In this document: piece after piece, positions 1 through 64,000 of the stretch | Position numbering within the stretch: position 1 is the stretch's first letter | How the letters are laid out: each line of letters opens with the position of its first letter | Assembly: GCA_016861265.1 (NCBI GenBank) | Contig: BOLA01000001.1 | Coordinates: 11,569 to 75,568, forward strand | Direction of reading: 5' to 3' | Length of the DNA: 64,000 nucleotides | From: Patescibacteria group bacterium | GTDB lineage: Bacteria > Patescibacteriota > Dojkabacteria > J137 | Program-made: the position numbers and the translations under genes | Notes under the pieces: model-generated | The model's input: the letters and a program-made list of their open reading frames with translations, nothing else | What the model was told of the DNA's origin: nothing | Database searches by the model: none

Positions 1-172
1 CAAAAAGATAAATTGTACTTTCTTTATTATACTTTTGTTTTATATACCATTTTATAGTTAATGCCGTACCCATACAGTCGTAGTCTACAGGTGTAGATGC
101 AATAATCAGAATTCTGTCTGATTGGGAAATTTTTGAATCTAGTGCTAGAGCTTTAGCTTTAATATCATCCAT
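1..172 (-). CDS. DHH-family phosphoesterase (NrnA-like), N-terminal 57 aa only; gene runs off window start
   Basis: Minus-strand ATG at rc(170-172) overlaps the TAA of the downstream gene (TAATG). Translation MDDIKAKALALDSKISQSDRILIIASTPVDYDCMGTALTIKWYIKQKYNK resembles NrnA/DHH N-termini (ILIxxHxxPDxDxxGSxxAL pattern). Partial, so tentative. Confidence 0.35.
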   Translation of the reverse strand, partial: MDDIKAKALALDSKISQSDRILIIASTPVDYDCMGTALTIKWYIKQKYNKESTIYLF

Positions 173-711
173 TATTCAACGATAATTGTTTTTTCCTTTG
201 TATAAGACTTTCCGTTAAAGAAGACTGTAACTTTAAGTGTTGTTTGCCCTGCAGACAATTTCTTAATTATAGTGCTAGGGTTTGTGTAGCTTTTTCCTAC
301 TTCATCTTCTGTAGATACTGTCGTTCCGTTACTAATAGTCCAGTAAACATTGAATTTATTAGTGTCATTGGCACCCCAGGCTATTCCACCTAATACTGGT
401 GTTACCGATAATCTATATTCTCTTGGCGTATTTCCGGTTAACTCTGCATTAATACTTAGAATAACTTCTACATCGGCATTTGTTTGTTCAACTTGAACAG
501 GCTGATTAGAAGAATAGTAAACTAAACCTAAGGTTCCAACTGCGAAGGTACTCATTAAAATTACAGCTAATGGCTTACCAAGAAACCCATATCTAGGTCT
601 TAAACTATTGATCTGTTTCTGCTGGTTAATTACTATAACTACAAGTAAAACAATAACTATTATTAAAACAACACCAATTATTGTTATGTAGCTGCTAATG
701 TCTGAATCCAT
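172..711 (-). CDS. hypothetical membrane-anchored/secreted protein (179 aa)
   Basis: ORF track. N-terminal TM helix (IIGVVLIIVIVLLVVIVI) and a second hydrophobic segment. Thr/Asn-rich ectodomain. No recognisable family. Confidence 0.5.
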   Translation of the reverse strand: MDSDISSYITIIGVVLIIVIVLLVVIVINQQKQINSLRPRYGFLGKPLAVILMSTFAVGTLGLVYYSSNQPVQVEQTNADVEVILSINAELTGNTPREYRLSVTPVLGGIAWGANDTNKFNVYWTISNGTTVSTEDEVGKSYTNPSTIIKKLSAGQTTLKVTVFFNGKSYTKEKTIIVE

Positions 712-770
712 TTATATCGCGTAATGTGTACTTTTTTTAGTATAGCGTAAAATTAACAGAAGTTTAAATA

Positions 771-1241
771 TTAACTATTCCCTAAACAAAATTTTGCAAT
801 ATTATTGCGTTTAAAATAGTCTTTAAGAACCAATGAACCTAGGAATAATGAGAATTTTTCTTCATTGAAATGATATTTTATTCTAACGTTATCATGAATA
901 GTTTTGTTAAGCTTATCTAGATATTCTTCCCATTTCTTAAATTCTATATCCTGTTCTTCTGAGTTATTCTTCAAGTTAAACCAAGGAAATTTCTTATCAG
1001 CAATTTTTCTATTTTCTGTAACCAATCTTGTATAAGATGAAGACAGCTTTAATAGTTTTACGAAGGGAAAAGTATTTATATAAATAAAAAATGTCAAAAA
1101 TCCCAAGATAATCGCAACAAGAATAATTTGATATTGTGTTAAAACAATCTTATTAGCTTCTAATACTGGTGATATTAATACTAATTCTACTGAACCGACT
1201 AGAAAACATTTAAGACTTGTTGTATTAAATTTAAGGACCAT
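771..1241 (-). CDS. hypothetical membrane protein (156 aa)
   Basis: ORF track. Two predicted TM segments near the N-terminus. Codirectional and tightly spaced with neighbours. Confidence 0.45.
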   Translation of the reverse strand: MVLKFNTTSLKCFLVGSVELVLISPVLEANKIVLTQYQIILVAIILGFLTFFIYINTFPFVKLLKLSSSYTRLVTENRKIADKKFPWFNLKNNSEEQDIEFKKWEEYLDKLNKTIHDNVRIKYHFNEEKFSLFLGSLVLKDYFKRNNIAKFCLGNS

Positions 1242-1245
1242 ATAT

Positions 1246-1986
1246 TTATGATTGTTTTTTTAGCTTTTTTACTTCTGCAGCTGTTAAGTACCGCCACTGA
1301 CCAACTTTAATTCCATCCTTGGTTAAATCGGCAAATTTAACTCTATCTAACTTTTGTACAACATAGCCTACATGCTCAAATATTCTTCTTACTATTCTAT
1401 TTCTTCCACTGTGGATTTGAATAGAAACTATTGCCTTATTGTTTCTATCTACATAATTTAATTTATCAGGAGTAATCGTACAGTCTTCAAGTCTAACTCC
1501 GCCTAAGATTTTGTTAAATTTTTCTTCTGTTAGAGGTTTGTTTAAAATAGCAACATAAGTTTTCCTAACCTCGTATTTGGGGTGAGCTAATCTTTGGGTT
1601 AAATCACCATCGTTTGTTAGTAGCAGTACTCCCGTAGTTTCGTAGTCTAGTCTTCCTACAGGGTAGACCTTTTCCTTTGTAGCTTTTTTTATTAAATCGG
1701 TCACTTTCTTTCGCTTTTCAGGATCGTTTGTAGTAGTAATAACGTTAACAGGCTTGTTCAAAAGAATGTAAACATGCTCTGTTTTAGGTCTCATAGCTCT
1801 GCCGTTTACTGCAACTCTATCGGTGGTTTCCACCCTAACGCCTGGCTCTGTAATCTTAATTCCATTTACCGTTACTCTGCCCTGTTTTACTAGTTCTGCT
1901 GCATCTCTTCTTGAACAGTATCCGGAGTGAGAAATAAACTTATTTAAAGGCATTCCATCTAATTTTGTTTCTGCTATTTTGTTCAT
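1246..1986 (-). CDS. pseudouridine synthase, RsuA/RluB family (S4 domain + PseudoU_synth_2)
   Basis: 246 aa. N-terminal S4 RNA-binding motif (LNKFISHSGYCSRRDAAELVKQGRVTVNG). Catalytic region (PVGRLDYETTGVLLLTNDGDL) has the RLD...G motif with catalytic Asp. Confidence 0.85.
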   Translation of the reverse strand: MNKIAETKLDGMPLNKFISHSGYCSRRDAAELVKQGRVTVNGIKITEPGVRVETTDRVAVNGRAMRPKTEHVYILLNKPVNVITTTNDPEKRKKVTDLIKKATKEKVYPVGRLDYETTGVLLLTNDGDLTQRLAHPKYEVRKTYVAILNKPLTEEKFNKILGGVRLEDCTITPDKLNYVDRNNKAIVSIQIHSGRNRIVRRIFEHVGYVVQKLDRVKFADLTKDGIKVGQWRYLTAAEVKKLKKQS

Positions 1987-2420
1987 TATTTTAAAGATTC
2001 CTTATAATCAATAAGAATTTTAAGGGACATTGGTGTTAGTTTGTTAGGTTCATTTAATATATTGTCTAACCTATCAAATACTATAGAGCTTCCTTCGTGC
2101 AGCACAAGTTTTCTGTCATCAATGTCTTTAATTATGTAAATATGTATAGTTTTATCTCGACCATCTTTGTCTAGTGTAAGTTTGTAGGTTTTGAAAAATT
2201 CAACCTGAGCACCCTTAAATACAAGTTCAAGTTCTTCAAATAATTCTCTTCTTAATCCACTCCACTTAGTTTCACCTTGCTTTAATGAACCCCCAAATAG
2301 TCCTATTTTCCCTGGAGAAAGTATATTAGGATTATTGTCTCTTTGTTGGAGAATCAATTCGTTATATCTAGAAAGTAGAATAGCGTTTACAGCTTCTTTT
2401 GTTTCTTCAGCTTCGATCAT
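1986..2420 (-). CDS. NUDIX hydrolase
   Basis: 144 aa. Nudix box GGSLKQGETKWSGLRRELFEELEL fits Gx5Ex7REUxEExGU. One-base overlap with upstream start. Confidence 0.8.
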   Translation of the reverse strand: MIEAEETKEAVNAILLSRYNELILQQRDNNPNILSPGKIGLFGGSLKQGETKWSGLRRELFEELELVFKGAQVEFFKTYKLTLDKDGRDKTIHIYIIKDIDDRKLVLHEGSSIVFDRLDNILNEPNKLTPMSLKILIDYKESLK

Positions 2421-2428
2421 ATTTAAAA

Positions 2429-2499
2429 TGGAGATAAGGAGAATCGAACTCCTGCCCCACCCATGCCATGGGTGTATTCTACCGCTGAACTATATCCCC
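2429..2499 (-). tRNA. tRNA-Ala (anticodon GGC)
   Basis: rc is GGGGATATAGTTCAGCGGTAGAATACACCCATGGCATGGGTGGGGCAGGAGTTCGATTCTCCTTATCTCCA. It folds as a cloverleaf with a 7-bp acceptor stem carrying G3:U70 (the Ala identity element). Anticodon stem is CACCC/GGGTG, loop ATGGCAT, anticodon GGC. T-arm is AGGAG-TTCGATT-CTCCT. CCA is not encoded. Confidence 0.85.
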
Positions 2500-2517
2500 T
2501 TAAAATTAATATAGAGA

Positions 2518-2523
2518 TTATAA
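2518..2523 (-). promoter_or_regulatory. candidate -10 box (TATAAT) about 18 nt upstream of tRNA-Ala
   Basis: The minus strand reads ...AAAAGCCTAAAAAGCCTTATAATCTCTATATTAATTTTAAG then the tRNA. Perfect TATAAT hexamer. The -35 is unclear because the background is AT-rich. Confidence 0.3.
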
Positions 2524-2549
2524 GGCTTTTTAGGCTTTTATTATAGAGA

Positions 2550-3197
2550 TTACTTAAAGTTTATTGATTTAACAAAATCCTCGAATTTTGTTACTGCTGC
2601 CATATTACCTTGTTTTTCAGCAATTGGGAAAATGCCCGATCCAACACATACCCCACTCTTAATACAGCCATAAACCTGTGTAGTTAAGGCCTGATCTGCT
2701 AATATGTCGCCATTCTCGTTAACTACATTTAAATAGGAGTATTTTAAAGAAACAGTTCCTGAAGCTCCATCAATTTGCTTAATCTCAGTATTTGAAGTTG
2801 TTATACCTACATCGGCAATAGGTTCAAATGAAGTAGATAAGTAATAAGTATCTTGTCCATCAGTAATTGCGTTTATTATGCATGCAGACGTAGATGAATT
2901 AACATCACCGCATTTAATGCCAGAGACCGACTTTGTTTGCATGATTGTATTCACAATATAACTATCGTTAAATGTTAATACCGAATCGGAGAGCTTAACT
3001 TCCTTTAGATTCTCTACAGGAAAAACGGTAATTCCTGCAGCTTCGGATGATTCCGGATAAGAAGCCGTATTAGTATCAAAGTTTAAATTGTTGGAGTTAC
3101 CCTTTTGAGTTAAAAGATATATAACTCCTAAAATAATAACCAGTAATATTACTACTGGAATTCCTATCTTTTTTATATTTATTAAATTTGTATTCAT
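2550..3197 (-). CDS. hypothetical secreted/membrane-anchored protein (215 aa)
   Basis: N-terminal TM/signal segment (IGIPVVILLVIILGVIYLL). Ser/Thr-rich ectodomain with several Cys. No family recognised. Confidence 0.5.
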   Translation of the reverse strand: MNTNLINIKKIGIPVVILLVIILGVIYLLTQKGNSNNLNFDTNTASYPESSEAAGITVFPVENLKEVKLSDSVLTFNDSYIVNTIMQTKSVSGIKCGDVNSSTSACIINAITDGQDTYYLSTSFEPIADVGITTSNTEIKQIDGASGTVSLKYSYLNVVNENGDILADQALTTQVYGCIKSGVCVGSGIFPIAEKQGNMAAVTKFEDFVKSINFK

Positions 3198-3258
3198 ATT
3201 TAAAGTATATTTAATTTAACAAATCATGTAAATAAATCTTAATGATATACTAGCGTAT

Positions 3259-3777
3259 ATGGAAAGTTTTACAATAGCTGAAGCCAATATAAATGATTTT
3301 AACTCTGTTAAGAATCTAATGTTAAAGGCTCTACAAACTGATCCCACTGCTTTTAGTTCTGACCATTCGGATTATGCTAACAATTCAGATTCATGGTGGC
3401 AAAACTATTTGTATGGTTATTTAAATCAGTTTTACTCAAAATTATTTTTAGCAAAACAGGATAATAAAGTAATTGGTATGGTGGGCATTCTATTGGATAG
3501 CAAGAATAGAAGGAAACATGTTGCATCCGTAGTATGGTTTTATATAGATCCTGAATATAGAAAATTCGGATTGGGGCGAGAATTATTAAAGAATCTAATT
3601 GAATTTGCTAAGACAAATAAAGCTATAAAAAAACTAACTTTACTGGTTAACGCACCACAACACAAGGCAATAGCAATATATAAAGAGTTCGGATTTAGCA
3701 TTTCTGGTACTTTGCAGAAGGAATTATTAATTAATAATGAATTTATTGATGAATATATTATGGAATTGTTTTTATGA
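3259..3777 (+). CDS. GNAT family N-acetyltransferase
   Basis: 172 aa. Acetyl-CoA binding motif A region (VASVVWFYIDPEYRKFGLGRELLKNLIEFAK) fits the GNAT R/QxxGxG/A pattern. Stop overlaps the next start (ATGA). Confidence 0.75.
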   Translation: MESFTIAEANINDFNSVKNLMLKALQTDPTAFSSDHSDYANNSDSWWQNYLYGYLNQFYSKLFLAKQDNKVIGMVGILLDSKNRRKHVASVVWFYIDPEYRKFGLGRELLKNLIEFAKTNKAIKKLTLLVNAPQHKAIAIYKEFGFSISGTLQKELLINNEFIDEYIMELFL

Positions 3778-4709
3778 ACAAGACGATTGGCGATAGATTA
3801 AAAGAAAAAAGACTTAAACTTGGTTATTCAATTGAAAAAGTCTCTAATGAACTGAAGATTAGACCTGAATTTATAAAAGCATTGGAATCAGATAATTATT
3901 CGGTTTTCTCATCAGATTTATATGCCAAGGGATTTATTAAGAATTATTCCAAATACTTAGAATTAGACCCTGAAAACTTTAGTGCAGTATATAGAAGGGA
4001 CATACAAAGTAATAAACTCCAAGTAAAGAAGTTTAATAATACTAATAGCACTGAAAATGTAAAAAAAACATTTTCCTTTAGCAGACGCAATTTTAAGTTT
4101 GTACTATTATTTTGCTTTATTCTAGTTGTCGGGGTTATAGTTTTATCCATCCTGAATAAAACCTTTGAGCCTCCCGTACTGGAGCTGACTTCGCCAGTAA
4201 CATTAAGTGCCGGGACTACTACATCTTCCGATTATTACGATAAAACTGTTAGACTCATTGGATTAACTTCAACGAATACAGTTATAAAGGTCAATGGCGT
4301 AGTTTTACCTACAAAAACAGATAATACATTTGAGAGTGAGTTATATGCGGTAACTCAAGAATCAAATAAATTTGTAATTGAGGCGATTAGTAATGTGAAT
4401 GTTATTAGCAGAATAGACTTAACCCTAAATAAAAGAAATTCATTTATTGAAGAGAGTCAGGGCATTACAGGAGCTATTCAAATAATTAAGGACAATTCCT
4501 TAATTAAAGTTATTGTTGACGACAAAGAAGTTGTTAATGGTATTTATTTTGAAAATGACTCTATTCCCATTATTGGCGAAACTAATGTAAGCATACAGGC
4601 AGATAAACCTGACAATATAAAAATAGTTTTAAATGGTGAGGAATTTAAAATTACAGAACAAATTTTAAAAATTGGACTTACTAATGGTAGACTAATAGAA
4701 GTAAATTAG
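3774..4709 (+). CDS. RodZ-like protein (XRE-type HTH + single TM + extracytoplasmic domain)
   Basis: N-terminus GDRLKEKRLKLGYSIEKVSNELKIRPEFIKALESDNYSVFSSDLYAKGFIKNYSKYLELD matches the RodZ HTH_25 signature. It is followed by a basic stretch and a TM helix (FVLLFCFILVVGVIVLSIL). Confidence 0.65.
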   Translation: MNKTIGDRLKEKRLKLGYSIEKVSNELKIRPEFIKALESDNYSVFSSDLYAKGFIKNYSKYLELDPENFSAVYRRDIQSNKLQVKKFNNTNSTENVKKTFSFSRRNFKFVLLFCFILVVGVIVLSILNKTFEPPVLELTSPVTLSAGTTTSSDYYDKTVRLIGLTSTNTVIKVNGVVLPTKTDNTFESELYAVTQESNKFVIEAISNVNVISRIDLTLNKRNSFIEESQGITGAIQIIKDNSLIKVIVDDKEVVNGIYFENDSIPIIGETNVSIQADKPDNIKIVLNGEEFKITEQILKIGLTNGRLIEVN

Positions 4710-4725
4710 CTTTTAAATTTTCCAT

Positions 4726-5823
4726 ATGAGTGTAATTCTTGACGAATTCTACGTACCTCAAGATTTGAGTATTCTTGACGTTTTAAAAGAAAGTCCAGAC
4801 GCCAGGGAAATTTATCAGCTAACTTTGAGAGATTTCCTGGAAGATATTAGATCGATATTAGAATTAATTAGATCTCCAATTGAGGAAATTTCAATTAAGT
4901 TTGAAGATGTAAAAAGGTACTTAGAAACTCAAGATCCTACACTTGCTAATAGTACAGGAGAATTTCAACAATTAGTTTCAAAGAAAAAAAATGAACTCGA
5001 ACCTATTTTTGACAGATTATCTCAGAATTCTGTTAGAAGCTTTTCTGGATATAATTTGAACCGTGATCAAGAGATCAAATTAAGAAATTATTTATCAAGC
5101 TTTAGGAGCAGAATGGTATCGATGATAACTCATAGACTAAGAACACCTTATGCTGTATTAGGAACAAGTTCATACCTAATTGACAAAATATTAAGCTTGC
5201 AGCCAGATAACTTTAATGACTCAAGGCTTATGGGCAAGACCCAAGTGATTAGTTCGGCGCTTGGTGAATATCAAGAAATATTTGTTGAAATTGAAAAGTT
5301 TTACAATATTTGTTTTGGATTAGATAGAAATAGTGTAAATGTAGAATGGGTTCCATCTGAAAATTTACCTTACTTATTTCTAGATTTACTTGACGAGCCA
5401 ACTTTCCAAGGTTTGAACCTATCGGTTAACAACGAAAGTGAGGCTACAGGTATTAAAATTGATGTAGAGCATATTAAAGAAGCAGTAAGACAAATACTAA
5501 TTAACTCAATTGATTTTTCTAATAGAGGTTCCGATTTAGCAATCTTAGTTAATATAAGAACAGTAAATCAGGAACAAAAAAGATTAGTTATCGAAATTAC
5601 GGACAATGGGGCAGGTATAAAACCCCAAGAATTACAAAATGTCTTTGAGCCATTTTATACACAAGATATGGTAGGTATAGATTTTGCAAATCTACCGGGT
5701 ACAGGTTGTGGTCTAGGACTATCAATTGCTAAAGGGTTAGTAGAAAGGTATGGAGAGATAGGTATTTCAAGTGTTCTAAATCAAGGAACAACTGTTGTAT
5801 TAGATTTTAAAGCTAGGGACTAG
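4726..5823 (+). CDS. cytoplasmic sensor histidine kinase-like protein (HisKA + HATPase_c), no TM
   Basis: H-box-like MITHRLRTPYAVL. G1 box ITDNGAGI. G2 box GTGCGLGLSIAKG. No hydrophobic segments. Stop TAG abuts the dnaE ATG (TAGATG). Confidence 0.7.
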   Translation: MSVILDEFYVPQDLSILDVLKESPDAREIYQLTLRDFLEDIRSILELIRSPIEEISIKFEDVKRYLETQDPTLANSTGEFQQLVSKKKNELEPIFDRLSQNSVRSFSGYNLNRDQEIKLRNYLSSFRSRMVSMITHRLRTPYAVLGTSSYLIDKILSLQPDNFNDSRLMGKTQVISSALGEYQEIFVEIEKFYNICFGLDRNSVNVEWVPSENLPYLFLDLLDEPTFQGLNLSVNNESEATGIKIDVEHIKEAVRQILINSIDFSNRGSDLAILVNIRTVNQEQKRLVIEITDNGAGIKPQELQNVFEPFYTQDMVGIDFANLPGTGCGLGLSIAKGLVERYGEIGISSVLNQGTTVVLDFKARD

Positions 5824-8800
5824 ATGTCATTCACACATTTACATGTTCACACAGAATATTCTTTACTAGACGGAGTTAACAAAATTCCTAAACTTTACGA
5901 ACGCGTAAAGGAACTGGGCATGAATTCCATAGCTATTTCTGACCATGGAGTAATGTATGGAGTTGCTGAATTCTGGAAAAAATCCAAGGAATACGAAGTA
6001 AAACCCATCATAGGCTGCGAAATTTATGTAGCTCCTACTTCTAGAGAATTAAAAGAAGCTGTTAATGGTGTTAAGTATTATCACTTATTACTTCTTGCAA
6101 AAAACTTTCAAGGGTATCAGAACCTATTAAAAATTGTAAGTATTGGCCAACTTGAGGGTATGTACTACAAGCCTAGGGTTGATAAGGAAACTCTTCAAAA
6201 ATATTCTGAAGGATTAGTTTGTACTTCAGCTTGCATGGCAGGCCCCCTATCTAGGCATATTTTAAGAAAAGAGTACGATAAGGCTGATGAATGGCTTAAG
6301 TTCTTAAAGGGTACATTTAATGAAAACTTTTATATAGAACTACAAAGACATGGTTACGATGGAAGTGATGCATTTACAGATGGATTTTCTGAAGGTTTTA
6401 TTCACGATACCTTAGATTCTGCAAGTGGCGAGGAATCTATAGATAACATTAACTTACAGAAATTTTCTAATATAAAACTTAGAGAATTTGCTGATAAATA
6501 TAAAATTCCATTGGTAGCTACAACAGATGCTCACTATTTAAAAAAGGAAGATAAAGACGTACAAACCGTTTTATTTGCAGTTAAAGATGGCAAATTGATT
6601 GATGAACCAGACTGCAGACACGGTTACGAAGGCACGTACTTGTTGTCCCCGGAAGAAATGGAGGTTAAATTTTCCGATTGTAAGGAAGCCTTGGACAATA
6701 CCCAAAGAATTGACGAGCAAATTGAACCATTTTCAATAACATTCGATAGAATTCAACCAAGATTCTGGAATGTTCCAGAAGGAGAAACGGCAGGTAGTGA
6801 ATTAAAACGACAAACTTTTGAAGGTGCACTAAGAAAATATAAAAAATTAGATAAGGTTGATCCAACTAAGTACCAATCAATTCAAAAAGATTTAAAGAAG
6901 AATGACTATAACAGCACTAAGAATACACTGGGAGACGAACTATTCGATAGAATTCAATACGAACTGGAAGTTATTCATGATAAAGGCTACGATGACTACT
7001 TTTTAGTGGTATCTGATATTATGAAGTTTGCCGCAAGATCAGGAATTCTTATGGGTGTTAGGGGATCTGTTGCTGGTTCTGCTGCTGCTCATTGCTTAGA
7101 CATTGTGGAAGTAGATCCTATTAAGTGGGAACTTTATTTCGAAAGATTTCTAAATCCTGAAAGACCTTCCCCTCCTGACATAGACATGGACATTCAAGAC
7201 GACCGAAGAGACGAAATTATTAGGTATGTTGAAGAAAAATACGGAAAGGATGCTGTAGCTGCGATTATTGCAATTGGTAGACTAAAGACTAAGGCAGCAA
7301 TAAGAGACGTAGCAAGAGTAATGGGAATTGACCTAAAGGTAGCGGACCGATTATCAAAAATGGTTCATGTTTTGTTTGGTAAGGTATATACAATCGACAA
7401 AATGATGAAGGAAGATGAAGAGTTTAAAAAGTTGGTAGAATCAGACCCCAAGCTAATGGAACTTTCTAAAGTTGTTCAAAAAATTGAAAACATGGCAAGA
7501 CATTCCAGTGTACATGCTTGTGGTCACTTAATTACTCCGGGACCAATTGTTAATTATGCCCCACTTCAATTGGAATCGGGTGGTGGAGGCAGAACAGTTG
7601 TTCAATTCGAAGGTCCATGGCTTGAAGAGCTGGGTTTAATGAAGTTCGATTTTTTAGGATTAAGGACTTTAACTATAGTAAAAAGAACAATTGAAATTAT
7701 TCAAAAAAAATATGGTGTAAATATTGATTTTTATAACATACCAGAAACTGATAAAAAAACATTCGAATTATTTTCAAGAGGCGAGACAATTGGAGTATTT
7801 CAGTTTGAGTCTCCCCCAATGCAACAATACTTGAAGGAATTAAAACCATCGACTCAGGAAGATATCTGCTTCATGGTTGCGGCCTATAGACCAGGAGCCA
7901 TGAAGTACATCCCAGACTACATTAAAGTTAAGAACGGGCAAAAGGAACCTACTTTTTTAATTCCAGAGCTAGAACCGATATTAGGAGTTACGAATGGCTA
8001 CATGGTTTACCAGGAGCAATTAATGAGGTTATCTGTTGATATAGCCGGCTATAATATGGGACAAGCGGATTCGTTAAGAAAAGCTGTAGGTAAAAAGAAA
8101 CTAGATGTAATGCAGAAGGAAGAACCTAAGCTTAAGGAAGGAGTTTTGGTTAAGGGTTATTCTCAAGAAATTGCTGATAAATTATGGGAAATGCTCTTAC
8201 CGTTTGCCGATTATGGATTTAACAAGGCTCATGCAGCAGGTTATGCAGTATTGGCGTATAAATGTGCTTACTTGAAGGCACACTACCCTTTAGAATTTAT
8301 TACTGCATTAATTCATTCAGATTTGCAAAATCTAGATAGAGTTACAATTGATATTCAAGAAGCAAGAAGAATGGGATACGAGGTCTTATCACCAAGCATT
8401 AATAAATCAGATATTTATTTTATACCTGAAGGTGAAAGCTCAATTAGATTTGGAATAGGAGCTATAAAGAATGTAGGTGTAAAGGTATGTGAACAGATTA
8501 TTAACGAAAGAATAAACGGAGAGTTTCTTAATTTAGATGATCTTGTTTTTAGAGTTGGTACAGAGTTTATAAATAAAAGAGCGTTAGAAGCACTAATTAA
8601 GTCTGGGGCTCTAGATGAGTTTGGTGATAGGAACGCTCTATTAAAAGTAATGCCAGAAGTGTTAGCGAAGGCAAACGTTAAGGTGAAGAAAAGAGATGAG
8701 AACCAAACTGACCTTTTTGGGGATATACTAGACGAAATAGTTCAACCTCAGAAAATGTATTTTGATGCTACCATTTTACCTCAGGTGGAACCTGCAACTG

Positions 8801-9405
8801 ATCACGACAAAATGAACTGGGAAAAGGAATATATGGGTTTGTTTATTTCTACTCATCCATTACATAAATTCGGTTGGGTTGAAATATTCCCAGACTATGT
8901 TTCTGCTAGCAAGATAGACGAAACAAAACCCGGAAAAAATGTGAAAATGCTTTGCATGCTTACTTCTTTTAAGTTTGTTTATACTAAAAAAGATAACTCA
9001 AAAATGGCCATTCTAACTCTTGAAGATATGACCGGTAAAGTTGATGCTGTTATGTTTCCGAGAACATTCGAAAATTATAAACAATATTTAAACGAATCTT
9101 CTCCACTAATTTTACGAGGTTTAATTAACGAAAGGGATGATAGAAAATCGATAATTATTAATAGTATTGAACACGCAAACATATTATCCGAACCAAAGAA
9201 AATAACTGTAGACATAAGGGGAGTGACAGATAAAGATGAGTTGGCCTGTCTTAAAGATGTATTGGGTGCTGATAAAAATGAAGAAACTGCCGAAGTTAAA
9301 ATAATTTATGGAACAAAGAGTGAGAGTAAAACTTTTATTAAATATACAAATCTAAAAGAACAGAAAAATCGTGACTGTTTAAAAAAATGGGTTATAATCG
9401 AATAA
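5824..9405 (+). CDS. dnaE: DNA polymerase III alpha subunit
   Basis: 1193 aa. N-terminal PHP domain (MSFTHLHVHTEYSLLDG). Palm/fingers motifs (GYNMGQADSLRKAVGKKK; FADYGFNKAHAAGYAVLAY). C-terminal OB region. Confidence 0.95.
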   Translation: MSFTHLHVHTEYSLLDGVNKIPKLYERVKELGMNSIAISDHGVMYGVAEFWKKSKEYEVKPIIGCEIYVAPTSRELKEAVNGVKYYHLLLLAKNFQGYQNLLKIVSIGQLEGMYYKPRVDKETLQKYSEGLVCTSACMAGPLSRHILRKEYDKADEWLKFLKGTFNENFYIELQRHGYDGSDAFTDGFSEGFIHDTLDSASGEESIDNINLQKFSNIKLREFADKYKIPLVATTDAHYLKKEDKDVQTVLFAVKDGKLIDEPDCRHGYEGTYLLSPEEMEVKFSDCKEALDNTQRIDEQIEPFSITFDRIQPRFWNVPEGETAGSELKRQTFEGALRKYKKLDKVDPTKYQSIQKDLKKNDYNSTKNTLGDELFDRIQYELEVIHDKGYDDYFLVVSDIMKFAARSGILMGVRGSVAGSAAAHCLDIVEVDPIKWELYFERFLNPERPSPPDIDMDIQDDRRDEIIRYVEEKYGKDAVAAIIAIGRLKTKAAIRDVARVMGIDLKVADRLSKMVHVLFGKVYTIDKMMKEDEEFKKLVESDPKLMELSKVVQKIENMARHSSVHACGHLITPGPIVNYAPLQLESGGGGRTVVQFEGPWLEELGLMKFDFLGLRTLTIVKRTIEIIQKKYGVNIDFYNIPETDKKTFELFSRGETIGVFQFESPPMQQYLKELKPSTQEDICFMVAAYRPGAMKYIPDYIKVKNGQKEPTFLIPELEPILGVTNGYMVYQEQLMRLSVDIAGYNMGQADSLRKAVGKKKLDVMQKEEPKLKEGVLVKGYSQEIADKLWEMLLPFADYGFNKAHAAGYAVLAYKCAYLKAHYPLEFITALIHSDLQNLDRVTIDIQEARRMGYEVLSPSINKSDIYFIPEGESSIRFGIGAIKNVGVKVCEQIINERINGEFLNLDDLVFRVGTEFINKRALEALIKSGALDEFGDRNALLKVMPEVLAKANVKVKKRDENQTDLFGDILDEIVQPQKMYFDATILPQVEPATDHDKMNWEKEYMGLFISTHPLHKFGWVEIFPDYVSASKIDETKPGKNVKMLCMLTSFKFVYTKKDNSKMAILTLEDMTGKVDAVMFPRTFENYKQYLNESSPLILRGLINERDDRKSIIINSIEHANILSEPKKITVDIRGVTDKDELACLKDVLGADKNEETAEVKIIYGTKSESKTFIKYTNLKEQKNRDCLKKWVIIE

Positions 9406-9777
9406 ATGAATAACGGAGATATTCTAAAATTTACTCCTGAAAATTCTGAAAACATTTCGGAAAAAATAACTCTCCTAGCTGAAAAATACAGCAAGCAAAT
9501 TACACAAATATTAAACCCAGAAATTAGAAGAATATTCACATTCTTTATAAGCGATCTAAAAATGGCAGGTATTCTATTAGAATCTGGAGAACCCATTACA
9601 TACAAAGATTACATAAGAATTAAGGGTGATTGTTCAATGTTCTACGATCATCTGTCTGCCGAAGATACTGCTATAGTTGACCAAATTATTATTGCATTAG
9701 GTAAACTGCCAATTATTGATTTTAACTTAAGATCTTTGGATCAAACAGAAGATAAACAAGATTCAGTAGCTGCATAA
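9406..9777 (+). CDS. hypothetical protein (123 aa)
   Basis: ORF track. Starts 1 nt after the dnaE stop, so likely co-transcribed. No recognisable motif. Confidence 0.5.
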   Translation: MNNGDILKFTPENSENISEKITLLAEKYSKQITQILNPEIRRIFTFFISDLKMAGILLESGEPITYKDYIRIKGDCSMFYDHLSAEDTAIVDQIIIALGKLPIIDFNLRSLDQTEDKQDSVAA

Positions 9778-9793
9778 TTATTAATCGTATTAT

Positions 9794-10222
9794 ATGTCAC
9801 GAAAATGGAATGAATACCCTGTAGAAAACGGGCAAATTATTTATGATCAAAATCTGGATAAAAACCGACAAATCGGTTTTGCATCTTTAGCCCTGTACAG
9901 ACAAATGATTAACCTTGCTAGAGAGCAATATGCCGACACTTATCTTTTTGAAGAAATAAAGACCATTGCAACTCAAATGAGATACTTTATAGTAGGCAAT
10001 AATAATGCATCCCTAAGTGTATTGAACTTTTCATTGTCAAAGGTTAAACAGTATAAAGTAGAACAGGAATTAGGATATTTAATAGATTTGTGCTTGGAAA
10101 TTGTTAAAGCAATTATTGGCAATAAGGAGTATGTAGAAATTCTGCTTAATGGAACAGAACTTGCTGGAATTTATACTATTGAACAAACAAAGGATATAAT
10201 TGAAGCCGAGTTAGAACCCTAA
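9794..10222 (+). CDS. hypothetical protein (142 aa)
   Basis: ORF track. Last gene of the plus-strand run, followed by a strong terminator. Confidence 0.5.
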   Translation: MSRKWNEYPVENGQIIYDQNLDKNRQIGFASLALYRQMINLAREQYADTYLFEEIKTIATQMRYFIVGNNNASLSVLNFSLSKVKQYKVEQELGYLIDLCLEIVKAIIGNKEYVEILLNGTELAGIYTIEQTKDIIEAELEP

Positions 10223-10225
10223 AAA

Positions 10226-10250
10226 AGGCTCCTTTTTGGAGCCTTTTTTA
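10226..10250. terminator. bidirectional rho-independent terminator between the dnaE-operon end and the convergent dnaK
   Basis: AAAAAGGCTCC-TTTTT-GGAGCCTTTTTTATT. A 7-bp GC-rich stem with an A-tract upstream and a T-tract downstream works on either strand. Confidence 0.6.
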
Positions 10251-10257
10251 TTATTAA

Positions 10258-12165
10258 TTATTCAACAACTTCGCCTTCTATAGGTTCGTCCTTCTTCTTT
10301 TCAGTGTTTGCTGCTGCTTCTCCTGTTGGCTGCATTCCTGCCGCATTTGGATCTTCAGCATAAATTTTAGCCCCTGCATCTTGAGACTTTTGAACTAATT
10401 CGTCGTATGCGCTTTTTACTTCATCAATATTAAAGTCATCTTTACTTACCATTTCCTTTAAAGCTGTCGACTTATCTGTAAGCTCCTTAGCGGAGTCTTC
10501 ACCTATTTTATCCTTATAGTCTTTAACAAGCTTTTCAGTTTGATAGACTAAGGATTCCGCATCGTTCTTAGTTTTTAATCTTGTTACAACTTCTTCATCT
10601 TTTGCCTTGTTTTCCTCTGCCTCTCTAACTCTTTTGTCAATTTCTTCCTGCTCCATATGTGTGGATGCAGTAATCGTAATACTCTGTTCTTTATTTGTTT
10701 TTACGTCCTTAGCTTTAACATTCAATATTCCATTTGCATCTAATTTAAATGTTATTGCAAATCTTGGTGTTCCCCTTGGTGCTGGTGGAATGTCTTCTAG
10801 TCTGAAACTTCCCAATACTTTATTATCTTTGGCAAGTGGTCTTTCCCCTTGTAGTACCTTTACATCAATTGCAGGTTGATTATCTACTGCAGTTGTAAAC
10901 ATGTCTTCAGTTTTTTCTGTAGGAATAGTTGTATTTCTAGGGATAATCACATGCATTTCCCCAGCGTTAACTTCAAGTCCAAGGGACAATGGAGTTACAT
11001 CAAGTAATGTAATATCCTGAACGCTTGAATCACCTGCTAGTACAGCTGCCTGTAGTGCGGCTCCAACAGCAACAACTTCATCAGGGTTAACTGATTGGTT
11101 ACCCTTTTTTCCAAAAAATTCTTCAACTTTTCTTAGTACTAATGGCATTCTTGTCATACCACCAACCATAATTACTTCATGAACATCAGATTTTTCTAGG
11201 CCAGCATCAGATAATGCCTTTTTAACAGAGTCAAATGTTTTATCGACTAAGTCGCCTACAATATTTTCAAACTGTGCTCTGGTTAATTGTAATCTAAAGT
11301 GTTTTGGTCCTTTTGCATCCGCAGTTATATATGGAAGATTAACGTCTGCCACCTCGCTACTGGATAGTGTAATTTTAGCCTTTTCAGCAGCTTCCTTTAG
11401 TCTTTGTAATGCTGCAGCATCTTCCTTTAAATCAATACCTTGTTCCTTCTTAAACTCACTAATAAAGTGGTCGATTAATCTTTGATCAAAATCGTCTCCT
11501 CCTAAATGAGTATCTCCTGCAGTTGATCTAACTTCGTAAACACCGTCTCCGATATCCAAAATTGATACATCGAATGTTCCTCCTCCTAAGTCGTAGACTG
11601 CAATTGTAGAGTCACCTTTTTTATCTAAACCGTAGGCAATTGCTGCGGCAGTAGGTTCATTAATAATTCTTTTTACATCAAAACCTGCAATTTTACCTGC
11701 ATTTTTTGTAGCCTGTCTTTGAGAATCATCAAAATAAGCAGGAACTGTAATCACAGCTTCTGTAATAGTTTCTCCTAGATATGCCTCCGCATCAGTTTTA
11801 ATCTTTGCCAAAACCTTAGCTGAGATAACTTCTGGAGCAACCCATTCATTACCGAATCTTATCTCAACACCGCCCTTATCTGATTTTCTGATTTCAAAGG
11901 GTAAGAGTTCGATGTCTTTTTGAACAGCTGCATCATCGTATCTTCTACCGATTAGTCTTTTTATAGAATAAAATGTTTGCTCAGGATTTGTTACCATCTG
12001 GTTTTTTGCGGTAATTCCTACAATTTCGCTTGTATTATCAATTGCCACAACAGATGGAATTAATCTTGAACCTTCCTTACTTGTTATAACCTCAGGTTTT
12101 CCTGCCTGTACAAAAGCTACAGCAGAGTTTGTGGTACCTAAGTCTATTCCTACTACTTTTGCCAT
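10258..12165 (-). CDS. dnaK: chaperone DnaK (Hsp70)
   Basis: 635 aa. MAKVVGIDLGTTNSAVAF. Hsp70 signatures DLGGGTFDVS and VIMVGGMTRMP. Acidic EEVD-like C-terminal tail. Confidence 0.97.
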   Translation of the reverse strand: MAKVVGIDLGTTNSAVAFVQAGKPEVITSKEGSRLIPSVVAIDNTSEIVGITAKNQMVTNPEQTFYSIKRLIGRRYDDAAVQKDIELLPFEIRKSDKGGVEIRFGNEWVAPEVISAKVLAKIKTDAEAYLGETITEAVITVPAYFDDSQRQATKNAGKIAGFDVKRIINEPTAAAIAYGLDKKGDSTIAVYDLGGGTFDVSILDIGDGVYEVRSTAGDTHLGGDDFDQRLIDHFISEFKKEQGIDLKEDAAALQRLKEAAEKAKITLSSSEVADVNLPYITADAKGPKHFRLQLTRAQFENIVGDLVDKTFDSVKKALSDAGLEKSDVHEVIMVGGMTRMPLVLRKVEEFFGKKGNQSVNPDEVVAVGAALQAAVLAGDSSVQDITLLDVTPLSLGLEVNAGEMHVIIPRNTTIPTEKTEDMFTTAVDNQPAIDVKVLQGERPLAKDNKVLGSFRLEDIPPAPRGTPRFAITFKLDANGILNVKAKDVKTNKEQSITITASTHMEQEEIDKRVREAEENKAKDEEVVTRLKTKNDAESLVYQTEKLVKDYKDKIGEDSAKELTDKSTALKEMVSKDDFNIDEVKSAYDELVQKSQDAGAKIYAEDPNAAGMQPTGEAAANTEKKKDEPIEGEVVE

Positions 12166-12208
12166 ATATTAAATGTTAATGATTAAAATCTAGTTAAATT
12201 TTCTTAAA

Positions 12209-12235
12209 TTAGCACTCTAATTCTATACCTGCTAA
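12209..12235. promoter_or_regulatory. CIRCE-like inverted repeat (TTAGCACTC-N9-ACCTGCTAA) in the grpE-dnaK spacer
   Basis: Left half-site is identical to the CIRCE consensus TTAGCACTC with 9-nt spacing. The right half matches 6/9 (TGCTAA conserved). It lies 30-56 nt upstream of the dnaK start. HrcA is encoded two genes upstream. Confidence 0.4.
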
Positions 12236-12262
12236 TTTAAGATTGTCAAATAAATTTCCTGA

Positions 12263-13204
12263 TTATTTCCCTACTACAACCTTTGCTGGCTTAAGTATGA
12301 ATTCTTTATCTTTATATTTATAAGCACTAGATATAACAGCAATTACTTTACCTTTCTGTTCCTCACCTGCAGCAACTGTTGATACTGCTTCCATTTTTTC
12401 TTTATTAAAATCATCTCCAACTTTTACATCTATTACTTCCACTCCTGTAGCTGTAACAGCTAACACTAATTTATCCTGAGCTGATTTTAAAGACACCTTG
12501 GCATGATCTAAAGATAAGTTTTCATCATTTAATGCGAGATGTAAATCGTCGTAGACTTCGAGCATTTCTCTTATTAAACCCATATTCGAAACTGCACCCC
12601 AGGTAGCCTTTTCTTGTTCAACTCTTCTTTGATAGTTCTGAAAGTCGGCCATAACTTGTATTCTCTTCATTTGTTCTTCTTGAAGTTGAGATTGAAGTCT
12701 TTCTGTATCCTTTTCCTGATCGGTCTTCTTTAAAGCTGCTTCTATATCTTCTACGGCAGGTTCAGTAATTGGGACGATACTTAAAACTACTTCAGAGTTT
12801 GTTTCAAGAAGTTCTAGTTTGTTAGGAAGAACTTCCTTAATTACATTGTTATCCGAAATACTATTAAATTCTTTACTAAAGTCATCAAAATTTTCAACTT
12901 TTAAATAAACAATATACTTATGATTATAGTGACTGTGTACATTAGGTTTGGCAACCTTGAAAAATGCTAAAACACATTCACCATTTATTATTTCTTTATT
13001 TAGTTTATACATTGTTCCTCTTTCATCCTCGTTTTCTACTGTACCTAATTTTTCTGCTGAAAGCTTACTTTCCAGATATTGTTGATTATCGTAGGTGAAT
13101 AATGTGGCATGATCAATATCCACTTCAAAATCTGGAAAATACTTATTCTTTGTTTCTAAAGCCTTACTTAGAATGCTCTCTAGGTCTGATTGTTCTAATA
13201 TCAT
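12263..13204 (-). CDS. grpE: nucleotide exchange factor GrpE with a ~170-aa N-terminal extension
   Basis: The C-terminal ~140 aa carry GrpE motifs (MADFQNYQRRVEQEK; ...VIAVISSAYKYKDKEFILKPAKVVVGK). The N-terminal half (Glu/Lys-rich, predicted helical) has no match to canonical ~190-aa GrpE. Confidence 0.85.
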   Translation of the reverse strand: MILEQSDLESILSKALETKNKYFPDFEVDIDHATLFTYDNQQYLESKLSAEKLGTVENEDERGTMYKLNKEIINGECVLAFFKVAKPNVHSHYNHKYIVYLKVENFDDFSKEFNSISDNNVIKEVLPNKLELLETNSEVVLSIVPITEPAVEDIEAALKKTDQEKDTERLQSQLQEEQMKRIQVMADFQNYQRRVEQEKATWGAVSNMGLIREMLEVYDDLHLALNDENLSLDHAKVSLKSAQDKLVLAVTATGVEVIDVKVGDDFNKEKMEAVSTVAAGEEQKGKVIAVISSAYKYKDKEFILKPAKVVVGK

Positions 13205-13205
13205 G

Positions 13206-13934
13206 TTAATTACTTAATAAATATCTAATTGTGTCTGTAATATACTTTACAGAAGGAATTATTTGTAGATAATCCATTCTATTTGGACCAATAACTGCAA
13301 TGTAACCTTTCTTTAATTTTAGTACTCTAATTTCGGAAAAAATCACTGCGTAGTCTTTAAACAGTGAGTTTTCTGCTTCCTCTCCTATAATTATATTAAT
13401 ATCTTCGTCTGAAGTGCCTTTATTCAGGATCTCAGAAAGTGAATAATAATCTTCCATAAGTAGTAGTATTTTTCTTAGGTTTTCATGCTCTTTAAATTCA
13501 GGAATATTTATCATTTCGCTTAATCCTGCATAGTAGAATTCATTTTCAATAATGGCTACAGCTGGGTTTAGTGTAAGTCTGGATAACTCAAAAATTGCCT
13601 TTCTAATTAAATCCTTACTATTTGGTCTTAAACCGTATAGTTCATCTTTAATTTTGGACTTAGTCAGATCATCAATCTTGTTGAGCTCTTCTTCTCCTAA
13701 AGATTCAATAAAAAATCTCCAGCCTTTTGTAGTAGGAATTCTTCCCCCACTGTTATGTTTTTGGAATAAGTAGCCCAGTTCCACCAATACCGACATTTCG
13801 TTTCTTATTGTTGCAGGGCTCAAATCGAAGTTATATTTGCTTTGTAAACTTATCGAACCAACAGCCTCTGCTGTCTTTATGAATTCCCGTACTATACTTA
13901 ATAATAGGTTTTGCTGTCTTTCTGTTAAATCCAT
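13206..13934 (-). CDS. hrcA: heat-inducible transcription repressor HrcA (short form, 242 aa)
   Basis: N-terminal winged helix (MDLTERQQNLLLSIVREFIKTAEAVGSISL) is typical HrcA. Position immediately upstream of grpE-dnaK. Shorter than the usual ~340 aa. Confidence 0.8.
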   Translation of the reverse strand: MDLTERQQNLLLSIVREFIKTAEAVGSISLQSKYNFDLSPATIRNEMSVLVELGYLFQKHNSGGRIPTTKGWRFFIESLGEEELNKIDDLTKSKIKDELYGLRPNSKDLIRKAIFELSRLTLNPAVAIIENEFYYAGLSEMINIPEFKEHENLRKILLLMEDYYSLSEILNKGTSDEDINIIIGEEAENSLFKDYAVIFSEIRVLKLKKGYIAVIGPNRMDYLQIIPSVKYITDTIRYLLSN

Positions 13935-14059
13935 AAATAAACTTTTTTAAAAGCAAAACAAGTTTACCATACAATTGGCAATCTTGGCTAAGAGCTGCTA
14001 AATATAGCTTGTCTCACAAAAGCTTTGAGTGTTATTATTTTTATAATTAAAAACAATTT

Positions 14060-14479
14060 ATGACAACACCATATTTAGATAGCTACTTAATAGGTCCTAA
14101 GGGAATTAATAACTTTGGTACCGATTCATTGGCTGTTTTAAAGGCCTTACTTGAAGTTGAAAACAATGAAACTATTGAAGCAGACAGAGAATTTATAGAA
14201 AGAATAATTGAATTCTTTGGCAACCACGATAATATTTGGGCTAAAAGAAATGGTGTATATATTAATAACGATCCTGCAATTATTGAGGCAAGAAATAGAA
14301 GGATTTCCGAAATTGCCTTTATAGTAGGCTTTGATGAAGCCAGAATTGATTCTTTAATTACAAGAATATACAACGCTTTTAAGAGGCATTTCTATAAAGG
14401 TACATGCTTTAATGCTGCACTTGCTTACAGTGAGAAAAGATTAAAAAAGGTAATTGAAGATATTGAAGCGGAAGCCTAG
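14060..14479 (+). CDS. hypothetical protein (139 aa)
   Basis: ORF track. Divergent from hrcA. No motif recognised. Confidence 0.45.
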   Translation: MTTPYLDSYLIGPKGINNFGTDSLAVLKALLEVENNETIEADREFIERIIEFFGNHDNIWAKRNGVYINNDPAIIEARNRRISEIAFIVGFDEARIDSLITRIYNAFKRHFYKGTCFNAALAYSEKRLKKVIEDIEAEA

Positions 14480-16977
14480 ATTAGTCCTAATTGTTCGGGA
14501 TGAATGGCTTTCGGCTTTTTAACCTTTGCTTTAGAGGATGCATTTGAACTTTTGCTTACGGTTTTTTCCACGGAGTTTTCCTGTTCAAATGCCTTAAGTA
14601 TACTGTCTGCCTTTACTAATACATCTTTAGGGATTCCTGCAAGTTTTGCCACATGTACGCCATAACTTCTATTCGTTCCACCTTTTACAATTTTATGTTT
14701 AAACATTATTTCCTCTTTTACTTCAAGTACCTCTACATTGTAATTTACTATTCCTTTGTACTGAGATTCTAGATTTATTAATTCATGGTAATGTGTTGCA
14801 AACAGTGTTTTTGAATTAAGCTTTTCAAATATAAACTCTATTATTGACCATGCAATCGCAACTCCATCGTAGGTGCTGGTTCCCCTGCCGACTTCGTCTA
14901 ACATAATTAAACTATCTTTAGTTGCGTTGTTAAGTATATTTGCGGTCTCGTTCATTTCTACCATGAAGGTAGACTCTCCTTTACTTAAATTATCTGTTGC
15001 ACCAACTCTTGTAAAAATTCTATCTACAATGTTCCATCTCATTTTATTTGCAGGTACAAAACTTCCAATTTGCGCCATTAATGTAATTAAGGCCACTTGC
15101 CTTATATAAGTCGATTTACCCGACATATTCGGTCCTGTTAGAATATGGATAAGATTTTGTGCATTAAATTCCACCGAATTCGGAACAAACTCATTTACAA
15201 TTCTTTCAATGACTGGATGTCGTGAGTGTTCAATTTCAAGAATGTTATCTTGTACTATTTCAGGTTTAACATACCTGTTATCTTTTGCTACTTTAGCAAA
15301 GCTAATATAACAATCAATTTCCGCAACTATTTCTGCTGCTTCAAGTATTTCAGTAATATACTCAGCAATTTTATTTCTAATCTCAACAAACAATGATTGT
15401 TCTAGTTTTATTAACTTATCTTCAGAAGAAAGGATCTTTTCTTCCAATACTTTTAACTCAGGAGTTATGTAACGTTCTGCGTTTGCCAGAGTCTGTTTTC
15501 TAATATATGTATCCGGCACCTTGCTAATGTGTGTCTTTGTTACTTCTATGTAATAGCCAAAGACAGAATTAAACGAAATCTTGAGTGAAGTGATTCCTGT
15601 TTTAGTAATTTCATCGGCTTGCATTTTTGTAAGTATTTGCTTTGAGTTTTGTCTTAATTCTCTAATTTCATCTACTTGAGCGTTAAAACCTTTTTTTATA
15701 ATTCCTACTTCGCTTAAGTTTGCAGAAGGTTCGTTATCAATTGACTCATCGATAATACTAATTACTTTATCGGTGCATTGTTTTAAACTTGATTCACTTT
15801 CCCTAAATTTTTGAATTAAAGCCTTTAATCTTGCCGATAATTTCTTGTGTGTATCTAATATATCAATTATCTTGTTTATATTTTCAAGACTAAGTTTTAG
15901 GGCAATTAAATCTCTTGGATTAGCAGATGCAGTTCCAATCCTGCCGGATATTCTTTCTATATCCGAAATTTTATCTAGTATTGACTCAATGTCGTTTACT
16001 AGAATAGGATTTTCAAAGAAATTTTTAACACTATCGAGCCTATCGGTTAATTTATCTTTGTTTATTAATGGATATACAATCCATCTCCTTAAATTTCGTT
16101 TTCCCATAGAAGTAGAACTTCTATTCAAAACATTGTACAAAGTATTTTGATCATTTCCGCTTGATGAATATATTAATTCTAGATTCTTAATTGTTTCGGA
16201 ATCTAGTTGCATATAATCAGAATAAGTATATTTTTTTAGGGACTTTATGTGTTTAAGTTCACCCTTTTGGCACTCCTTTAAATAGTTCACCAGAACCCCT
16301 GCCACAATTACTAATGGATCGTTATCCTCTAGACCAAAACCCTGAACACTTAATACACCAAGCTGTGATAATAAACATTCGAGTGCGTAATTTATTTCAA
16401 ATCTGTTATCAGGTACTGTTTCAACAATTTTCGTAGAAAGAGATTTAACCCATTCAAAATCCTTTTGTGAGGTAAGGATTTCCGATGGATTAATTTTATT
16501 AATCTCAAGTTTTAATTGATTTAAATGTTGGGTGTTGAATACGTACAGTGCTCCAGTAGATAAATCACTATAGGCAAAAAGATATTCACTTTTTAATTTA
16601 TAAATGCAGGCAATATAATTATTCTTAGATGAATCTAATGAATTTTCATCCATTATAGTTCCTGGGGTAATTACTTTTGTAACCTTTCTTTCTACAAGTT
16701 TTCCAGGAATGGGTTCTTCCATTTGCTCAGCAATTACAACCTTTAGTCCTGCATCAACTATTTTTGGCATGTAGTTAGGCAAGGCGTGATATGGAATTCC
16801 TGCTAGAGGAGTCTTGTTTGCATCCTTACCTCTGCTCGTAAGGGTTATGCCCAGTACTTTAGATATTTGAATAGCATCCTCGTTAAAAGTTTCGTAAAAG
16901 TCCCCAAGTCTAAAAAGGATAATAAAATCCTGATAGTCATTTTTAATCTTTTGGTATTGTTCCTGCATTGGAGTCAT
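14476..16977 (-). CDS. mutS: DNA mismatch repair protein MutS
   Basis: 833 aa. Domain I MTPMQEQYQKIKNDY...FYETF. Walker A GPNMSGKSTYIRQVAL. Walker B DEVGRGTSTYDG. Confidence 0.93.
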   Translation of the reverse strand: MTPMQEQYQKIKNDYQDFIILFRLGDFYETFNEDAIQISKVLGITLTSRGKDANKTPLAGIPYHALPNYMPKIVDAGLKVVIAEQMEEPIPGKLVERKVTKVITPGTIMDENSLDSSKNNYIACIYKLKSEYLFAYSDLSTGALYVFNTQHLNQLKLEINKINPSEILTSQKDFEWVKSLSTKIVETVPDNRFEINYALECLLSQLGVLSVQGFGLEDNDPLVIVAGVLVNYLKECQKGELKHIKSLKKYTYSDYMQLDSETIKNLELIYSSSGNDQNTLYNVLNRSSTSMGKRNLRRWIVYPLINKDKLTDRLDSVKNFFENPILVNDIESILDKISDIERISGRIGTASANPRDLIALKLSLENINKIIDILDTHKKLSARLKALIQKFRESESSLKQCTDKVISIIDESIDNEPSANLSEVGIIKKGFNAQVDEIRELRQNSKQILTKMQADEITKTGITSLKISFNSVFGYYIEVTKTHISKVPDTYIRKQTLANAERYITPELKVLEEKILSSEDKLIKLEQSLFVEIRNKIAEYITEILEAAEIVAEIDCYISFAKVAKDNRYVKPEIVQDNILEIEHSRHPVIERIVNEFVPNSVEFNAQNLIHILTGPNMSGKSTYIRQVALITLMAQIGSFVPANKMRWNIVDRIFTRVGATDNLSKGESTFMVEMNETANILNNATKDSLIMLDEVGRGTSTYDGVAIAWSIIEFIFEKLNSKTLFATHYHELINLESQYKGIVNYNVEVLEVKEEIMFKHKIVKGGTNRSYGVHVAKLAGIPKDVLVKADSILKAFEQENSVEKTVSKSSNASSKAKVKKPKAIHPEQLGLI

Positions 16978-16998
16978 ATACAGGGATTATACATTAAT

Positions 16999-17280
16999 CT
17001 AATTGTTCTTATCTCTAAATTCAGCATCTACGAATTCTGTTGAAGATTTAGCAGTTTTCTTTGATTTTGTATTTACGTTTTTGGCAGCCTTAAAAGCTCT
17101 TGAAAAATCTTTGAATAAGTCTACTGCAGTTTTTATTAAACTCATTGCCAATAAAGCAGATCTTACTCTAGCTGAACCAAGTATATAAAAAACAAAGGCT
17201 ATTAATATAATTAGAAAACTGCAAAGGCAGCAAACTAGAACAAAGAAAAATGTCATTATATCAGTTGAAAAAGTATTCAT
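16999..17280 (-). CDS. small membrane protein (93 aa), possibly co-transcribed with mutS
   Basis: One strong TM helix (FFFVLVCCLCSFLIILIAFVFYILG) followed by a Lys-rich tail. 21-nt gap to mutS on the same strand. The competing 61-aa plus-strand ORF 17003..17188 was judged less likely. Confidence 0.35.
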   Translation of the reverse strand: MNTFSTDIMTFFFVLVCCLCSFLIILIAFVFYILGSARVRSALLAMSLIKTAVDLFKDFSRAFKAAKNVNTKSKKTAKSSTEFVDAEFRDKNN

Positions 17281-17304
17281 TTTTATATTATATCAAATCA
17301 ACTT

Positions 17305-18429
17305 TTGCAAATTTTATCTATTTTGGATGATAAAATGAAATACATGAAAAAAATAAAGGAACTTGCTAATTTTAATAAAATTATTCTTTTACTAGGTCTC
17401 CTGGTTATTTTCTTTTATCAAATCAAAGGAGGATACAACTATTTTAACTTCTCTCCCGAAGGGCAATTAATTGTATTAAGAGTGCAAGATTTTATTACTC
17501 TTGTTTTAAGTATTATTGTAGAGGCATTTCCTTTTGTAATACTAGGCGTTTCGATATCGACTTTAATTGGAATAAATTTTTTTGGCTGGCTAAAGAAAAC
17601 AACATATAACAATAAGAAGGTACTACTGCCATTATATCTGCTCTATTTTTACTCTTCAAAGATAGATAGTAAGCTTAAAAAGAACAGGATTTATTCTCAT
17701 GTTAAGGTTTCATTGTTGGGAGTTTTCTTGCCTGTGTGTGAATGTGGAAATGTTCCTGTAGCAAGAAGATTGCTCATGGGTGGCTTTACAGTATCACAGT
17801 CAATTACTTTTTTATTAGCAGCACCAATACTAAACCCTGTCACGTTTCTGACAACACTCGAGGCGTTCAATTACGATAAATCTATAGTAATTATTAGATT
17901 ATTATCAGGCTTTTTAATAGCGAACTTTATTGGAATAATATTAAGCTTTAAAAAACCGCAAAACGAATTCCTTAATTTAGATTTCTATCAGGAAATTTGT
18001 GAAATTAACGAGCATGGTCATTCAAAAAATACCTTAAAAGAAGCTTTAAATATATTTAATCGTGAATTTATTGAGATGTTTAAAGTTCTTATTATTGGTG
18101 CAGCCCTTGCTGCAGCTTCGCAAACATTTATTCCAAGAGATATTATCATTACAATTGGTCAGAATCCTGTACTTTCAATATTAGCTATGATTTTACTTGC
18201 GTTCGTAATATCGATTTGTTCAAATGTGGACGCATTCTTTGCCCTTTCTTATGTAAATAGTTTTACTATTGGTTCTGTTTTAGGTTTTCTTATATTTGGA
18301 CCAATGATAGATATAAAATTACTTACAATGCTAAGAACAACTTACAAGGCAAAGTTATTGGCAATTGTTACTCTGTTTGTATTCCTTTTCAGCTTTCTTA
18401 TTGCTTTACTAGTTAATTTTATTAAATGA
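17305..18429 (+). CDS. COG0701/DUF318-type permease with conserved CxC-G motif
   Basis: 374 aa. ~8 TM segments. VCECGNVPVARRL matches the C-x-C-G motif of this permease family. Confidence 0.7.
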   Translation: MQILSILDDKMKYMKKIKELANFNKIILLLGLLVIFFYQIKGGYNYFNFSPEGQLIVLRVQDFITLVLSIIVEAFPFVILGVSISTLIGINFFGWLKKTTYNNKKVLLPLYLLYFYSSKIDSKLKKNRIYSHVKVSLLGVFLPVCECGNVPVARRLLMGGFTVSQSITFLLAAPILNPVTFLTTLEAFNYDKSIVIIRLLSGFLIANFIGIILSFKKPQNEFLNLDFYQEICEINEHGHSKNTLKEALNIFNREFIEMFKVLIIGAALAAASQTFIPRDIIITIGQNPVLSILAMILLAFVISICSNVDAFFALSYVNSFTIGSVLGFLIFGPMIDIKLLTMLRTTYKAKLLAIVTLFVFLFSFLIALLVNFIK

Positions 18430-19265
18430 ACAAATTAATAAGCTCAGTAACATTAATGGGAATGGGATTATATGGAATACTACTATTTAACGCTAACAAA
18501 CTTGGTTTGTATATTCACCCACGTTTTTTTGAGGAATCATATATTGCAAGCATAGTTGCATTTATTATTGGCATAATCAGCTTAGTTTACTTTATATACA
18601 CTGAAAAAAATAAGTTAATAATTCAAATAAAACAAATTGTTAATAATAGAATCTTAATGATCGCTGTTTTGTTAGGACTTTCATTTTTTATTAATTCAAT
18701 ATTCTTAATAGTTGCTGCCTTAGTTGTATTAATGCCTAACAAGAACGGTATTCCAAAAGAATTTGCTTCGGCACTACTAACCCTTGGTATTATATCTATA
18801 GGACTCTTTTTACCTGCTAAAGGTCTTAGTTCTATTACAGCATCTCAAAGATCAATTGATTTAAATTCCATTAACTTAACTCAAGATACAATATCGGCAG
18901 TTCAAAACTTTAGTAAGAGTACTACAAATTTTTCTTTAGGGGATTGGATTGCAATGCAAAATTTTAATCCTGATCCGGAATTCTATGTAGATAAAGAAGT
19001 TAAGGTTTCTGGTTTTTTGTATAAACCTACTAACTTAAATTTAAATACAGAAACTGCAGTTGTAGCCCGATTCATTATTACCTGCTGCGCTGTAGATGCA
19101 AGACCTGTAGGCTTGCGAATGCAACTTATTGAAGACTCTGATTTAAAACCCGATGATTGGATTGAGGTTATAGGCAAATTTGGACTAGATAAAAATAATG
19201 AGTTAATCATATTAGCTGAAAATATTAATAAGATATCAGAACCTACAAATCCCTATATTTACTAA
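18426..19265 (+). CDS. TIGR03943/DUF1980-family membrane protein (usual partner of COG0701 permease)
   Basis: 279 aa. N-terminal TM helices. C-terminal domain has the paired-Cys motif FIITCCAVDARPVG. ATGA overlap with the upstream permease. Family name recalled from memory. Confidence 0.6.
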   Translation: MNKLISSVTLMGMGLYGILLFNANKLGLYIHPRFFEESYIASIVAFIIGIISLVYFIYTEKNKLIIQIKQIVNNRILMIAVLLGLSFFINSIFLIVAALVVLMPNKNGIPKEFASALLTLGIISIGLFLPAKGLSSITASQRSIDLNSINLTQDTISAVQNFSKSTTNFSLGDWIAMQNFNPDPEFYVDKEVKVSGFLYKPTNLNLNTETAVVARFIITCCAVDARPVGLRMQLIEDSDLKPDDWIEVIGKFGLDKNNELIILAENINKISEPTNPYIY

Positions 19266-20677
19266 TGAGAAAGGTTACTAAATTTCACAAAATTACCGCT
19301 TTAAGTATTAGTCTATTAATTACTTTAATAGTTCTATTTTTATTATTAAATACATTTGTTCATCCAAAAGTGACTTCGGTAATAATAAAAGGAGGACAAG
19401 ATTCAGCACTAATTAGAAATCAGCAAATCAGACTAGAATTTAATAGACCAATAAAGCGAGATAATATTGCTGATTATATAAAAATAAATCCTTCTATTGA
19501 ATTTAGAACAATATGGTCCGGCAATTCACTGGTGGTAATACCTAATCAGGTGCTCGATTCAGATACAAACTATAATTTAAGTATCAGCAGGGAACTAGAA
19601 GATATTTATAATGAAAAATTTATAGAAGATTTTGAATTTATATTTAAGACTGAGCAACCAAAAATAGCTTTAATTGAAAAACCTTTAAATTCAAATCAGG
19701 AAATACTTGCAATTTACAATTCTGATTTAACAAACCGACAGCAAATTCTTGTACGCGAAAATATAAAATACTTTGGAATAAACGAAAACTTTGCAGTTAT
19801 AGTAACAGAAAATAATTACTCAAATAATATTGAAATACTGAATCGAAGAACAAACGAAGTCAGAAGTCTTGACCTTGTAAATCAAAGAGTTAGTGCATTT
19901 TCGTTTTCCAGCTCCACAACAAGGAACGAATTTGCGTATACAAAACAAGACATTGAAGTAAAGGCAAATTATTATCTACCCAAATCAAAGTCCAAGATTT
20001 ACATTTATAGTCTGGATTCTTATTCACAAAATGAATTTAATCCACAGGGTACTGCAGAAGATGTTACATCGTTAGAATATTCAAATAAGGGTGAATCGTT
20101 ACTCTATAGGACTGGGGATTCATTTTATAGCATTGCTGAAAGTCAAAATCCTGAAAACTATACAGGAATCGGTAGATTTTTATCGGAAGGAAATTTTAGC
20201 AAAGATGACGATGATATTGTATTTATAGCATTCGATCCACTTAACACTTACGATAGTATTCAATTCTTAAGTGTTTTTAATTCAAACAGAGAAACTACGA
20301 AAATTGAGTCGAATAATATTCCTGTGTTAGATCCAAAGTTTAAAAATAAAACAGACAATATTGTTTATGCAGAAAGAATGAATGAACTGATAACAACTAA
20401 AGGAATATATAAAATAATGGAAACAGATTTAAAAGGCAATAAAAAGGAACTATTAGCATCGGCAGAAAACAAAAGCCTTGAGTTACCTGTGCTTAGTTTT
20501 GATGATAGATATATTGCCATTGAGCAATACACAGCTGAACAGCTTAAAGATTATCAGAATTCAAGGAATTTGGGTTTTCAAACCAAACCGCATGCAGGAA
20601 ATATAATTATATTCGATACCGTTCTTAATAAAATATACGATAATAACGTCTTAGGCTCAAGTGTACAGTGGTTATAA
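19265..20677 (+). CDS. N-terminally anchored extracytoplasmic protein, probable beta-propeller/TolB-like repeats (470 aa)
   Basis: Signal-anchor ITALSISLLITLIVLFLLL. Repetitive beta-rich composition with Asn/Ser/Tyr-rich blades. Translationally coupled (TAATG) to the DUF1980 gene. Confidence 0.5.
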   Translation: MRKVTKFHKITALSISLLITLIVLFLLLNTFVHPKVTSVIIKGGQDSALIRNQQIRLEFNRPIKRDNIADYIKINPSIEFRTIWSGNSLVVIPNQVLDSDTNYNLSISRELEDIYNEKFIEDFEFIFKTEQPKIALIEKPLNSNQEILAIYNSDLTNRQQILVRENIKYFGINENFAVIVTENNYSNNIEILNRRTNEVRSLDLVNQRVSAFSFSSSTTRNEFAYTKQDIEVKANYYLPKSKSKIYIYSLDSYSQNEFNPQGTAEDVTSLEYSNKGESLLYRTGDSFYSIAESQNPENYTGIGRFLSEGNFSKDDDDIVFIAFDPLNTYDSIQFLSVFNSNRETTKIESNNIPVLDPKFKNKTDNIVYAERMNELITTKGIYKIMETDLKGNKKELLASAENKSLELPVLSFDDRYIAIEQYTAEQLKDYQNSRNLGFQTKPHAGNIIIFDTVLNKIYDNNVLGSSVQWL

Positions 20678-20738
20678 TAATTGACTTAGGTTTCAAAAAT
20701 GATTAACTATCTTGAATACTTTTATTAATATATCCTAG

Positions 20739-21674
20739 ATGAAGAAAAGATTTGTTGTATTAACCTCCATCTCATTCCTAGTGGCTGCTGCCTTTATTAT
20801 CTTTAACCCTTTAAATGCTGCCGGTATAACAAATATTACCGTAGTTCCTGTTTCTCAAAACCAATCAACAGCTACAGATGTTGTAATAACATTTACACCA
20901 TCTACGGCAATTACAAATTCAACAATACTTATCTACTCTTACGATCCGGCTTTTACAGGTGGTGCGGCTCTAACAGATACAGATATTGCAATTTTAGGAA
21001 CTAATATAACAAGTAAAGCGTGTAGTGATTTTGTAGCGGGTTACTTTACTTGTACTTTAACAACATCGGCATCTGTTACTACACCAGTAACAACAACAAT
21101 TGGTGATACTAATCAGTTAACAACTCCATCAAGTGCGGGTAACTATAGTTTTTCAGTAACAGCTGATATAGGTGGCTTAGGAAGTACAATAGATAGCGGT
21201 GCCGGTTTGGCCTACATTTCAACAGATACTGTAAAAGAAAATGAAGTTCAAGTGACTGCTTACGTTCCGCCTAATCTTTCTTTAGAAGTATACCAAGAAG
21301 GTACTAATACAAAACTTGTAGATCCAAATAACTGCGCAATGGGGGTATTGTCTATTAATACTGTTAAAACTTGTGCCTACGATGTAGGAGTTGGTACCAA
21401 TAATGCAACAGGTGCAAGTGTTACAGTTTCTTCCGACGGGAAGTTAAGAGACAGTGCGACCGACTTTACAGATACAACGGGAGTGATTACAGCAGGTACA
21501 GAAGCTTATGGGTTTTATATTTCTACTCAAGGAACTAGGTTTAGTGCAGCCGGTTTTTTTAATACTTCTTATCAGGCTGTACCTCAATCGGGAACTCAGT
21601 TTGCTACTTCAAGTAACACTAGTGATTTACTAAATACTGCCCAACATGACCATAACTCATGCAGCCAGCATTAG
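20739..21674 (+). CDS. secreted Thr/Ser/Gly-rich surface protein (311 aa), paralogous to 22760..23908
   Basis: Cleavable signal peptide (MKKRFVVLTSISFLVAAAFIIFNPLNAAG). Blocks shared with 22760..23908 in the same order: (V)ITFTPS...; xSLEV/A; two conserved Cys. Confidence 0.55.
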   Translation: MKKRFVVLTSISFLVAAAFIIFNPLNAAGITNITVVPVSQNQSTATDVVITFTPSTAITNSTILIYSYDPAFTGGAALTDTDIAILGTNITSKACSDFVAGYFTCTLTTSASVTTPVTTTIGDTNQLTTPSSAGNYSFSVTADIGGLGSTIDSGAGLAYISTDTVKENEVQVTAYVPPNLSLEVYQEGTNTKLVDPNNCAMGVLSINTVKTCAYDVGVGTNNATGASVTVSSDGKLRDSATDFTDTTGVITAGTEAYGFYISTQGTRFSAAGFFNTSYQAVPQSGTQFATSSNTSDLLNTAQHDHNSCSQH

Positions 21675-21735
21675 TTCAGTTACACAAGTTGGTAATTATG
21701 CTCATAAGTTAACATATAGGGCATATACAAATTAA

Positions 21736-22698
21736 ATGATAACTAAGGGAAAACTCTACAGAGCAATTTTATTTATAGTCGCATTTAGTTTGACAGGCAA
21801 CTTTCTTGCTTTAGTACTTAAAGCTGCTGTTATAAGTCCCGATAAATACTACCTAGAAACTGAAAGTTCAAATCTTGATAATCAAAAATTAGTCATATAC
21901 TCTACTCCAAATCAGGAGAAGCCATTAACATACAAAATAAAACCAATTGGAGTAAAGAAAGTTGGAGAGAATAATGAGAGAATTTTCTATGAGCCCGATG
22001 CCACTAACAATCTAGATGCTGCAAATTGGATTAAAATAATTGATGATCAAGTTACTGTAAATCCAGGGGAAACAATTGAAGTAAAATGGAATTTAACACT
22101 ACCTCAAAATTCGTCTTGTGATACAAAGCTTGCAGGAATTGCGGTGTCTGAAGTTGCATCTGATAACGCAGCAGATAGTGGATCGAATGTATCCGTAAAT
22201 AATGAGGTAATCAGTCAAGTACATATTAATACAACAAGAGAAAACAACGAAAGCTGTAAGTATTATGAAGATCTTTTACTTCAAGAATTTTCAGCTACTC
22301 AGACTATACCAGTTTTCAATTACGATAATATAGAATTCACTACTTTAATAGAAAATAGATCCGATTATTTATCAAGAAACATTAAAGGTTGGTTATATAG
22401 AACTTATTGGTCTTGGAAAAAAAGAAGTAATTGAGTTTAATGATTCAAATCTTGATATCTACCCCAACTCATTAAGACGATTTAATAGTGTTTGGGTAGA
22501 CAAAGACTATCCTAGGGGAGATTTTTTACAAGAAATTATTTACGAAGTTTCTCACTTTAGATTTGGACAATACGAAGCAAGATTAGGTGTAACATTTAAT
22601 GTTAGTCCTAAGATAGTATCTTCTGTGTATGTATGGATTATTCCGTGGAAAATTGTGACTGTAGTTGCAATTATATTAGCTATAGTTATTCTAGTGGT
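21736..22698 (+). pseudogene. C-terminally anchored surface protein (third paralog of 23905/24848), interrupted at an A7 homopolymer
   Basis: The annotated ORF 21736..22434 ends ...WSWKKRSN*. The +1 frame stays open from 22352 to 22698 with no start codon. It encodes ...FRFGQYEARLGVTFNVSPKIVSSVYVWIIPWKIVTVVAIILA, which aligns with the C-terminal anchors of the next two paralogs (FTFGRFEAKLDFLYG...IYIIPIGIPVIILVVILLI). Removing one A from A7 (22417-22423) fuses the frames into a ~320-aa protein, the same size as its paralogs. Confidence 0.5.
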
Positions 22699-22759
22699 AA
22701 TTAGAGACAGGAAAATCTAGAGAACTTAAAGCGCTAAAAAGAATCTCTAAGAAAAATTA

Positions 22760-23908
22760 ATGCTTTTAGAAAAATTTAAACTAAAATTTTTAGCCTTGAT
22801 ATTACTGGCCCTATTATTCTTTGTACCAAGTGTAAAAATAGAAGCCTCAAGACTTGTAGGTATATACAATAATCTAGGCAGAATTGCTGCAAATGTGAAT
22901 TCAATGCATAGTGTTTACTTTGTATTGACCGATCCTATAAATGCTGGAGAGGCCTTTACAGTAACATTTCCATCGGCTTTTACCTTCGGATCACTTTATG
23001 ACCACACAGATATGAGCTTGGATGAGGGCTCAACTAATATCTGCGGCATAGCTACGTTTACCAATAAACCACTTGGAGCTAGCCCATCTGGTTCTACTTG
23101 GGGAGTAAATAAGAGTGGTAATACAGTATTTACTATTACTTCGGGTACAGGCACTTTAGCTACTGGCATATGTATTCGAGTGAATTTTTACACTAATGGT
23201 GCAAATCATACTGTCACTAATCCTAACGTTACCACAAATACCGTCTATAATATGACTGTCGATACCGCAACAGAGTCAGGACAACTATCTGTAATCATTT
23301 TAGGCGATTCAAGTTCAGCAAACGTAGACCAGGTTTCTTTAGAAGCAAATGTATCTACTAGTATACTAATGGGAATTGATACAGTTACATCTGATTGTAA
23401 TAACAATACTCAAACCACTCCTGCAAATCAGACAGTAAACTTTGGTCAGTTGTACCCGGGAGTACCCGTTATTAGTGGGAACTCAATTCCTTTTGTATGT
23501 ATTGAAGCGGGTACTAATTCGGTTAATGGTTTTAGAATTCTGGTACAAAGTTCAAGAGGAGATTCTATAGGCGGGCTTGTATCGGGTAGCGGAGATATTC
23601 TATCTGCAACAGCAAACCTAAATTTGTTAGGCACTACTACAGGTTATGGATTAAGAGTTTCATCGTTAGGTACAGCAACTCTGGGTAGCTTTACGGCAAC
23701 ATCACCCTTTAATTCAAGTACTCCGGGAGATATAGGACAAGTAAGTGGCAGCTCCGGTACAGCATCCCAAATTGTTAATTCAACTGCTCCAGTTAGATCG
23801 GGAAATACGGCAAGAATTGCAATAGAATTAGGAGCAAAATCGAGTACAGCTACACCTGCTGACACTTATTCAGATGTATTAACATTCACTGCATTCACAA
23901 ACTTATGA
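22760..23908 (+). CDS. secreted Thr/Ser/Gly/Asn-rich surface protein (382 aa)
   Basis: Signal peptide (LALILLALLFFVPSVKIEASR). Same block order as 20739..21674. C-terminus ...ATPADTYSDVLTFTAFTNL resembles the terminal beta-strand of WxL/SCPU-type surface beta-sandwich proteins (from memory, not verified). Confidence 0.55.
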   Translation: MLLEKFKLKFLALILLALLFFVPSVKIEASRLVGIYNNLGRIAANVNSMHSVYFVLTDPINAGEAFTVTFPSAFTFGSLYDHTDMSLDEGSTNICGIATFTNKPLGASPSGSTWGVNKSGNTVFTITSGTGTLATGICIRVNFYTNGANHTVTNPNVTTNTVYNMTVDTATESGQLSVIILGDSSSANVDQVSLEANVSTSILMGIDTVTSDCNNNTQTTPANQTVNFGQLYPGVPVISGNSIPFVCIEAGTNSVNGFRILVQSSRGDSIGGLVSGSGDILSATANLNLLGTTTGYGLRVSSLGTATLGSFTATSPFNSSTPGDIGQVSGSSGTASQIVNSTAPVRSGNTARIAIELGAKSSTATPADTYSDVLTFTAFTNL

Positions 23909-24858
23909 GGTTAAATGGTAAGTATTTAAAAGTTCTGGTAATAATTACTTTAATAATAAGTGTGTTCGCACAACCTCTTATAATCCCAATATATGCTCAA
24001 TCCGAAACTCAGAGTAATGGTAACGGAATTTCGGTGAGTCCTGTTAAGATTCAGAGAAACTTTAAAGGAAACGATAAGGACACTTTAAATTTTACACTCC
24101 TTAACAACGAGGACCAAGATATTAAACTCTCTGTTACACTGAAGAGTTTTAAACTACTAAATAACAATCAAGAAATATCCTTTGATACAACTATAGACGA
24201 AACGGTATTAAACTGGATTAGGAACTTTAAGAATTCTGTAGTTTTAAAACCGAAGGAAAAAACGGAATATAAATTAGAGCTTAATATTCCTGGAGATACT
24301 AAACCAGGAGGATATTTGTTCGGTATATTCTTTGAAACTCAAGGAAAATTTTCTGGTGTTTCTATAAAGTCCGAAACTATAATTAAGCAAAGCATAGGTG
24401 TTCCTGTTATTGTAAACATTGCTGGTGTAGAAGGTATAAGTTATGGACAGATTACTTTAGATTCCTACGATGTTAGCTATAATATAATTACTAATTCAGT
24501 AGATTTCTCTGTAGTAATCTTGAATAATAGTAATCAGATTATTACACCTACTGGTGTCATTACTATAAAAAAGGTATTTGGAACTGGACCTGAAGAATTA
24601 ACATCATCATTTAATTCGGATGGTAAACTAGTAAATGCATTTTCGCTAAGGAGTTTTACAAAAGAAGTACTATTAAATAGATTCACATTTGGAAGATTCG
24701 AAGCAAAATTGGATTTTTTATATGGATTAGAAAATAATGTGTATAGTCAAACTGTGAGTATATATATTATTCCAATCGGTATTCCAGTTATTATTCTTGT
24801 AGTAATACTTTTAATTATATTTAAATTAAGAGCAAGAAAACTATCAAGTGAAGATTAA
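23905..24858 (+). CDS. surface protein with N-terminal signal peptide and C-terminal TM anchor + basic tail (317 aa); DUF916/DUF3324-like architecture
   Basis: Signal peptide VLVIITLIISVFAQPLIIPIYAQS. ~270-aa beta-rich ectodomain. C-terminal IYIIPIGIPVIILVVILLIIFKLRARK. ATGA overlap with the upstream gene. Confidence 0.55.
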   Translation: MRLNGKYLKVLVIITLIISVFAQPLIIPIYAQSETQSNGNGISVSPVKIQRNFKGNDKDTLNFTLLNNEDQDIKLSVTLKSFKLLNNNQEISFDTTIDETVLNWIRNFKNSVVLKPKEKTEYKLELNIPGDTKPGGYLFGIFFETQGKFSGVSIKSETIIKQSIGVPVIVNIAGVEGISYGQITLDSYDVSYNIITNSVDFSVVILNNSNQIITPTGVITIKKVFGTGPEELTSSFNSDGKLVNAFSLRSFTKEVLLNRFTFGRFEAKLDFLYGLENNVYSQTVSIYIIPIGIPVIILVVILLIIFKLRARKLSSED

Positions 24859-25792
24859 AGTTCTAAGTCTAATAATTTTTTTTGTAGCATTATTACCATA
24901 TGCTTTAGTTAAAGCCGATGTTAATCAAGGCATTACACTAGCTCCCATATCTGCCGATATAAAACTAAAGGTGGAACAAGAATATAAGGGGTCTTTTACA
25001 ATAAGAAATAACGAGCAAAACAATTTAAATATAGAATTTAAAGAAGCGGATCTTAATGATGGTCAGGTTACCAACGAAAGTAATCTCTACTGGTTTAGTA
25101 TAGATTCAACTAAACATATTCTTGATGCAAACTCTGATTTACAGGTTGAATATACCGTAAAAATCCCTACAGACACCACTCCGGGTCGGTATTCAAAAGC
25201 AATTCTAATTAAATTGGTTAACACCTCTGAAGGAGAATCAACTTTTAACTTAAGCTTAACCTACGCAGTTAGTATATATGTAGAATCCTTATTTAATAAT
25301 GAGTTAGGCACTAGAATTAAGGAATTCTACTCAGATTCCAAATTAATTTTCGAGAATAAGGTGAATTTAAACCTTAACGTGGAGAACGCATCGGGGTTCT
25401 CTAAACCACTAATTAATCTAAATATAATCAACCCAAGCGGTAAGATTGTTTATACAACTGTACTTAACGAATCGCTTCAGACATTAAGAGAACAAAAAAC
25501 TTATAAAGTTACAGCATCTTGGCCTAATATTAATTTATTTGATATTGGACCATATACAGCTCAAGCATTGGTAACAGATACACTTACTGGTAAAACTTCG
25601 GTTAATAGAATAACCTTTTTTAACTTAAACTGGCTTTATTTTGGAATAATCTTACTAGTATTTGTTGGAGGGGTGTTCTTTTTAAGATTTGTTAGGGGGT
25701 TAATTAAAATTATAAAAATAAACAGAGATGTTAACTCTTCAGAAAATTTACTGGGAGTAAAAAAAGACTCTAGAAAAAGAGGAGCAAAATAG
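24848..25792 (+). CDS. surface protein paralog with N-terminal signal and C-terminal TM anchor (314 aa)
   Basis: Signal peptide LSLIIFFVALLPYALVKADV. C-terminal WLYFGIILLVFVGGVFFLRFVRG. Same architecture as 23905..24858, which it overlaps by 11 nt. Confidence 0.55.
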   Translation: MKIKVLSLIIFFVALLPYALVKADVNQGITLAPISADIKLKVEQEYKGSFTIRNNEQNNLNIEFKEADLNDGQVTNESNLYWFSIDSTKHILDANSDLQVEYTVKIPTDTTPGRYSKAILIKLVNTSEGESTFNLSLTYAVSIYVESLFNNELGTRIKEFYSDSKLIFENKVNLNLNVENASGFSKPLINLNIINPSGKIVYTTVLNESLQTLREQKTYKVTASWPNINLFDIGPYTAQALVTDTLTGKTSVNRITFFNLNWLYFGIILLVFVGGVFFLRFVRGLIKIIKINRDVNSSENLLGVKKDSRKRGAK

Positions 25793-25793
25793 A

Positions 25794-26666
25794 TTACAGA
25801 TTAGAATCTTCAGTACTTATTTGTTGATAAACAGAATCTGGCACCTGAAAGTAATATTCTGAGTTTTGTTTATGAACGTAATAATTCCCTTCTAGTATAT
25901 AAAATTCAAATTTGTACTCGTTATTTATAGATACATCTAAAACAGGTGTTGTGTTTACCAGTAAATTAGTGATTTGTTGCGAGGCAATAGATGTCCCTTC
26001 TATGTTAGATATGTAGTATAGAATATTCTTGAGTTGTTCGAATTCCACTGTCTTACTATTTTTAAACCATACTGAATATACCAATTTATATTTATTCTCG
26101 TTAATATTAAACTCAGTTATTGAATTAGGGTCAATTCTAGTTATAGTCTTATCTCTATAAAAGTCTTCCTCATAGTCGAATATTGATTCAATACTTGTGT
26201 CTGTACTTAGAACCTTGCTAGTGTTAAAAAATCTTATAAAGTTTTCATCGTCAGAATTAACTTTACCCACTAATATTTTTACTGACGAATACTTGGTGGA
26301 GATTATTAAATAACTGGCAGAGTCATCTACCTGGTAATTAGCGTATGTATTTGAATCAGAAGTTACTAGGGAGTTTATATTTATCTGTAGTAATTTTGAA
26401 AGAGTAATCTCAACTATTCGGTTAGATGCTGCTTTACTATTAATACTCCAATTATGACTATTTTTAGAAAAAAACAGAAGCGCATTGTTAGTTTTATATT
26501 CAACGCTCTGAATATCATCCAGTTTTATATTTTCAAACAATGGTTCAGTAATATAGGCGCTATCTTTCTTTTTAGCCCATAAATCTATTAGTGATACACC
26601 TAAAATTAATACTGCTGCACAAGCAAAAAATATTAGCTTTTTTGGTACAGCAGTATTTTTTATCAT
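25794..26666 (-). CDS. DUF4340-like N-terminally anchored protein (290 aa) downstream of GldG-like gene
   Basis: N-terminal TM helix (LIFFACAAVLILGVSLI). Occupies the slot after GldG homologs that DUF4340 proteins usually fill (family assignment by context). ATG overlaps the upstream gene stop. Confidence 0.45.
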   Translation of the reverse strand: MIKNTAVPKKLIFFACAAVLILGVSLIDLWAKKKDSAYITEPLFENIKLDDIQSVEYKTNNALLFFSKNSHNWSINSKAASNRIVEITLSKLLQININSLVTSDSNTYANYQVDDSASYLIISTKYSSVKILVGKVNSDDENFIRFFNTSKVLSTDTSIESIFDYEEDFYRDKTITRIDPNSITEFNINENKYKLVYSVWFKNSKTVEFEQLKNILYYISNIEGTSIASQQITNLLVNTTPVLDVSINNEYKFEFYILEGNYYVHKQNSEYYFQVPDSVYQQISTEDSNL

Positions 26667-28912
26667 TAAATTGAATAATTTCTATTTACTATTCGCCTCC
26701 TATTTACCGTTACTATCCCAAAGATTAAACCACATATTAATACAGGAATGCCCATGCTAACCGCAACAAATGTTAGTTGTTGTGAATTATTTAAATTTAA
26801 TGGTTTAGCTGAATTCGTCTTGGCTTTAATGCTACCAATAAGACTATCCCGAACCAACCATGAAATTGAATTTAGTGTAAAAGATATAACTTCTTTATTC
26901 TGTTCCTGTCTCTGGGCTAGGGCTTCTAATATATTGTCTGTAATAAAGTCCGTATCCGAAATTATTACTCCTCTTCCACCTTTAGAATTTTCAATTGCAA
27001 CCCCTACAGTTTGTTTAGCATCAGTACTTTTTGCATTCCAATTTTGTTCAAATGAAGTATTAAATTCCTCTTCTGTTTGTACATTTGAATTACTTCCAGT
27101 CTCAAGTAAAGGATAAATCGTTTGGCCTTCTTTTTGCGTAGTCGTAATTGAAGAAGCCCAAAGAAGTGATACAGCAGATACATCCTTGTTTATATTCGTA
27201 TTATTTTCAATTGGCTTTGATACAATCCACTGAGGGAAATTAAATATAACAGGTGAGAATATGGATTGTAGAGCAATAATATTATTATTTTCTAGATCAT
27301 AAACAATATCGTTGTTAACTTTTATACCCGCATCCTCGAATAAAGTGGCTAAAGAGTTAGGATTAACAGTGGGTGTCTCCGAATTAGTATCTACGGCATC
27401 AGTAAGTAAGAATACACTACCTCCATTATTATAGTAGTTTTTTAATGCTTGTATGGATTGTTCATCGAATGGTTGATTTGCACCAGGTATTATTACTGCA
27501 TCTATATCGCTAGATATTAGAGCTGAATCGTTAGAAAGATCAAGTTGCTGGACATCAAATAAATCAACAAGTTCTGAATATAGCTGAGTTAGGTCACTGT
27601 TTGTAGAATGCATTACATTGTTACTTACAAACGCAATCTGCTTTTTTTCAGTTTCTGCCAACTTCTTAATTTTTTTTGTAACCTGGTACTCTAAATCTGT
27701 TAAAACAGCTGTATTAAAATTTAATACCTCATTTTTATCTTGATATTTTAGAATTATTCCAAAGTAACCAACAACAACTTGGGATGAATCCTGAGAGTTA
27801 ACTGAAAATTGAATAGGCGTTATACCGGCTGATTCGGCTTGGTTTTTTACGCTTTCATCTTTATCTGGTTCTTTAGTGCTTACATTTATTTTTCCTGCAG
27901 ATGCCTTGGAATAATCTGTGAGTAAATCGCTTACTCGTCTCAATTCATTTTGAAATTGAATAGGTAAATTCGATGACACATAGTAATCAATGTATAAAGG
28001 GTCCTTTATATTATTTACCACTGCTGTGGTTGCCGGAGAAAGCGTATATCTTTGATCAGATGTAAAATCTAATCTTCCCGGTATTACTTGTCCTAACGTA
28101 CCTACTAGCCCAGCAATAATCACCAACAATACAGTAACTATTCTACTATTCCTTAAATATTTATGATTACTTGGGTATTTATCTTTAATTAGTAGATAAT
28201 ATGCAATTGATAGGAATAGAAATATGAAAGCTACAAAGTAAAATAAGTCTCTTAAATCAAGGACTCCCCTTGATATTGATTGAAAATGAGACAAAAGACT
28301 TATTTTTTCTAGTAAAGTCGAAACTCCAGATGGAAGCGTAGACACAAAACTTGACCCTGCCACAATTAGTAATGCAACAATAACTGCAGTTGTAAGAAAG
28401 GACGCTACTTCAGTCTTAAATAAAGTGGACACAGCAATTCCTACGCTAACAATTGCGATGGCAAGCACAATTGCACCTAAGTACTGCATAAATACTTGTC
28501 CAAAGTCTACACCCGCATAATTTGCCGTAATTATTGTAAATGGTAATGTTAAAAGTATTAATGCCGTGGATAAGATGGAGTATGATACAAATTTTGAGAA
28601 TAGCAACTCAAGTTCGGAAATTGGTTTTGATAACAAATATTCAATAGTGCCATTATTTTTTTCCTTCGATACTGATCCCATTACAAGAGCTGGTATTGCA
28701 ATAGCCATTGCAAAAACCATGTAAGAGAAAACCTGAGTTAAATCGTTGGTCCCGAATTTTAAAAACTGACCAATCCCAAACACAAGTATTCCAACTACTA
28801 ATATAAATAGCAGACCCACAATAAGTCCTGTGGTCGAAAATATTACCGATTTTAATTCTCTAGCAATTAAAGATAGTATTGCTTTATTAAATTTAAATTT
28901 CTTTTTTTTCAT
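26666..28912 (-). CDS. fused ABC-2 permease (GldF-like) + GldG-like auxiliary domain with C-terminal TM anchor (748 aa)
   Basis: The N-terminal ~250 aa have 6 TM helices (ABC-2 type). The next region starts RLDFTSDQRYTLSPATTAVVNNIKDPLYIDYY, a typical GldG N-terminus. Terminal TM helix VAVSMGIPVLICGLIFGIV. Confidence 0.7.
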   Translation of the reverse strand: MKKKKFKFNKAILSLIARELKSVIFSTTGLIVGLLFILVVGILVFGIGQFLKFGTNDLTQVFSYMVFAMAIAIPALVMGSVSKEKNNGTIEYLLSKPISELELLFSKFVSYSILSTALILLTLPFTIITANYAGVDFGQVFMQYLGAIVLAIAIVSVGIAVSTLFKTEVASFLTTAVIVALLIVAGSSFVSTLPSGVSTLLEKISLLSHFQSISRGVLDLRDLFYFVAFIFLFLSIAYYLLIKDKYPSNHKYLRNSRIVTVLLVIIAGLVGTLGQVIPGRLDFTSDQRYTLSPATTAVVNNIKDPLYIDYYVSSNLPIQFQNELRRVSDLLTDYSKASAGKINVSTKEPDKDESVKNQAESAGITPIQFSVNSQDSSQVVVGYFGIILKYQDKNEVLNFNTAVLTDLEYQVTKKIKKLAETEKKQIAFVSNNVMHSTNSDLTQLYSELVDLFDVQQLDLSNDSALISSDIDAVIIPGANQPFDEQSIQALKNYYNNGGSVFLLTDAVDTNSETPTVNPNSLATLFEDAGIKVNNDIVYDLENNNIIALQSIFSPVIFNFPQWIVSKPIENNTNINKDVSAVSLLWASSITTTQKEGQTIYPLLETGSNSNVQTEEEFNTSFEQNWNAKSTDAKQTVGVAIENSKGGRGVIISDTDFITDNILEALAQRQEQNKEVISFTLNSISWLVRDSLIGSIKAKTNSAKPLNLNNSQQLTFVAVSMGIPVLICGLIFGIVTVNRRRIVNRNYSI

Positions 28913-28913
28913 A

Positions 28914-29831
28914 TTAATTATTTAATGTTAGTGATCTAAATACTTCTTCAAGGTTTTGATTTACAATTTTTAATTCATAAATTTGCCAGTTATTCTCTTT
29001 AGCTCTGGTATTGATTTCTTCAATTATTTTTTCAACGTTACCACCTTTTATTTCAAATTGATGTTTACTATCTTTCGAGCCAATAAGTTTAACTTGAGTA
29101 GCGTTTATATTAATTGTTGGCTTCGATTTAGATTTTATGACTAATTCAATTGTAGTGTTTTTAAGCTGATCCTTGGCAAAATCTTCCTTGGATCCATCCT
29201 TGACCACTTCACCTTTATTAATAATTACAATTCTATTACACATTAACTCTACTTCTTGAAGAACGTGTGTAGAAATTATCACTGTTTTGTTCTTACCAAG
29301 CTCCATAATTAAGTTTCGAATTTCACCTCTTTGATTTGGATCTAAACCTTCTGTAGGTTCGTCTAATATTAGAATCTCTGGGTCAGAAACTAAAACTTGC
29401 GCTAATCCAACTCTTTGCTTATATCCTTTAGATAATTCCGATATTGGTTTGTAGAATACTTTTTCTAGACCTGTTGCTTTAACAACATAATCAATTCTTT
29501 CCTTATATTTATCCTTACTAACATTGTTTAGACTCAGTGAATACTCAATTGCTTCCTTAACAAGCATTTCTTTATATAGCGGATTGCTTTCAGGCATAAA
29601 ACCAATTCTTTTTTTCCCATAAGCAGGAAAATCTCTAATACTTTTGCCATTTATCAGTACGTCACCTTCGTCGGGAATTATTAGACCGGTGATTATCTTC
29701 ATGGTAGTACTCTTTCCGGCCCCATTCGGACCTAGTAAGCCTACAATTTGTCCCTTGTCTATATTTAAACTGAGATTATTTACTGCAGTATTTTGGTTAT
29801 ATTTTTTAGTTATATTTTTAATTTCGACCAT
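28914..29831 (-). CDS. ABC transporter ATP-binding protein (GldA-like)
   Basis: Walker A GPNGAGKST. ABC signature LSKGYKQRVGLAQ. Walker B ILILDEPTEGLD. H-loop STHVLQE. 1-nt gap to the permease gene. Confidence 0.85.
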   Translation of the reverse strand: MVEIKNITKKYNQNTAVNNLSLNIDKGQIVGLLGPNGAGKSTTMKIITGLIIPDEGDVLINGKSIRDFPAYGKKRIGFMPESNPLYKEMLVKEAIEYSLSLNNVSKDKYKERIDYVVKATGLEKVFYKPISELSKGYKQRVGLAQVLVSDPEILILDEPTEGLDPNQRGEIRNLIMELGKNKTVIISTHVLQEVELMCNRIVIINKGEVVKDGSKEDFAKDQLKNTTIELVIKSKSKPTININATQVKLIGSKDSKHQFEIKGGNVEKIIEEINTRAKENNWQIYELKIVNQNLEEVFRSLTLNN

Positions 29832-29949
29832 ATATTTTGTTTAATATAATTCAGTATAAATAAATTTAATTACAGTACTTTTACAAAGTCATAAAACTAT
29901 TTTATATCTGGTTATTCAATTTGTGCAAATAATATATACTTCCTTCAAT

Positions 29950-31746
29950 TTATTTACTCTTTAATTGCTTAGCCCGATTAATTAAATCTTCTATTTCCTT
30001 TAACCCATTGTCCCAGAACTCTTTTTTAGTAATATCAATTCCTAGATCAAGAAAAATATCTTTAGGTGATTTGCTTGTACCCGCACTCAAGAATTCTTTA
30101 ACTTTTATAATAAACTTTGGATCTTTTTTTACACTATTCTGTAATGATTTTGAAATTAGAAGACCGCTTGCGTAAGAATAAACATAAAAGTAAGTTCTAA
30201 TATGGGTCCAACTTACCCATTTATATTTTGTAGGTTTGTAATCAATTGCATCTCCGTATAAAGGAGCGAATGAGTTAAGGAAGATTTCGCTAATGTCCTC
30301 TTTGGATAAGTAACCATGTTCTCTAAATTTACTGTGTAAATTCTGTTCAAACATATAGCATGCTACCTGCATAAATATTGTTCCAATGTCGTCTTCAATT
30401 TTCTGCATTAGTAGAATAAACTTTTGTTCATCGTTAGAGTCTTTATAAATTTTCTGCCAGACAAAGTCTTCCATGAACGTACTGGCAACTTCTGCAGTAG
30501 AAAGAACTGTGCCATAATTAATCTCATTTTGTACTCTCATTAATTCATCGTTTATTCCGTGTCCCATTTCATGTGCCAGTGTTAAACAGTCTTGAATCTT
30601 TCCTGTAAAATTTAAAAGAATATAAACTGGGAGGTTCTTACTTACACTTGCACAGAATGCACCGTTCACTTTACCTTTTGCTGGATATACATCTACTCTT
30701 CCATCCTCAAAAAATTTTCTGTAGATTTGCTCGAATTCAGGGTCTAAATTCTTCATTACGTCTGCCACTAAATCAACTGCTTGGTCAAGTGTATACTCTT
30801 TAACATTATTTGGATCAACATTCTCATCTAAATATTCTAAACCCAATAATGCTTCGTGTGCCTTGAGTTGTTTTTTGTTAACAAGACCGGCTTTAAATCT
30901 AAAATAATCTTGAACCAGACCAAATTTCGAACTAACACTTTCTACCATAGCATTTACAACCTCGGTATCGATATCATCGGCTAAATGTCTGCTCGCTTCC
31001 GGTATTTCGTAACTTCTTAATTGATCAGAATTTCTTTTGTATTCCAAAATTGAATTAATTTCATTTTCCGCAAGAGGAGCCCATCTTTCTCTAATTTTCA
31101 ACAATGCTTCAAAAGCCGAATCTCTTACTGCTACGTTTCTAGTGTCTATCATTGGGCCAATTAACGAAACGGGTCTTTTTTCTATATTACCTTCTTCTGT
31201 AAGGACCTCTTCAGAATCATTTGCAATAAAAGATTCAACCATTTGACTCCAATTATACTTTGCTGGCTTGGACAGTAACGCAACAACCTTCTCTTGTTCT
31301 TCAGTAAGTAGATACTTAGACTCTTTGAATAGTCTTTCTAAGAAATGCTTATATTCAGCAAGTACGGGGGCATCTAGAAATGTATTCTGTGCAGATAACT
31401 CAATTTTTGAGAGCCTATGGGTAAAAAATTGAAGGTCATTTGCTAAATTTGTTGCAAATTCATCAATCTTATTAATGTGGGCTTTTATTGAAGGATCACC
31501 TTGTTGTAAGGCATCTTTTAGTTCAAAATAGAAACTTAGGCCTGAGTCAATTCCATACTTCTCACTTAGTGTAGAATACTCATCCAATGCCTTTTTAAGT
31601 GTATCAGGACTAGTTAAATACTCTGTATTGCTTAACCATTTTTCTATAAACTCCTGCCAAGCATTACGAACCTGTTTTTTTAAAGATTCTATATATTCAG
31701 GGTCCTCAGAAGTTAAAAGCAGTTGTAAATTCCATTTGGTGTTCAT
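29950..31746 (-). CDS. pepF: oligoendopeptidase F (M3B family)
   Basis: 598 aa. Zinc motif HEMGH (LAHEMGHGIND). Family-typical length and downstream Glu region. Confidence 0.85.
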   Translation of the reverse strand: MNTKWNLQLLLTSEDPEYIESLKKQVRNAWQEFIEKWLSNTEYLTSPDTLKKALDEYSTLSEKYGIDSGLSFYFELKDALQQGDPSIKAHINKIDEFATNLANDLQFFTHRLSKIELSAQNTFLDAPVLAEYKHFLERLFKESKYLLTEEQEKVVALLSKPAKYNWSQMVESFIANDSEEVLTEEGNIEKRPVSLIGPMIDTRNVAVRDSAFEALLKIRERWAPLAENEINSILEYKRNSDQLRSYEIPEASRHLADDIDTEVVNAMVESVSSKFGLVQDYFRFKAGLVNKKQLKAHEALLGLEYLDENVDPNNVKEYTLDQAVDLVADVMKNLDPEFEQIYRKFFEDGRVDVYPAKGKVNGAFCASVSKNLPVYILLNFTGKIQDCLTLAHEMGHGINDELMRVQNEINYGTVLSTAEVASTFMEDFVWQKIYKDSNDEQKFILLMQKIEDDIGTIFMQVACYMFEQNLHSKFREHGYLSKEDISEIFLNSFAPLYGDAIDYKPTKYKWVSWTHIRTYFYVYSYASGLLISKSLQNSVKKDPKFIIKVKEFLSAGTSKSPKDIFLDLGIDITKKEFWDNGLKEIEDLINRAKQLKSK

Positions 31747-31792
31747 AGCTAGTTTTAAAAAATACTATAAATATTACCATAGGAATGCTTTA

Positions 31793-31820
31793 TTGACTTA
31801 TGGGCTACTTTTGATATACT
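31793..31820 (+). promoter_or_regulatory. candidate sigma70-type promoter for tRNA-Gly (-35 TTGACT, 16-nt spacer, -10 TATACT)
   Basis: TTGACT at 31793-98 and TATACT at 31815-20. tRNA 5' end at 31841. Confidence 0.35.
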
Positions 31821-31840
31821 CTATGTGCTTTAGTATTGAC

Positions 31841-31912
31841 GCGGGTATAGTATATCGGTCATTATGTCAGTTTTCCAAACTGAAGAGGCGGGTTCGATTC
31901 CCGCTACCCGCT
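31841..31912 (+). tRNA. tRNA-Gly (anticodon UCC)
   Basis: GCGGGTATAGTATATCGGTCATTATGTCAGTTTTCCAAACTGAAGAGGCGGGTTCGATTCCCGCTACCCGCT. 7-bp acceptor stem. Anticodon stem TCAGT/ACTGA, loop TTTCCAA (anticodon TCC). T-arm GCGGG-TTCGATT-CCCGC. Confidence 0.85.
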
Positions 31913-31982
31913 TTTTTCTTCAAATATCCTTTCTGTGTACTTATAGTCGTTAGTATTGGTCTGATTGAATATATAAGGATTA

Positions 31983-32678
31983 GTGTATAATTTAGAAATG
32001 CAAATTACTGAACTTTTTCCAAGATTTGATAATCTTCACAAAATACATGGTAGTAAAAACTTAACTTCTATATACGGTGCTGGTGAAATAAATAATCCAA
32101 ATATTTGTCTTATTTTCATGAATCCTACTGCTAAGAATATAGCCTCCAGTCCTAATTGGCAGGGAATAAAAGCACCTTGGTTAGGAACAAAGAATGTATG
32201 GCGATTATTTAATAAGTTAGGGTTGTTTAAGGATGCTCAAATTTTAAAACAAATTGAAACAATTAAACCTAGTGAATGGACAAACGATTTTGCAGAAGAA
32301 GTTTACAATGAAGTTGCAAAGCAATCTATCTATATAACAAATATTGCCAAATGCACACAAGACGATGCTAAACACTTATCAGATTCTATCTATAAAGAAT
32401 ATTTACCACTAATGATTGAAGAAATAACCTATATAAAACCCAAACTAATTCTTGCACTGGGAAACCAAGTTAACTCAGTATTATTGGGCAGACCCGTATC
32501 AGTATCAAAATATACAACTGACGAATTTGAATATCTACCTATACCCAGTGGGGATCAAGTAAAAGTATATCCTTCTTATTATCCTGTAGGACAAGGCATG
32601 CGTAATATGTCGAAGGCAATATATAGAATTAATAAAGTTTTAGAGATAAGTAAAAATAGTTCCAACTCTACTCCCTAA
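31983..32678 (+). CDS. uracil-DNA glycosylase superfamily-like protein (tentative)
   Basis: 231 aa. Weak resemblance to UDG-superfamily motifs (YGAGEINNPNICLIFMNPTA region; C-terminal ...YPSYYPVGQG). The true start is probably the ATG at ~31998 (MQITELF). Low confidence on function. Confidence 0.4.
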   Translation: MYNLEMQITELFPRFDNLHKIHGSKNLTSIYGAGEINNPNICLIFMNPTAKNIASSPNWQGIKAPWLGTKNVWRLFNKLGLFKDAQILKQIETIKPSEWTNDFAEEVYNEVAKQSIYITNIAKCTQDDAKHLSDSIYKEYLPLMIEEITYIKPKLILALGNQVNSVLLGRPVSVSKYTTDEFEYLPIPSGDQVKVYPSYYPVGQGMRNMSKAIYRINKVLEISKNSSNSTP

Positions 32679-32692
32679 ACTGCGTTATTGCT

Positions 32693-33079
32693 TTATTGTA
32701 GCCTCTCTAAGACTCCTCTTTTTTTAACAATATTTTTATAATCCCACTGTATTTCTGAAGCCTTTTTAAGCCATCGCTTCAGATCCGATTCGTTAATTTG
32801 ACTAATATCTGTATACCTTATTTGTGCAGCCTTAAAAGTACCTTCTGCCTTTAAGTTCTCTTCGTTAAATGACTGTCCGCTTCAAAATAATAATTGAACG
32901 GAATCTTTTAAATTTGCATATCCTACAACGGGATTACCATCTATGAACCATACAGGGTTTCTATGCCAAATTTTACTTTCTGTAGATTTAAGGTTTTTAT
33001 CAATGAATGTTGCTAAAAAAGTACATATTGATTTTCTATCTTCTGCAAGCAAATTATTATATTCTTGTATATTATTCAT
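32693..33079 (-). pseudogene. DUF1801-family paralog interrupted by an in-frame TGA (65 aa + TGA + 67 aa)
   Basis: ORF 32882..33079 ends ...VQLLF*. The same frame continues SGQSFNEENLKAEGTFKAAQIRYTDISQINESDLKRWLKKASEIQWDYKNIVKKRGVLERLQ* to 32693. Combined length (~133 aa) matches the upstream paralog (135 aa). Confidence 0.5.
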
Positions 33080-33483
33080 AATGTAAGTGATCTTTTAATT
33101 AATTCTTTCAGTACTTCAACATTAACATCGCTTAGTCGTTTAATGTACAAACACCCCTTGCCGCAGCTATGAAGACCCATTTGATCCAATAAATCTTTAT
33201 AATTTTCTTCACCTCCCCTTAGTACATACAAGGTTAGATTTTGTTTTCTAGGCGAAAACCCTATTTTCATCCAATCGAGTTCCCTTCCACTTTCATAAAC
33301 TAAGTGTTCATTGCCGTACACTATAATTGAAGTTCCCCACATTACAGCTTTTTCACCCGTTAACTGTTGCATTATTTTATCTAGTTTTTTTGAATCATTT
33401 TTTTTGTTTTCATCTGTAATTGACTCCAGAAAATCATCTACATTTAGTAAAGTCGCTTTTGTCTTTAGTTCTGCAGTAGCCAT
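33076..33483 (-). CDS. DUF1801 (YdhG-like) family protein
   Basis: 135 aa. ...KAVMWGTSIIVYGNEHLVYESGRELDWMKIGFSPRKQNLTLYVLRG...GKGCLYIKRLSDVNVEVLKELI matches the DUF1801 pattern as recalled. ATGA overlap with the downstream paralog. Confidence 0.5.
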   Translation of the reverse strand: MATAELKTKATLLNVDDFLESITDENKKNDSKKLDKIMQQLTGEKAVMWGTSIIVYGNEHLVYESGRELDWMKIGFSPRKQNLTLYVLRGGEENYKDLLDQMGLHSCGKGCLYIKRLSDVNVEVLKELIKRSLTL

Positions 33484-34249
33484 GGTGTTAACTTTTAGAA
33501 TTTAAGTATCGTCTTAAATATTATAACAACAACATAACAACCATTGTCATGGAATTAAATAAATTTTATTAATTAAGAATGCCCAGGTATACGATGATTT
33601 ATCACTTATTCCATAACTTTAGCGTTCTAAATTCTGTTAAATTCTTTAATTAAATTTTATATACTGAAATATGGATTTCTATGTCTAAATTAAAGCAACT
33701 GTTATGTAAATTTAGAAAAATGTGAATATAAATTATAGAAAAAAGATTAAAAGCAATATCTTGAACTTAATTAAAATAAAAACTAAGTTGTTTTATTATC
33801 GATTCTTGATTGGAACAAGTCTTGATTTATTTTTTGAAAAAGAGGAACAGAAAGCCTTCGAATTTGAACACAATGTAGTTTCCTACTTTGCAGATGAAAT
33901 AAGGCCTACAAAAGCATCTAGAATAGTCAGATTCTTGGCAACGTTTCTTATAGCTGTACAGTTTTTAGTAGTGAGTGGTCTTTTATAAGCACCACTATCC
34001 GTAAATGCAGCAGCTAAAACATGGGATGGAGGTGGAGTTGATAATAACTGGAGCACTTGTGCAAATTGGAATCTAGATACTTGTCCGGAAAGCTTTATAA
34101 AAACAAAGATAAAAAAGGATGAACAAATTAGCATTGCAATCCCTTTAGATCCTTCTAAAGATTCAGTACACAAATCTTTCTTAAATTAACAATATTCAAT
34201 TTTAAAAGTCTGTGATAAATTAATACCGCAACCTATTAAATTTTTTCAT

Positions 34250-35392
34250 TTGTTTATGTTAGATCTTCAAACACTAGATTCAATTTTTGCGAGTAGAGAA
34301 ATTCCACCGTCAATAAGAATTAAAATTGAGGAATTAAGATCCTCTGAATATTTTAGTCTGTTCGATTCATCAGGTTACCAAGCATTATTAAGCATTATCT
34401 TATACGCGCTGGAAAATAGTTGGACCGAAGAACAAATTAATAAACTTCTATTTAATCCAGTTAAACCTAGTAAGGATCAAGTTGAAATATTCAGACAAAG
34501 GCACGAAGCAATTTACGCTGAACAAGCTCTAGGCCTAGCTCAAGATGTTGATCAATCCGCAGGACAATTTTTCTCAATTACAAGCGCAATGTATGCTGGG
34601 AAATCAACATTAGCTGCCGAAGTTTGCTCTAATCTTTCAGAGTTGGGCTACAGAGTAATTCCAATTGTTCCTAGTTTCATGGTGGAATCTGACGAAGAAG
34701 ACGAAGAATCAGGTGACTCCGATGGAATAGTAGAAAAGAAAGCCTTTATTACACTTAGAGGGCGAAAAGAACGAGAAGGCGAAATAGTTGGACCGGATGG
34801 CTTTACACGAATAGAAGCCTTGCCCTACTCAACAGAAAACTATTTAGCCTTCTTTGAAAGCTTAAATATTTCCCCTACAGAGAAGATTGTTATTCATTTT
34901 GATGAATTCTCGTTTATGGGAACTGAAGATATTTTAATTTTTAGGAATTATGTTCAACAAAACTATCCTAATGTAAAAGTATTGTTTGTGGGACTGAATA
35001 AAAATGCTTTGGGACAGGATTTGGCTGGCTATTTAGCTGTTCAAAATAATGTAGAAAGAGAAATACCCTGTCGATCTTTCGTTCCAAACATTCTTCAAGA
35101 TATTGATGAACTTTGTGAGCCGACAGGAACATATACATCCAGGTATGTTGTATTGCCAAGTGGTATGCATGTTTTAGATTGTGGATTTCTACCGGTTGTT
35201 GTTACAAAAGAATTTGCTAGACTTGTTTACTATACACCAAGTAATATGGAACATCACATGCACTATATTCTTCAGCAGATAGACCAAGATGCACTACTTG
35301 ATTCAATTGTTAATCCTTCTGAAGACCAGCAAAGTATTAGAAGTAATTTATTCCATACACTAAGGAGTGCGCCTGTTACTGCCGAAGCTTAA
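34250..35392 (+). CDS. thymidine-kinase-like (TK1-fold) P-loop protein with N- and C-terminal extensions (tentative)
   Basis: 380 aa. Walker A ITSAMYAGKSTL. Walker B-like IVIHFDEFSFM. Later block VKVLFVGLNKNALGQ and a Cys-containing C-terminal region parallel TK1 (GPMFSGKST ... IDEAQFF ... GLDGDF). The acidic insert ESDEEDEESGDSDG is unusual. Confidence 0.4.
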   Translation: MFMLDLQTLDSIFASREIPPSIRIKIEELRSSEYFSLFDSSGYQALLSIILYALENSWTEEQINKLLFNPVKPSKDQVEIFRQRHEAIYAEQALGLAQDVDQSAGQFFSITSAMYAGKSTLAAEVCSNLSELGYRVIPIVPSFMVESDEEDEESGDSDGIVEKKAFITLRGRKEREGEIVGPDGFTRIEALPYSTENYLAFFESLNISPTEKIVIHFDEFSFMGTEDILIFRNYVQQNYPNVKVLFVGLNKNALGQDLAGYLAVQNNVEREIPCRSFVPNILQDIDELCEPTGTYTSRYVVLPSGMHVLDCGFLPVVVTKEFARLVYYTPSNMEHHMHYILQQIDQDALLDSIVNPSEDQQSIRSNLFHTLRSAPVTAEA

Positions 35393-35427
35393 ATAGTAAA
35401 ATATACTATTAGATTTTATTATATCTT

Positions 35428-35817
35428 ATGGCATATAATTCACTAACAAAAGAAGAGGAAGATGTAATTGTTAACAAAGGTACTGAGTACCCTTTTACAG
35501 GTGAATACGATAACTTTTATCTGCCAGGAACATTCATTTGTAGAAGATGCAATCTGCCGCTTTTTTCCTCAAAATCTAAATTTGATGCTCACTGCGGTTG
35601 GCCAGCCTTTGATGATAATTTTCCAAATGCATTAAAAAGACTTCCAGATCCCGATGGAGTTAGAACAGAAATAGAATGTAGTAATTGTGGAGCGCATTTA
35701 GGCCATGAATTTATTGGAGAAAACTTAACAGATAAGAATGTACGTGAATGTGTAAATTCAGTTTCTATTAAATTTATACCCCAGTCCCAGGATTTACCAC
35801 AAGTACTTACCGCTTAA
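35428..35817 (+). CDS. msrB: peptide-methionine (R)-S-oxide reductase
   Basis: 129 aa. Zn CxxC pairs (CRRCNLPL...; ECSNCGAHLGHEF). Catalytic region AHCGWPAF. Confidence 0.9.
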   Translation: MAYNSLTKEEEDVIVNKGTEYPFTGEYDNFYLPGTFICRRCNLPLFSSKSKFDAHCGWPAFDDNFPNALKRLPDPDGVRTEIECSNCGAHLGHEFIGENLTDKNVRECVNSVSIKFIPQSQDLPQVLTA

Positions 35818-36185
35818 TTTAACTGAGTACCGTCAGGGCAAAGTTTAAACTGACAATTTCTAGAGGATTCTCTTCCTACTTCTGTACCATCTGAGCATGT
35901 TTTTACTTCTTGAGTACAGACTGTTGAGTCAGATGTTTCAGAAGTATTAGTACTATCTGTAGGGCATTCGTAGAAATCACATCCATTTGTTGTGTCTCTC
36001 ACCACTATGTTTCCATCAGGGCATATTTTTGTATCTAGCTCACAAGTAACCACTTCAGAGAAGTCACTAACTTGAATTAAGTCAGTTCGAACTGGATTCA
36101 TAGACTGAATAAGTGCATAGGCACCCACACCTAAAGCTACCAAAATTAATATACCTGCTACGATTAAAATATTTCTTCTACTCAT
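35814..36185 (-). CDS. small N-terminally anchored Cys-rich protein with two internal CxnC-PDG repeats (123 aa)
   Basis: TM helix ILIVAGILILVALGVGAYALI. Repeat 1 VVTCELDTKICPDGNIVVRDTTNGCDFYECP. Repeat 2 STVCTQEVKTCSDGTEVGRESSRNCQFKLCPDG. Eight Cys in total. Confidence 0.5.
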   Translation of the reverse strand: MSRRNILIVAGILILVALGVGAYALIQSMNPVRTDLIQVSDFSEVVTCELDTKICPDGNIVVRDTTNGCDFYECPTDSTNTSETSDSTVCTQEVKTCSDGTEVGRESSRNCQFKLCPDGTQLN

Positions 36186-36250
36186 CTATGAATTATTAAT
36201 AATTACTTAAAGTTATTATATACAATTACAAAACGGATTTGTACAAATTT

Positions 36251-36898
36251 TTATATAGTACTAATCCCCATAAGTACTAATGCCCCTACAATACTTAATA
36301 TTAACCCTAAGATCATATTGTATAAAGATATTCGTTTGTTTCTATAAACAAAAAATGGAATTGATAGTGCAACTAAAATTAAAATTGATAGTATTAAAAA
36401 AGGAATAAAATTACTGCTATTAGTCGATAAATATGGAAGCAATTGTATTAACGAAATAATACTTTCAGTAATAATAATTACCATTGGTACTGTTACAGCT
36501 ATCATTCTCTTTTTAATATCTCTAGAGTGTTTTGCTATCATTCCAGATAGCCCACACAATGCACCTACAAATAATGCAATAAACATCCAGCTTAATGAAG
36601 TCGCAACCAGTGTAATTACTGGAACCTCACTTCTATCTCCCCAAAAATAACCAAAAATATAATATCCAAGAATTGAAAGTACTAAAAAACTTATGGGTAC
36701 TATAATGGCATATCTTCTTGATTTAAAGTTAGTTCCCACGGCAAATGCGGATAGACACCACACTGAAGCAGTATTAAGAAATCCACCTACTATAAAAAAT
36801 GCGCTTCCGAATGGTAGTATATCCCCTATCGACGAAGTTATTCCCAGGAATAACCCAAGGGCTAATATTATTAATACTTTTGAATGCCTCTTATTCAT
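36251..36898 (-). CDS. hypothetical integral membrane protein (215 aa, ~6 TM)
   Basis: ORF track. Continuous hydrophobic helices. No family recognised. Confidence 0.5.
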   Translation of the reverse strand: MNKRHSKVLIILALGLFLGITSSIGDILPFGSAFFIVGGFLNTASVWCLSAFAVGTNFKSRRYAIIVPISFLVLSILGYYIFGYFWGDRSEVPVITLVATSLSWMFIALFVGALCGLSGMIAKHSRDIKKRMIAVTVPMVIIITESIISLIQLLPYLSTNSSNFIPFLILSILILVALSIPFFVYRNKRISLYNMILGLILSIVGALVLMGISTI

Positions 36899-36974
36899 AA
36901 TTCTAATTTAATATATTTGATTATACATAAATATATCTAAGAATTAACTCGGAATCAGTAACCAATAGCCAATT

Positions 36975-37745
36975 TTATTCGAATAAGGTTAATGCAAACA
37001 TAATTGCAACACCAACAATGAATGCAGTTATTTCAATAACATATTTTTTTACCCCAGCCTTTTTATGTATAACCGGTAGTAAGTCTGCCAATGCAATATA
37101 TATAAATTGACCAATTGCCAATGGTATTAAAAATTTCTCAATGGAGCTGTCTAAACTTCTTAGTATAAATACCAAAATCACCCCTATAATTGAGGTTAGT
37201 GCTGTTATAAAGTTTACTAATAGAATCTTGGATTTTGACCAACCTGAGTAGGCCATAACAGAAACATCTGCAAGTTCTTGGGGTATTTCATGGAGAATCA
37301 CAGCTATTGTTGTGGCAATTCCAACTTCTGGACTTATTAAAAAGCTTGCACCTATTGCTAGGCCATCTAAAAGATTGTGTATTGCATCTCCAAAGGTGTT
37401 TAATTTACCCAGATGAGAATGTCCCTTATGACTATGGGTATTTTCGTTTGCAATAACCTCAATTTCTTGTTCTGAATCGTGGCTGCAGTGTAAATAAGCT
37501 TCTACTACAAACATAATAATTATGCCTATTATTATTCCCGCAATTGTGCTCATATCGTATCCATAGTTTTCTATATGATCTGGCAGCATATGTATAAATA
37601 CATCTCCAATAAGTGTTCCAGCAGCAAATGAGATTAATGAGGTAATAAAAAAGCCTTTATATATTTTATCTACTAAAATAATAATTCCTATAAAGGATAT
37701 TAGACTAACTGCAATTGATGCAATTATGGGCAGGACAAATTCCAT
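36975..37745 (-). CDS. ZIP-family divalent metal (zinc) transporter, ZupT-like
   Basis: 256 aa. 8 TM. His-rich loop HSHKGHSHLG. ZIP signature HEIPQELADV in TM4-5. Confidence 0.8.
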   Translation of the reverse strand: MEFVLPIIASIAVSLISFIGIIILVDKIYKGFFITSLISFAAGTLIGDVFIHMLPDHIENYGYDMSTIAGIIIGIIIMFVVEAYLHCSHDSEQEIEVIANENTHSHKGHSHLGKLNTFGDAIHNLLDGLAIGASFLISPEVGIATTIAVILHEIPQELADVSVMAYSGWSKSKILLVNFITALTSIIGVILVFILRSLDSSIEKFLIPLAIGQFIYIALADLLPVIHKKAGVKKYVIEITAFIVGVAIMFALTLFE

Positions 37746-37827
37746 AGCTAGACTTAAAAATTAGATATAGGATTTTAAACTACTTAATTGACTAATGCAA
37801 CAGTGTCGCATTATAATTTGTTTAATA

Positions 37828-38181
37828 ATGAGAAAAAGTCAAAAAAGAGAAAAAATTCTGGAGGTGTTTAAAGATGGCGATCTTCTAACTGCTCATCAGG
37901 TAACTGAACGCCTTCCAGACATAGATAGGGCAACTATATACAGAAATATAGCTTTATATGTTGAACAAGGAATATTAAGAGAAGTAAATGTTCAAAAAAA
38001 TGTATCTAGCTACGAAATAAACAAAGAACACGACTATCATCAGCATTTTATTTGCAATAACTGTAACAAAATAATTCCAGTAGATATAAACCCGGAGGAT
38101 ATAAAAAAGATAATTCCAAAGTTCTTAGTAGTAAAGGATTTTGAACTTAACATAAAAGGTTTATGTAAAAATTGTGATTAA
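37828..38181 (+). CDS. Fur-family metalloregulator (likely Zur given the divergent ZIP transporter)
   Basis: Fur-like N-terminal HTH (REKILEVF...LTAHQV). HHxHxxC...CxxC metal sites (HDYHQHFICNNCNKI...CKNCD). The ORF track begins at 37795. The ATG at 37828 gives a typical Fur length. Confidence 0.8.
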   Translation: MRKSQKREKILEVFKDGDLLTAHQVTERLPDIDRATIYRNIALYVEQGILREVNVQKNVSSYEINKEHDYHQHFICNNCNKIIPVDINPEDIKKIIPKFLVVKDFELNIKGLCKNCD

Positions 38182-38221
38182 TTAGTCTTGCTAAATAAAA
38201 AATTAGTAATACAATTAATGC

Positions 38222-39322
38222 ATGCTTACCCTACTTTATAAGAATATTTTTAAACCAATCGCGTTTAAATTTGATCCTGAATTTGTTCATGACCAGATTA
38301 CACTAACAGGTATATTTTTGGGTAAGTTTAAAATTACCCGAAGATTTACAAAGTTATTACTCTCTTATTCTTCTAATAATCTTGTTCAAACTGTGGATGG
38401 AGTAAAGTATTTAAATCCTGTTGGATTATCTGCTGGTTTCGATAAGAATGCTAAGCTCTTAAACATTTTGCCTTCTGTAGGTTTCAGTTTTGAAGAAGTA
38501 GGTTCTGTTACATTAGAAGAATACGAAGGTAATCCAAAGCCAAGACTATATCGCTTAAAAAAATCAAAAGCTCTTGTTGTATATTACGGATTAATGAATA
38601 AAGGCGTTAAAGTTATATCACAAAAAATAAAGAATGCATTAAAAACAGATATGGTAATAGGAGTATCTGTTGCAAAAACTAACTGCACACGTACTTCGGA
38701 TGAACAAGCTGGAATAGAAGACTACTATGAATGTCTTAAGTATCTAGTTGATAATAATATTGGAGATTACTATACAATAAATATTTCCTGTCCTAATACA
38801 TTTGGTGGCGAGCCATATACTACAGAAGATAAGTTGGAAAAATTATTGAATAAACTTACTCAAATTAGAGTAAATAAACCTATTTACGTAAAAATGCCAA
38901 TTAATTTACCGATTCAAGAATTCGATAAATTAATACAAGTAATAGTTAAGTATAAAATGAATGGAGTAATTATAGGTAATCTTACCAAAGTAAGAGATCC
39001 TCAATTAATTAAAGATAGTATTCCAGAAAATGTAAAGGGTGGAATAAGCGGCATTCCAACACAGGAACTATCAAACAATTTAATTACACATACCCATAGA
39101 AAATACGGAGACAAGTTAACGATTATAGGTGTGGGAGGTATTTTCTCTGCAGCAGATGCATACGAAAAAATAAAAAGAGGTGCAACATTAGTACAATTAA
39201 TTACAGGAATGATTTTTGAGGGACCGGAATTAATAAAACAAATAAATTCAGGTCTTGATAAATATTTAAAAATGGACGGATATACTAATATTTCGGAAGC
39301 TATAGGTGCCTATAATAGATAG
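38222..39322 (+). CDS. pyrD: dihydroorotate dehydrogenase (quinone), class 2
   Basis: 366 aa. N-terminal membrane-association helix. LNPVGLSAGFDKNAK and GSVTLEE..GNPKPRL blocks. C-terminal IGVGGI. Confidence 0.9.
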   Translation: MLTLLYKNIFKPIAFKFDPEFVHDQITLTGIFLGKFKITRRFTKLLLSYSSNNLVQTVDGVKYLNPVGLSAGFDKNAKLLNILPSVGFSFEEVGSVTLEEYEGNPKPRLYRLKKSKALVVYYGLMNKGVKVISQKIKNALKTDMVIGVSVAKTNCTRTSDEQAGIEDYYECLKYLVDNNIGDYYTINISCPNTFGGEPYTTEDKLEKLLNKLTQIRVNKPIYVKMPINLPIQEFDKLIQVIVKYKMNGVIIGNLTKVRDPQLIKDSIPENVKGGISGIPTQELSNNLITHTHRKYGDKLTIIGVGGIFSAADAYEKIKRGATLVQLITGMIFEGPELIKQINSGLDKYLKMDGYTNISEAIGAYNR

Positions 39323-39647
39323 TTAATCGTCACTTCCCACTACAAAAAAGTTAGCAATCCAGGCCACAAATAAAAATGTAGCCATATACACATTTCGAAT
39401 CATATACTCTACCCTTTTTATTAAAATAAGCTAAGGATTTTACCAATAAAACCCTGCATGTCAATTACATACTTTGTAAATAATATGTAAATACTTGCTC
39501 AGGTTTAAATTGTTCAATCTGGATTTAATCATGTATTTTTGTTAAAATAACCCGATTAACTTGAATAATCTATAAATTCGCCATATAGCATATTTAATGA
39601 GTATATAGATAATTCGGGTTAACAACTTTAAATTTTATGGTTGAGCT

Positions 39648-40211
39648 ATGGCAGCAACATCTGAGTTATACAGGGGAATGATCATTGAATTCAATGGCGA
39701 GCCTCACATTCTAATAGAAAAAGAATTTAGAGCAATGGGAAAAGGCTCTGCATTCAATAGAGTTAAGCTAAAGAGTATTAAAACCGGAAAATTTGTAAAC
39801 CAGGTTTATAAATCTGGTGAGAAGGTAGAAGAATTAGAAGTTTCTACTAGAAACATGCAATTTTTGTACGCAGATTCGGAAAATGCATATTTTATGAATC
39901 CTGAAACTTTTGATCAAGTTACTGTATCATTAGATTTAATCCCTGGAGGAACAGATTATTTACAACCTGACGCAAAATATGTAATGAGTTTCTATAACGA
40001 TGAAGTTATTTACGTTCAATTGCCTGGAAAAATCGCATTAAAAATAATCGAAGCTCCTGATGCAGTTAGGGGAGATACCGCTAACAATGCAACAAAGGAA
40101 GTAACAGTTGAAACTGGTTTAAAAGTAAAAGTACCATTGTTTATTAAGAATGGTGAAAAAATCTTGATTAATACGGAAACAAACGAATATTATTCGAAAG
40201 CTAACGAATAA
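39648..40211 (+). CDS. efp: elongation factor P
   Basis: 187 aa. KPGKG-type loop region (...AMGKGSAFNRVKLKSIKTGK). EF-P OB domains throughout. Confidence 0.95.
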   Translation: MAATSELYRGMIIEFNGEPHILIEKEFRAMGKGSAFNRVKLKSIKTGKFVNQVYKSGEKVEELEVSTRNMQFLYADSENAYFMNPETFDQVTVSLDLIPGGTDYLQPDAKYVMSFYNDEVIYVQLPGKIALKIIEAPDAVRGDTANNATKEVTVETGLKVKVPLFIKNGEKILINTETNEYYSKANE

Positions 40212-40216
40212 ATACC

Positions 40217-40242
40217 AATCCCCAAGAAATTGGGGATTTTTT
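40217..40242 (+). terminator. rho-independent terminator after efp
   Basis: AATCCCCA-AGAAAT-TGGGGATT followed by TTTTAT. Confidence 0.6.
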
Positions 40243-40288
40243 ATGTTAGTTTAAATAAGTTAATTCTATTTGCAGTACAAAACTGAAT

Positions 40289-41398
40289 TTGATTATGAAT
40301 GATAATTTAAAAACTTGGCAAAAATTAAAATCAAATCCTACACTATTTCAAAGGTACTTTATTAAAGAATACTTAATAAAGGCATGCAGAAGATTCTTTG
40401 AGAATAAAAATTACCATGAGCTTGAAAGCCCAATAATAACAAATGCTTTACCACAGGAACGATATCTTGATGTTTTAACTACCAAAATTGAGCTAAAAGG
40501 CAATAAGTCTAGGATAGGCTACATTACACCCACAACAGAAACATACAATAAAAAGATTTTAGCGGCAGGGCTTGGTGAACATTTTGTTATTACAAAGGTA
40601 TTAAGAGGTTTGGAAGAAATTAGCGATAATCATTCACCTGAGTTTACTATGCTTGAGTGGTATCACTTAAACGCAACTTATAAAGACCTAATGACTGATT
40701 GTGAGCAGCTATTTGCTTATATTTTTAAATATATAAAAGAAAGCTTAGAAAACGAACAGAAATTAGGCAGATTTCCAATAGACCTTACCCCATTTCAAAA
40801 CGATAATAAGATTAATTATCAAGGACTAGAGATTGATTTAGCAGCACCATGGCATAGAATTTCGATCCCACAAGCGCTTATGCAATATGCAGGAATTGAT
40901 TTAGAAAGAATTCAAGCTGATAAACAGTTTAGAGAAGTAGCAATAGAAAAAGGCTACAACGTTGGCCAAGAGGATGATTGGCAAAGAATTTTTGAGTGGG
41001 TGTGGGAAAAAGAAGTTGAGCCAAATCTACCGAAGGACAAGCCAGTGTTTGTTTACGATTTTCCAAAACAAATATGCGTTTTAACTAAAGTTAACATAGA
41101 AAATCCATTAGTCTGTGAACGAATTGAAATTTATCTTGCGGGAAAAGAAATTGGTAACGGATACACTGAACTTATAGATGCAGAGTACCAGAATCAAAAG
41201 TTTATAGAGGAAGCAGAAGCACGAAAAAAGCTTGGTCTTCAAGAAGTAGCATTTGACCATGATTTAATTAATGCAATAAGAAGCGGAATGCCTAATGTTG
41301 CTGGAATTGGTGTGGGACTAGATAGAATTGCCATGATTTTAGCCAACGCTAAATATATTTCGGATATAAACTATTTTCCAGTTAGTGAGTGGGACTAA
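40289..41398 (+). CDS. epmA: EF-P lysyl(beta-lysyl)ation enzyme EpmA-like class-II LysRS paralog (catalytic domain only)
   Basis: 369 aa. Class II motif 2 region HSPEFTMLEWY. Motif 3 GIGVGLDRIAMIL. No N-terminal anticodon-binding OB domain. Located directly downstream of efp. Confidence 0.65.
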   Translation: MIMNDNLKTWQKLKSNPTLFQRYFIKEYLIKACRRFFENKNYHELESPIITNALPQERYLDVLTTKIELKGNKSRIGYITPTTETYNKKILAAGLGEHFVITKVLRGLEEISDNHSPEFTMLEWYHLNATYKDLMTDCEQLFAYIFKYIKESLENEQKLGRFPIDLTPFQNDNKINYQGLEIDLAAPWHRISIPQALMQYAGIDLERIQADKQFREVAIEKGYNVGQEDDWQRIFEWVWEKEVEPNLPKDKPVFVYDFPKQICVLTKVNIENPLVCERIEIYLAGKEIGNGYTELIDAEYQNQKFIEEAEARKKLGLQEVAFDHDLINAIRSGMPNVAGIGVGLDRIAMILANAKYISDINYFPVSEWD

Positions 41399-42134
41399 GA
41401 TGAATCCTAATAATATAACTTCTAAATACTACAATCTTGTGAGTTCACCGCTTAAGGGTATTGATGTTACCGACGAAGAAATTGGTCTTATTAATAGATT
41501 AGTACCTAATGGCAGTAACATTTTAGATGTAGGCGCCGGAACAGGCAGACATTCTTTAATATTAAGTAAGTTAGGCTTTAATGTTACTGCCATTGATTCA
41601 AGTAGACCAATGTTAAATGAATTAAAAATTAGAGATGATAAAAAACTAATAAATGTAATCAATAAAAACATTTATAAATTTAATACTACAGATAAGTTTG
41701 ACCTTATAACCCTATTCTGGAATTCATTTAACGAAATAGCATTAACAAAGAACAATGCATTGCTACTGCTTAAGAACTTAAAACGTCTCCTAAAACCAAA
41801 TGGACAAATCCTTATAAACATTGATGATTCAAGTTCTATAGACCCTGCTGCATTCAATTTTGAGACTATAAAGTTTGACGGCGAATTAAAATACAAAATG
41901 AAGTGGACCACATCAAAATATTTTGCAAAGACTAATACCTCGGTTTCCAGAGAAGAAGTGGAAATTTACAAAGGAGATAAATTGCTTGATTCAAGAGTAA
42001 CATTTATTAAGCAAAGATATTGGTCTTTCTCAGAGATAGAATTGTTATGCCAAATTTGCAATTTGAAGGTAGAAAATTACAGTCTAAAGACTTCAAATGA
42101 ACTGTACCTGGTTTTAACTACTTTGAGTAAATAA
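41385..42134 (+). CDS. class I SAM-dependent methyltransferase
   Basis: Motif I ILDVGAGTGRHSLIL. Acidic motif II after a beta-strand (VTAIDSS). An alternative start ATG at 41400 would avoid the 14-nt overlap with epmA. Confidence 0.7.
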   Translation: MSGTKMNPNNITSKYYNLVSSPLKGIDVTDEEIGLINRLVPNGSNILDVGAGTGRHSLILSKLGFNVTAIDSSRPMLNELKIRDDKKLINVINKNIYKFNTTDKFDLITLFWNSFNEIALTKNNALLLLKNLKRLLKPNGQILINIDDSSSIDPAAFNFETIKFDGELKYKMKWTTSKYFAKTNTSVSREEVEIYKGDKLLDSRVTFIKQRYWSFSEIELLCQICNLKVENYSLKTSNELYLVLTTLSK

Positions 42135-42876
42135 AGTGCATTAAACCAGTAATTACAATTGCTGCGGTTTCTGCTCGCAGTACTGGAGCATCAAAATGCA
42201 CAAATTCTAACTTCCATTTTTTTGCCCACTCGTGCTCCCTGGGTGAAAATCCTCCTTCAGGACCTACAACAAAAGCAATTTTCTTGCTTTTAGAATTTGC
42301 TTTGATCTTTGTTAAAGACTTAACTTCTAGTGACTCTGGTATTTTTTTTCTTGGAATGGTAAAGAAGTATACTCTATCGTAGTTCTTAAGTTCTGCACCC
42401 AATTCTTTGAATACTATTCCATTTTCAATTACAGGAACATCTATTCTTTCACTTTGCTTTGCTGCAGACATTGCAAGTTTATTCCATCTATCAAGCTTTC
42501 TTTCTACTACATCAACTTTTGTTTGAGAAAAATCACATTCCACCGGAATAATACTACTAACTCCTAGTTCTGTGGTTTTTTCAATAATGGTATCGAATTT
42601 GCCGGCCTTTAATAATCCCTGGAATAAAGTAAATCTTAATTTATCCGAATCCTCAAAGGTTTCTTTTAATAATTCTTCAAGTTTAACTAACACAACTTCC
42701 TTAGTAACAAGGGTTAAGATAGCAGAATATTCCCTTTCGCCATTGAACACTAAAATTCTATCACCTTTTTTAAGTCTTAGCACTTTTCTAATATGAATAA
42801 TATCTGTATCAGGCAGCTTCACTGAGCTGCCTATTCTTAGGTTTTTTCTTTCGGTAAAAAATCGATTTAATCTCAT
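42118..42876 (-). CDS. rsmE: 16S rRNA (uracil1498-N3)-methyltransferase RsmE
   Basis: 252 aa. MRLNRFF start. PUA-like N-terminal domain. SPOUT C-terminal domain with ...VVGPEGGFSPREHEW. Confidence 0.75.
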   Translation of the reverse strand: MRLNRFFTERKNLRIGSSVKLPDTDIIHIRKVLRLKKGDRILVFNGEREYSAILTLVTKEVVLVKLEELLKETFEDSDKLRFTLFQGLLKAGKFDTIIEKTTELGVSSIIPVECDFSQTKVDVVERKLDRWNKLAMSAAKQSERIDVPVIENGIVFKELGAELKNYDRVYFFTIPRKKIPESLEVKSLTKIKANSKSKKIAFVVGPEGGFSPREHEWAKKWKLEFVHFDAPVLRAETAAIVITGLMHFIYSK

Positions 42877-42879
42877 ATA

Positions 42880-43548
42880 CTATTTATTTTGATTAGCCTC
42901 TGCTTGTTTTATATAGGCATCAATTTTAGCATCGAAATCATCGTATGTTGTCATTTTAAATAGTTTTCCATAAAAGAATACAGAAGGTGTAGATGGTGCT
43001 CCCATTATCTTTAAAGCATCTTCCTTTTGTTTTCTCATTTCTGCCTTAACCTCATCGCTAACTCTATCCTGGCTAAATTTAGTTAGGTCTAGTCCTAGGA
43101 ACTCTGCTAATCCATCAACACGTACTGCAGAAGATGCGAATAGAGCTTTCTCGTCTTCTGAATATGTAAATACATTATTGTTTGGAGATTTTGCAAAGGT
43201 AACCCATTTAAATAAACCTTCAGCGTACTCGTTACCCTTACCCTGTTTTGCTGCGGCTATTTGAGCGTAAGAATATTCAACAGAGGTATCCGGTGTTTGT
43301 CCTGAAGTTAAAAACGGAAGGTTCTTTAATTGAATATTGGCCTTTTCTCCATATTTTTCTCTTGCAGCTTTTACAGTAGGCTCAAAATCAGCACAGTGCG
43401 GACAGTTGAAATCCATATATACTTCTACCTGCACAGGTAGGGTTGCATCCGCCATGGACTGCGCATTCTTATTATTAGCAAGAAAAGCCAAAAAGCCAAC
43501 ACCTAGTACTACTACTAGAATCACCCAAACAAACGAAGGAATCTTCAT
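42880..43548 (-). CDS. DsbA/BdbD-like thiol-disulfide oxidoreductase, membrane-anchored
   Basis: N-terminal TM (FVWVILVVVLGVGFLAFL). Thioredoxin fold with CPHC active site (DFNCPHCADFEP). Confidence 0.7.
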   Translation of the reverse strand: MKIPSFVWVILVVVLGVGFLAFLANNKNAQSMADATLPVQVEVYMDFNCPHCADFEPTVKAAREKYGEKANIQLKNLPFLTSGQTPDTSVEYSYAQIAAAKQGKGNEYAEGLFKWVTFAKSPNNNVFTYSEDEKALFASSAVRVDGLAEFLGLDLTKFSQDRVSDEVKAEMRKQKEDALKIMGAPSTPSVFFYGKLFKMTTYDDFDAKIDAYIKQAEANQNK

Positions 43549-43608
43549 ATTTAATTTTTTAAAATTTAAATTTTTTGAATATTAATAATTTTACTAGCAA
43601 ATTACCTT

Positions 43609-44757
43609 TTACAAAACTCTTTTATACTCCGAAATTAATAGGTCAATTACTGTAACCCATTTGTAATCGAAACTTTTAGCAATGCCATTTTTTCCTAATT
43701 TTATATATTTGTCTTTATTCAATTTAATCTCTTTAATATGCTCACTCCATTTATCAAACTCAAGTGGATCAATAATTTTACCAAAATCGTTATTTATAAT
43801 TTCGGGTGCGCCACCTTTATTTGTAGCTACTATATATTTGCCTTGGGTCATTGCTTCGACAAGAGTAATTCCAAAGGGTTCATACACACTAGGCAGTAAA
43901 AAGATATCTATAAAAGCATAAAAGCCCATTGAATTTTTCACATTAATGTATTTTTCGGTAAATAATACATTGTTGCAGTCTTTATATATTTCCTTCAGGT
44001 GCTCCAGATAACCACCATCTCCACCTGCAAATATAAATAAGCAGTCTTTATTATCCTCTGCAGACTTTAAAAGGTTTTGAATTCCCTTTACATAATCCAT
44101 TCTGCAAAGACACCCTAAAACCAACTTGTAGTCAGATTTATTTAATTTAAACTCCTTAATAAATATATTATCTGAATCCAATTCTTCAACCTGTTCAAAG
44201 TAATCATCCCTTATACCGTTTGGAATTACAGTTATTCTTTCAGGTTTTATATTTAAATATTCGCTTACAAATTCCTTTTCTGAGTTTAAAAGAGCAATGT
44301 ACGAATCAACCGCAAAGGAAAAGATTCTTAAAATTGAATCAAAGAACTTAACTCCTTTACTCAATCTTGCCTTTCGCTTGGAATCATCAACTACATAGGG
44401 ATTATGCCCTGTAATCACAAGTTTCTTACCTCTAAGTAGCTTAATAAATATTACGGGCAGCAGATGTGCATCGTGTGAATTATGTACATGAATTACATCA
44501 AATTTTGCTGTAAGCAAGTTAAGCACTAACAACGGCGAGAACCGAAAGAAATATCCAAATCCAAATAAGTACCTAAAGCGTTTTACATTTTTCTCCTTAG
44601 ATGCGTTAAGTCTTTTAGTACTCCCATGAGAAGCATCTGTTGTATAGACTTCTACATTAACCCCTCTTTTTGTTAAGTTGGTAAAAATTTCTTCTACCTG
44701 CCTTTCTACACCTCCAACAGAAGGTTTATAGAATGTTGAAAGCAAAATTATTTTCAT
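43609..44757 (-). CDS. glycosyltransferase family 4 (GT-B, retaining)
   Basis: 382 aa. C-terminal EX7E-type motif (SVYEPFGITLVEAMTQG). Confidence 0.8.
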   Translation of the reverse strand: MKIILLSTFYKPSVGGVERQVEEIFTNLTKRGVNVEVYTTDASHGSTKRLNASKEKNVKRFRYLFGFGYFFRFSPLLVLNLLTAKFDVIHVHNSHDAHLLPVIFIKLLRGKKLVITGHNPYVVDDSKRKARLSKGVKFFDSILRIFSFAVDSYIALLNSEKEFVSEYLNIKPERITVIPNGIRDDYFEQVEELDSDNIFIKEFKLNKSDYKLVLGCLCRMDYVKGIQNLLKSAEDNKDCLFIFAGGDGGYLEHLKEIYKDCNNVLFTEKYINVKNSMGFYAFIDIFLLPSVYEPFGITLVEAMTQGKYIVATNKGGAPEIINNDFGKIIDPLEFDKWSEHIKEIKLNKDKYIKLGKNGIAKSFDYKWVTVIDLLISEYKRVL

Positions 44758-45887
44758 TTAAGAATATAGTTGTTGTGAATATAATTTATTAGCAACGTAA
44801 TAATTACTAGAATTGCTATCGAAGTATACATAAAAAACCTATATTTTTTAAATAATCCGTATTGATTAAGTTTGTAAAAATATGGCAGCAACAAAAATGG
44901 ATACACAGGAATTATAAATCTTAGGCCTAATATTACATCGGATAACTTACCTGGAAAGCTTTCATTCTTAAAAAGTGTATAAAAACAAAGTACACCCAGA
45001 ACCGTTAAAATAAATAATAAACGTCTTTTTATTTGGGTTCTAAAAAGTATTATTAACGAAAAAGGATAAAACATGTTTAATAACACAAAATATTTAAAGA
45101 AGATTGCGGGTATCTGTTCCCAAATAATTGAACCTTCTTCCGAAGAAAAATAATACCCCGATCTAAACATACCTCCATAATATATATAATTAAATATTAA
45201 AATGCTTACTATCCCCAATAAAAAGGTAATATGTACTATCCAAAATCTCTTCAAAAACACAGAAAGCCTTTCACCTTTTTGGTACTCATAAATAAAGTAC
45301 ATTCCAATGACTCCTATTGGAATAATATTCGTATAACGCACATAAAGAGCCAGTGTAATTAGTAGTCCAACTATAACTTTATAAGACCAGTTTCTGGATA
45401 TATTTAAGAAACAGTAGAAAATTGATAATAATAAGACCATTGAATACATTTCTGATAATACCGTTCTACTAAAGAACGTAAATGCAGGAAACAAAGCAAA
45501 AAAATAAATAAATCTTTTATCAATCCCATAAATTACAATTATTCTGTAAAAGATTATTATTCCTATAATAAATACAGTTAATGTTATAAATGCTGCCAAT
45601 TCTAAGGTCGTTAATGCTGCGGGTATAAGAAAAAATGATGTTCCTACATTATATTTAGATATGCAGTAACCAAGGTTAGTAGGCCACTGTCCAGGAATAT
45701 TAAGACTACAATCAGTTTTTAAGTCAGAAGTTACTATTAGTTGGGCATTATATAAGTAGTCATGTTCGTCAATTGTGACAAAGGTTCTTGGGTAAAATGC
45801 TAGAAAAGCCGGCAATACACACAATATAGAAAATATAAGGTGTTTTGCCGGCTTTAAGTAATTTATTATTTTTTGCATTTTAGTCAC
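44754..45887 (-). CDS. polytopic membrane protein, GT-C-like (possible glycosyl/mannosyltransferase or polymerase)
   Basis: 377 aa. ~11 TM helices. ATGA overlap with the GT4 gene. The true start is probably the ATG at ~45879 (MQKIINYLKP). Confidence 0.45.
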   Translation of the reverse strand: MTKMQKIINYLKPAKHLIFSILCVLPAFLAFYPRTFVTIDEHDYLYNAQLIVTSDLKTDCSLNIPGQWPTNLGYCISKYNVGTSFFLIPAALTTLELAAFITLTVFIIGIIIFYRIIVIYGIDKRFIYFFALFPAFTFFSRTVLSEMYSMVLLLSIFYCFLNISRNWSYKVIVGLLITLALYVRYTNIIPIGVIGMYFIYEYQKGERLSVFLKRFWIVHITFLLGIVSILIFNYIYYGGMFRSGYYFSSEEGSIIWEQIPAIFFKYFVLLNMFYPFSLIILFRTQIKRRLLFILTVLGVLCFYTLFKNESFPGKLSDVILGLRFIIPVYPFLLLPYFYKLNQYGLFKKYRFFMYTSIAILVIITLLINYIHNNYILK

Positions 45888-46272
45888 TTTCCTCTATTGG
45901 GAAAAGCACTGTACCAGTAGATTTTTCAATTATTTTAATGGCAAAAACAGGGCAAGATTGTGCACTCGCTAAGATAACCTCGTCTTCATCAAAATCATCA
46001 ACATCGTTTCTTAACTCTGCCTTATTTTCTTCATTCATAAAAAAGGTTAATGGTGCTATGGCCGCACACGATGCCGCACCAATACATTTATTAATATCAT
46101 ATTCGATAATATACTTACTTTTATCCGTGGTAGCTCTAAAAAGTCCTTCGGATATCTCCTCTATTTTAATTTTTTTTTGCATATCTGTTAAAGCCGGATT
46201 ATTGCTTACTGCTTGAAGTTTGGGCTGATTCGCGGTAGTATTATCTGCATTAGGATTACTGTCATTTTGCAT
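45880..46272 (-). CDS. single-cluster [4Fe-4S]-type ferredoxin-like protein with N-terminal extension
   Basis: 130 aa. DINKCIGAASCAAIAP ... SCPVFAI resembles monocluster ferredoxins (C-x2-x-C...CP). Confidence 0.55.
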   Translation of the reverse strand: MQNDSNPNADNTTANQPKLQAVSNNPALTDMQKKIKIEEISEGLFRATTDKSKYIIEYDINKCIGAASCAAIAPLTFFMNEENKAELRNDVDDFDEDEVILASAQSCPVFAIKIIEKSTGTVLFPIEESD

Positions 46273-46333
46273 AATATAAGATCTTTATCTAAGTATAGGT
46301 AAATATTAACATAAACACGAATACACTAAAATA

Positions 46334-47893
46334 ATGAGTAAAGAAAGAGCTTTTAACGATAGATTTTTGCAAAGAATATTAGAAATTATTCCAGGAGTTT
46401 TAATTTGGATTTTTCTTTTATCACCTCTCTGGTTAGGATTTTCGTTTCCGTATTTAATAATAAACATATTGGTTGTACTATCTGTTTATTGGGTTTACCG
46501 AGCTTTTATTCTTTCAGTTGGGACAGTTATTGGGTACTTTTTTGTATGGAGAGCATCAAAAAAGGATTGGCTTAAGGAATGCCAATCACTAGATAGAAAC
46601 CTTCTACCTGAGCCTGAGACATTACCTAAGGGTGGTGTATTGCCTAAACATTTAATAGTAATTGCAAACTATGGAGAAGAATATGATGTAATAAAAAGGT
46701 CTATAAATGCTCTTTTAGAGCAGAACTACCCAAAAGAACTTATATATTTAGCTGTTTCAATTGAAGAAAGAAGAGCAAAAAGAGATCTTGATTATGCTAA
46801 GAGAGGAGAATACCTTAAAAGAGATTTTGGCGAAGTTTTTGGAAACAGATTATTCTTTTTTGTTCACCCGGAAAACATTGATGGCGAAGCAATTGGAGCT
46901 GCCGCAAACAGAGCCTGGGGAACCAGAAAAAGTGTCGAATTACTTGAAGAGCAAGGTGAAAATATTAATGAATTCTTAATAACTGCACCGGATGGAGACT
47001 TGGTATTTAGCAGAGATTATTTAGCCTCACTTACATTTAGATGGCTAACAGTAGAAAAACGAAATCAAAAGTTTTACCAGACAGCTTTATACACTTTTAA
47101 TAATAACTATTGGGATGTTCCTATTCTTGTAAGAATATTAATGGTGGGTCTAACTCTTCCAGTACTATCCTCTTCGGTGCTGGAAAAGAATAAAAGAGAA
47201 ACATGGTCCTGCTTTACTCTCAATCTAGGAGTAATGAAAGCTGTAAATTACTGGGACACGTCCCTAGGAATTGACGATACGACTTTCTTCTGGAGACCTT
47301 ATTTCCATTTTAATGGAGATTGGAAGTGTGAAGTATTCTTTACACCATTAAGTGCGGATGCAGTTTACAATAAGAATTACTTTAGAAACCACATTGATCA
47401 ATACAAACAGTATGTACGTTGGGGTTGGGGTGTAATAACATTTCCTTTGGCTTTAAAACAATTGTTAAATAATAAAGACATTCCATTCATAGAAAGAGCC
47501 ACAAAAATTTATCATTTATTTGAGGTATTTATATTCTGGAAGGTTCTTGGTTTCTTAATTGCGTTCGGCATTCCAATTGTATTCCTTGTAAATTATGAAC
47601 TAAGTAGACAAGTAATTTCAATTACAGTTCCGCAGACTGTGTCTAACTTACTAACATTGGCTACTCTTTTTCTAATTCCAAACACTATAGTAAAGATTTT
47701 TATTATTCCAAAGAAACCGGCAAAAATGAGTTATCTTAAGTATATAGCTATATTAATAGCTGAAGTTCCTTTCAATATTATTTCTTTGTTTACATTCGGA
47801 TTTCTTCCATTTATTGAGTCCACAACAAGAATGATGTTGGGACAAGAACATACTAAAAGAGTAACATGGAGCGAAAAGCAACTTGTAAGATGA
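46334..47893 (+). CDS. membrane-embedded GT2-like glycosyltransferase (519 aa)
   Basis: N- and C-terminal TM bundles flank a cytoplasmic GT-A-like region (HLIVIANYGEEYDVIKRSINALLEQNYP; DGD motif APDGDLVF). Confidence 0.55.
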   Translation: MSKERAFNDRFLQRILEIIPGVLIWIFLLSPLWLGFSFPYLIINILVVLSVYWVYRAFILSVGTVIGYFFVWRASKKDWLKECQSLDRNLLPEPETLPKGGVLPKHLIVIANYGEEYDVIKRSINALLEQNYPKELIYLAVSIEERRAKRDLDYAKRGEYLKRDFGEVFGNRLFFFVHPENIDGEAIGAAANRAWGTRKSVELLEEQGENINEFLITAPDGDLVFSRDYLASLTFRWLTVEKRNQKFYQTALYTFNNNYWDVPILVRILMVGLTLPVLSSSVLEKNKRETWSCFTLNLGVMKAVNYWDTSLGIDDTTFFWRPYFHFNGDWKCEVFFTPLSADAVYNKNYFRNHIDQYKQYVRWGWGVITFPLALKQLLNNKDIPFIERATKIYHLFEVFIFWKVLGFLIAFGIPIVFLVNYELSRQVISITVPQTVSNLLTLATLFLIPNTIVKIFIIPKKPAKMSYLKYIAILIAEVPFNIISLFTFGFLPFIESTTRMMLGQEHTKRVTWSEKQLVR

Positions 47894-47927
47894 AATTTAA
47901 GAGTTTTTGAACTACAATATCTAAAGT

Positions 47928-49367
47928 ATGACTAAATTCACTAAATCAATTATAAGAGTAATATTACCATTAGCATCGTTAGGTTTCTTCCTGATTGCCT
48001 CTGTGATCGTATTAATAATATCTCAAGGAAGAACAATAAACGAAGATGGAACTTTTGTTCAAACTGGTATTATTAGAATAAATTCAATTCCTACAGATAA
48101 TGTAAAGGCATATATAAACGATAACGAAGTAAGTTATTCAGAGTTCAGAATCACTAACATTACCCCGGGAATAGTTACATTAAAGCTAACAAAGGATGGT
48201 TACACGCCATGGGTAAAACAAGTAAAGGTTGAATCTGGTATTGTAAAAGATGTTTATGCACAGTTATATCCAAATACAATTCCTTTCACTAAGATTTCAA
48301 CTGTAAATGTTAATAAAACATTTTATTCATCTGATGGTCAATTTATTTATTATGTAATATTAAATGATTCATCCTTAGATGGAATCTGGAGGATAAAGCT
48401 TACTAGAAACTTGCTTGATTTCTCGAATTCTCAGCAAATTAGTCAAATTGTAAAATTCAATACTGAACAAAGAAATGAGCTTAAGGATTCTGAATATACT
48501 ATTGAAAGTTCGGTAGATAATAATAAGTTCATACTACACGTAGGAACAAATTACTATATTTACAATATTGCTGATACTTCAATTAGAACAAATCTAAATT
48601 TGACTCTAGGCTTTAATCCTGAAAATGTAAAATGGTTTAGAGACTCTCAATCCCTAATATTTACCCAAGATAATAAATACTCATTTGAATACGATTTAAC
48701 TGTAAAACAGATTTCCTTAATTGACTATAGCAGTGACTCATTATCAAATTTTGCAGTGTCTGCAAACAATGTGTATTTTTTAAAAAATAATAAGTTGATG
48801 GTCTATACAAATAAGTCTTCTCTGCCTTATGTGTTCAGTGACAAAATCAAGACTCTTCTACCAACAAAAATAAGTTCTGTGTATACGTCTTTCGAGAATC
48901 CTAATGTCTTAATACTTGATGCAGATGGAACCTTGCTATATGTTGATATTCAAAAAGATTTTATTGATGTAATTGATACAAACTCAACATTCTACAAGGC
49001 ATTAAGTAATGGAAGGCTCATAAATTACTTTAAAGACGACGAGCTGCATTCATTCTACGTTGAAGATAACTTTGCAGATAATCTGTTAGATACGTCTAAC
49101 TTTAACCTAGCCATCAAAAGATCTGCATTCACGAGCCTAGAATTTGCTTCCACAGGTAGAAACCTAATACTTTTCAGTAATAACAAGATTACATTAATGG
49201 ATTATGATGGGCTTAATGTAAATACAATACTAACTGAGTTCAACTTTATTGAAAATAAACTTCTATTTGCGAACAACAGCACCGAAATGTACGCATTAAT
49301 ACAAGAAAAGGACGAGATTGGAAATACTGTAAATAATATTTATAAATTTGAATTGAAGTTAAAATAA
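47928..49367 (+). CDS. N-terminally anchored PEGA-domain protein with beta-rich C-terminal region (479 aa)
   Basis: TM helix ILPLASLGFFLIASVIVLII. PEGA-like segment IRINSIPTDNVKAYINDNEVSYSEFRITNITPGIVTLKLTKDGYTPWVKQVKV. Confidence 0.55.
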   Translation: MTKFTKSIIRVILPLASLGFFLIASVIVLIISQGRTINEDGTFVQTGIIRINSIPTDNVKAYINDNEVSYSEFRITNITPGIVTLKLTKDGYTPWVKQVKVESGIVKDVYAQLYPNTIPFTKISTVNVNKTFYSSDGQFIYYVILNDSSLDGIWRIKLTRNLLDFSNSQQISQIVKFNTEQRNELKDSEYTIESSVDNNKFILHVGTNYYIYNIADTSIRTNLNLTLGFNPENVKWFRDSQSLIFTQDNKYSFEYDLTVKQISLIDYSSDSLSNFAVSANNVYFLKNNKLMVYTNKSSLPYVFSDKIKTLLPTKISSVYTSFENPNVLILDADGTLLYVDIQKDFIDVIDTNSTFYKALSNGRLINYFKDDELHSFYVEDNFADNLLDTSNFNLAIKRSAFTSLEFASTGRNLILFSNNKITLMDYDGLNVNTILTEFNFIENKLLFANNSTEMYALIQEKDEIGNTVNNIYKFELKLK

Positions 49368-49396
49368 GGTCTTGTTTGAAATTAAGTGATATAAGA

Positions 49397-49423
49397 AAAG
49401 GAAGCTTAATGCTTCCTTTTTAC
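49397..49423. terminator. bidirectional rho-independent terminator between convergent genes
   Basis: AAAAGGAAGC-TTAAT-GCTTCCTTTTT. T/A tracts on both sides. Confidence 0.55.
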
Positions 49424-49438
49424 TTGCCTAGAAATTAC

Positions 49439-51427
49439 TTAAATGAATAAGCCTTCTTCGTCATCTTCCTCTCTCAAATCAATAATTCTTCTTGGTGCTT
49501 TTACCTCTTTGGTTAGTAATGTTGAGTCTAATTCTTTAATTTTTGCTAATGCTTCTTCTGTTGTGGTACATACATTAACAAAGCTTAAATCAGTATCTGA
49601 TAATTTAAACATATTTTTTAGCTGACTAAGAATAGCTGTCCACCCCTTACCTAATAAAATAATTGGCTTATTTTGACCAGGGTACATACTGCTAGTAGAC
49701 CAAACTTCGAATAGAATACCTAGATTATTCAATCCAAAAACTTCTGGCATTATCAACAGATCGGATTCTTTAATAATATTTTTAATTTTATCTGCAGTAT
49801 TTGAGAACATCATTACAGTAAAATTATCGTAGTCACCTAGATCAGCTTCGTCTGAATATTCTGAATGAAATGGCTTTAGATACATTCCAGTAAGATCAAT
49901 TCCTCTTTCCTTAGCACTTTCAAAGACACTCTTAGCATATCCTTTTGCTGAATCAATAATAAATACTTCTGAAAACTCAGAAAGTCTCTTAGAAAGTTCA
50001 GTAATTTTTTCAACAACTTTAGAATTTGGTTGAGAATTTAGACCAATAAAACCTACAGTTTTAAAATAGGACATTTCAAAGTTAATTGGGGTAACTGTTG
50101 CCGTTGGAGCTGCTTCAGCTGCAGCCTCTGCTGCAGGAATTACAACTGGATTTTCATTAGCCTCAATTAAAGTTGCTGCCTGCTCTGTTACTGTTTCTGA
50201 AACATTTTCTACAGTAGTAGGTACAGGCATATTTAGGTCCGTTGTAGTTATAGGCTCAGCTGAGATTTCTTCAACACTTTGATTTGTGGAATCTAATTCA
50301 TCCATTAATGGTGGTGCAACTTGCATTCCTGTCTCAAACGTAGGAACGGAAGGCATTTGCTCTGCAGAAACTGAATTTTCAGCTGAAGCTGTAACTTCTG
50401 TATTGTTTTCCGGCCCGTTCACTTCTGCAACTGACTGCATTGTATCGGTCTGAGAATTCTGTTCAGATGGCAAGGTAGACTCTCCAACACCAATTTCTAA
50501 TCCAGATAAATTATTAGTAGTCTCAGGTTCGGTTTTTACCTCTTCTGTAACTACATTGTTTTGTATTTCTGTAACCGGAAGTTCCGCATTATTTGTCGTG
50601 CTATTAAGTCCATTTACTTCTGTTGTAGTATTAGTCATTGAATTTTCAGTTGGAATATCTAAAGACTGTGTATTTGTTTCTAGTGGTTCTACGGGAAGAG
50701 TTCCAACAAGACTGTTAGAACTCATTTGTGAATCAATTGAATTATTTGAAAAGTTATTAATTACTTCTGGCTGAGGCTCATTAATAATTGAATTTGCAGT
50801 GTCTTGATCGGGTACAGGTAAATTGTTCTGCTCTCCTGTTGGGTTCTGAACATCTGTAGTTGGCTCCACCTGTGTATTATCTGCTTCTTCAGAAACAGTT
50901 TGTTCTGGTGCATTAGTTACAGGTTCAAATGTTGTAACTTTAATGCCTTCAGGCATTGTCTCTGTATGACCTTGATGAGGCTTAACTTCTGGTAAAACAG
51001 GATGTTTACTTGGATCAACATACTCGTAAGAAGGAACGTCCTTTTCTTCGGTTTGAGTCGGTTGTGTGGCCTGTGGCATTTGCAAATCAGGTACCGTAGG
51101 TGTATTAACAGTAGGCATATTCGTTGCTGCCATATCCATAACTGGTGCAGGTGCTACGGCATTCTGTGGCTCCATGGAAGGTACTGCCAAATTCTGTAAT
51201 CCAGGATATTGCTGGGCTTGATCCTGAGTTACATTAGCCTGTGGCACTATAGGTGCAGGATTAGTTGCATAAGGCGATGGATTAGCCATCGGGTAAGAAA
51301 CATTCGCCAAAGATTGGTTAGTATAACTTTGCTGAATGCTTGCGAAATCAGGTACGGCAGGTGGATTAACGTTATCTCCTTGTGGATTCGTTGTTCCGCC
51401 TTTTTGGAAAAAGTCTAGCAATCCCAT
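49439..51427 (-). CDS. protein with ~440-aa low-complexity N-terminal region and C-terminal degenerate LOG/YvdD-like Rossmann domain
   Basis: The C-terminal ~200 aa (VGFIGLNS...; DLLIMPEVFGLNNLGILFEVW...KPIILLGKGW) run parallel to the LOG family, but the PGGxGTxxE motif is not conserved. The N-terminus is Pro/Thr/Gln/Asn/Glu/Val-rich with no TM. Acidic tail REEDDEEGLFI. Confidence 0.5.
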   Translation of the reverse strand: MGLLDFFQKGGTTNPQGDNVNPPAVPDFASIQQSYTNQSLANVSYPMANPSPYATNPAPIVPQANVTQDQAQQYPGLQNLAVPSMEPQNAVAPAPVMDMAATNMPTVNTPTVPDLQMPQATQPTQTEEKDVPSYEYVDPSKHPVLPEVKPHQGHTETMPEGIKVTTFEPVTNAPEQTVSEEADNTQVEPTTDVQNPTGEQNNLPVPDQDTANSIINEPQPEVINNFSNNSIDSQMSSNSLVGTLPVEPLETNTQSLDIPTENSMTNTTTEVNGLNSTTNNAELPVTEIQNNVVTEEVKTEPETTNNLSGLEIGVGESTLPSEQNSQTDTMQSVAEVNGPENNTEVTASAENSVSAEQMPSVPTFETGMQVAPPLMDELDSTNQSVEEISAEPITTTDLNMPVPTTVENVSETVTEQAATLIEANENPVVIPAAEAAAEAAPTATVTPINFEMSYFKTVGFIGLNSQPNSKVVEKITELSKRLSEFSEVFIIDSAKGYAKSVFESAKERGIDLTGMYLKPFHSEYSDEADLGDYDNFTVMMFSNTADKIKNIIKESDLLIMPEVFGLNNLGILFEVWSTSSMYPGQNKPIILLGKGWTAILSQLKNMFKLSDTDLSFVNVCTTTEEALAKIKELDSTLLTKEVKAPRRIIDLREEDDEEGLFI

Positions 51428-51695
51428 ATTTAAAACATAATAAGTACAACAATACTTAATAAGAATACAGAATATTTTTGTTCATTACAAGGCGTACAAT
51501 ATGCATGCCCTAGTCAAGACAGATTGAATGTTGCAATAAATACCTTACAACAATCAGTATTGGTATAAGCTTTTGTAACTTTGATTATTTCAGTGTTTAG
51601 CACCACACGTTAGTTATATTTCGTCTGAATTAAGTTATATACTGTAAAAACTTAACTGCTTAAGTTAAAATTCAAAGTATTAATAAATTAAATCC

Positions 51696-53132
51696 ATGGA
51701 AAATTCATTACCTATACCGGAAGTTGACTCTTTAATTTCTACTGTAGAAAAGATCAAAGCCAAGCAAATTAAGGTTGTTGATTTGGTAGCAGAACACTTA
51801 AAAAGAGCTCACGAAATTAACCCAAGAATTAACACATTTATAACAATCCTAGACCAAGCCATAGAAAAAGCAAAAGAAATAGACGCTAAAATTGAAGCAG
51901 GTGAAGATTTATCTAAATTCAGATTATTAGGCATTCCATTTACAGCAAAGGATCTATACTTGGTAAAAGACGTTAGAACTACATTTGCTTCTCAATTAAT
52001 GAAGGATTTTGTTGCGCCATACACATCTACAGTATTACAAAAATGCTTAGACGAAGGTGCAATTTTAATAGGAAAAACAAACTGTGATCCATGGGGATTT
52101 GGAGGTTCAGGAGAAAATTCAGGATACGGACCTACCAAACATCCATTAGATTTTACCAAAACCCCAGGTGGTTCTAGTTCTGGGTCAGCTGCCAGCTTAT
52201 TGGCTGGAGTTGGATTCTTTAGTTTAGGAACAGACACAGGAGGATCGGTAAGATTACCTGCAAGCTTTTGTGGAATCTATTCTATAAAACCAACATATGG
52301 CAGAAATTCCAGATACGGAATTGGTGCAATGGGATCAAGTTTTGATACTCCAGGCTTTTTTACCAGAAACATAAAGGATATGGCCTTACTTGAACAAGTA
52401 ATGGCAGGTAAAGATATTAAAGATGCTACAACTCAAGAAGTTGCAGTAGAAAATTACTTAAGCCAGCTGGATAATCTAAATTTAAAAGACATAACAATTG
52501 GCTTACCTAAAGAATTTTATGGAGAAGGCTTAAGCCTTGATGTAAAACAAGCAATAGATAATAAAATTGAAGAATTAAAAGCAAAAGGAGCAAAATTTAA
52601 AGAAGTTAGCATTCCAAGCACTAAATATGGACTTGGTGTGTACTACATTTTAGTACCTGCCGAAATATCTTCTAACAGAGCACGTTATGATGGCGTTAGA
52701 TATGGTCAAAAAGTAAGCGATAACTACGAAGAAAATATGGTTGAATCTAGAAGCAAATACCTGGAAGATGAGGTTAAACGAAGAATTATGATTGGTACAT
52801 ATTCATTAAGCGCGGGTTACGCCGATCAATTCTATAAGCAGGCAAGTAAAGTAAGAACTAAATTAAAAAGAGAATTTGAAGCAGCTCTAAAAGAAGTTGA
52901 CTGCTTATTAACTCCAGTTAGCCCAACAACAGCATTTAAATTAGGCGAAAAGGCAAATGATCCTGTTCAAATGTACTTGGTAGATATTTATACAGTAACT
53001 GCTAACTTAGTTGGAGTTCCAGCCATTGCAATCCCAGCAGGCAAAGATAAAGATGGAATGCCTATAGGATTACAGATTATGGGAAGACCATTTGAAGATG
53101 GTAAGTTGATGGGAGTGGCAAGGCTAATCTAA
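51696..53132 (+). CDS. gatA: amidase-signature enzyme, probable Glu/Asp-tRNA amidotransferase subunit A
   Basis: 478 aa. Amidase signature GGSSSGSAASLLAG. Ser-cisSer-Lys triad context. GatA-like length. gatB and gatC are not in this window. Confidence 0.6.
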   Translation: MENSLPIPEVDSLISTVEKIKAKQIKVVDLVAEHLKRAHEINPRINTFITILDQAIEKAKEIDAKIEAGEDLSKFRLLGIPFTAKDLYLVKDVRTTFASQLMKDFVAPYTSTVLQKCLDEGAILIGKTNCDPWGFGGSGENSGYGPTKHPLDFTKTPGGSSSGSAASLLAGVGFFSLGTDTGGSVRLPASFCGIYSIKPTYGRNSRYGIGAMGSSFDTPGFFTRNIKDMALLEQVMAGKDIKDATTQEVAVENYLSQLDNLNLKDITIGLPKEFYGEGLSLDVKQAIDNKIEELKAKGAKFKEVSIPSTKYGLGVYYILVPAEISSNRARYDGVRYGQKVSDNYEENMVESRSKYLEDEVKRRIMIGTYSLSAGYADQFYKQASKVRTKLKREFEAALKEVDCLLTPVSPTTAFKLGEKANDPVQMYLVDIYTVTANLVGVPAIAIPAGKDKDGMPIGLQIMGRPFEDGKLMGVARLI

Positions 53133-53157
53133 AACTTGACAGACTAGAGGGCGGTCC

Positions 53158-53197
53158 TAGACTAATAGTTAGAATAAGCTATTAGTCTAGTATTTTG
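53158..53197 (+). terminator. candidate terminator hairpin after gatA (11-bp perfect inverted repeat)
   Basis: TAGACTAATAG-ttagaataag-CTATTAGTCTA followed by GTATTTTG (a weak U-tract). Confidence 0.4.
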
Positions 53198-53306
53198 ACA
53201 GAAAAACAATACCTAAAGTTAGTAAAATTCTTACTATTTTTAATAGTTACTTTTATACTATATATTCTAAAGACTTTGGGGTTTCTTCCTGAAGAACTCT
53301 ATGATC

Positions 53307-54746
53307 TTATAATAAAGGTGATAGAATTTGTCCCTCTGCTGTATCCTTAACCACCAATCCAAACTCAGCTTTTAATCTATCTCTTAATTCATCCGATTTT
53401 TTAAAGTCTTTATTTAATCTGGCAATAGCTCTTTCATCTATTAAAATTTGAACCTCTAACGGTATTTCTAGAGTTTCTGGATTATTAATTGGCTTATCTA
53501 GGTTTAAGCCTAACACTCTGTCAAAATCCAAAACTGTGGCTAATTTTGTAGCACTTGGTAAATCGGCTTTAGTAACTTCCCAAACTACACTCAAAGCCAA
53601 AGGTATATTAAAGTCATCTTCTAAGGCTTCTACAAATTTAGCTTTTAAAGATTCGTCTATTTTAAAGTCAGGGCTTGGAGTCTGTTCACTTCCTTTGGCC
53701 CAGTTATTAACAAAGTTCTGTAGTCTTTCGTACGCCTTAACAGACGCATCTAAACCTTCAAAGGTAAAATTCTGTTTGCTTCTGTATTGAGACTGCAAAA
53801 AGAAATACCTTAATGCTAATGGATTGTAACCTTTTTCTGTTAGTGTGCTTAAATTCCAAACATTGCCTAAGGATTTACTCATTTTGGTACCGTCTACATC
53901 TAGGTGTTCATTATGTACCCAATAGTGAACATAGTCAGTATCATTTGCCGATTCACTTTGTGCAATTTCGTTCGTATGGTGAACAGGAATATGCTCTACT
54001 CCGCCCATATGAATATCTAAAGTATCGCCTAAATTAGCTTTAGCCATTGCAGAACACTCAATATGCCAGCCCGGGAAACCAAAGCCATGTTCAACTTCTG
54101 TGGATTCAAATGGCGATTCCCAATATTGTAATGCGTTTTTATGAACGCCAGTCTTAAAGAACCATAACGCAAAATCAGCTGGATTCTTTTTATTATCATC
54201 ACTAACATCTCCATGACCTTCACCTAATTTATTCATTTCTAATTTTTGACCACTTAGTGCTGTGTACTCAGGAAATTTTGTAACATCAAAATATATTGCC
54301 TTTGGTGTTGAGTAAGCTATTCCCTTATTTAGCAATACCTTAACCATTTCAATCATTGGCTGTAAGTAATCAGTGGCTCTTGCTGTTACAGTGGGAGTTA
54401 GTACATTCAAGTTATTAACATCAATTTCGAACTCACTAATATATTTATCGGCAATTTGCTTTGGACTAACACCTTCTCGTTTTGCACCTTTTTCCATTTT
54501 GTCTTCACCTTCGTCCCCGTCACTGGTTAAGTGCCCAAAGTCTGTATAATTACGTACATATTTAACTTCGTAACCCATATACATTAAGCTTCTTCTTATT
54601 AAATCGCCCATTACAACAGCCCTCATGTTGCCAATATGCTGAGTCCAATAAACCGTAGGACCACACTGGTAGAACCTTACTTTACCTTCTTCAATTGGCT
54701 TAAAAACCTGTAATTCCCTGCCTAATGTATTAAATATCTTTAACAT
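53307..54746 (-). CDS. cysS: cysteinyl-tRNA synthetase
   Basis: 479 aa. HIGH motif (HIGNMRAV). KMSKS motif (KMSKSLGN). Zinc-binding Cys at the CysRS start (YQCGPTVY). Confidence 0.93.
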   Translation of the reverse strand: MLKIFNTLGRELQVFKPIEEGKVRFYQCGPTVYWTQHIGNMRAVVMGDLIRRSLMYMGYEVKYVRNYTDFGHLTSDGDEGEDKMEKGAKREGVSPKQIADKYISEFEIDVNNLNVLTPTVTARATDYLQPMIEMVKVLLNKGIAYSTPKAIYFDVTKFPEYTALSGQKLEMNKLGEGHGDVSDDNKKNPADFALWFFKTGVHKNALQYWESPFESTEVEHGFGFPGWHIECSAMAKANLGDTLDIHMGGVEHIPVHHTNEIAQSESANDTDYVHYWVHNEHLDVDGTKMSKSLGNVWNLSTLTEKGYNPLALRYFFLQSQYRSKQNFTFEGLDASVKAYERLQNFVNNWAKGSEQTPSPDFKIDESLKAKFVEALEDDFNIPLALSVVWEVTKADLPSATKLATVLDFDRVLGLNLDKPINNPETLEIPLEVQILIDERAIARLNKDFKKSDELRDRLKAEFGLVVKDTAEGQILSPLL

Positions 54747-54788
54747 ATTTGAGTATTAATATTTGTATAAAATTTTAGCATTAATAGC

Positions 54789-55007
54789 CTATTCAGTATA
54801 AAAATTCCTATTCGCCTTAGATTCAATCATGCGCTTTGCAAACTCTTCAATATAGCTAGTAAAACTATCGTTTCTTTTAGTACCACTTAAAAGTGTTACT
54901 TTAAATGTTTTCTTTTGATAATAAATGGTAAGTTTTATCTTAACGTTATGTTCTTGAGTATTATCGGTAAAAATATATTCTCCTTTATCTATAATTAAAC
55001 TCTTCAT
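54789..55007 (-). CDS. small hypothetical protein (72 aa) immediately upstream of cysS
   Basis: ORF track. Non-repetitive composition. 42-nt gap to cysS. Preceded by a terminator-like hairpin 10 nt upstream of its ATG. Confidence 0.4.
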   Translation of the reverse strand: MKSLIIDKGEYIFTDNTQEHNVKIKLTIYYQKKTFKVTLLSGTKRNDSFTSYIEEFAKRMIESKANRNFYTE

Positions 55008-55017
55008 AAATCACTCT

Positions 55018-55050
55018 AAAAAATAAAAAAACCTCCGTTGGAGGTCAAAT
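55018..55050 (-). promoter_or_regulatory. intrinsic-terminator hairpin with alternative upstream pairing partner (attenuator/riboswitch-like expression platform) directly 5' of the small ORF-cysS unit
   Basis: Minus strand reads ...AGGAGGTTGTTAAAGCACGGCTTAACATTTAAATTTG-ACCTCCAACGGAGGT-TTTTTTATTTTTT. The terminator is ACCTCC/GGAGGT plus a U-tract. An upstream GGAGGT copy could pair with ACCTCC instead, acting as an antiterminator. No coding gene lies upstream on this strand. Confidence 0.45.
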
Positions 55051-55234
55051 TTAAATGTTAAGCCGTGCTTTAACAACCTCCTAGATATAGATTGCAAAGG
55101 CAACAACAGAACTGAACTTTTTTAGTGTTGAATTTAGTATTCATTCAAAATAGTATAACTTAAAAGTTTTAGAATATCAGTTTGACCAAACATTTCCTTT
55201 AAGTTTATACTTTTAAACTATAATTGAATTATAT

Positions 55235-55846
55235 ATGGACACAATTTTATTAGTTGATTTTGACGGTACAATTTTCAATTCTGACTTATTTCATAAGAAT
55301 ATAGCAGAATATTTAAACATTAAATACAAACTACCCCTGGAAGACTTCTATAGTAGTTTTGAAAAGGCAAAGGAGGATGGACTACCCCACAATCTAAAGA
55401 AACAATTAAAAATAGTAGGGTTTAGAAATGTTAATGGTCTTATTAAAGAAATAAAACAGCACCTTTTGTCTACCAATCAGAACTATATTTATGAAGATGT
55501 TCTGGATTTTATTAATAAATACAAAAAATCTATAGTTATTTATACTTTTGCAGACGAAAAATATTATAAGTATAAGCAAAGAATAAGTAGCCTTAGCAAA
55601 TACAGGCTTCCATATATTATTGTAAATTCAGATAAAAACACATTTCTAAGCACTAATATTAATTCACTTGATAAAATTGCAAATAAAAAGATTATTTGGG
55701 TTGACGATAAGATAAGCGTGTTTAAGAACACAATTAAGAATGTAGAATTTATTAGAATAAAAAGAGAAGGGAATAAGCATTCGGTTTACGATACTCCGAA
55801 AGATATTACGGAAATTAATAATCTATTAGAGTTAAATATTGTTTGA
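55235..55846 (+). CDS. HAD-superfamily hydrolase-like protein
   Basis: Motif I LVDFDGTIF (DxDGT). C-terminal WVDDK motif IV-like. Confidence 0.55.
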   Translation: MDTILLVDFDGTIFNSDLFHKNIAEYLNIKYKLPLEDFYSSFEKAKEDGLPHNLKKQLKIVGFRNVNGLIKEIKQHLLSTNQNYIYEDVLDFINKYKKSIVIYTFADEKYYKYKQRISSLSKYRLPYIIVNSDKNTFLSTNINSLDKIANKKIIWVDDKISVFKNTIKNVEFIRIKREGNKHSVYDTPKDITEINNLLELNIV

Positions 55847-57384
55847 GAAATAATAAGATAATAACAATTCTGGGCGTTGGTGGACATGGATCTTCTGCCT
55901 ATACGCAGCTTACAACCGATAAAAAGTATAAAGACTACCAAATACATCTTGTACTTGGAACGGACGATTCTGGAGGACACACTGGTGTGCTTCAAAGAGT
56001 TCTTCCGAAAATGAATTTGAACATAGAAGCTCATAAAGTCCTACCAATGGGCGATCTAAAATCAAACATTGGAAGATATGTTTTTAATCTTAGTGAAGAT
56101 AAAGAAGAAGGAAAGCAGAAACTAGATCAGATGGTATCTGCATATAAAGGTTCAAATTTGAACGAATTCTTAGAAAGATGCTATGAATTCTGCAAAACCT
56201 ACGAACTCAATAGTAACTTATACAATAAAGAATTTATAGAATTCTGTAAAAATTACTTCGAAACATTTTCTAAAACCGAAAATAGCGAACCTAATCACAA
56301 AATAGGAAACTTGTTCCTAACGTTTCTTTTTATTAGCATGGGTTTTAACCATGAAGACTTCTTCAATGAGCTTAGAAATTTAAAACTATTACCGCCTCAA
56401 GTGTTCCCCCATTTCTTATATTCCGAAGTATTAGAGTTAAGAGGTAAAAACTTCGACACCGGAATTGAATTTATTTCCGAAGCAGAAGTTGACGATGCAA
56501 AACTGCCTATTTCGCCTTCTTCCTACAAACTGGTAAAACTCTCTGACCACAGTGTATTAACACTAAAAGACATTAATTCAAATCATTCAGAAATTATTAA
56601 TATTCTTCAACAATCGGAACTTGTAGTTCTTTCGACAGGATCAATTGCCAATCTTTTTGCACAGTTAAATGTATTGTCACCATTGCTACAAATTTTAGAT
56701 TGTACAAAGGTGTGGCTGGGAAATTTTGCACGATCAAGCAACGAATCAGAGTTTGTTGTACTTGTAACTTATTATTACTCGCATGAACATTTAGGACTCG
56801 ATGGAATTGTTCTTCAAATGAGCGAATCAGTCTTCGATAATTTAACTATAAATGCCAATAACTCTATTTGGGTGGAAAAATACCGAAAACAAGGAAAAAC
56901 ATTCGTAAATATTACTGATTTAATGACAAGTATTAAAAAAGTTTTTAACTACAATGGATTATTAAAAGTTACGAACTTAGTTCAGCCTATACTTGGAATT
57001 ACCGCTGCTGGTGACTCAATTGCAGAAAGAATACCCGGTTGGGATAGCCTAAGTGCTTCTAAAAAAGAAACCTACAAATCAGTCCTTGAACAGGGTGGTA
57101 TTAAGCACGTGTCTTTAGAAGTAACAATGTTTATTGAGTTTTTCTACTACTTACACTTGTTTTTAAAAAACGAATTAAATATTCATATAAAAGATGAGCG
57201 TTATCAAAAAATTGCTGAACTATTAAGTCTTTTGCAATTAGATAAAAAAGAAAATCTTCAACACGAGATTAATGAATATATAAAAGTATTAACCACCCCA
57301 AACAGCAAAGAGGAATTTGTAAAAGCTATAAAAGTATTTAATAAAGATTTAAAAATACTAGCTTTACAGGATTTGTTAAAATAA
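55843..57384 (+). CDS. YvcK/CofD (UPF0052) family protein with ~190-aa C-terminal extension
   Basis: ILGVGGHGSSAY and LVLGTDDSGGHTGVLQ match the family GGG...DDGGSSG signature. 513 aa vs ~320 typical. Starts at a TTG overlapping the upstream stop. Confidence 0.6.
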   Translation: MRNNKIITILGVGGHGSSAYTQLTTDKKYKDYQIHLVLGTDDSGGHTGVLQRVLPKMNLNIEAHKVLPMGDLKSNIGRYVFNLSEDKEEGKQKLDQMVSAYKGSNLNEFLERCYEFCKTYELNSNLYNKEFIEFCKNYFETFSKTENSEPNHKIGNLFLTFLFISMGFNHEDFFNELRNLKLLPPQVFPHFLYSEVLELRGKNFDTGIEFISEAEVDDAKLPISPSSYKLVKLSDHSVLTLKDINSNHSEIINILQQSELVVLSTGSIANLFAQLNVLSPLLQILDCTKVWLGNFARSSNESEFVVLVTYYYSHEHLGLDGIVLQMSESVFDNLTINANNSIWVEKYRKQGKTFVNITDLMTSIKKVFNYNGLLKVTNLVQPILGITAAGDSIAERIPGWDSLSASKKETYKSVLEQGGIKHVSLEVTMFIEFFYYLHLFLKNELNIHIKDERYQKIAELLSLLQLDKKENLQHEINEYIKVLTTPNSKEEFVKAIKVFNKDLKILALQDLLK

Positions 57385-57493
57385 ATCAAACATTGAGTAC
57401 ACACCCATAATCTAGTAATATCGTCAGTTTTAGTAATTTATCGATTATGAAGCCGTTTTAGGCGTGTGTGTACGATAGTTTGTTTATTAAGAC

Positions 57494-57522
57494 AATAAAA
57501 AGCCTTTGCGTTAGCAAAGGCT
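57494..57522 (-). terminator. rho-independent terminator downstream of asnS (minus strand)
   Basis: Minus strand: AGCCTTTGC-taac-GCAAAGGCT followed by TTTTATTG. Confidence 0.5.
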
Positions 57523-57543
57523 TTAAGGTAGCAATTATTAGTA

Positions 57544-58842
57544 TTATGGTTTACTTAATACTGTTGTTCGTGGGAATGGAATTGTTTCTCTAATGTGGTG
57601 TACTCCACTAATCCATCTTACTGTTCTTTCTAATCCAATTCCAAATCCAGAGTGCTCAACTGAACCATACTTTCTGATATTTAAATACCACTCATAATCT
57701 TCTACCTTATAGTTTCTAGCTTTTAATTCAGTTAGTAACTTTTCATAGTCGTCTTCTCTTTGAGATCCGCCAATAATTTCTCTTGCTTCTTCTGGTGCAA
57801 TTAAGTCTGCATTTATAGCTCTCTTCATTCCTCTTTCGTCTACGTAGTTCTTCATATAGAATGCTTTTACCTCGAATGGATAATCTTCTATAAATACAGG
57901 AATTCCAAAGTGATTACCGATTGCAATTTCTTCTTCTGTCGTCATGTCGTCGTTGTAGTCAACTTTAAAGCCTTGTTCTTCTAAAAGTTTTTTAGCATCG
58001 TATTGCTTCATTCTAATAAACTTCTCGTCTACAGCTCTTTGCAAAACAGTTGTGTCTCTTTCCAGAACTTTTAATTCCTCTTTACAGTTTTCTAGACAAT
58101 CCTTAATAATTCTCTTTACCAATCCTTCCTGAACATCTTCGTTCATTTGCTGATTATGGTAAGCCATTTCTGCATCCATCATCCAGAATTCAGACAAGTG
58201 GTTTCTTGTTTTACTCTTTTCTGCTCTAAATACAGGTCCAAAGTCATAAGCTTTGCCTAGTCCCATAATGCCTGCCTCTAAGTACAATTGACCTGACTGA
58301 GTCAAATACATTTTGCTTTCGTAGTAATCCATTTCGAATAATTGCGATGTATCTTCCGCACTTGTTGGCTGTAATACTGGTGTATCGAATCTTACAAAGC
58401 CTTGTTCGTAAAAGTAGTTTGTAATTGATCTAAAAACTTGGTCTCTAATTCTTAAAACTGCCCATGGTGTTTTCGCTCTTAAATATAAGTCCCTGTTTTC
58501 GAATAAAAATTCTGGACCATGTTCTTTTTTACCGATAGGGAATTCAGGGGCAATATTTACAGCCTTAACTTCTTTAACTTGCAACTCAAAACCAGTTGGA
58601 CTTCTTGGTTCTTCTTTTAATAAACCTGTAATTATACAGCTTGATTCTATAGTTAAGTCCTGACTTGCCTGCCAGCTTTCTTCTGATACTGTTGCTTTTT
58701 CAACTACGCCCTGAATATAGCCGGAGCCATCTCTTAATTGCAAAAATGCAATCTTGCCTGAACTTCTTTTGTTGTACATCCATCCTTTTAAAGTGACTTC
58801 TTGATCAACAAAATCTTTTGATTTTGAAATTGTGTATTCCAT
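57544..58842 (-). CDS. asnS: asparaginyl-tRNA synthetase
   Basis: 432 aa. Class IIb motif 2 FRAEKSKTRNHLSEFWMMDAEMAY. Motif 3 region GSVEHSGFGIGLERTVRWISGVHHIRETIPFPR. N-terminal OB fold. Confidence 0.8.
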   Translation of the reverse strand: MEYTISKSKDFVDQEVTLKGWMYNKRSSGKIAFLQLRDGSGYIQGVVEKATVSEESWQASQDLTIESSCIITGLLKEEPRSPTGFELQVKEVKAVNIAPEFPIGKKEHGPEFLFENRDLYLRAKTPWAVLRIRDQVFRSITNYFYEQGFVRFDTPVLQPTSAEDTSQLFEMDYYESKMYLTQSGQLYLEAGIMGLGKAYDFGPVFRAEKSKTRNHLSEFWMMDAEMAYHNQQMNEDVQEGLVKRIIKDCLENCKEELKVLERDTTVLQRAVDEKFIRMKQYDAKKLLEEQGFKVDYNDDMTTEEEIAIGNHFGIPVFIEDYPFEVKAFYMKNYVDERGMKRAINADLIAPEEAREIIGGSQREDDYEKLLTELKARNYKVEDYEWYLNIRKYGSVEHSGFGIGLERTVRWISGVHHIRETIPFPRTTVLSKP

Positions 58843-58850
58843 ATAATAAT

Positions 58851-60179
58851 TTAAGGATTTAATCTTCTTGGATTTCTAAAAATAAACATAGATTCTCTAA
58901 TAGATTCTAAGCCTAACATCTTCATTAATAGTCTGCTTGGGCCCATACCTAAACCTCCATGAGGTGGCATTCCATATCTAAAGAAGTCTAAGTAGAATTG
59001 AATTAATTCTATGTTCATTCCTTTTTCTTTAGCCTGCTCTACTAGTTTTTCGTATCTGTGTTCTCTTTGTGCACCTGTTGTAATTTCAATTCCTTTGTAC
59101 ATTAAGTCAAAGCTCTTTGTTAATTTTTGATTATCTTCGTGTCGCATGTGGTAAAAAGGTCTTACCTCAATTGGATAATCTGTAACAAATACAAAGTCAT
59201 GATGTAATTCTGTTTCTACATAGTTACCAAGAGCTTTTTCTTCTTCACTGCTTAAGTCTCCTTCTTTTTCGGATTTTATTCCTATCTTAGCAAGAATAGT
59301 TTTTGCCTCTACCATAGTCATTTTAGGGAATGGTATAGTTGGAACCTTTAACTCAACACCCATAGTTTTTTTTATTTCTTCTCCATATTTTTCAACAACT
59401 TTCTGAATTGCAAATGCAATAAGCTTTTCTTCCTCAGCCATTACATCAAAATGAGAATCAATGTAACTTAATTCAGCATCGTAGCCAGTAAATTCAGTTG
59501 TATGTCTAATTGTATTTGAGTTTTCAGCTCTAAATACTGATCCAATTTCGAATACTCTCTCAAAGCCCGCAGCCATAGCCATTTGCTTATAAAACTGTGG
59601 CGATTGAGCCAAATATGCAGTTCTATCAAAGTATTTAACTTCAAATACTTCTGCGCCGGTTTCACTTGGAGCACCTAAAATCTTTGGAGTATGAATTTCC
59701 ATATAATTATTAGTGGTCCAATATTCAATCATTGCTCTTTCTAGCTCTGTCCAAACTTTAAATGTTAAAAGCTTTTCGGGTTTTCTAAGATCTAGCCATC
59801 TATAGTCCATTCTTGTGTCGGCTTCTGATTCGTTTTGTGCTTTTGCGTTAATTTGTAACGGTAGGCCTTCGGATTTACTTAAGATTTTGTATTCTTTAAC
59901 CTCAATTTCGAATGCACCTAATTGTTGATCAGCTTTTACAGCTTTCTCTGGTCTAGCCTTAACAAGACCAACAATTTCAATAACTGATTCCAGGGTTACA
60001 TCTCGCATATTTTCGCTGCCTTCCAAGTTATACGCAACGCATTGAACCTTACCCGTAATGTCTCTAAGATCAACAAAAGTCAATTTTGCACTTTGTTCTC
60101 TTTGGTTTTCGGCAAATCCAACTATTTTTACAGTTGAACCTACAAGGTTTGGTAGGTCTTTTAAATATGTTCTTTCCAT
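58851..60179 (-). CDS. aspS: aspartyl-tRNA synthetase, archaeal/type-2 form (possibly non-discriminating)
   Basis: 442 aa. FRAENSNTIRHTTEFTGYDAE. C-terminal RYGMPPHGGLGMGPSRLLM (the GMPPHGG hallmark of type-2 AspRS). No large insertion domain. Confidence 0.8.
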   Translation of the reverse strand: MERTYLKDLPNLVGSTVKIVGFAENQREQSAKLTFVDLRDITGKVQCVAYNLEGSENMRDVTLESVIEIVGLVKARPEKAVKADQQLGAFEIEVKEYKILSKSEGLPLQINAKAQNESEADTRMDYRWLDLRKPEKLLTFKVWTELERAMIEYWTTNNYMEIHTPKILGAPSETGAEVFEVKYFDRTAYLAQSPQFYKQMAMAAGFERVFEIGSVFRAENSNTIRHTTEFTGYDAELSYIDSHFDVMAEEEKLIAFAIQKVVEKYGEEIKKTMGVELKVPTIPFPKMTMVEAKTILAKIGIKSEKEGDLSSEEEKALGNYVETELHHDFVFVTDYPIEVRPFYHMRHEDNQKLTKSFDLMYKGIEITTGAQREHRYEKLVEQAKEKGMNIELIQFYLDFFRYGMPPHGGLGMGPSRLLMKMLGLESIRESMFIFRNPRRLNP

Positions 60180-60387
60180 AAATGTTTTTATATATAGTTA
60201 TTATTATAGTTAATTGTAATAGGTTTAAGATCCCATCGGGGATCGATAGTTCTATAATTACTGCCACGAAGACTTACAAAACCTAATGTAGACAGGCAAC
60301 AACAACAGCAGACTAAGAGAAGTACCAATAAAATAAATAGTTTTAATGCGTTTTTTCCTTCCATATATTACTCAGTTGAGTATAAAA

Positions 60388-60459
60388 CTGGGGAACTAGG
60401 ATTCGAACCTAGAACCTTCCCGTTAACAGCGGGCAGCTCTACCGTTGAGCTATTCCCCA
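60388..60459 (-). tRNA. tRNA-Asn (anticodon GUU)
   Basis: rc is TGGGGAATAGCTCAACGGTAGAGCTGCCCGCTGTTAACGGGAAGGTTCTAGGTTCGAATCCTAGTTCCCCAG. 7-bp acceptor stem TGGGGAA/TTCCCCA. D-stem GCTC/GAGC. Anticodon stem CCCG/CGGG, loop CTGTTAA. T-arm CTAGG-TTCGAAT-CCTAG. Discriminator G. Confidence 0.85.
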
Positions 60460-60486
60460 ATAATCAAATAATATTACTACAAAAGC

Positions 60487-60512
60487 TATAAAAAAACTCC
60501 CTTTTGGGAGTT
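60487..60512 (-). terminator. rho-independent terminator upstream of tRNA-Asn (would terminate a minus-strand transcript coming from the GC-rich element)
   Basis: Plus strand AAAAAAACTCCC-TTTT-GGGAGTTTCTTTTATTTT. On the minus strand the hairpin is followed by TTTTTTTAT. Confidence 0.5.
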
Positions 60513-60649
60513 TCTTTTATTTTATAGAAATAATAAGATAACTCCCTTATAGGCAGTAATTATCGTTATTATTATTGTTCAATTGTATTCTATTCATTTT
60601 GTTCTTTAAGTTGTATTGAGCGCGAAGTAAGTGAATAACCTCGCGCCCA

Positions 60650-60960
60650 ATGTGTTCCCTTGGCTCTCGCCTCGGGGGCTTTGTCCCCAGTCTTCTTCGA
60701 CCAGGAACCAGACTGAACGGACCGGATACCGTTGCAGGGTCGCTCTCTTGCGAGGAACGACCACTGCGGCCTTATGGGGTTATTGAATTATATAAACAAA
60801 AAAATATATACGCAACTGTTTTTTTTTATTTATGGCAAATATTTATTGAAGGTGGTAAAAGTTGGAGGCTAGCTCAAGTGCAGCCGACCTCCAACCTTCG
60901 TCTAAGGTATTCCCCTAGACACTAACGGAACCCATCAGGTCATCTGTCTACACAGTACCA
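60650..60960. ncRNA. unclassified GC-rich structured RNA candidate (two GC-rich halves separated by an AT-rich/T9 segment)
   Basis: Local GC far above the ~32% background. Perfect nested hairpins: GGGG-GCTTTGT-CCCC; CAGTCT...AGACTG; AACGG-ACCGGATA-CCGTT; GCAG-GGTCG-CTC-TCTTGC-GAG-gaa-CGACC-a-CTGC; GTTGGAGG-N19-CCTCCAAC. The only ORF here (60650..60925) is Arg/Gly/Pro-rich, a typical artefact of GC-rich non-coding sequence. Not matched by eye to RNase P (no GGAAAGUCCGG or GGGUGAAA), tmRNA (no tRNA-like 3' end) or SRP consensus. Confidence 0.4.
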
Positions 60961-61074
60961 ATGGAGAATTCCGTACTCAAGCCGTATAAAAATGATCTTG
61001 AGTAAATAAATTATATTAGTATTAAATTAACTGCGCAATATTTAAATGTATAATAAAGTATTTAAATTAAAATT

Positions 61075-61563
61075 ATGGATAAAGGCAATATTATAGTTCA
61101 AAAAATTAAGAACTTACTGGAACAAAATAATGTAGACTATAGGTACATGGAACATGAGCCCACACCAACCAGTGAAGACGCCGCAAGGGTTAGAGGAACA
61201 AAACCGGAAGAAGGCGCTAAGGCAATAATTTTAAGAACTTCTAAAACTAATAAAAATGTAATGGTTGTTCTACCCGGAAATTTAAAAATAAACTCAAAGA
61301 ATGTAAAAAACTATATTGCAGAAGATATAAGTTTTGAGGATCCCAATATTATATTGCAGAAATTTGGATTAATAATAGGTGGTGTTCCACCATTTGCAAA
61401 TTTAATAGACAATCAAATTATTTTTTTAATAGATGAAAAGTTATTCTTAAATGAAAATATTTCGTTTAATTGCGGAAAAAAGACTGCATCAATTACAATG
61501 AATGCTAAAGAATATAAAACAATAATTGAAGAATATGCGACTGTAGGAAATTTCGCTAAATGA
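61075..61563 (+). CDS. ybaK: YbaK/ProX-family aminoacyl-tRNA deacylase
   Basis: 162 aa. ...GAKAIILRTSKTNKNVMVVLPGNLKINSKNV...GGVPPF matches YbaK-type trans-editing domain patterns. Confidence 0.7.
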   Translation: MDKGNIIVQKIKNLLEQNNVDYRYMEHEPTPTSEDAARVRGTKPEEGAKAIILRTSKTNKNVMVVLPGNLKINSKNVKNYIAEDISFEDPNIILQKFGLIIGGVPPFANLIDNQIIFLIDEKLFLNENISFNCGKKTASITMNAKEYKTIIEEYATVGNFAK

Positions 61564-61968
61564 TGTCAAAAATAAATACTAAAAGTATTTGTTTTAATAC
61601 GCTTTATAGCATGTATTAAAGTAGATTTTATGAATATCCAAGCGCTTGGTGTTCCGAAATATTTTGGTAAACGGTTCGCGTACATACCATAAGTACACAA
61701 AGGATTTTGCCTACTTACAGCAACTTACTGTCTCTTAATATTCCGAAACTATTCGACATAATCTTAGCAATTTTCAGCCCTCAATTCAATACTCTAAAAC
61801 ACATCAATTCCTAAAACGATTAACTGTCTCAAAATAATCTAAGAGAAAATTTTCTTATAAGTCATTTTCAAGCCTATAGTTTTAAATTGCTCTTACGTAT
61901 ATGTAAATCTTTTTTTAAAATCAAAAATCATTTAGAATAAGATTAAATGTATTACACATATTAATTTC

Positions 61969-63201
61969 ATGATAAAAAAAATATCACTTTTGATTTTAAT
62001 TTTAATAGCAGCTGTACCGGTATATGCACAGAATCTAAATTCAACTACATATACTTTAATTGCACCCTCTATTGATTCTAATTCAGGAATATCGAATTCA
62101 ACTAACTATTCAATACTGCAAGATTCCTCACCTGTGGATGATTACATTACAACGAGTTCAACCTACAGATTTACCGGAGGAACTGCTGAGTTTATAGAAG
62201 CAAAAACGCCATCTATAATATGTTTTGAAACATCAACTAATAGTAGCACTACAACCTGTACAGGAGTACCTGGAGGAGATGGAATGAGAGGCGTTTGTTC
62301 TAGTCCAGGTTGCTACGATAGGGCAAAACTGGAATTTAACACGCAAAATAACAGCGACGATGTTAAATATGCGATTCAAATAGCAACTAACGCAGCTTTT
62401 ACAACAGGAGTACAGTATATAAGTGGTGCCAGCCATACTCCAAAGGCTACATTAACCCTTTCAGATTTTCTATATCAATGCGAGTGGGAAGGTAATATCT
62501 ATTCATCATACTGTGTATCTACAAATACCACATACCAAAAATACAATATTCTTGGATTAACGCATGGGACTCTTTACTATATAAGAGTAGCTGCACTTAA
62601 AGGTTCAACCTCAGCTGCTAATTTTACCCAAAGTGATTGGAGTGCATCTGCAACTGCTACGACACAAAATACAACCATTAGTTTTGATATTGATATTGCT
62701 CCAAATTCATCAACACCGACTAATCCTCCTTACGCATTAAGAAATATAAATATAATCCCTGAAAGTACATTTGTATCTGATGATTATTTATTCTTAAAAT
62801 CAACTACGAATGCATTAAATGGAGTTTATGTTACTGCATCTGTTGCCGGTAGTTTGTTATACAATAATATTACAGGAGACACCATAGATACTTATTCCGG
62901 AGACCTAGATACACAGGCCAGTGGTTGGGGAATAATTAATATAACAGCAACAAATTCTGCTTCAAACACAGCAAACCTAGGAGATATAATTATTTATACT
63001 TTTCCAGTTGATTTTACGGAAACAGGTGCCGCGAACAAAGTTGGTGGACTATTAACTTCACCAAGACCCCTATTTTATTCGGATCTAAAACCATTGTACA
63101 ATGGAGTTGCAGGTTTTAAGTTTAAAGCCAGAACCGATTATAGCAAGCCAGCCGGGCAATATAGCCAGACAATGTATATAAACGTAGCAACTCTTAACTA
63201 A
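61969..63201 (+). CDS. secreted Thr/Ser/Asn-rich surface protein (410 aa)
   Basis: Signal peptide ISLLILILIAAVPVYAQN. Cys pairs near the N-terminus. Beta-rich repeats. C-terminal ...KPAGQYSQTMYINVATLN resembles the terminal strand of 22760..23908. Confidence 0.55.
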   Translation: MIKKISLLILILIAAVPVYAQNLNSTTYTLIAPSIDSNSGISNSTNYSILQDSSPVDDYITTSSTYRFTGGTAEFIEAKTPSIICFETSTNSSTTTCTGVPGGDGMRGVCSSPGCYDRAKLEFNTQNNSDDVKYAIQIATNAAFTTGVQYISGASHTPKATLTLSDFLYQCEWEGNIYSSYCVSTNTTYQKYNILGLTHGTLYYIRVAALKGSTSAANFTQSDWSASATATTQNTTISFDIDIAPNSSTPTNPPYALRNINIIPESTFVSDDYLFLKSTTNALNGVYVTASVAGSLLYNNITGDTIDTYSGDLDTQASGWGIINITATNSASNTANLGDIIIYTFPVDFTETGAANKVGGLLTSPRPLFYSDLKPLYNGVAGFKFKARTDYSKPAGQYSQTMYINVATLN

Positions 63202-63222
63202 TTTATATTTTATTAAATTTTT

Positions 63223-64000
63223 ATGATAGATTTAGGAATATCAGACGCTTTCACGAGCCTGTTTCGAGAAAGAAGATGGTGGGTTAAGCTTGGGTTAATT
63301 TCTGCACTAACTTTTTTCATAACCGTTCTTTCTTTAGTTGTAGAACTAATTAAACCAGAAAAAGGAGTAATAAATGCCAAAACTATTACATCCGTGGAAT
63401 ATACTTCCGTAATGATTTTCAGTGTAATCTCACTTATATTAATTGCTGTATTGTTAATCTCTTCACTTTGGTACACATACGAAAATATTCAAGCAGGAAT
63501 TCAGAAAAGACAAACCAAACTAGTTTGGGAGTATTCAGTATCTAATACTCTAAAGAAGATAGGTAAATACTTTATAGTATCTATAGTTTATGGGGTAATA
63601 GGACTAATTTTATTAATTATATTTGTAGGCATACCGGCACTTATTGTTTTTTCCTTAAGCTTTGCACTATTTCAAGGTGAACCTAAGGATTTATATCAGC
63701 TCGTACCATTCCTTATTGTTTTGATCTGCTGTGTATTTGGAGTAATATTATTTGTAGTGTCATTAGTATTCTCATTATTTACTACACCGGGCTATTTAAG
63801 ACTTATAGCAACTAACACCTTCAGTGAAGCATTCCACTTTGGTTCTAACTGGAGAATAGGAAAAAAGTACATTTGGTATTTTTTGGGTGTATCGTTATTA
63901 TTCGTGGTGCTAACAGGAGTGATATCTTTTGTATCATCCTTTTTTAGTATATTCGGAGTATCTTTGAGCTTGATTAATCCAATAATGGGTCTTATAGTTC
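63223..64000 (+). CDS. polytopic membrane protein, partial (runs off window end)
   Basis: Open frame from the ATG at 63223 to the end of the window (~259 aa), so absent from the stop-bounded ORF track. MIDLGISDAFTSLFRERRWWVKLGLISALTFF... with >=5 TM helices. The 87-aa antisense ORF 63213..63476 is likely spurious. Confidence 0.45.
   Translation, partial: MIDLGISDAFTSLFRERRWWVKLGLISALTFFITVLSLVVELIKPEKGVINAKTITSVEYTSVMIFSVISLILIAVLLISSLWYTYENIQAGIQKRQTKLVWEYSVSNTLKKIGKYFIVSIVYGVIGLILLIIFVGIPALIVFSLSFALFQGEPKDLYQLVPFLIVLICCVFGVILFVVSLVFSLFTTPGYLRLIATNTFSEAFHFGSNWRIGKKYIWYFLGVSLLFVVLTGVISFVSSFFSIFGVSLSLINPIMGLIV

Follow-up and report, generated by a model that had tools for sequence, protein, structure and literature searches.

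The closest described system is the Pam pilus of Ca. Mycosynbacter amalyticus, which comprises the pilins PamA and PamB, the anchored chaperones PamC and PamD, and PamT, PamE and PamR (Troman et al., bioRxiv 2026, 10.64898/2026.03.03.709456). Polymers of PamA and PamB have been shown by cryo-EM, and the chaperone function of PamC and PamD is a prediction in that work too; PamT is described as a single-domain tip pilin and PamR as an RbmA-like terminator and anchor. The Pam pilins are reported to be limited to CPR bacteria, they carry paired cysteines and are best conserved at the linker and in the C-terminal domain, and pamA is reported from an ATP-synthase neighbourhood (Troman et al.). In the Lactobacillales and Bacillales, WxL clusters contain at least two WxL-domain proteins (PF13731, with dual W-x-L motifs), often a small LPXTG protein, and a WxLIP made up of DUF916 (PF06030), DUF3324 (PF11797) and a TM helix (Hassan et al. 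2023, PMC10599100; PDB 9i1y). One strand of the WxLIP is predicted to complete the sandwich of the WxL domain (PMC10599100).

The window analysed here, a stretch of 64,000 nucleotides, contains a locus that very probably represents a Pam-type donor-strand-exchange pilus operon of a CPR genome, in which pilins are paired with membrane-anchored chaperones. Two families of exported proteins, which we call S-type and A-type, alternate across positions 20739-25792; the S-type proteins correspond to Pam pilins and the A-type proteins resemble PamC and PamD in design, so that we regard the locus as a divergent version of the known Pam system and not as a novel one. The present analysis established homology-based family membership, the domain plan, the order of the genes, S-A pairing and the mutations, and the filament structure and donor-strand exchange are taken from the preprint, where they concern PamA and PamB (cryo-EM). 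The features are as follows.

19265..20677, + strand: 470-aa N-terminally anchored protein with a Big_5 Ig-like domain (PF13205, E 8.6e-8)
20739..21735, + strand: S1, predicted Pam-type pilin of the S1a type, disrupted (ORFs, three-frame translation, indel mapping against the related locus L008)
21736..22760, + strand: A1, membrane-anchored chaperone-like gene, chimeric and disrupted (windowed identity, blastn/megablast, indel list)
22760..23908, + strand: S2, predicted Pam-type pilin, intact (signal peptide, BslA/YweA-like Ig domain, linker, C-terminal domain)
23905..24858, + strand: A2, intact membrane-anchored two-Ig-domain protein, a putative chaperone of PamC/D-like and WxLIP-like type
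24848..25792, + strand: A3, second anchored two-domain paralogue, following A2 (hhalign, hydrophobic segment, conservation)
61969..63201, + strand: S3, unlinked PamT-like or pilin-like protein (profile-profile and family HMM matches)

Gene order and its conservation

An earlier description of this DNA, made by reading the sequence alone, had listed six consecutive plus-strand genes with N-terminal signals; all six are present in the ORF list with an N-terminal hydrophobic segment in each, and A1 to A3 have in addition a C-terminal hydrophobic segment and basic residues. A motif scan of the locus proteins found no LPXTG motif, lipobox or type IV prepilin motif. Upstream lie an ArsP_1 permease and a DUF1980/TIGR03943 protein, which confirms the COG0701-type permease and DUF1980 assignments made earlier, and a GldG-like ABC system forms the other flank. 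These flanks differ from the ATP-synthase neighbourhood of pamA, and when window ORFs of 100 aa or more were scanned with simple sequence motifs, none matched F1 alpha/beta or the c-ring. The gene at 19265..20677 is translationally coupled to DUF1980 and is conserved directly upstream of S1a in five relatives (L001, L003, L005, L006 and L008). Its product had been described as an anchored beta-propeller; the N-terminal anchor holds, but the Big_5 domain is the sole domain detected. This protein has no sequence match in the PDB and is unrelated to the Ig-like protein encoded ahead of the Pam genes in the distant locus L011, and its place in the pilus system is uncertain.

In five related genomes, whose records are titled Saccharibacteria, the order S1a-A1a-S1b-A1b-S2-A2-A3 is kept, the orthologues being 36-72% identical to the window proteins, and A3 is likewise the final gene of the cluster in L001, L003, L006, L007 and L008. 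Adjacency of S-type and A-type genes is found again in the distant CPR loci L010, L004 and L011, and in looser form in L009, a Kaiserbacteria genome (the titles of related loci name Saccharibacteria and Kaiserbacteria); across very distant loci, S-type profile E-values range from 1e-21 to 1e-40. In L011 a PamT-like gene, whose product reaches 182.5 bits against NF058579 and 138.6 bits against NF058581, is followed by a pilin and then by an A-type gene. Within the window, start and stop codons overlap between S2 and A2 (4 nt) and between A2 and A3 (11 nt). This conservation of neighbourhood bears out the earlier suggestion of a modular surface assembly, as opposed to random hypotheticals. One could still suppose that these are lineage-specific surface-protein paralogues, adjacent by chance and forming no functional unit: the families are small, a set of 5.8 billion clusters yielding 12-13 close relatives for each, every relative is named 'hypothetical', and one module is in decay. 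However, chance adjacency does not account for S-A pairs that recur across very distant CPR loci, for the overlapping start and stop codons, or for an order kept across orthologues so diverged; we give this already disfavoured explanation next to no chance of being correct.

S-type proteins and the Pam pilin family

S1 and S2 share a signal peptide, a BslA-like Ig domain, a linker and a C-terminal beta domain with a conserved final strand. In S2 the BslA/YweA-like Ig domain covers residues ~30-183, a conserved linker with a candidate donor strand ~184-200, and the C-terminal domain is an incomplete Ig-like fold whose last residues are YSDVLTFTAFTNL; there are two conserved Cys pairs. The predicted structure of S2 has two domains and a disordered linker, the C-terminal domain being at lower confidence. 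Direct comparison of S1 and S2 by BLASTP yields just 34% identity over 89 C-terminal residues, but hhalign aligns the S1a and S2 subfamilies over 322 columns with 89.5% probability, and a bridging protein connects them at 97-99.6%. As judged from these profile comparisons, the paralogy of the secreted pair, noticed earlier, is full-length.

None of the window proteins passes a curated cut-off of NCBIfam. Reconstructed S1 matches NF058581 (CPR_Pam_pilin_C, cut-off 55 bits) with E 9.8e-5 and 22.5 bits, residues 195-329 aligning to positions 2-145 of the 148 in the profile, and neither S2 nor S3 is matched directly. The window pilins are thus too diverged for the cut-offs that describe the Pam families, and they are assigned to the family through intermediate relatives and by comparison of profiles. 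Searching with the S-type profile brings up CPR proteins, two of which lie above the NF058581 cut-off (P0037, 90.3 bits; P0028, 79 bits), while five further retrieved relatives, together with S1 of the window, match the whole domain below it. Against the set that passes NF058581, hhalign gives 97.3% for S1a, 96.7% for S1b and 96.8% for S2 (E 2.6e-10, 340 columns); the A2 control gives 0.4%. On this homology the S-type proteins belong with the Pam pilins of CPR bacteria. They resemble the described pilins in being Sec-exported and two-domain, with an N-terminal beta-sandwich, a single linker strand and a truncated Ig-like C-terminal domain; paired cysteines, the CPR host, the lack of an usher and a PamT-like relative in the genome are further points of likeness. 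The earlier statement that no member has an identifiable function is superseded by this assignment.

The N-terminal domain invites comparison with BslA and YweA, the biofilm hydrophobins of Bacillus, and a film on the cell surface, a hydrophobic coat or sheath like that of BslA, which the S proteins would form through this domain and to which the A proteins would be unrelated anchors, would be in keeping with the weak PF17735 matches that six of the 18 S-type proteins show (best E 2.3e-5). All of these matches nonetheless fall under the 38.7-bit Pfam cut-off and are confined to the N-terminal domain, while conservation among the S-type proteins is highest at the linker and C-terminal domain. 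BslA has neither a C-terminal pilin domain nor a partner chaperone, and a coat leaves the conserved pairing with PapD-like anchored proteins unexplained, so that we consider it very improbable.

S3, which lies 36 kb away, had been called a homologue of the secreted proteins, and this is upheld by comparison of families: hhalign between the S3 and S-type families gives 99.25% (E 5e-20), whereas S3 as a single sequence reaches just 40.7%. The S3-family HMM also matches S2 at 1.8e-23 in the local set. S3 is thus, by homology, a relative of the S-type proteins over the linker and C-terminal domain. The family numbers 112 representatives, and 19 of 52 members match NF058579 PamT (best 2.6e-9, all below its cut-off of 240 bits), with three matching NF058581; S3 itself has no NCBIfam match. 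Unlike PamT, S3 is distant from the pilin genes, larger (410 aa) and equipped with an fn3-like insert; it also has an N-terminal SxNY-repeat region and a Pam-type C-terminal domain. A role at the tip would be in keeping with its PamT-like relatives.

A-type proteins and proposed filament assembly

A1, A2 and A3 consist of a signal peptide, two Ig-like domains, a C-terminal TM helix and a basic tail (in A3, the hydrophobic segment spans residues 255-289). The sequence-only reading had noted homology in their last ~45 aa; hhalign extends it (A1a-A2, 95.3%; A2-A3, 96.8% over 262 columns; S-versus-A control pairs, 1-6%), and by these comparisons the three are homologous across their full length. 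As two-domain proteins with a PapD/FimC-like fold and a C-terminal membrane anchor, adjoining the pilin genes, they match the design of PamC and PamD, and by analogy they would act as chaperones; their resemblance to PapD is structural only, and the locus proteins have no Pfam match to PF00345, PF02753, PF00419 or an usher.

A second relationship is with the WxLIP proteins, which have the same architecture. The A-type profile matches PDB 9i1y at E 4.9e-6, a three-sequence WxLIP HMM matches A1 at 7.5e-8 in the local ORF set, and hhalign aligns the A-type family with WxLIP over 264 columns at 97.4%, although by subfamily the probability is 92% for A1b, 85% for A1a and 2-5% for A2 and A3. Pfam scores stay under the gathering scores: PF06030 is found in 5 of 21 A-type proteins at sub-threshold level (20.4 bits against 27.3; A1, E 0.024), and PF11797 in none. 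The profile evidence indicates that the A-type proteins are sequence homologues of the Firmicute WxLIP (DUF916/DUF3324), a point that goes beyond Troman et al., so that the earlier guess of a WxL-DUF916-like complex was half right, standing for the DUF916 part and being unsupported for the WxL part.

This homology raises the prospect of non-filamentous display, in which WxLIP-like A proteins would hold S adhesins 1:1 by strand complementation and no polymer would form. Encoding of the secreted partner by a neighbouring gene is common to both systems, the 1:1 pairing of S and A genes suits a stoichiometric complex, the WxLIP is itself predicted to donate a strand, and the motifs 'GTTTGYGLRV' or 'TNxxxGFxIxV' and 'YxxxLTFxA' bear a degenerate resemblance to the WxL motifs 'D.RGTxAGWxLxV' and 'YxxTLxWxLxxxP'. 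However, the S-type C-termini are not detectably of the WxL/SCPU type once proposed for them: PF13731 is absent at E<=10 from 25 S-type proteins, hhalign of the C-terminal domain against nine WxL domains gives 0.2-25%, and PF05229 appears in one of 18 S-type proteins at E 0.23. The locus also differs from WxL clusters in its lack of an LPXTG protein and in its CPR host, which is not a Firmicute. As the S proteins are homologous to pilins that include the polymerising PamA and PamB, and as their conserved linker suits a donor strand, simple display seems unlikely. With the S proteins placed by homology among the Pam pilins, the locus is read neither as a sheath nor as a WxL cluster; it is best interpreted as a pilus built by donor-strand exchange, with chaperones anchored in the membrane.

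For such a pilus, we propose that the S proteins would be Sec-exported pilins and the A proteins PapD-like chaperones of two Ig domains, tethered to the cytoplasmic membrane by the C-terminal helix. The open groove of a freshly exported pilin would be capped by one strand of an A protein, which the linker strand of the next pilin would then displace by donor-strand exchange, producing a thin linear filament with neither usher nor outer membrane. S3 is a candidate tip subunit, and A3 or A2 may serve as terminator and membrane anchor; A3 could be another chaperone or, in the manner of PamR, a terminator and anchor, and any such anchor role, like host contact as the function of the filament, is suggested by the model. 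The scheme recalls chaperone-usher systems (Pap/Fim, Csu, CFA/I) in the incomplete Ig fold of the pilin, in its conserved C-terminal strand of the type 'G.Y...(T/V)F.(A/V)' and in the presumed donor-strand exchange, but the chaperone here is membrane-anchored, and the donor strand would be the linker that joins the two domains inside the pilin and not an extension of the N-terminus. The locus departs from Pam itself in its layout, a tandem series of pilin-chaperone pairs, (S-A)x2-3, with one more A gene after them, and an equivalent of PamR or PamE was not identified for it.

Decay of the S1/A1 module

A further difference from Pam is that one module of the locus is pseudogenised. A frameshift had been recognised in A1 and is confirmed, but S1 is frameshifted as well, which had been missed, and A1 is additionally a chimera. 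Mapping against L008 places a 2-bp deletion in S1 near 21646, which moves the last ~29 codons, conserved terminal strand included, to another frame; the true C-terminus (...VGNYAHKLTYRAYTN) is found in the shifted frame and ends at 21735. In A1, the four bases GGTT are duplicated near 22387 and 2 bp have been lost near 22713. Identity to the orthologues of A1a and A1b, measured in windows along A1, shows that its 5' part is A1a and its 3' end A1b, with the junction near 22531-22594, and comparison with L007 and L008 (blastn/megablast) identifies a 2.2-kb deletion that joins the two paralogous chaperone genes; relatives have S1b between A1a and A1b, and here it is absent. The S1/A1 module, the decay of which is again a point beyond the preprint, has thus suffered three small frameshifts and the 2.2-kb deletion and is inactivated in this genome, so that S2-A2-A3 alone is intact.

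Layout and gene order of the surface locus

Against a G+C content of 29-37% across the window, a plus-strand series of genes closes with five that encode two kinds of protein in alternation, one secreted (S) and the other anchored at its C-terminus (A):

17305-25792, plus strand: ArsP_1 permease, DUF1980/TIGR03943 protein, 470-aa N-anchored Big_5 protein, then the five S/A genes
from 20739, plus strand: S1, secreted
from 21736, plus strand: A1, C-terminally anchored
22760-23908, plus strand: S2, secreted
23905-24858, plus strand: A2, C-terminally anchored
24848-25792, plus strand: A3, C-terminally anchored

The S2 and A2 genes overlap by 4 nt, and A2 and A3 by 11 nt. Every S and A protein has the N-terminal hydrophobic segment that the sequence-only reading had described, and the A proteins possess an additional C-terminal hydrophobic segment and a basic tail. 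A motif search of the S and A proteins found no LPXTG motif, lipobox or type IV prepilin motif; since prepilin motif and lipobox are both missing, we rejected a reading as type IV pilins or lipoproteins, and S-layer homology was likewise set aside, having no match in profile searches of the locus and S-type proteins. Neither of the unrelated families against which the sequence-only reading had been set, ordinary lipoproteins and S-layer homology, is thus matched. A promoter and terminator scan was uninformative because shuffled sequence gave more sites than the locus itself.

BLASTP reveals weak similarity within each kind (A1-A2, 23% identity over 273 aa; A2-A3, 22% over 294 aa; S1-S2, 34% over 89 aa). 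The signal is much stronger in hhalign comparisons of orthologue alignments drawn from related loci, in which S1a and S1b, and A1a and A1b, are distinct subfamilies.

Table. hhalign probabilities between subfamilies of secreted and anchored proteins
A1a and A2: 95.3%
A2 and A3: 96.8%
S1a and S2: 89.5%, 322 columns
S2 and the bridging pilin of comparison locus L004: 99.6%
S1a and the L004 bridging pilin: 97.0%
S-versus-A controls: 1-6%

On these probabilities the anchored proteins are homologous end to end, and not solely in the last ~45 aa for which this had been claimed, while the paralogy of S1 and S2 is upheld both directly and through the bridging pilin; homology was found, therefore, among the anchored and between the secreted proteins alike.

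Close relatives are scarce (12-13 clusters among 5.8 billion), all are named 'hypothetical' and none of these clusters contains a Pfam domain. Five contigs nevertheless share the order MutS, small ORF, ArsP_1, DUF1980, Big_5(470), S1a, A1a, S1b, A1b, S2, A2, A3, so that related genomes do preserve the arrangement; a convergent ABC-type transporter lies 3' of A3 in all five, and its DUF4340 gene is present in four (L003 being the exception). A profile of the S proteins retrieves far more distant CPR proteins, one of them in a complete Kaiserbacteria genome, and in these distant loci an A-type gene directly follows the S-type gene (L010, L011, L004) or lies nearby (L009). The conserved unit is the S-A pair, and the original observation of a modular surface assembly was sound.

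Relationship of the secreted proteins to Pam pilins

Cryo-EM has yielded the structure of filaments from the Saccharibacterium Ca. Mycosynbacter amalyticus (Troman et al., bioRxiv 2026, 10.64898/2026.03.03.709456). In PamA and PamB an N-terminal sandwich of nine strands is joined by a single linker strand to an Ig-like C-terminal domain that is truncated, and the subunits polymerise as each gives its linker strand to the following one; the same operon also contains genes for two PapD/FimC-like chaperones that carry a TM helix at the C-terminus, PamC and PamD, as well as for PamE, for PamT, a tip protein of one domain, and for PamR, which is anchored and RbmA-like (Troman et al., bioRxiv 2026).

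Nine of 25 S-type relatives match NF058581 (CPR_Pam_pilin_C, NCBIfam 'Pam pilus system'), and two of the 25 (P0037, 90.3 bits; P0028, 79 bits) exceed its cut-off of 55 bits. Over the full domain, reconstructed S1 reaches 22.5 bits, below that cut-off, and S2 has no direct match to NF058581 in the NCBIfam search; when aligned by hhalign with proteins that pass NF058581, the S2, S1a and S1b subfamilies give 96.7-97.3%, against 0.4% for the control. In L011 the S-type pilin gene is preceded by one that scores 182.5 bits with the PamT model NF058579 and 138.6 bits with NF058581. The two-domain plan of Pam pilins, with a linker between the domains, is matched by the AF2 model of S2: the N-terminal sandwich is confident (pLDDT 80-96), residues 187-198 are disordered, and the C-terminal beta domain is of lower confidence. 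Sequence searches with S2 and the S-type profiles of a PDB set that contains no Pam structures returned chance matches only.

These similarities identify the locus as a probable diverged Pam-type pilus operon, which would therefore be one more member of the kind described in 2026. Its members had been credited with no identifiable function; by homology and by description, the S proteins can now be regarded as putative Pam pilins and the A proteins as PamC/PamD-like. Pam pili are thought to make the first contact of parasitic CPR bacteria with their hosts; sequence annotation does not see them, which is why their recognition had to await cryo-EM in 2026. The family extends well below the curated NCBIfam cut-offs, and there is a whole Saccharibacteria lineage with a tandem pilin-chaperone version; annotation pipelines still say 'hypothetical'.

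The N-terminal domain of the pilin (S2 residues ~30-183; window 22850-23310) is BslA/YweA-like, folded as in the biofilm hydrophobin of Bacillus. The host envelope that Pam pili are proposed to touch is hydrophobic and rich in mycolic acids (Troman et al., bioRxiv 2026), and this proposal, combined with the fold, makes hydrophobic-surface binding a candidate role for the domain.

A homologous secreted protein had also been noted 36 kb away:

61969-63201: S3, distant relative of S1 and S2

This relationship is visible only with a family profile, the single S3 sequence matching the S profile weakly (40.7% probability). The S3 family has 112 representatives, and its alignment with the S family, which spans the linker and C-terminal domain, reaches 99.25% probability (E 5e-20). 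The S3-family HMM finds S2 at 1.8e-23 in a local ORF set, and 19 of 52 members match the PamT model below cut-off. S3 would therefore be a PamT-like or pilin-like protein. BLASTP gave no significant match between S3 and a PamT-like protein; S3 contains an fn3-like insert (a weak PF00041 match), and no chaperone gene was found beside it. Short 'S-x-N-Y/F-x-L' repeats were seen by eye after the signal peptide of S3 (window 61969-62220) and of the PamT-like protein of L011 (7211-7450), and the S3-family consensus has repeats too (xSxNYxxxxxxxxxGGxxxxSxNY).

Putative anchored chaperones and the WxL clusters

The A proteins fit the published account of PamC and PamD, to which we liken them by description, and several PapD-family chaperones show structural likeness to the A type (EcpB 12.1, CfaA 11.6, CsuC 10.8, YadV 10.6, SafB 10.5, FimC 10.4, PapD 10.0). 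A profile of 21 A-type proteins has one significant match in the PDB, at E 4.9e-6, to EfmWxLIP1 (9i1y), an example of WxLIP, the anchored DUF916/DUF3324 protein of Firmicute WxL clusters; the next match is at E 0.27. WxLIP is reached only by the pooled profile, an A2-only profile finding nothing in the PDB. When the A-type set was aligned by hhalign with three plasmid-borne WxLIPs (L012 5644-6663, L013 5665-6747, L014 5659-6699) the probability was 97.4% (E 9.5e-12) over 264 columns, covering both domains and the TM helix, and among local ORFs an HMM of those three sequences found the window's A1 at 7.5e-8. Sub-threshold PF06030 matches recur at identical profile coordinates in A-type proteins of distant loci. 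Most of the WxLIP signal is due to the A1 subfamilies (hhalign, A1a 85% and A1b 92%; A2 and A3 alone, 2-5%). Similarity is highest across the strand-loop-strand with which WxLIP is predicted to enter the WxL domain; the equivalent loop in the A2 model (residues 149-157) is disordered.

The anchored Pam-type chaperones (window 21736-25792) are thus likely homologous in sequence to the WxLIP of Firmicutes (DUF916/DUF3324 plus TM helix). The proposed WxL-DUF916-like complex stands in its DUF916-like part, for the anchored proteins, but is unsupported in its WxL part. Among S-type proteins a Pfam search produced no PF13731 match at E<=10, and hhalign of the S C-terminal domain against nine WxL domains from Enterococcus and Lactococcus plasmids gave probabilities of 0.2-25%, no setting (full-length, C-terminal domain only, or low mact) being significant; a WxL domain in the S proteins was rejected on these grounds, and SCPU, with one marginal match, fell with it, so neither likeness claimed for the secreted C-termini was supported. 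There is a colinear motif resemblance between S and WxL (FG followed by TNxxxG(F/Y)xVxV versus TDxRGxxxGWxLxV, and YxxxLT(F/Y)xA versus YxxTLxWxL), which we treat as a lead only.

We consider it possible, if rather doubtful, that the CPR Pam machinery and the Firmicute WxL/WxLIP clusters branched from a single ancient monoderm system, which may have combined a membrane-anchored two-Ig-domain chaperone with a secreted beta-sandwich subunit bearing an open groove. The profile alignments lend support to the chaperone half of this link, which would tie an organelle specific to the CPR to a Gram-positive virulence cluster that is well known but mechanistically unclear. Were the subunit half also true, and the WxL domain a diverged pilin C-terminal domain, WxL proteins might assemble or polymerise by donor-strand exchange, and the origin of Pam pili could be traced outside the CPR. 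The likely WxLIP homology of the chaperones goes beyond the Pam preprint (Troman et al., bioRxiv 2026), which mentions neither WxL nor DUF916. In the literature searched, WxL proteins were not tied to donor-strand exchange, both terms co-occurring only in a 2013 general review.

Other anchored proteins accompany Pam genes in distant loci. Beside them (L010 9102-11938; L009 6423-7529 and 10306-11331) lie proteins anchored at the C-terminus that give weak cohesin-like and OmpL47-type matches, and Big_6 proteins whose C-termini look dockerin-like (one faint Dockerin_1 match in an L009 protein, others by eye); these could represent a cohesin-dockerin-style surface module that other CPR lineages possess alongside Pam pili.

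Decay of the first module and neighbouring features

The window is ~91-92% identical in nucleotide sequence to L008 but without 2.2 kb of it, the alignment leaping from L008 6388 (in A1a) to 8624 (in A1b). The window's A1 is A1a-like for ~290 residues and then, over its final ~50, shares 97-100% identity with A1b orthologues; a 2.2-kb deletion has fused the paralogous A1a and A1b and removed S1b. Three small lesions are also present:

near 21646: 2-bp deletion, through which the conserved terminal strand of S1 leaves the reading frame
near 22387: GGTT tandem duplication (4 bp)
near 22713: 2-bp deletion

The latter two lie in A1, the gene at 21736 that had been noted as frameshifted. None of the three is a change of homopolymer length, the corresponding module is intact in closely related contigs, and A1b is an intact gene in L007, a 95.5%-identical contig. 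We read the first modules (window 21640-22760) as genuinely decayed; for the deletion, an assembly collapse of tandem paralogues is a possible alternative. S2-A2-A3 is still intact. Deletion between paralogous chaperone genes, together with three frameshifts, suggests fast turnover of the pilin repertoire, and the locus offers a natural example of module loss.

The ArsP_1/DUF1980/Big_5 trio had been thought to feed the surface block. It is indeed translationally coupled and kept in close relatives, but the full trio is missing from distant Pam loci, and we do not count it, nor the convergent GldG-like ABC system, within the pilus system. The 470-aa Big_5 protein has no PDB match and shows no relation to the Ig-like protein encoded ahead of the L011 Pam genes, with which kinship had been considered. 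Split ArsP_1 genes do occur upstream of S-S-A genes in L004 (427-1402; GCA_964441665.1; compare window 17305-19265), and the presence of ArsP_1 upstream of S/A genes in close relatives and in this distant locus may reflect either chance or a loose association.

Elsewhere in the window there is a non-coding stretch of ~400 nt between tRNA-Asn and the next ORF:

60580-61010, minus strand likely: non-coding stretch with a core (60600-60799) of 51-52% G+C, against a background of 32%

At gathering score it matches no Rfam family, and ARAGORN does not call it a tmRNA. Folding of the minus strand yields -153.6 kcal/mol (z = -8.2 versus shuffles), compared with z = -3.8 for the plus strand, and the stretch is probably a structured RNA.

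Follow-up and report, generated by a model that had tools for sequence, protein, structure and literature searches.

The window analysed here is a 64-kb stretch of DNA from a CPR bacterium with a tiny genome that is 91% coding. It contains a three-gene minus-strand module that meets, tail to tail, a plus-strand locus encoding surface proteins. The features are as follows, with the basis of each assignment in parentheses.

17305..20677, plus strand: trio of genes heading the surface cluster, encoding an ArsP_1 permease, a TIGR03943/DUF1980 protein and a Big_5 protein (profiles; context only)
20739..25792, plus strand: surface locus encoding secreted proteins of 311 and 382 residues and anchored, WxLIP-like proteins of 232, 317 and 314 residues (iterated HMM; context only)
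25790..25796, no strand assigned: convergent junction between the last surface gene and the DUF4340 gene (sequence)
25794..26666, minus strand: N-terminally anchored DUF4340 protein, 290 residues (PF14238 and TM helix)
26666..28912, minus strand: fused ABC-2 permease and GldG-type ectodomain protein, 748 residues (Pfam and TM scan)
26912..28060, minus strand: extracytoplasmic GldG-type part of the fusion, DUF7088 and ABC_transp_aux/GIFT (PF23357, PF09822, PF23355)
28202..28873, minus strand: ABC2_membrane_2 permease part of the fusion, residues 14–237 (PF12679)
28914..29831, minus strand: GldA-like ABC ATPase, nucleotide-binding subunit, 305 residues (PF00005 and ATPase motifs)
29950..31746, minus strand: M3 oligoendopeptidase F-like (PepF-like) gene upstream of gldA (PF01432, TIGR02290)

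The three minus-strand open reading frames of the initial annotation were confirmed in position and strand, and its assignment of their products as GldA, fused GldF-GldG and DUF4340 proteins was borne out by profile searches, in which all three exceed Pfam thresholds. The ATPase and fusion genes are separated by 1 nt (TAAtATG), the start of the DUF4340 gene overlaps the stop of the fusion gene (TAATG), and the three-gene operon is predicted from these junctions to be translationally coupled.

The ATPase matches PF00005 with an E-value of 9.9e-33, and its Walker A (GPNGAGKS), signature (LSKGYKQR), Walker B (ILILDEP) and H-loop motifs are readable and intact in the translation. A GldA homolog is found upstream of the fusion gene wherever a compared locus includes upstream sequence. 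In the fusion protein, the ABC2_membrane_2 (residues 14–237), DUF7088 (285–388) and ABC_transp_aux (423–667) domains all score above the Pfam gathering thresholds. The permease part matches PF12679 (E 4.9e-13), with PF12698 and PF01061 also exceeding their cut-offs; the ectodomain matches PF23357 (E 1.2e-24, 86.9 bits against a cut-off of 27.8), PF09822 (E 6.6e-33, 114.6 against 34.7) and PF23355, IFT52_GIFT (E 2.2e-7). A hydropathy scan identified six TM helices, and two more that flank the ectodomain, at about residues 253–281 and 716–734. Pfam and hydropathy therefore agree on the proposed architecture of a 6-TM ABC-2 permease fused to a GldG-type domain and a C-terminal TM helix, and the motif originally quoted for this protein (RLDFTSDQRYTLSPATT) lies at about residues 280–296. 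The protein is thus of the GldG type: both ectodomain families are present and flanked by TM helices, the chain also includes the ABC-2 permease, and the ATPase gene lies 1 nt upstream.

The AF2 model of the fusion protein is of good overall confidence (pLDDT 83.7, pTM 0.74). A Foldseek search with the modelled ectodomain matched the IFT52 GIFT domain (N-terminal domain, target TM-score 0.72–0.75) and OST48/Wbp1, while the modelled membrane domain matched NosY (target TM-score about 0.6–0.7, up to 0.70), PmtCD and ABCG/ABCG2. The membrane domain is accordingly predicted to have a type V (ABC-2) fold.

The 290-residue protein was placed in the DUF4340 position by the initial annotation and described as N-anchored; it scores 33.9 bits with PF14238 (cut-off 25) and has a single N-terminal TM helix at residues 11–29. 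Eight other loci (L001, L003, L007, L008, L011, L024, L026 and L027) also have a DUF4340 gene at this point, whereas L015, L021, L005, L016–L018 and L025 lack one. The protein is thus dispensable in many CPR relatives, and is a probable accessory ectosubunit. Essentiality of a DUF4340 gene is on record for at least one bacterium, and in SAR11 DUF4340 lies beside ABC genes and is placed with them in one predicted complex as a transporter subunit (bioRxiv 10.64898/2025.12.11.693642).

The module belongs, as an ordinary member, to a large and widespread family of envelope ABC transporters (GldA/GldF/GldG plus DUF4340). The fusion protein family yielded 10,128 matches at E≤1e-3, of which 643 reach E≤1e-30, counted as 50%-identity cluster representatives (about 10,000), and the F-G fusion is conserved in relatives, being full-length in nearly all of the best 150 representatives. 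Unfused GldA, GldF, GldG and DUF4340 genes occur in the same order in Polyangiales (L007) and in a spirochaete (L008). The COG3225/PF09822 "ABC-type uncharacterized transport system" of, for example, SAR11 has the same four components in the same order, except that permease and auxiliary protein are one polypeptide in the window. The initial annotation held that GldA/F/G homologs outside Bacteroidetes have no known substrate; this agrees with the literature, in which no paper was found that assigns a substrate to the GldG-type class.

The best-scoring NCBIfam models for the ATPase and the fusion protein are those of Flavobacterium johnsoniae GldA, GldF and GldG. The two systems share a domain set (ABC ATPase, NosY-like ABC-2 permease and TM-flanked GldG ectodomain) and a nearly identical ABC signature, LSKGYKQR in the window and LSKGYRQR in F. 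johnsoniae GldA. The window proteins nevertheless score far under the equivalog cut-offs of TIGR03522 (GldA, 301.9 bits against 402.6), TIGR03518 and TIGR03521 (GldF, 124 against 288.5; GldG, 137.7 against 389.85); F and G are fused in one 748-residue ORF, and a DUF4340 gene follows. Membership of the gliding-motility equivalogs was rejected, since all subunits fall below the cut-offs and gldF and gldG are not separate genes. No gld-like neighbours of the module were found among the genes scanned in the window. Relatives of the module are labelled Saccharibacteria or Dojkabacteria, which are not known for gliding or type IX secretion of the Bacteroidota type.

The closest solved structural relative of the permease part is the NosY membrane domain of NosDFY, with only marginal sequence similarity (E 0.23). 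In both systems, a large extracytoplasmic partner accompanies an ABC-2 dimer, but the ectodomain in the window has a GIFT fold rather than the NosD beta-helix, and there is no NosL/NosZ context. The ectodomain also superposes on the GIFT domains of IFT52 and OST48, in line with its Pfam IFT52_GIFT match; these scaffold subunits are eukaryotic and lack an ABC partner, and the likeness is one of fold, not function.

The adjoining cluster begins with the trio, whose members match PF03773 (E 1.6e-52), PF21537, TIGR03943 (142.7 bits, above the cut-off of 88.8) and Big_5, and whose stops and starts overlap. The surface proteins that follow form two superfamilies by iterated HMM and carry hydrophobic, signal-like stretches at the N-terminus as well as membrane anchors of their own. 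In the anchored 317-residue family, a signal-like N-terminus is followed by two Ig-like domains and a C-terminal TM helix. The AF2 model of the 317-residue protein has Enterococcus faecium WxLIP (9i1y/9i25) as its top Foldseek match (E 1.7e-11), with TM-scores of only 0.35–0.44, and the anchored-family profile has EfmWxLIP1 as its sole significant PDB sequence match (E 8.4e-6). In Pfam, WxLIP_PGBD is sub-threshold in the anchored proteins (20.4 against 27.3 bits), and the WxLIP HBD was not found. The anchored proteins resemble Enterococcus WxLIP, a family so far known mainly from Firmicutes. As in the WxL/WxLIP (DUF916-DUF3324-TM) clusters of Firmicutes, anchored genes alternate with genes for secreted partners, although the host here is a CPR bacterium and over 91% of WxL proteins occur in Firmicutes. 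The secreted 311- and 382-residue proteins share a different conserved C-terminal strand; a WxL domain was not found in them by Pfam or PDB profile search. The locus was not classed as a WxL cluster (a minimum of one WxLIP together with two WxL proteins), as its secreted partners have no detectable WxL domain.

At the junction, the TAG of the gene for the 314-residue anchored protein ends at 25792, a single spacer base follows at 25793, and the minus-strand stop begins at 25794. The initial annotation described these stops as one base apart with no hairpin, and sequence, terminator scan and folding agree: no terminator-like site was found at 25790..25796, and folding of the junction is not significant on either strand (z = −0.41, plus; −1.69, minus). 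The region has four terminator-like sites against 6.0 expected from shuffles, and thus no excess. A gap of at most 1 nt occurs at four of the nine convergent junctions in the window, and a gap of 0–3 nt between module and surface gene is also seen in L001, L009, L021 and L024. A 1-nt gap lacking a terminator is therefore ordinary for this genome, and the contact loses its force as a sign of a link between the two operons.

A functional link, in export or assembly, had been proposed from the adjacency, and 19 informative loci were compared. Direct abutment (gap 0–28 nt) occurs in seven, restricted to a clade with at least 62% identity. Among relatives of 35–44% identity, the module either borders the cluster at its other end or is as much as 5.7 kb away from it, in other orientations; six loci have such other arrangements (L004, L006, L016, L017, L018 and L025). 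Altogether, module and ArsP_1-DUF1980-Big_5-surface cluster are no more than about 10 kb apart in 13 of the 19 loci, in at least four arrangements, a proximity more persistent than that of most neighbours. In distant relatives, it is the trio rather than the surface genes that stays near the module; the ArsP_1 permease is nearest, with 2–7 unrelated genes intervening. The surface cluster was not found beside the module in six fused relatives (L003, L005, L011, L013, L026 and L027), nor beside the unfused modules of Polyangiales and the spirochaete. Genes for MutS, MsrB, DUF1801, Zip, Fur and a 519-residue protein likewise recur near the module, and unrelated genes (MutS, MsrB, Zip, Fur) are as syntenic with it as the surface cluster is. 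The proposed link is not sustained, as the module occurs with no surface neighbour in six fused relatives and two other phyla, which is one of the two halves of the refuting observation named in the initial annotation. Some residual linkage is left, given the distance of at most about 10 kb in 13 of 19 loci, and a weak connection in function may exist.

Taken as a rival reading, the proposed link would make the convergent operons one functional unit, in which the module exports, anchors or assembles the surface families, or exports a polymer or lipid on which they dock. Besides the abutting and rearranged loci, two parallels favour this: in Flavobacterium, the stability of cell-surface machinery lipoproteins requires GldA and GldF, a surface-assembly phenotype that constitutes the sole functional data for the class, and the GIFT domain also occurs in OST48/Wbp1, a subunit of the glycosylation machinery. 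Against it, beyond the loci with no cluster, the intervening genes and the equally syntenic unrelated genes, the surface array varies from one gene (L021) to seven (L024) and carries two frameshifts in the window, whereas the module is constant and unaltered. Tight convergent junctions are the norm in the window, the surface proteins have their own anchors and signal-like N-termini, and the definition consulted for WxL/WxLIP clusters includes no ABC transporter. We consider this reading unlikely. It is similarly improbable that retention near the ArsP_1-DUF1980-Big_5-WxLIP-like cluster is selected, with the transporter supplying a glycolipid or polymer for adhesin display in wall-bound, host-attached CPR bacteria; if true, the supply of an envelope component to WxLIP-like adhesins would offer, for the first time outside Bacteroidota, a way into the function of GldG-type transporters.

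Of the module's neighbours, the most portable is the pepF-like gene (PF01432, E 5.3e-36; TIGR02290, 367.5 bits, below the cut-off of 561.7). Directly upstream of gldA and co-oriented with it in the window, it occupies this position also in L001, L002, L009, L015, L021 and L024, and is upstream too in L003, L005 and L012, whose synteny with the window is otherwise almost entirely lost; an M16 peptidase takes its position in L017. The module and PepF might jointly handle amphipathic peptides, by export of the PmtCD type or by removing peptides lodged in the membrane, with PepF breaking down their fragments, and the modelled membrane domain does resemble the peptide exporter PmtCD. Yet pepF is absent from L004, L006, L016, L018, L025, L026, L027 and the non-CPR loci, is separated from gldA by a 118-nt gap that holds a promoter-like site, and encodes a common housekeeping enzyme with no signal peptide or TM helix, and we regard a joint role as quite doubtful.

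Least probable, and in our view a very slim prospect, is a NosDFY-like role in metal homeostasis, in which an ATP-driven ectodomain passes a metal or cofactor to surface proteins: it would fit the NosY-like permease, the persistent ArsP_1/TIGR03943 pair with its weak similarity to Cu/Zn efflux models, the Zip, Fur, CobW and rubrerythrin genes between or beside module and pair in L017 and L025, the ZnuABC genes flanking the ArsP_1 trio in L023, and Zip and Fur 8–9 kb from the module in the window, but the module showed neither a NosD-like beta-helix nor NosL nor a metal-binding motif, the GIFT ectodomain is unrelated to NosD, the metal genes may concern the ArsP_1 pair alone, and the module is widespread where there are no metal genes.

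The module is probably a type V ABC transporter of the GldA/GldF/GldG plus DUF4340 class, whose contact with the surface locus reflects inherited gene order rather than partnership. It is most likely a housekeeping exporter with a GIFT ectodomain. Two GldA-like ATPases would act on a dimer of the 748-residue protein, in which a NosY-like six-helix membrane domain would be joined covalently through a seventh helix to the large extracytoplasmic GIFT-type (GldG) domain, re-anchored by the C-terminal helix, with the N-anchored DUF4340 protein as an optional ectosubunit. By analogy with other type V transporters, ATP hydrolysis would most likely either pull an envelope component, hydrophobic or carrying glycan, out of the membrane and pass it to the ectodomain, or drive a conformational change of the ectodomain, in a role that may be one of general envelope maintenance. 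The tail-to-tail contact with the WxLIP-like locus would then be inherited order in a genome that is 91% coding.

GldG/DUF4340-type transporters are very common and have no known substrate, and a solid functional association would therefore be valuable. The locus in the window does not give one, because the apparent link to surface proteins does not survive a look at relatives. What it offers instead is a confidently modelled, clear instance of the F-G fusion, and a documented case against taking tight convergent junctions in reduced genomes as a sign of functional coupling. The strain-variable WxLIP-like locus beside it, in a CPR lineage, may bear on the host attachment of episymbionts.

The minus-strand module consists of three open reading frames, whose positions and strand agree exactly with those of the initial annotation:

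28914..29831, minus strand, GldA-like ABC ATPase (305 residues)
26666..28912, minus strand, GldFG, a fusion of an ABC permease and a GldG-type domain (748 residues)
25794..26666, minus strand, DUF4340 protein (290 residues)

The ATPase matches PF00005 (E 9.9e-33), with intact Walker A, LSKGYKQR signature, Walker B and H-loop motifs, and its best NCBIfam model is GldA (301.9 bits vs an equivalog cut-off of 402.6). GldFG contains ABC2_membrane_2 (residues 14–237), DUF7088 (residues 285–388) and ABC_transp_aux (residues 423–667) domains, each above the Pfam threshold; its top NCBIfam models are GldF and GldG, both scoring far under their cut-offs. Hydropathy indicates six helices, followed by a seventh N-terminal to the ectodomain, with an eighth at the C-terminal end. 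The termini are positively charged, which implies an outward-facing GldG part. The 290-residue protein has a single N-terminal helix and scores 33.9 bits against DUF4340 (threshold 25). The profile searches thus support the GldA, fused GldF-GldG and DUF4340 assignments originally proposed. The junctions between the genes read TAAtATG and TAATG, and the three therefore form one translationally coupled unit. A 122-residue ORF (26748..27116, plus strand), antisense inside the GldFG gene, is almost certainly not a gene.

The AlphaFold2 model of GldFG, built from 22 homologs, is confident (pLDDT 83.7, pTM 0.74), and a Foldseek search against the PDB divides it cleanly into ectodomain and membrane domain matches. 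The modeled ectodomain resembles the GIFT domain of IFT52 (target TM-score 0.72–0.75) and OST48/Wbp1 of oligosaccharyltransferase. The predicted membrane domain resembles NosY (up to 0.70), PmtCD and ABCG transporters, and in the model it has the fold of type V ABC exporters. A PDB sequence search with the fusion gave marginal matches only, to IFT52 and NosY, and a solved GldG-type structure was found neither by this search nor by Foldseek against the PDB.

The fusion is conserved in relatives, with the permease and GldG domains in a single chain of 720–840 residues in about 45 of 59 word-indexed homologs, with identities as low as 24%. An exhaustive HMMER search with GldFG yielded 10,128 representatives at E≤1e-3, of which 643 reach E≤1e-30; the best 150 are nearly all 720–800 residues long and align end-to-end with GldFG. 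The fused form is annotated in one Bacteroidota genome as well (P0057), and unfused GldA, GldF, GldG and DUF4340 occur in the same order in two MAGs, one of Polyangiales (L007) and one of a spirochaete (L008). Given this wide spread, the module belongs to a very large, known, uncharacterized family; it is a fused variant of a known transporter family, and the fused variant is itself common. One DUF4340 gene is essential in Verrucomicrobium. In SAR11, DUF4340 adjoins ABC genes and is a predicted transporter subunit (2025 preprint, bioRxiv 10.64898/2025.12.11.693642). The window (~32% G+C, ~91% coding) derives from a reduced candidate-phyla-radiation (CPR) genome, its nearest relatives in the genome collection being MAGs that carry the labels Candidatus Saccharibacteria and Candidatus Dojkabacteria; an identical GldFG is encoded on an NCBI contig of 1.11 Mb. 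One Dojkabacteria-like lineage carries an inserted CYTH/class IV adenylate cyclase-like gene that separates gldA from the fused permease gene (L006:9246-9848, L010:904-1506, L014:493-1095, L016:8668-9983), with an additional FtsJ-like methyltransferase-like gene in L016.

The neighboring features considered below are as follows:

17305..20677, plus strand, trio of ArsP_1 permease, TIGR03943/DUF1980 protein and Big_5 protein
20739..25792, plus strand, surface array of secreted (311 and 382 residues) and anchored (232, 317 and 314 residues) proteins
23860..23908, plus strand, conserved terminal strand at the C-terminus of the 382-residue protein, also in orthologs
29950..31746, minus strand, pepF, M3 oligoendopeptidase F-like gene upstream of gldA
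31841..31912, plus strand, tRNA just upstream of pepF, overlapped by a 120-residue ORF (31628..31990, plus strand) that is almost certainly not a gene
36975..38181, Zip and Fur

An Rfam scan of the window found three tRNAs and nothing else.

The plus-strand TAG of the surface array ends at 25792 and the opposing stop starts at 25794. No terminator-like site was found at this junction, and its folding is no better than that of shuffles (z −0.41 and −1.69), in agreement with the 1-nt gap without a hairpin noted initially. Of the nine convergent junctions in the window, four have gaps of ≤1 nt (−17, −4, −4 and +1), and terminator-like sites do not exceed their frequency in shuffles; therefore, neither the tight gap nor the absent hairpin is informative. 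A weak long-range minus-strand stem with U7 (25753..25780), 30–45 nt past the DUF4340 stop and within the 3' end of the opposing gene, was rejected as a terminator since its z of −1.69 is not significant; it could attenuate read-through. In L002, a deletion apparently extends across the junction (L002:5193-5804 and 3316-5373): the GldFG match stops at residue 641, DUF4340 is missing, and the homolog of the 314-residue protein is cut to residues 21–154.

Window gene families were mapped by phmmer and iterated HMMs onto 19 informative loci with a fused homolog (window included). The locus search of the genome collection used an 11-sequence alignment, and a metagenome scan yielded only six loci, of which three were too short. 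Homolog searches gave only 12 close relatives for the 317-residue protein and 9 for the Big_5 protein; the most divergent contigs end just past the surface genes. An anchored surface gene directly abuts the module in the window, L024, L002, L009, L001, L015 and L021 (GldFG identity to the window of 97%, 78%, 71%, 69%, 65% and 62% for the last six, respectively), and these loci form a single clade. L015 and L021 lack DUF4340 though they belong to this class; in L021, only one surface gene lies between Big_5 and GldFG, and the stops are again 1 nt apart. The cluster of trio and surface genes lies within ~10 kb in other arrangements in six loci. It is divergent in L004, L006, L016 and L018, with the module beside the ArsP_1 end and 2–4 unrelated genes intervening, and on the same strand in L017 and L025, downstream by 5.7 and 1.8 kb, where Zip, Fur, CobW or rubrerythrin intervene. 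The cluster is absent within the flanks at hand in L003, L005, L011, L013, L026 and L027, and likewise in the two non-CPR loci (L007 and L008). MutS, MsrB, DUF1801, Zip, Fur and a 519-residue protein are as frequent as the cluster near the module in relatives. Local inversions have shuffled what is a large synteny block around the module. Two adjacent inversions with breakpoints at operon boundaries separate the window-type from the L016-type order, which would keep the genes close without selection.

The initial annotation proposed from the adjacency a functional link (export or assembly) between the module and the surface proteins. The case is circumstantial: with abutment confined to one clade and the cluster absent from six loci with fused homologs, adjacency lends no support to a functional link. 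The module thus does occur without surface-protein neighbors, which had been named, together with the converse, as a sign of incidental adjacency, but the cluster lies within ~10 kb elsewhere, and some residual linkage is left over after the comparison.

The case for the module working with the upstream PepF peptidase is also circumstantial. PepF is the more portable neighbor, being kept in L003, L005 and L012 where little else is kept. In many relatives, pepF and gldA are separated by a gene of 141–168 residues without a family match (L002:1885-2316, L009:8543-8968, L015:2035-2463, L003:8409-8906, L005:8509-8943, L012:2413-2919), which the window, L001, L021 and L024 lack; an M16 peptidase occupies the pepF position in L017. 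A NosDFY-like metal role of the module, for which Zn-related genes around the ArsP_1/TIGR03943 pair speak, is likewise circumstantial. The trio genes are translationally coupled and conserved together, and the Big_5 protein is N-anchored. The trio adjoins ZnuABC in L023 and Zip/Fur/CobW/rubrerythrin in L017 and L025, and these neighbors suggest a metal-related role for the trio; nothing useful was found in the literature on TIGR03943/DUF1980. A defense system was ruled out, as PADLOC gave generic ATPase similarity only.

The analysis shows which domains the module contains, its topology and fold class, how its operon is packed and where it occurs. The complex would be a GldA2-(GldFG)2 type V transporter with DUF4340 as an optional ectosubunit, in which ATP would serve to draw a membrane-embedded or glycan-bearing envelope component out towards the GIFT ectodomain. 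Alternatively, ATP may drive the GIFT ectodomain mechanically, as NosFY drives NosD. Functional data exist for Flavobacterium alone, where gliding and the stability of the lipoproteins GldJ and GldK depend on GldA and GldF; this fits a general envelope role.

The surface array behaves as a variable island between conserved flanks and evolves independently of the module. It contains seven genes in L024 (L024:4563-11888), five in the window and one, anchored, in L021 (L021:11395-12366), and the flanking operons are unchanged. The modules of L024 and the window are 97% identical, and one secreted/anchored pair of L024 is missing from the window. Compared to orthologs, the gene of the 311-residue protein (20739..21735, plus strand) has a 2-nt deletion near 21647, and that of the 232-residue protein (21736..22714, plus strand) changes frame near 22391; neither site falls in a homopolymer. 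The TM anchor and the conserved C-terminal strand of this first pair carry on in other frames, as a result of either pseudogenization or assembly error.

Iterated HMMs group the surface proteins into a secreted superfamily (311- and 382-residue types) and an anchored superfamily (232-, 317- and 314-residue types), whose genes alternate. The conserved terminal strand of the secreted type (...Y-x-D-x-L-T-F-T-A-F-T-N-L or ...N-Y-x-H-K-x-x-Y-R-A-Y-T-N) recalls donor-strand or WxL-like terminal motifs, with no known domain detected; Pfam and a PDB profile search gave no WxL domain in the secreted proteins, and the latter gave no match at all to this family. The anchored proteins resemble Enterococcus WxLIP, defined as DUF916, DUF3324 and a TM helix and binding WxL proteins, in architecture, predicted fold and profile sequence. 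The model of the 317-residue protein (pLDDT 75) has two predicted β-sandwich domains and a C-terminal helix, and its top PDB matches are E. faecium WxLIP (9i1y and 9i25, E 1.7e-11), followed by chaperone-usher chaperones. The anchored family profile matches EfmWxLIP1 in sequence (E 8.4e-6), and the WxLIP_PGBD match of the 317-residue family is under the Pfam threshold; Pfam scans of all surface-family members gave weak matches only (WxLIP_PGBD in 3/18, BslA in 5/19). Signal-like N-termini and anchors of their own are present in the surface proteins, and the WxL cluster definition consulted names no ABC transporter, which weakens the case that they need the neighboring module. The more interesting by-product is a strain-variable WxLIP-like surface locus in a CPR genome. 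WxL proteins are >91% Firmicute; since WxL/WxLIP clusters have been described almost only from Firmicutes, this CPR counterpart may be new.

Follow-up and report, generated by a model that had tools for sequence, protein, structure and literature searches.

A GC-rich hairpin domain ahead of an apparent asparagine leader-peptide attenuator at the tRNA-Asn-aspS-asnS locus of a Patescibacteria genome

Introduction

Leader-peptide attenuators are exemplified by trpL, hisL, pheL, thrL and leuL, and by pheM of the pheST operon. Leader peptides also precede aminoacyl-tRNA synthetase genes elsewhere, as with the His leader peptides upstream of hisS in Bacilli (PMC2965389); we found examples of this kind in the literature, and none for Asn. 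Other described RNAs resemble the locus studied here in part: (i) T-box leaders (RF00230), which are long structured leaders upstream of a terminator and aminoacyl-tRNA synthetase genes; (ii) rnTrpL, an attenuator-derived small RNA (sRNA) of Sinorhizobium meliloti (PMC7968998); and (iii) orphan structured RNAs, which have been found as GC-rich intergenic regions of AT-rich genomes (PMC8632094, PMC11109978, PMC5737381).

We analyzed one 64-kb stretch of DNA, hereafter the window. Its AspRS relatives place the organism in the Patescibacteria (CPR). These bacteria are not culturable alone, and to our knowledge their regulatory RNAs are almost unexplored. An initial annotation of the window, made from its sequence, had singled out a GC-rich, hairpin-dense island between tRNA-Asn and ybaK and proposed that it is a single structured noncoding RNA of ~310 nt. 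We computed the composition, strand bias and hairpins of this island, the conservation of its position and structure, and its matches to Rfam, together with the leader ORF, alternative structures and gene identities next to it.

Results

The island stands out by composition, as first annotated. GC content of the window was 32.8%, with a standard deviation of 5.5% (120-nt windows). On this scale the only noncoding segments to reach 48% GC were 60585-60807, which peaked at 62.5%, and 60844-60992, which peaked at 51.7%; these are the top two GC stretches of the 64 kb. The two GC-rich halves are split by an AT-rich spacer of 18% GC with a T9 run at 60819-60827, an arrangement that the initial annotation had described correctly. 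A weaker third GC peak was seen near 51.1 kb, within a 662-aa ORF.

Folding favored the minus strand, the strand proposed at the outset. On that strand, 60600-60990 had an MFE of -147 kcal/mol (z = -7.15 versus shuffles), compared with -120.7 (z = -3.1) on the plus strand. The same bias was seen for each half: z = -6.1 (minus) versus -3.8 (plus) for 61003-60854, which spans the half that we call RNA1, and -5.8 versus -2.5 for RNA2 (60781-60612). The spacer between the halves showed no structure on folding. Nine hairpins were predicted in the island, four in RNA1 and five in RNA2, where at least five stems had been noted before. G.U pairs, possible on the minus strand only, make up 14 of the 105 predicted pairs. 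We rejected the island as protein-coding, as its six-frame translations shared no common peptide and its stop-free stretches were inconsistent; no conserved ORF was found, in line with the earlier view of the only ORF there as an artefact. We interpret the island as a real hairpin-rich noncoding RNA on the minus strand, with a predicted transcript.

Two promoter-like sites can be read from the sequence. The first, TTGCGC-N17-TATAAT (61010..61038, minus strand), lies upstream of RNA1, which is predicted to start at ~61003 (ACUCAAG...). The second, TTGCGT-N17-TATAAT (60815-60787, minus strand), lies inside the spacer (60782..60856), which also contains an A9 tract (60827-60819). These are the only two matches to TTGC-N19-TATAAT in the window (61038-61010 and 60815-60787), both on the minus strand, where 0.44 were expected. 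Three relatives, L083, L085 and L094, have one promoter each, and it aligns with the internal promoter of the window, start context included (TATAATTCAATAACCCC). In these relatives it reads TTGCATATAT..TTCATATAAT followed by N6-7 and AACUCAYC, and then by 250-290 nt of GC-rich sequence. From this alignment we take the spacer promoter to be the counterpart of the relatives' promoter, start context included. Because the spacer thus carries the orthologue of a promoter that serves the whole element in relatives, the window most likely holds two units, RNA1 and RNA2. The annotation of a structured noncoding RNA stands, and that of one ~310-nt RNA probably does not.

RNA1, the second GC-rich half (60857..61003, minus strand), consists of four predicted hairpins (61003-60975, 60974-60925, 60920-60900 and 60899-60857) with an MFE of -63.8 kcal/mol on the minus strand. 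The last of these, GGUUGGAGG..CCUCCAAC, is followed by UUUU and is terminator-like. RNA1 is identical in L001 and L002, and blastn and local alignment versus shuffles revealed no significant similarity to the island of any relative. We predict that RNA1 is a separate, lineage-specific small transcription unit. Two other readings of RNA1 were considered and set aside. RNA1 and RNA2 are not a split RNA that pairs in trans, as their duplex was no better than shuffles and cofolding gained less than 1 kcal. Nor do we claim RNA1 as a duplicate of the relatives' 5' domain: all that the two share is a motif of 8-10 nt (GAUGGGUUCC) and promoters that resemble each other, and their local alignment did not exceed shuffles.

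RNA2, the first GC-rich half (60612..60781, minus strand), is predicted to fold into a chain of five hairpins: P1, with a GCAA cap (60767-60734), P2' (60733-60716), P3 (60708-60683), P4 (CCC-GA-GGC-GAGA-GCC-AA-GGG; 60676-60657) and P5 (60651-60618). We found RNA2 homologues at the equivalent position in L083, L084, L085, L094 and L097. Folded alone from its predicted start, each gave the same P1-P5 chain from a largely different sequence; each was represented by its own MFE fold, in which pairing is present by construction. A covariance model, R1, built from the window and L097 only, had its best non-self match in L094, L084 and L083 at the orthologous place, on the corresponding strand (E = 0.0015-0.0024), and missed the island of L085. 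Local alignment gave z = 7.9 for RNA2 with L094 and 6.9 for L083 with L094; most pairwise island similarities among homologues were not above shuffles. The chain also varies among homologues. P2 ranges from 18 to ~100 nt, L084 lacks P3, and the chain of L085 is longer by one hairpin. In the window and L094, P4 combines tandem G.A/A.A mismatches with a GNRA-like loop; in L083, ordinary pairs replace its internal loop. Several junction words recur (AACUCAYC/GAUGGGU, UCAGAC.GAUGCG and CCCGAGGCGAGA.GCC.AGGGAMC).

The sole alignment-independent test of stem maintenance is the comparison of P3 between the window and L097. The flanks of L097 are ~99% identical to those of the window, and a burst of changes is localized in P3: six stem substitutions in five pairs, all transitions, with pairing kept via G.U. 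The evidence for homologues with maintained stems is positive if thin, in that five lineages carry hairpins at corresponding sites in differing sequences. As for covariation, also proposed in the initial annotation, the six P3 changes and the R1 matches (E ~0.002) are in its favor, while MAFFT and RNAalifold failed on full-length islands, the sequences being too diverged, and the statistics from only five or six RNA2 sequences are weak.

Directly after P5, an A-rich linker without a Shine-Dalgarno sequence (60611-60598, minus strand) leads into a leader ORF of 16 codons plus stop (60547..60597, minus strand; MNRIQLNNNNNDNYCL), in which a run of five Asn codons is followed by an Asp codon and then by a sixth Asn codon. 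No terminator was found between RNA2 and this ORF. We also considered an internal promoter directly 5' of the ORF and rejected it, as a good candidate was present in L085 only (TTGCAT-17-TAAAAT) and the site was inconsistent across lineages. With no promoter consistently placed after the domain and ahead of the ORF, the leader transcript most likely has the domain as its 5' part. The leader ORF is conserved, with an Asn/Asp-rich peptide in seven lineages (the window, L083, L084, L085, L094/L088, L089 and L071); the relatives' peptides, each ending at a stop codon, are MIKVKFDNNNSNYYL, MKNLKLSNNNNNDNYYL, MKTTKVNNNNNDNNCH, MNTKFDNNNNDNNCH, MKAILVDNNDNNLIS and METTRIILNDNNNQNRLPLALFA. Within the intergenic region, conservation is highest in the ORF and the ~110 nt after it.

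The sequence at 60490..60572 (minus strand) is predicted to form three alternative structures: (i) a 1:2 hairpin (60572-60530), whose loop contains the stop codon; (ii) an antiterminator, 2:3 (60557-60496), in which segment 2 (GGGAGUU...) pairs with segment 3 (...AACUCCC); and (iii) an intrinsic terminator, 3:4 (60517-60490), with a 12-bp stem and U7, whose 5' arm is segment 3. The initial annotation had read a hairpin and T-tract at 60487-60512 as the end of a minus-strand island RNA. A terminator scan agreed on the terminator and its strand; we read it as the terminator of an Asn attenuator and not as a simple end of the island RNA. The terminator hairpin was found in all homologues. We then imposed a ribosome footprint on the folds of the window, L083, L084, L085, L094 and L089. 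All six formed the 1:2 hairpin and terminator without a ribosome, the antiterminator with a ribosome on the Asn codons, and the terminator once the ribosome was placed at the stop codon. The three states were not reproduced in L071. In a seven-sequence alignment, the antiterminator was 85.4% paired, compared with 43-60% when slid; none of 500 shuffles was as high, and five pairs had changed on both sides. The 1:2 hairpin and terminator were 82% paired, compared with 48-60% when slid, and carry little covariation signal because they are almost invariant.

Judged by its defining features, the element between the island and tRNA-Asn appears to be a trp-type leader-peptide attenuator that senses Asn-tRNA(Asn). 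It shares with known leader-peptide attenuators (i) cognate codons in a row within a short ORF, whose stop codon adjoins segment 2; (ii) mutually exclusive 1:2, 2:3 and 3:4 hairpins; and (iii) an intrinsic terminator before genes that supply the sensed aminoacyl-tRNA. The first of these genes is tRNA-Asn (GUU) (60387..60460, minus strand). It is followed on the same strand by aspS (58851-60179), encoding a non-discriminating aspartate--tRNA(Asn) ligase (NCBIfam equivalog, 475 versus a cutoff of 353 bits; Pfam), and asnS (57544-58842), encoding asparagine--tRNA ligase (NCBIfam equivalog, 487 versus a cutoff of 414 bits; Pfam). On the far side of the island, on the plus strand, lies the gene annotated as ybaK (61075-61563). 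It encodes a tRNA_edit/YbaK-like protein, to which extent the annotation holds, and falls below the NCBIfam YbaK cutoff. The flanking genes also include a 58-aa Cys-rich ORF.

We traced the locus in fetched contigs encoding AspRS of graded identity to that of the window. Two of these, L001 and L002 (AspRS 100%), are identical to the window save for a 4-nt insertion in L001. AspRS identity is 98% for L097, 86% for L083, 83% for L084, 80% for L085/L086 and 76% for L094, which is of the same species as L088. In L083, L085 and L094, the ybaK-like gene and tRNA-Asn are separated by a GC-rich element; in L084 and L097, both with cut contigs, such an element lies upstream of tRNA-Asn. The order ybaK - GC-rich element - tRNA-Asn - aspS is kept at AspRS identities of at least 76%, where the contig reaches. 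The element is missing at this locus in relatives with identities of 73% or less, and the arrangement is lost at 69% or less. A synteny scan of genome contigs returned mostly distant relatives without the element, and a metagenome pattern scan returned two loci only. We note that assemblies break at this locus in several cases.

Two relatives have the attenuator without the island. In L089 (AspRS 68%), a promoter is followed by 7 nt, the AUG of MKAILVDNNDNNLIS, hairpins, a terminator, tRNA-Asn and aspS. In L071 (AspRS 50%), near-leaderless METTRIILNDNNNQNRLPLALFA is followed by a terminator, tRNA-Asn and gatC-gatA-gatB-aspS. Because both run the attenuator from a near-leaderless promoter with no island, comparison of these loci indicates that the island was inserted in one clade as an accessory 5' domain between promoter and leader ORF, and that the attenuator is older and more widespread than the GC-rich domain.

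The same two attenuators would also fit a reading that we hold to be improbable, namely, that a GC-rich palindromic element, possibly a mobile one, was inserted at a tRNA-proximal hot spot and left the island as its remnant, with hairpins that persist only because misfolded inserts would disturb the attenuator. The burst of P3 changes between 98%-related strains and the assembly breaks could be read in this way, as could L099 (AspRS 73%), in which tRNA-Asn is preceded by a hairpin-rich segment that differs from the island, is ~370 nt long and has a perfect 15-nt inverted repeat at its flanks. Local alignment versus shuffles detected no relation of that segment to the island. Insertion of a mobile element is opposed by the single site, kept down to 76% AspRS identity with its stems maintained, and by the termini of the island, which show no inverted repeats except for a 13-nt match at 85%. 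Nor did we find a second copy in the window or in 98 fetched loci (blastn), or in phage records, and we rejected the island as a repeat family on the same grounds.

The island belongs to no RNA family that we could recognize by Rfam comparison, in line with the earlier suggestion of an undescribed RNA. At the gathering threshold, Rfam 15 found three tRNAs only in the window. The corresponding regions of L083, L084, L085, L088 and L099 gave tRNA only. At E<=10 on 60450-61080, nothing of note was centered on the island: Plastid-psbM (E = 2.7, 60725-60805) was at chance level, low-scoring IS128 and SraG matches were anchored on the terminator and ran into the island, and the remaining weak matches fell on the AT-rich terminator region (60485-60560). 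RNase P, tmRNA, SRP, 6S and T-box, which the initial annotation had been unable to match by eye, gave no island match even at this threshold; raiA, ROOL, HEARO and OLE gave none in Rfam 15. By eye, none of RNase P CR-I/CR-V, the T-box sequence, SRP domain IV, tmRNA ends or the hammerhead CUGAUGA was conserved among homologues.

A highly divergent housekeeping RNA (RNase P RNA, tmRNA, SRP RNA or 6S RNA), the other identity first suggested, is highly improbable and in our view largely refuted. The size range of 170-390 nt, the GC richness in an AT-rich genome, the strong predicted promoter and the adjoining tRNA gene would all suit such an RNA. However, even at E<=10 no island in five lineages matched Rfam, and ARAGORN found no tmRNA in the window. 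The 5'/3' end pairing or rod shape of 6S or RNase P was not predicted either, the MFE and centroid folds of all homologues being chains of local hairpins. Sequence turnover is far faster than that of such RNAs, and the element is confined to a narrow clade, fused to a leader ORF and lacking at the same locus in relatives with AspRS identities of 73% or less.

Discussion

The promoters, transcript ends and co-transcription are predictions, and we propose the following regulatory logic. Transcription would start at the promoter in the AT-rich spacer, and the RNA would fold first into five self-contained GC-rich hairpins. The transcript would then continue, without a terminator, into the 16-codon ORF that lacks a Shine-Dalgarno sequence and on into the trp-type attenuator. 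When Asn-tRNA(Asn) is ample, the ribosome would reach the stop codon and cover segment 2, the terminator at 60517-60490 would form, and a short structured RNA, roughly 300 nt long, would be produced. Under a shortage of Asn-tRNA, the ribosome would stall on the Asn codons in segment 1, segments 2 and 3 would pair as the antiterminator, and read-through into tRNA-Asn, aspS(ND) and asnS would restore Asn-tRNA.

We think it probable, if well short of certain, that RNA2 is the 5' domain of this regulatory leader transcript, ahead of the Asn attenuator, with a role that is most likely cis-acting. The stack of GC-rich hairpins could shield the leader and operon RNA at its 5' end, and could keep the 170-290 extra nt from pairing with the AU-rich attenuator segments. 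Our best guess ranks such a stabilizer or insulator in cis first, followed by an sRNA made of the terminated leader, a second sensor and, last, an old palindromic insertion. An aptamer, a ribozyme or a housekeeping RNA is disfavored because the hairpins are independent and variable in number and size, few nucleotides are conserved, one hairpin is hypervariable, and the element is confined to a single clade. We note that a protective or insulating role does not obviously explain 170-290 nt in a streamlined 1.1-Mb genome, nor the conserved GAUGGGU, UCAGAC and GGGAMCA.

The default state of the attenuator should release a stable RNA of ~300 nt, which raises the possibility, one that we consider doubtful, that the island consists of one or two free-standing trans-acting sRNAs, with RNA1 terminated by itself and RNA2 released by termination at the attenuator. 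An sRNA derived from an attenuator has precedent in rnTrpL of Sinorhizobium (PMC7968998): as there, a terminated leader could persist as a small structured RNA, and unlike there, an extra 5' domain is present that has no counterpart in rnTrpL. Both units have a consensus-like promoter, and RNA1 has a terminator-like hairpin with U4 and a fold z of -6.1. On the other hand, no conserved single-stranded seed is apparent among homologues, RNA1 has no homologue and forms no specific duplex with RNA2, and we could propose no target.

Alternatively, the GC-rich domain could be a second sensor in series with the leader peptide: a riboswitch-like element, a T-box-like tRNA-binding element or a synthetase-binding operator that gates leader translation or elongation. 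The position of a long structured leader ahead of aminoacyl-tRNA synthetase genes is suggestive, as are the few recurring junction words, the tandem G.A/A.A mismatches and GNRA-like loop of P4 in the window and L094, and an attenuator that defaults to termination without leader translation. We nevertheless regard a second sensor as quite unlikely. The architecture seems too variable for an aptamer (P2 of 18 to ~100 nt, P3 lost in L084, an extra hairpin in L085), P3 is hypervariable even between strains, and the internal loop of P4 gives way to ordinary pairs in L083. No predicted loop of the homologues resembles the GUU or GUC anticodon loops that would mimic tRNA for AsnRS or AspRS. A T-box leader likewise lies on the same strand, long and structured, upstream of a terminator and aminoacyl-tRNA synthetase genes; unlike a T-box, the locus has no RF00230 match at E<=10 and no T-box sequence in its antiterminator, where GGGAGUU/AACUCCC lacks a UGGN bulge, and a translated ORF, not tRNA binding, is proposed to control the terminator and antiterminator.

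A broader version of this idea would make the island a new class of accessory domain that gives the tRNA-Asn/aspS/asnS operon a second input, with binding of a synthetase, a tRNA or a metabolite gating translation of the Asn leader, and with RNA1 as a detached trans-acting copy. We offer it as speculation that is unlikely to be right. If a second input did exist together with the Asn leader peptide, Asn-tRNA supply in these ultra-small bacteria would be under a dual-input control not known before. If the island is only a stabilizer or the relic of an insertion long past, it would in itself be of modest interest.

The GC-rich domain is also an orphan structured RNA, joined to an attenuator that is otherwise self-sufficient, and could illustrate how regulatory leaders acquire extra RNA domains. 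It resembles raiA, ROOL, HEARO and OLE in being a long GC-rich intergenic region with stable hairpins and a tRNA gene nearby, and differs from them in its far lower sequence conservation and its restriction to a few related lineages of Patescibacteria.

The attenuator itself is unlike known leader-peptide attenuators in traits that we regard as new: it senses Asn; a tRNA is the first regulated gene, and the genes for both tRNA-Asn-charging enzymes come after it; no Shine-Dalgarno sequence precedes the leader ORF; and, in this clade, the leader carries a structured GC-rich domain of 170-290 nt and not a 5' end of ~25 nt. If our reading is right, the locus offers a testable case of trp-style coupling of transcription and translation in a CPR bacterium without Shine-Dalgarno sequences. 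The regulated set, tRNA-Asn with both routes to Asn-tRNA, and with gatCAB in one relative, is physiologically sensible.

A probable Asn-rich leader peptide attenuator precedes tRNA-Asn, aspS and asnS

A conserved, Asn-rich leader ORF (peptide MNRIQLNNNNNDNYCL*) and three alternative hairpins, 1:2, 2:3 (antiterminator) and 3:4 (terminator), lie at 60490-60597 on the minus strand. Together they form a predicted leader-peptide attenuator upstream of tRNA-Asn, the aspartate--tRNA(Asn) ligase gene aspS(ND) and the asparagine--tRNA ligase gene asnS. Literature searches returned no leader peptide specific for Asn. The sequences upstream of the leader ORF (60598-60611), aspS (60170-60200) and the ybaK-like gene (61060-61080) are A/U-rich, and none of the three intervals contains a Shine-Dalgarno motif; judged from these starts, the lack of the motif suggests that initiation is SD-independent in this organism.

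The stretch from the terminator to tRNA-Asn, CUUUUGUAGUAAUAU (60461-60489, minus strand), is unchanged across six lineages. It could be a TGnTAGTAAT-like promoter of the tRNA. Another possibility is base pairing to leader codons AAUUACUGC, because GUAGUAAU is complementary to AUUACUGC/AUUACUAC. Between tRNA-Asn and aspS we observed a 58-aa ORF (60188-60364, minus strand) that has a hydrophobic N-terminus containing CCCCC and has no Pfam match. Similar ORFs are present in the related loci L083, L084 and L003 and absent from L085 and L094.

The attenuator and the GC-rich domain in relatives

In two more distant relatives, L089 (2700-3000) and L071 (540-800), Asn leader peptides and terminators are present and the GC-rich domain is absent. 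Their promoters leave only 7-9 nt to the AUG, making these transcripts near-leaderless. The regulated operon of L071 (814-5305) consists of tRNA-Asn-gatC-gatA-gatB-aspS, which is the complete indirect route to Asn-tRNA. In L099 (AspRS 73% identical), a region of approximately 900 nt upstream of tRNA-Asn has neither ORFs nor an attenuator. Within it, a segment of approximately 370 nt (336-705) is rich in hairpins, with z of about -6 to -7 for either strand, and has a perfect 15-nt inverted repeat (AAAACTGAGTGATAA / TTATCACTCAGTTTT) closing it. This segment has no Rfam match and no detectable relationship to the GC-rich island.

Strain variation and composition

Outside the P3 region, the window and its close relative L097 are ~99% identical. 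Across hairpin P3 and the sequence flanking it on the 5' side (60683-60716, minus strand, versus L097:98-140), they differ by ~10 substitutions and one indel within 42 nt. The P1 hairpin (window ~60760) has a polymorphic 4-nt ATAA insertion, carried by L001 and L097. Local hypervariability or gene conversion could account for these differences between strains. Separately, the contigs of several independent assemblies of relatives (L003, L084, L088 and L097) stop within or beside the GC-rich element or leader, suggesting assembly difficulty through strain variation or strong hairpins. The sole other stretch in the window that reaches ~50% GC, 51040-51277, lies inside a 662-aa ORF (49439-51427, minus strand), and its GC content therefore probably reflects coding composition.
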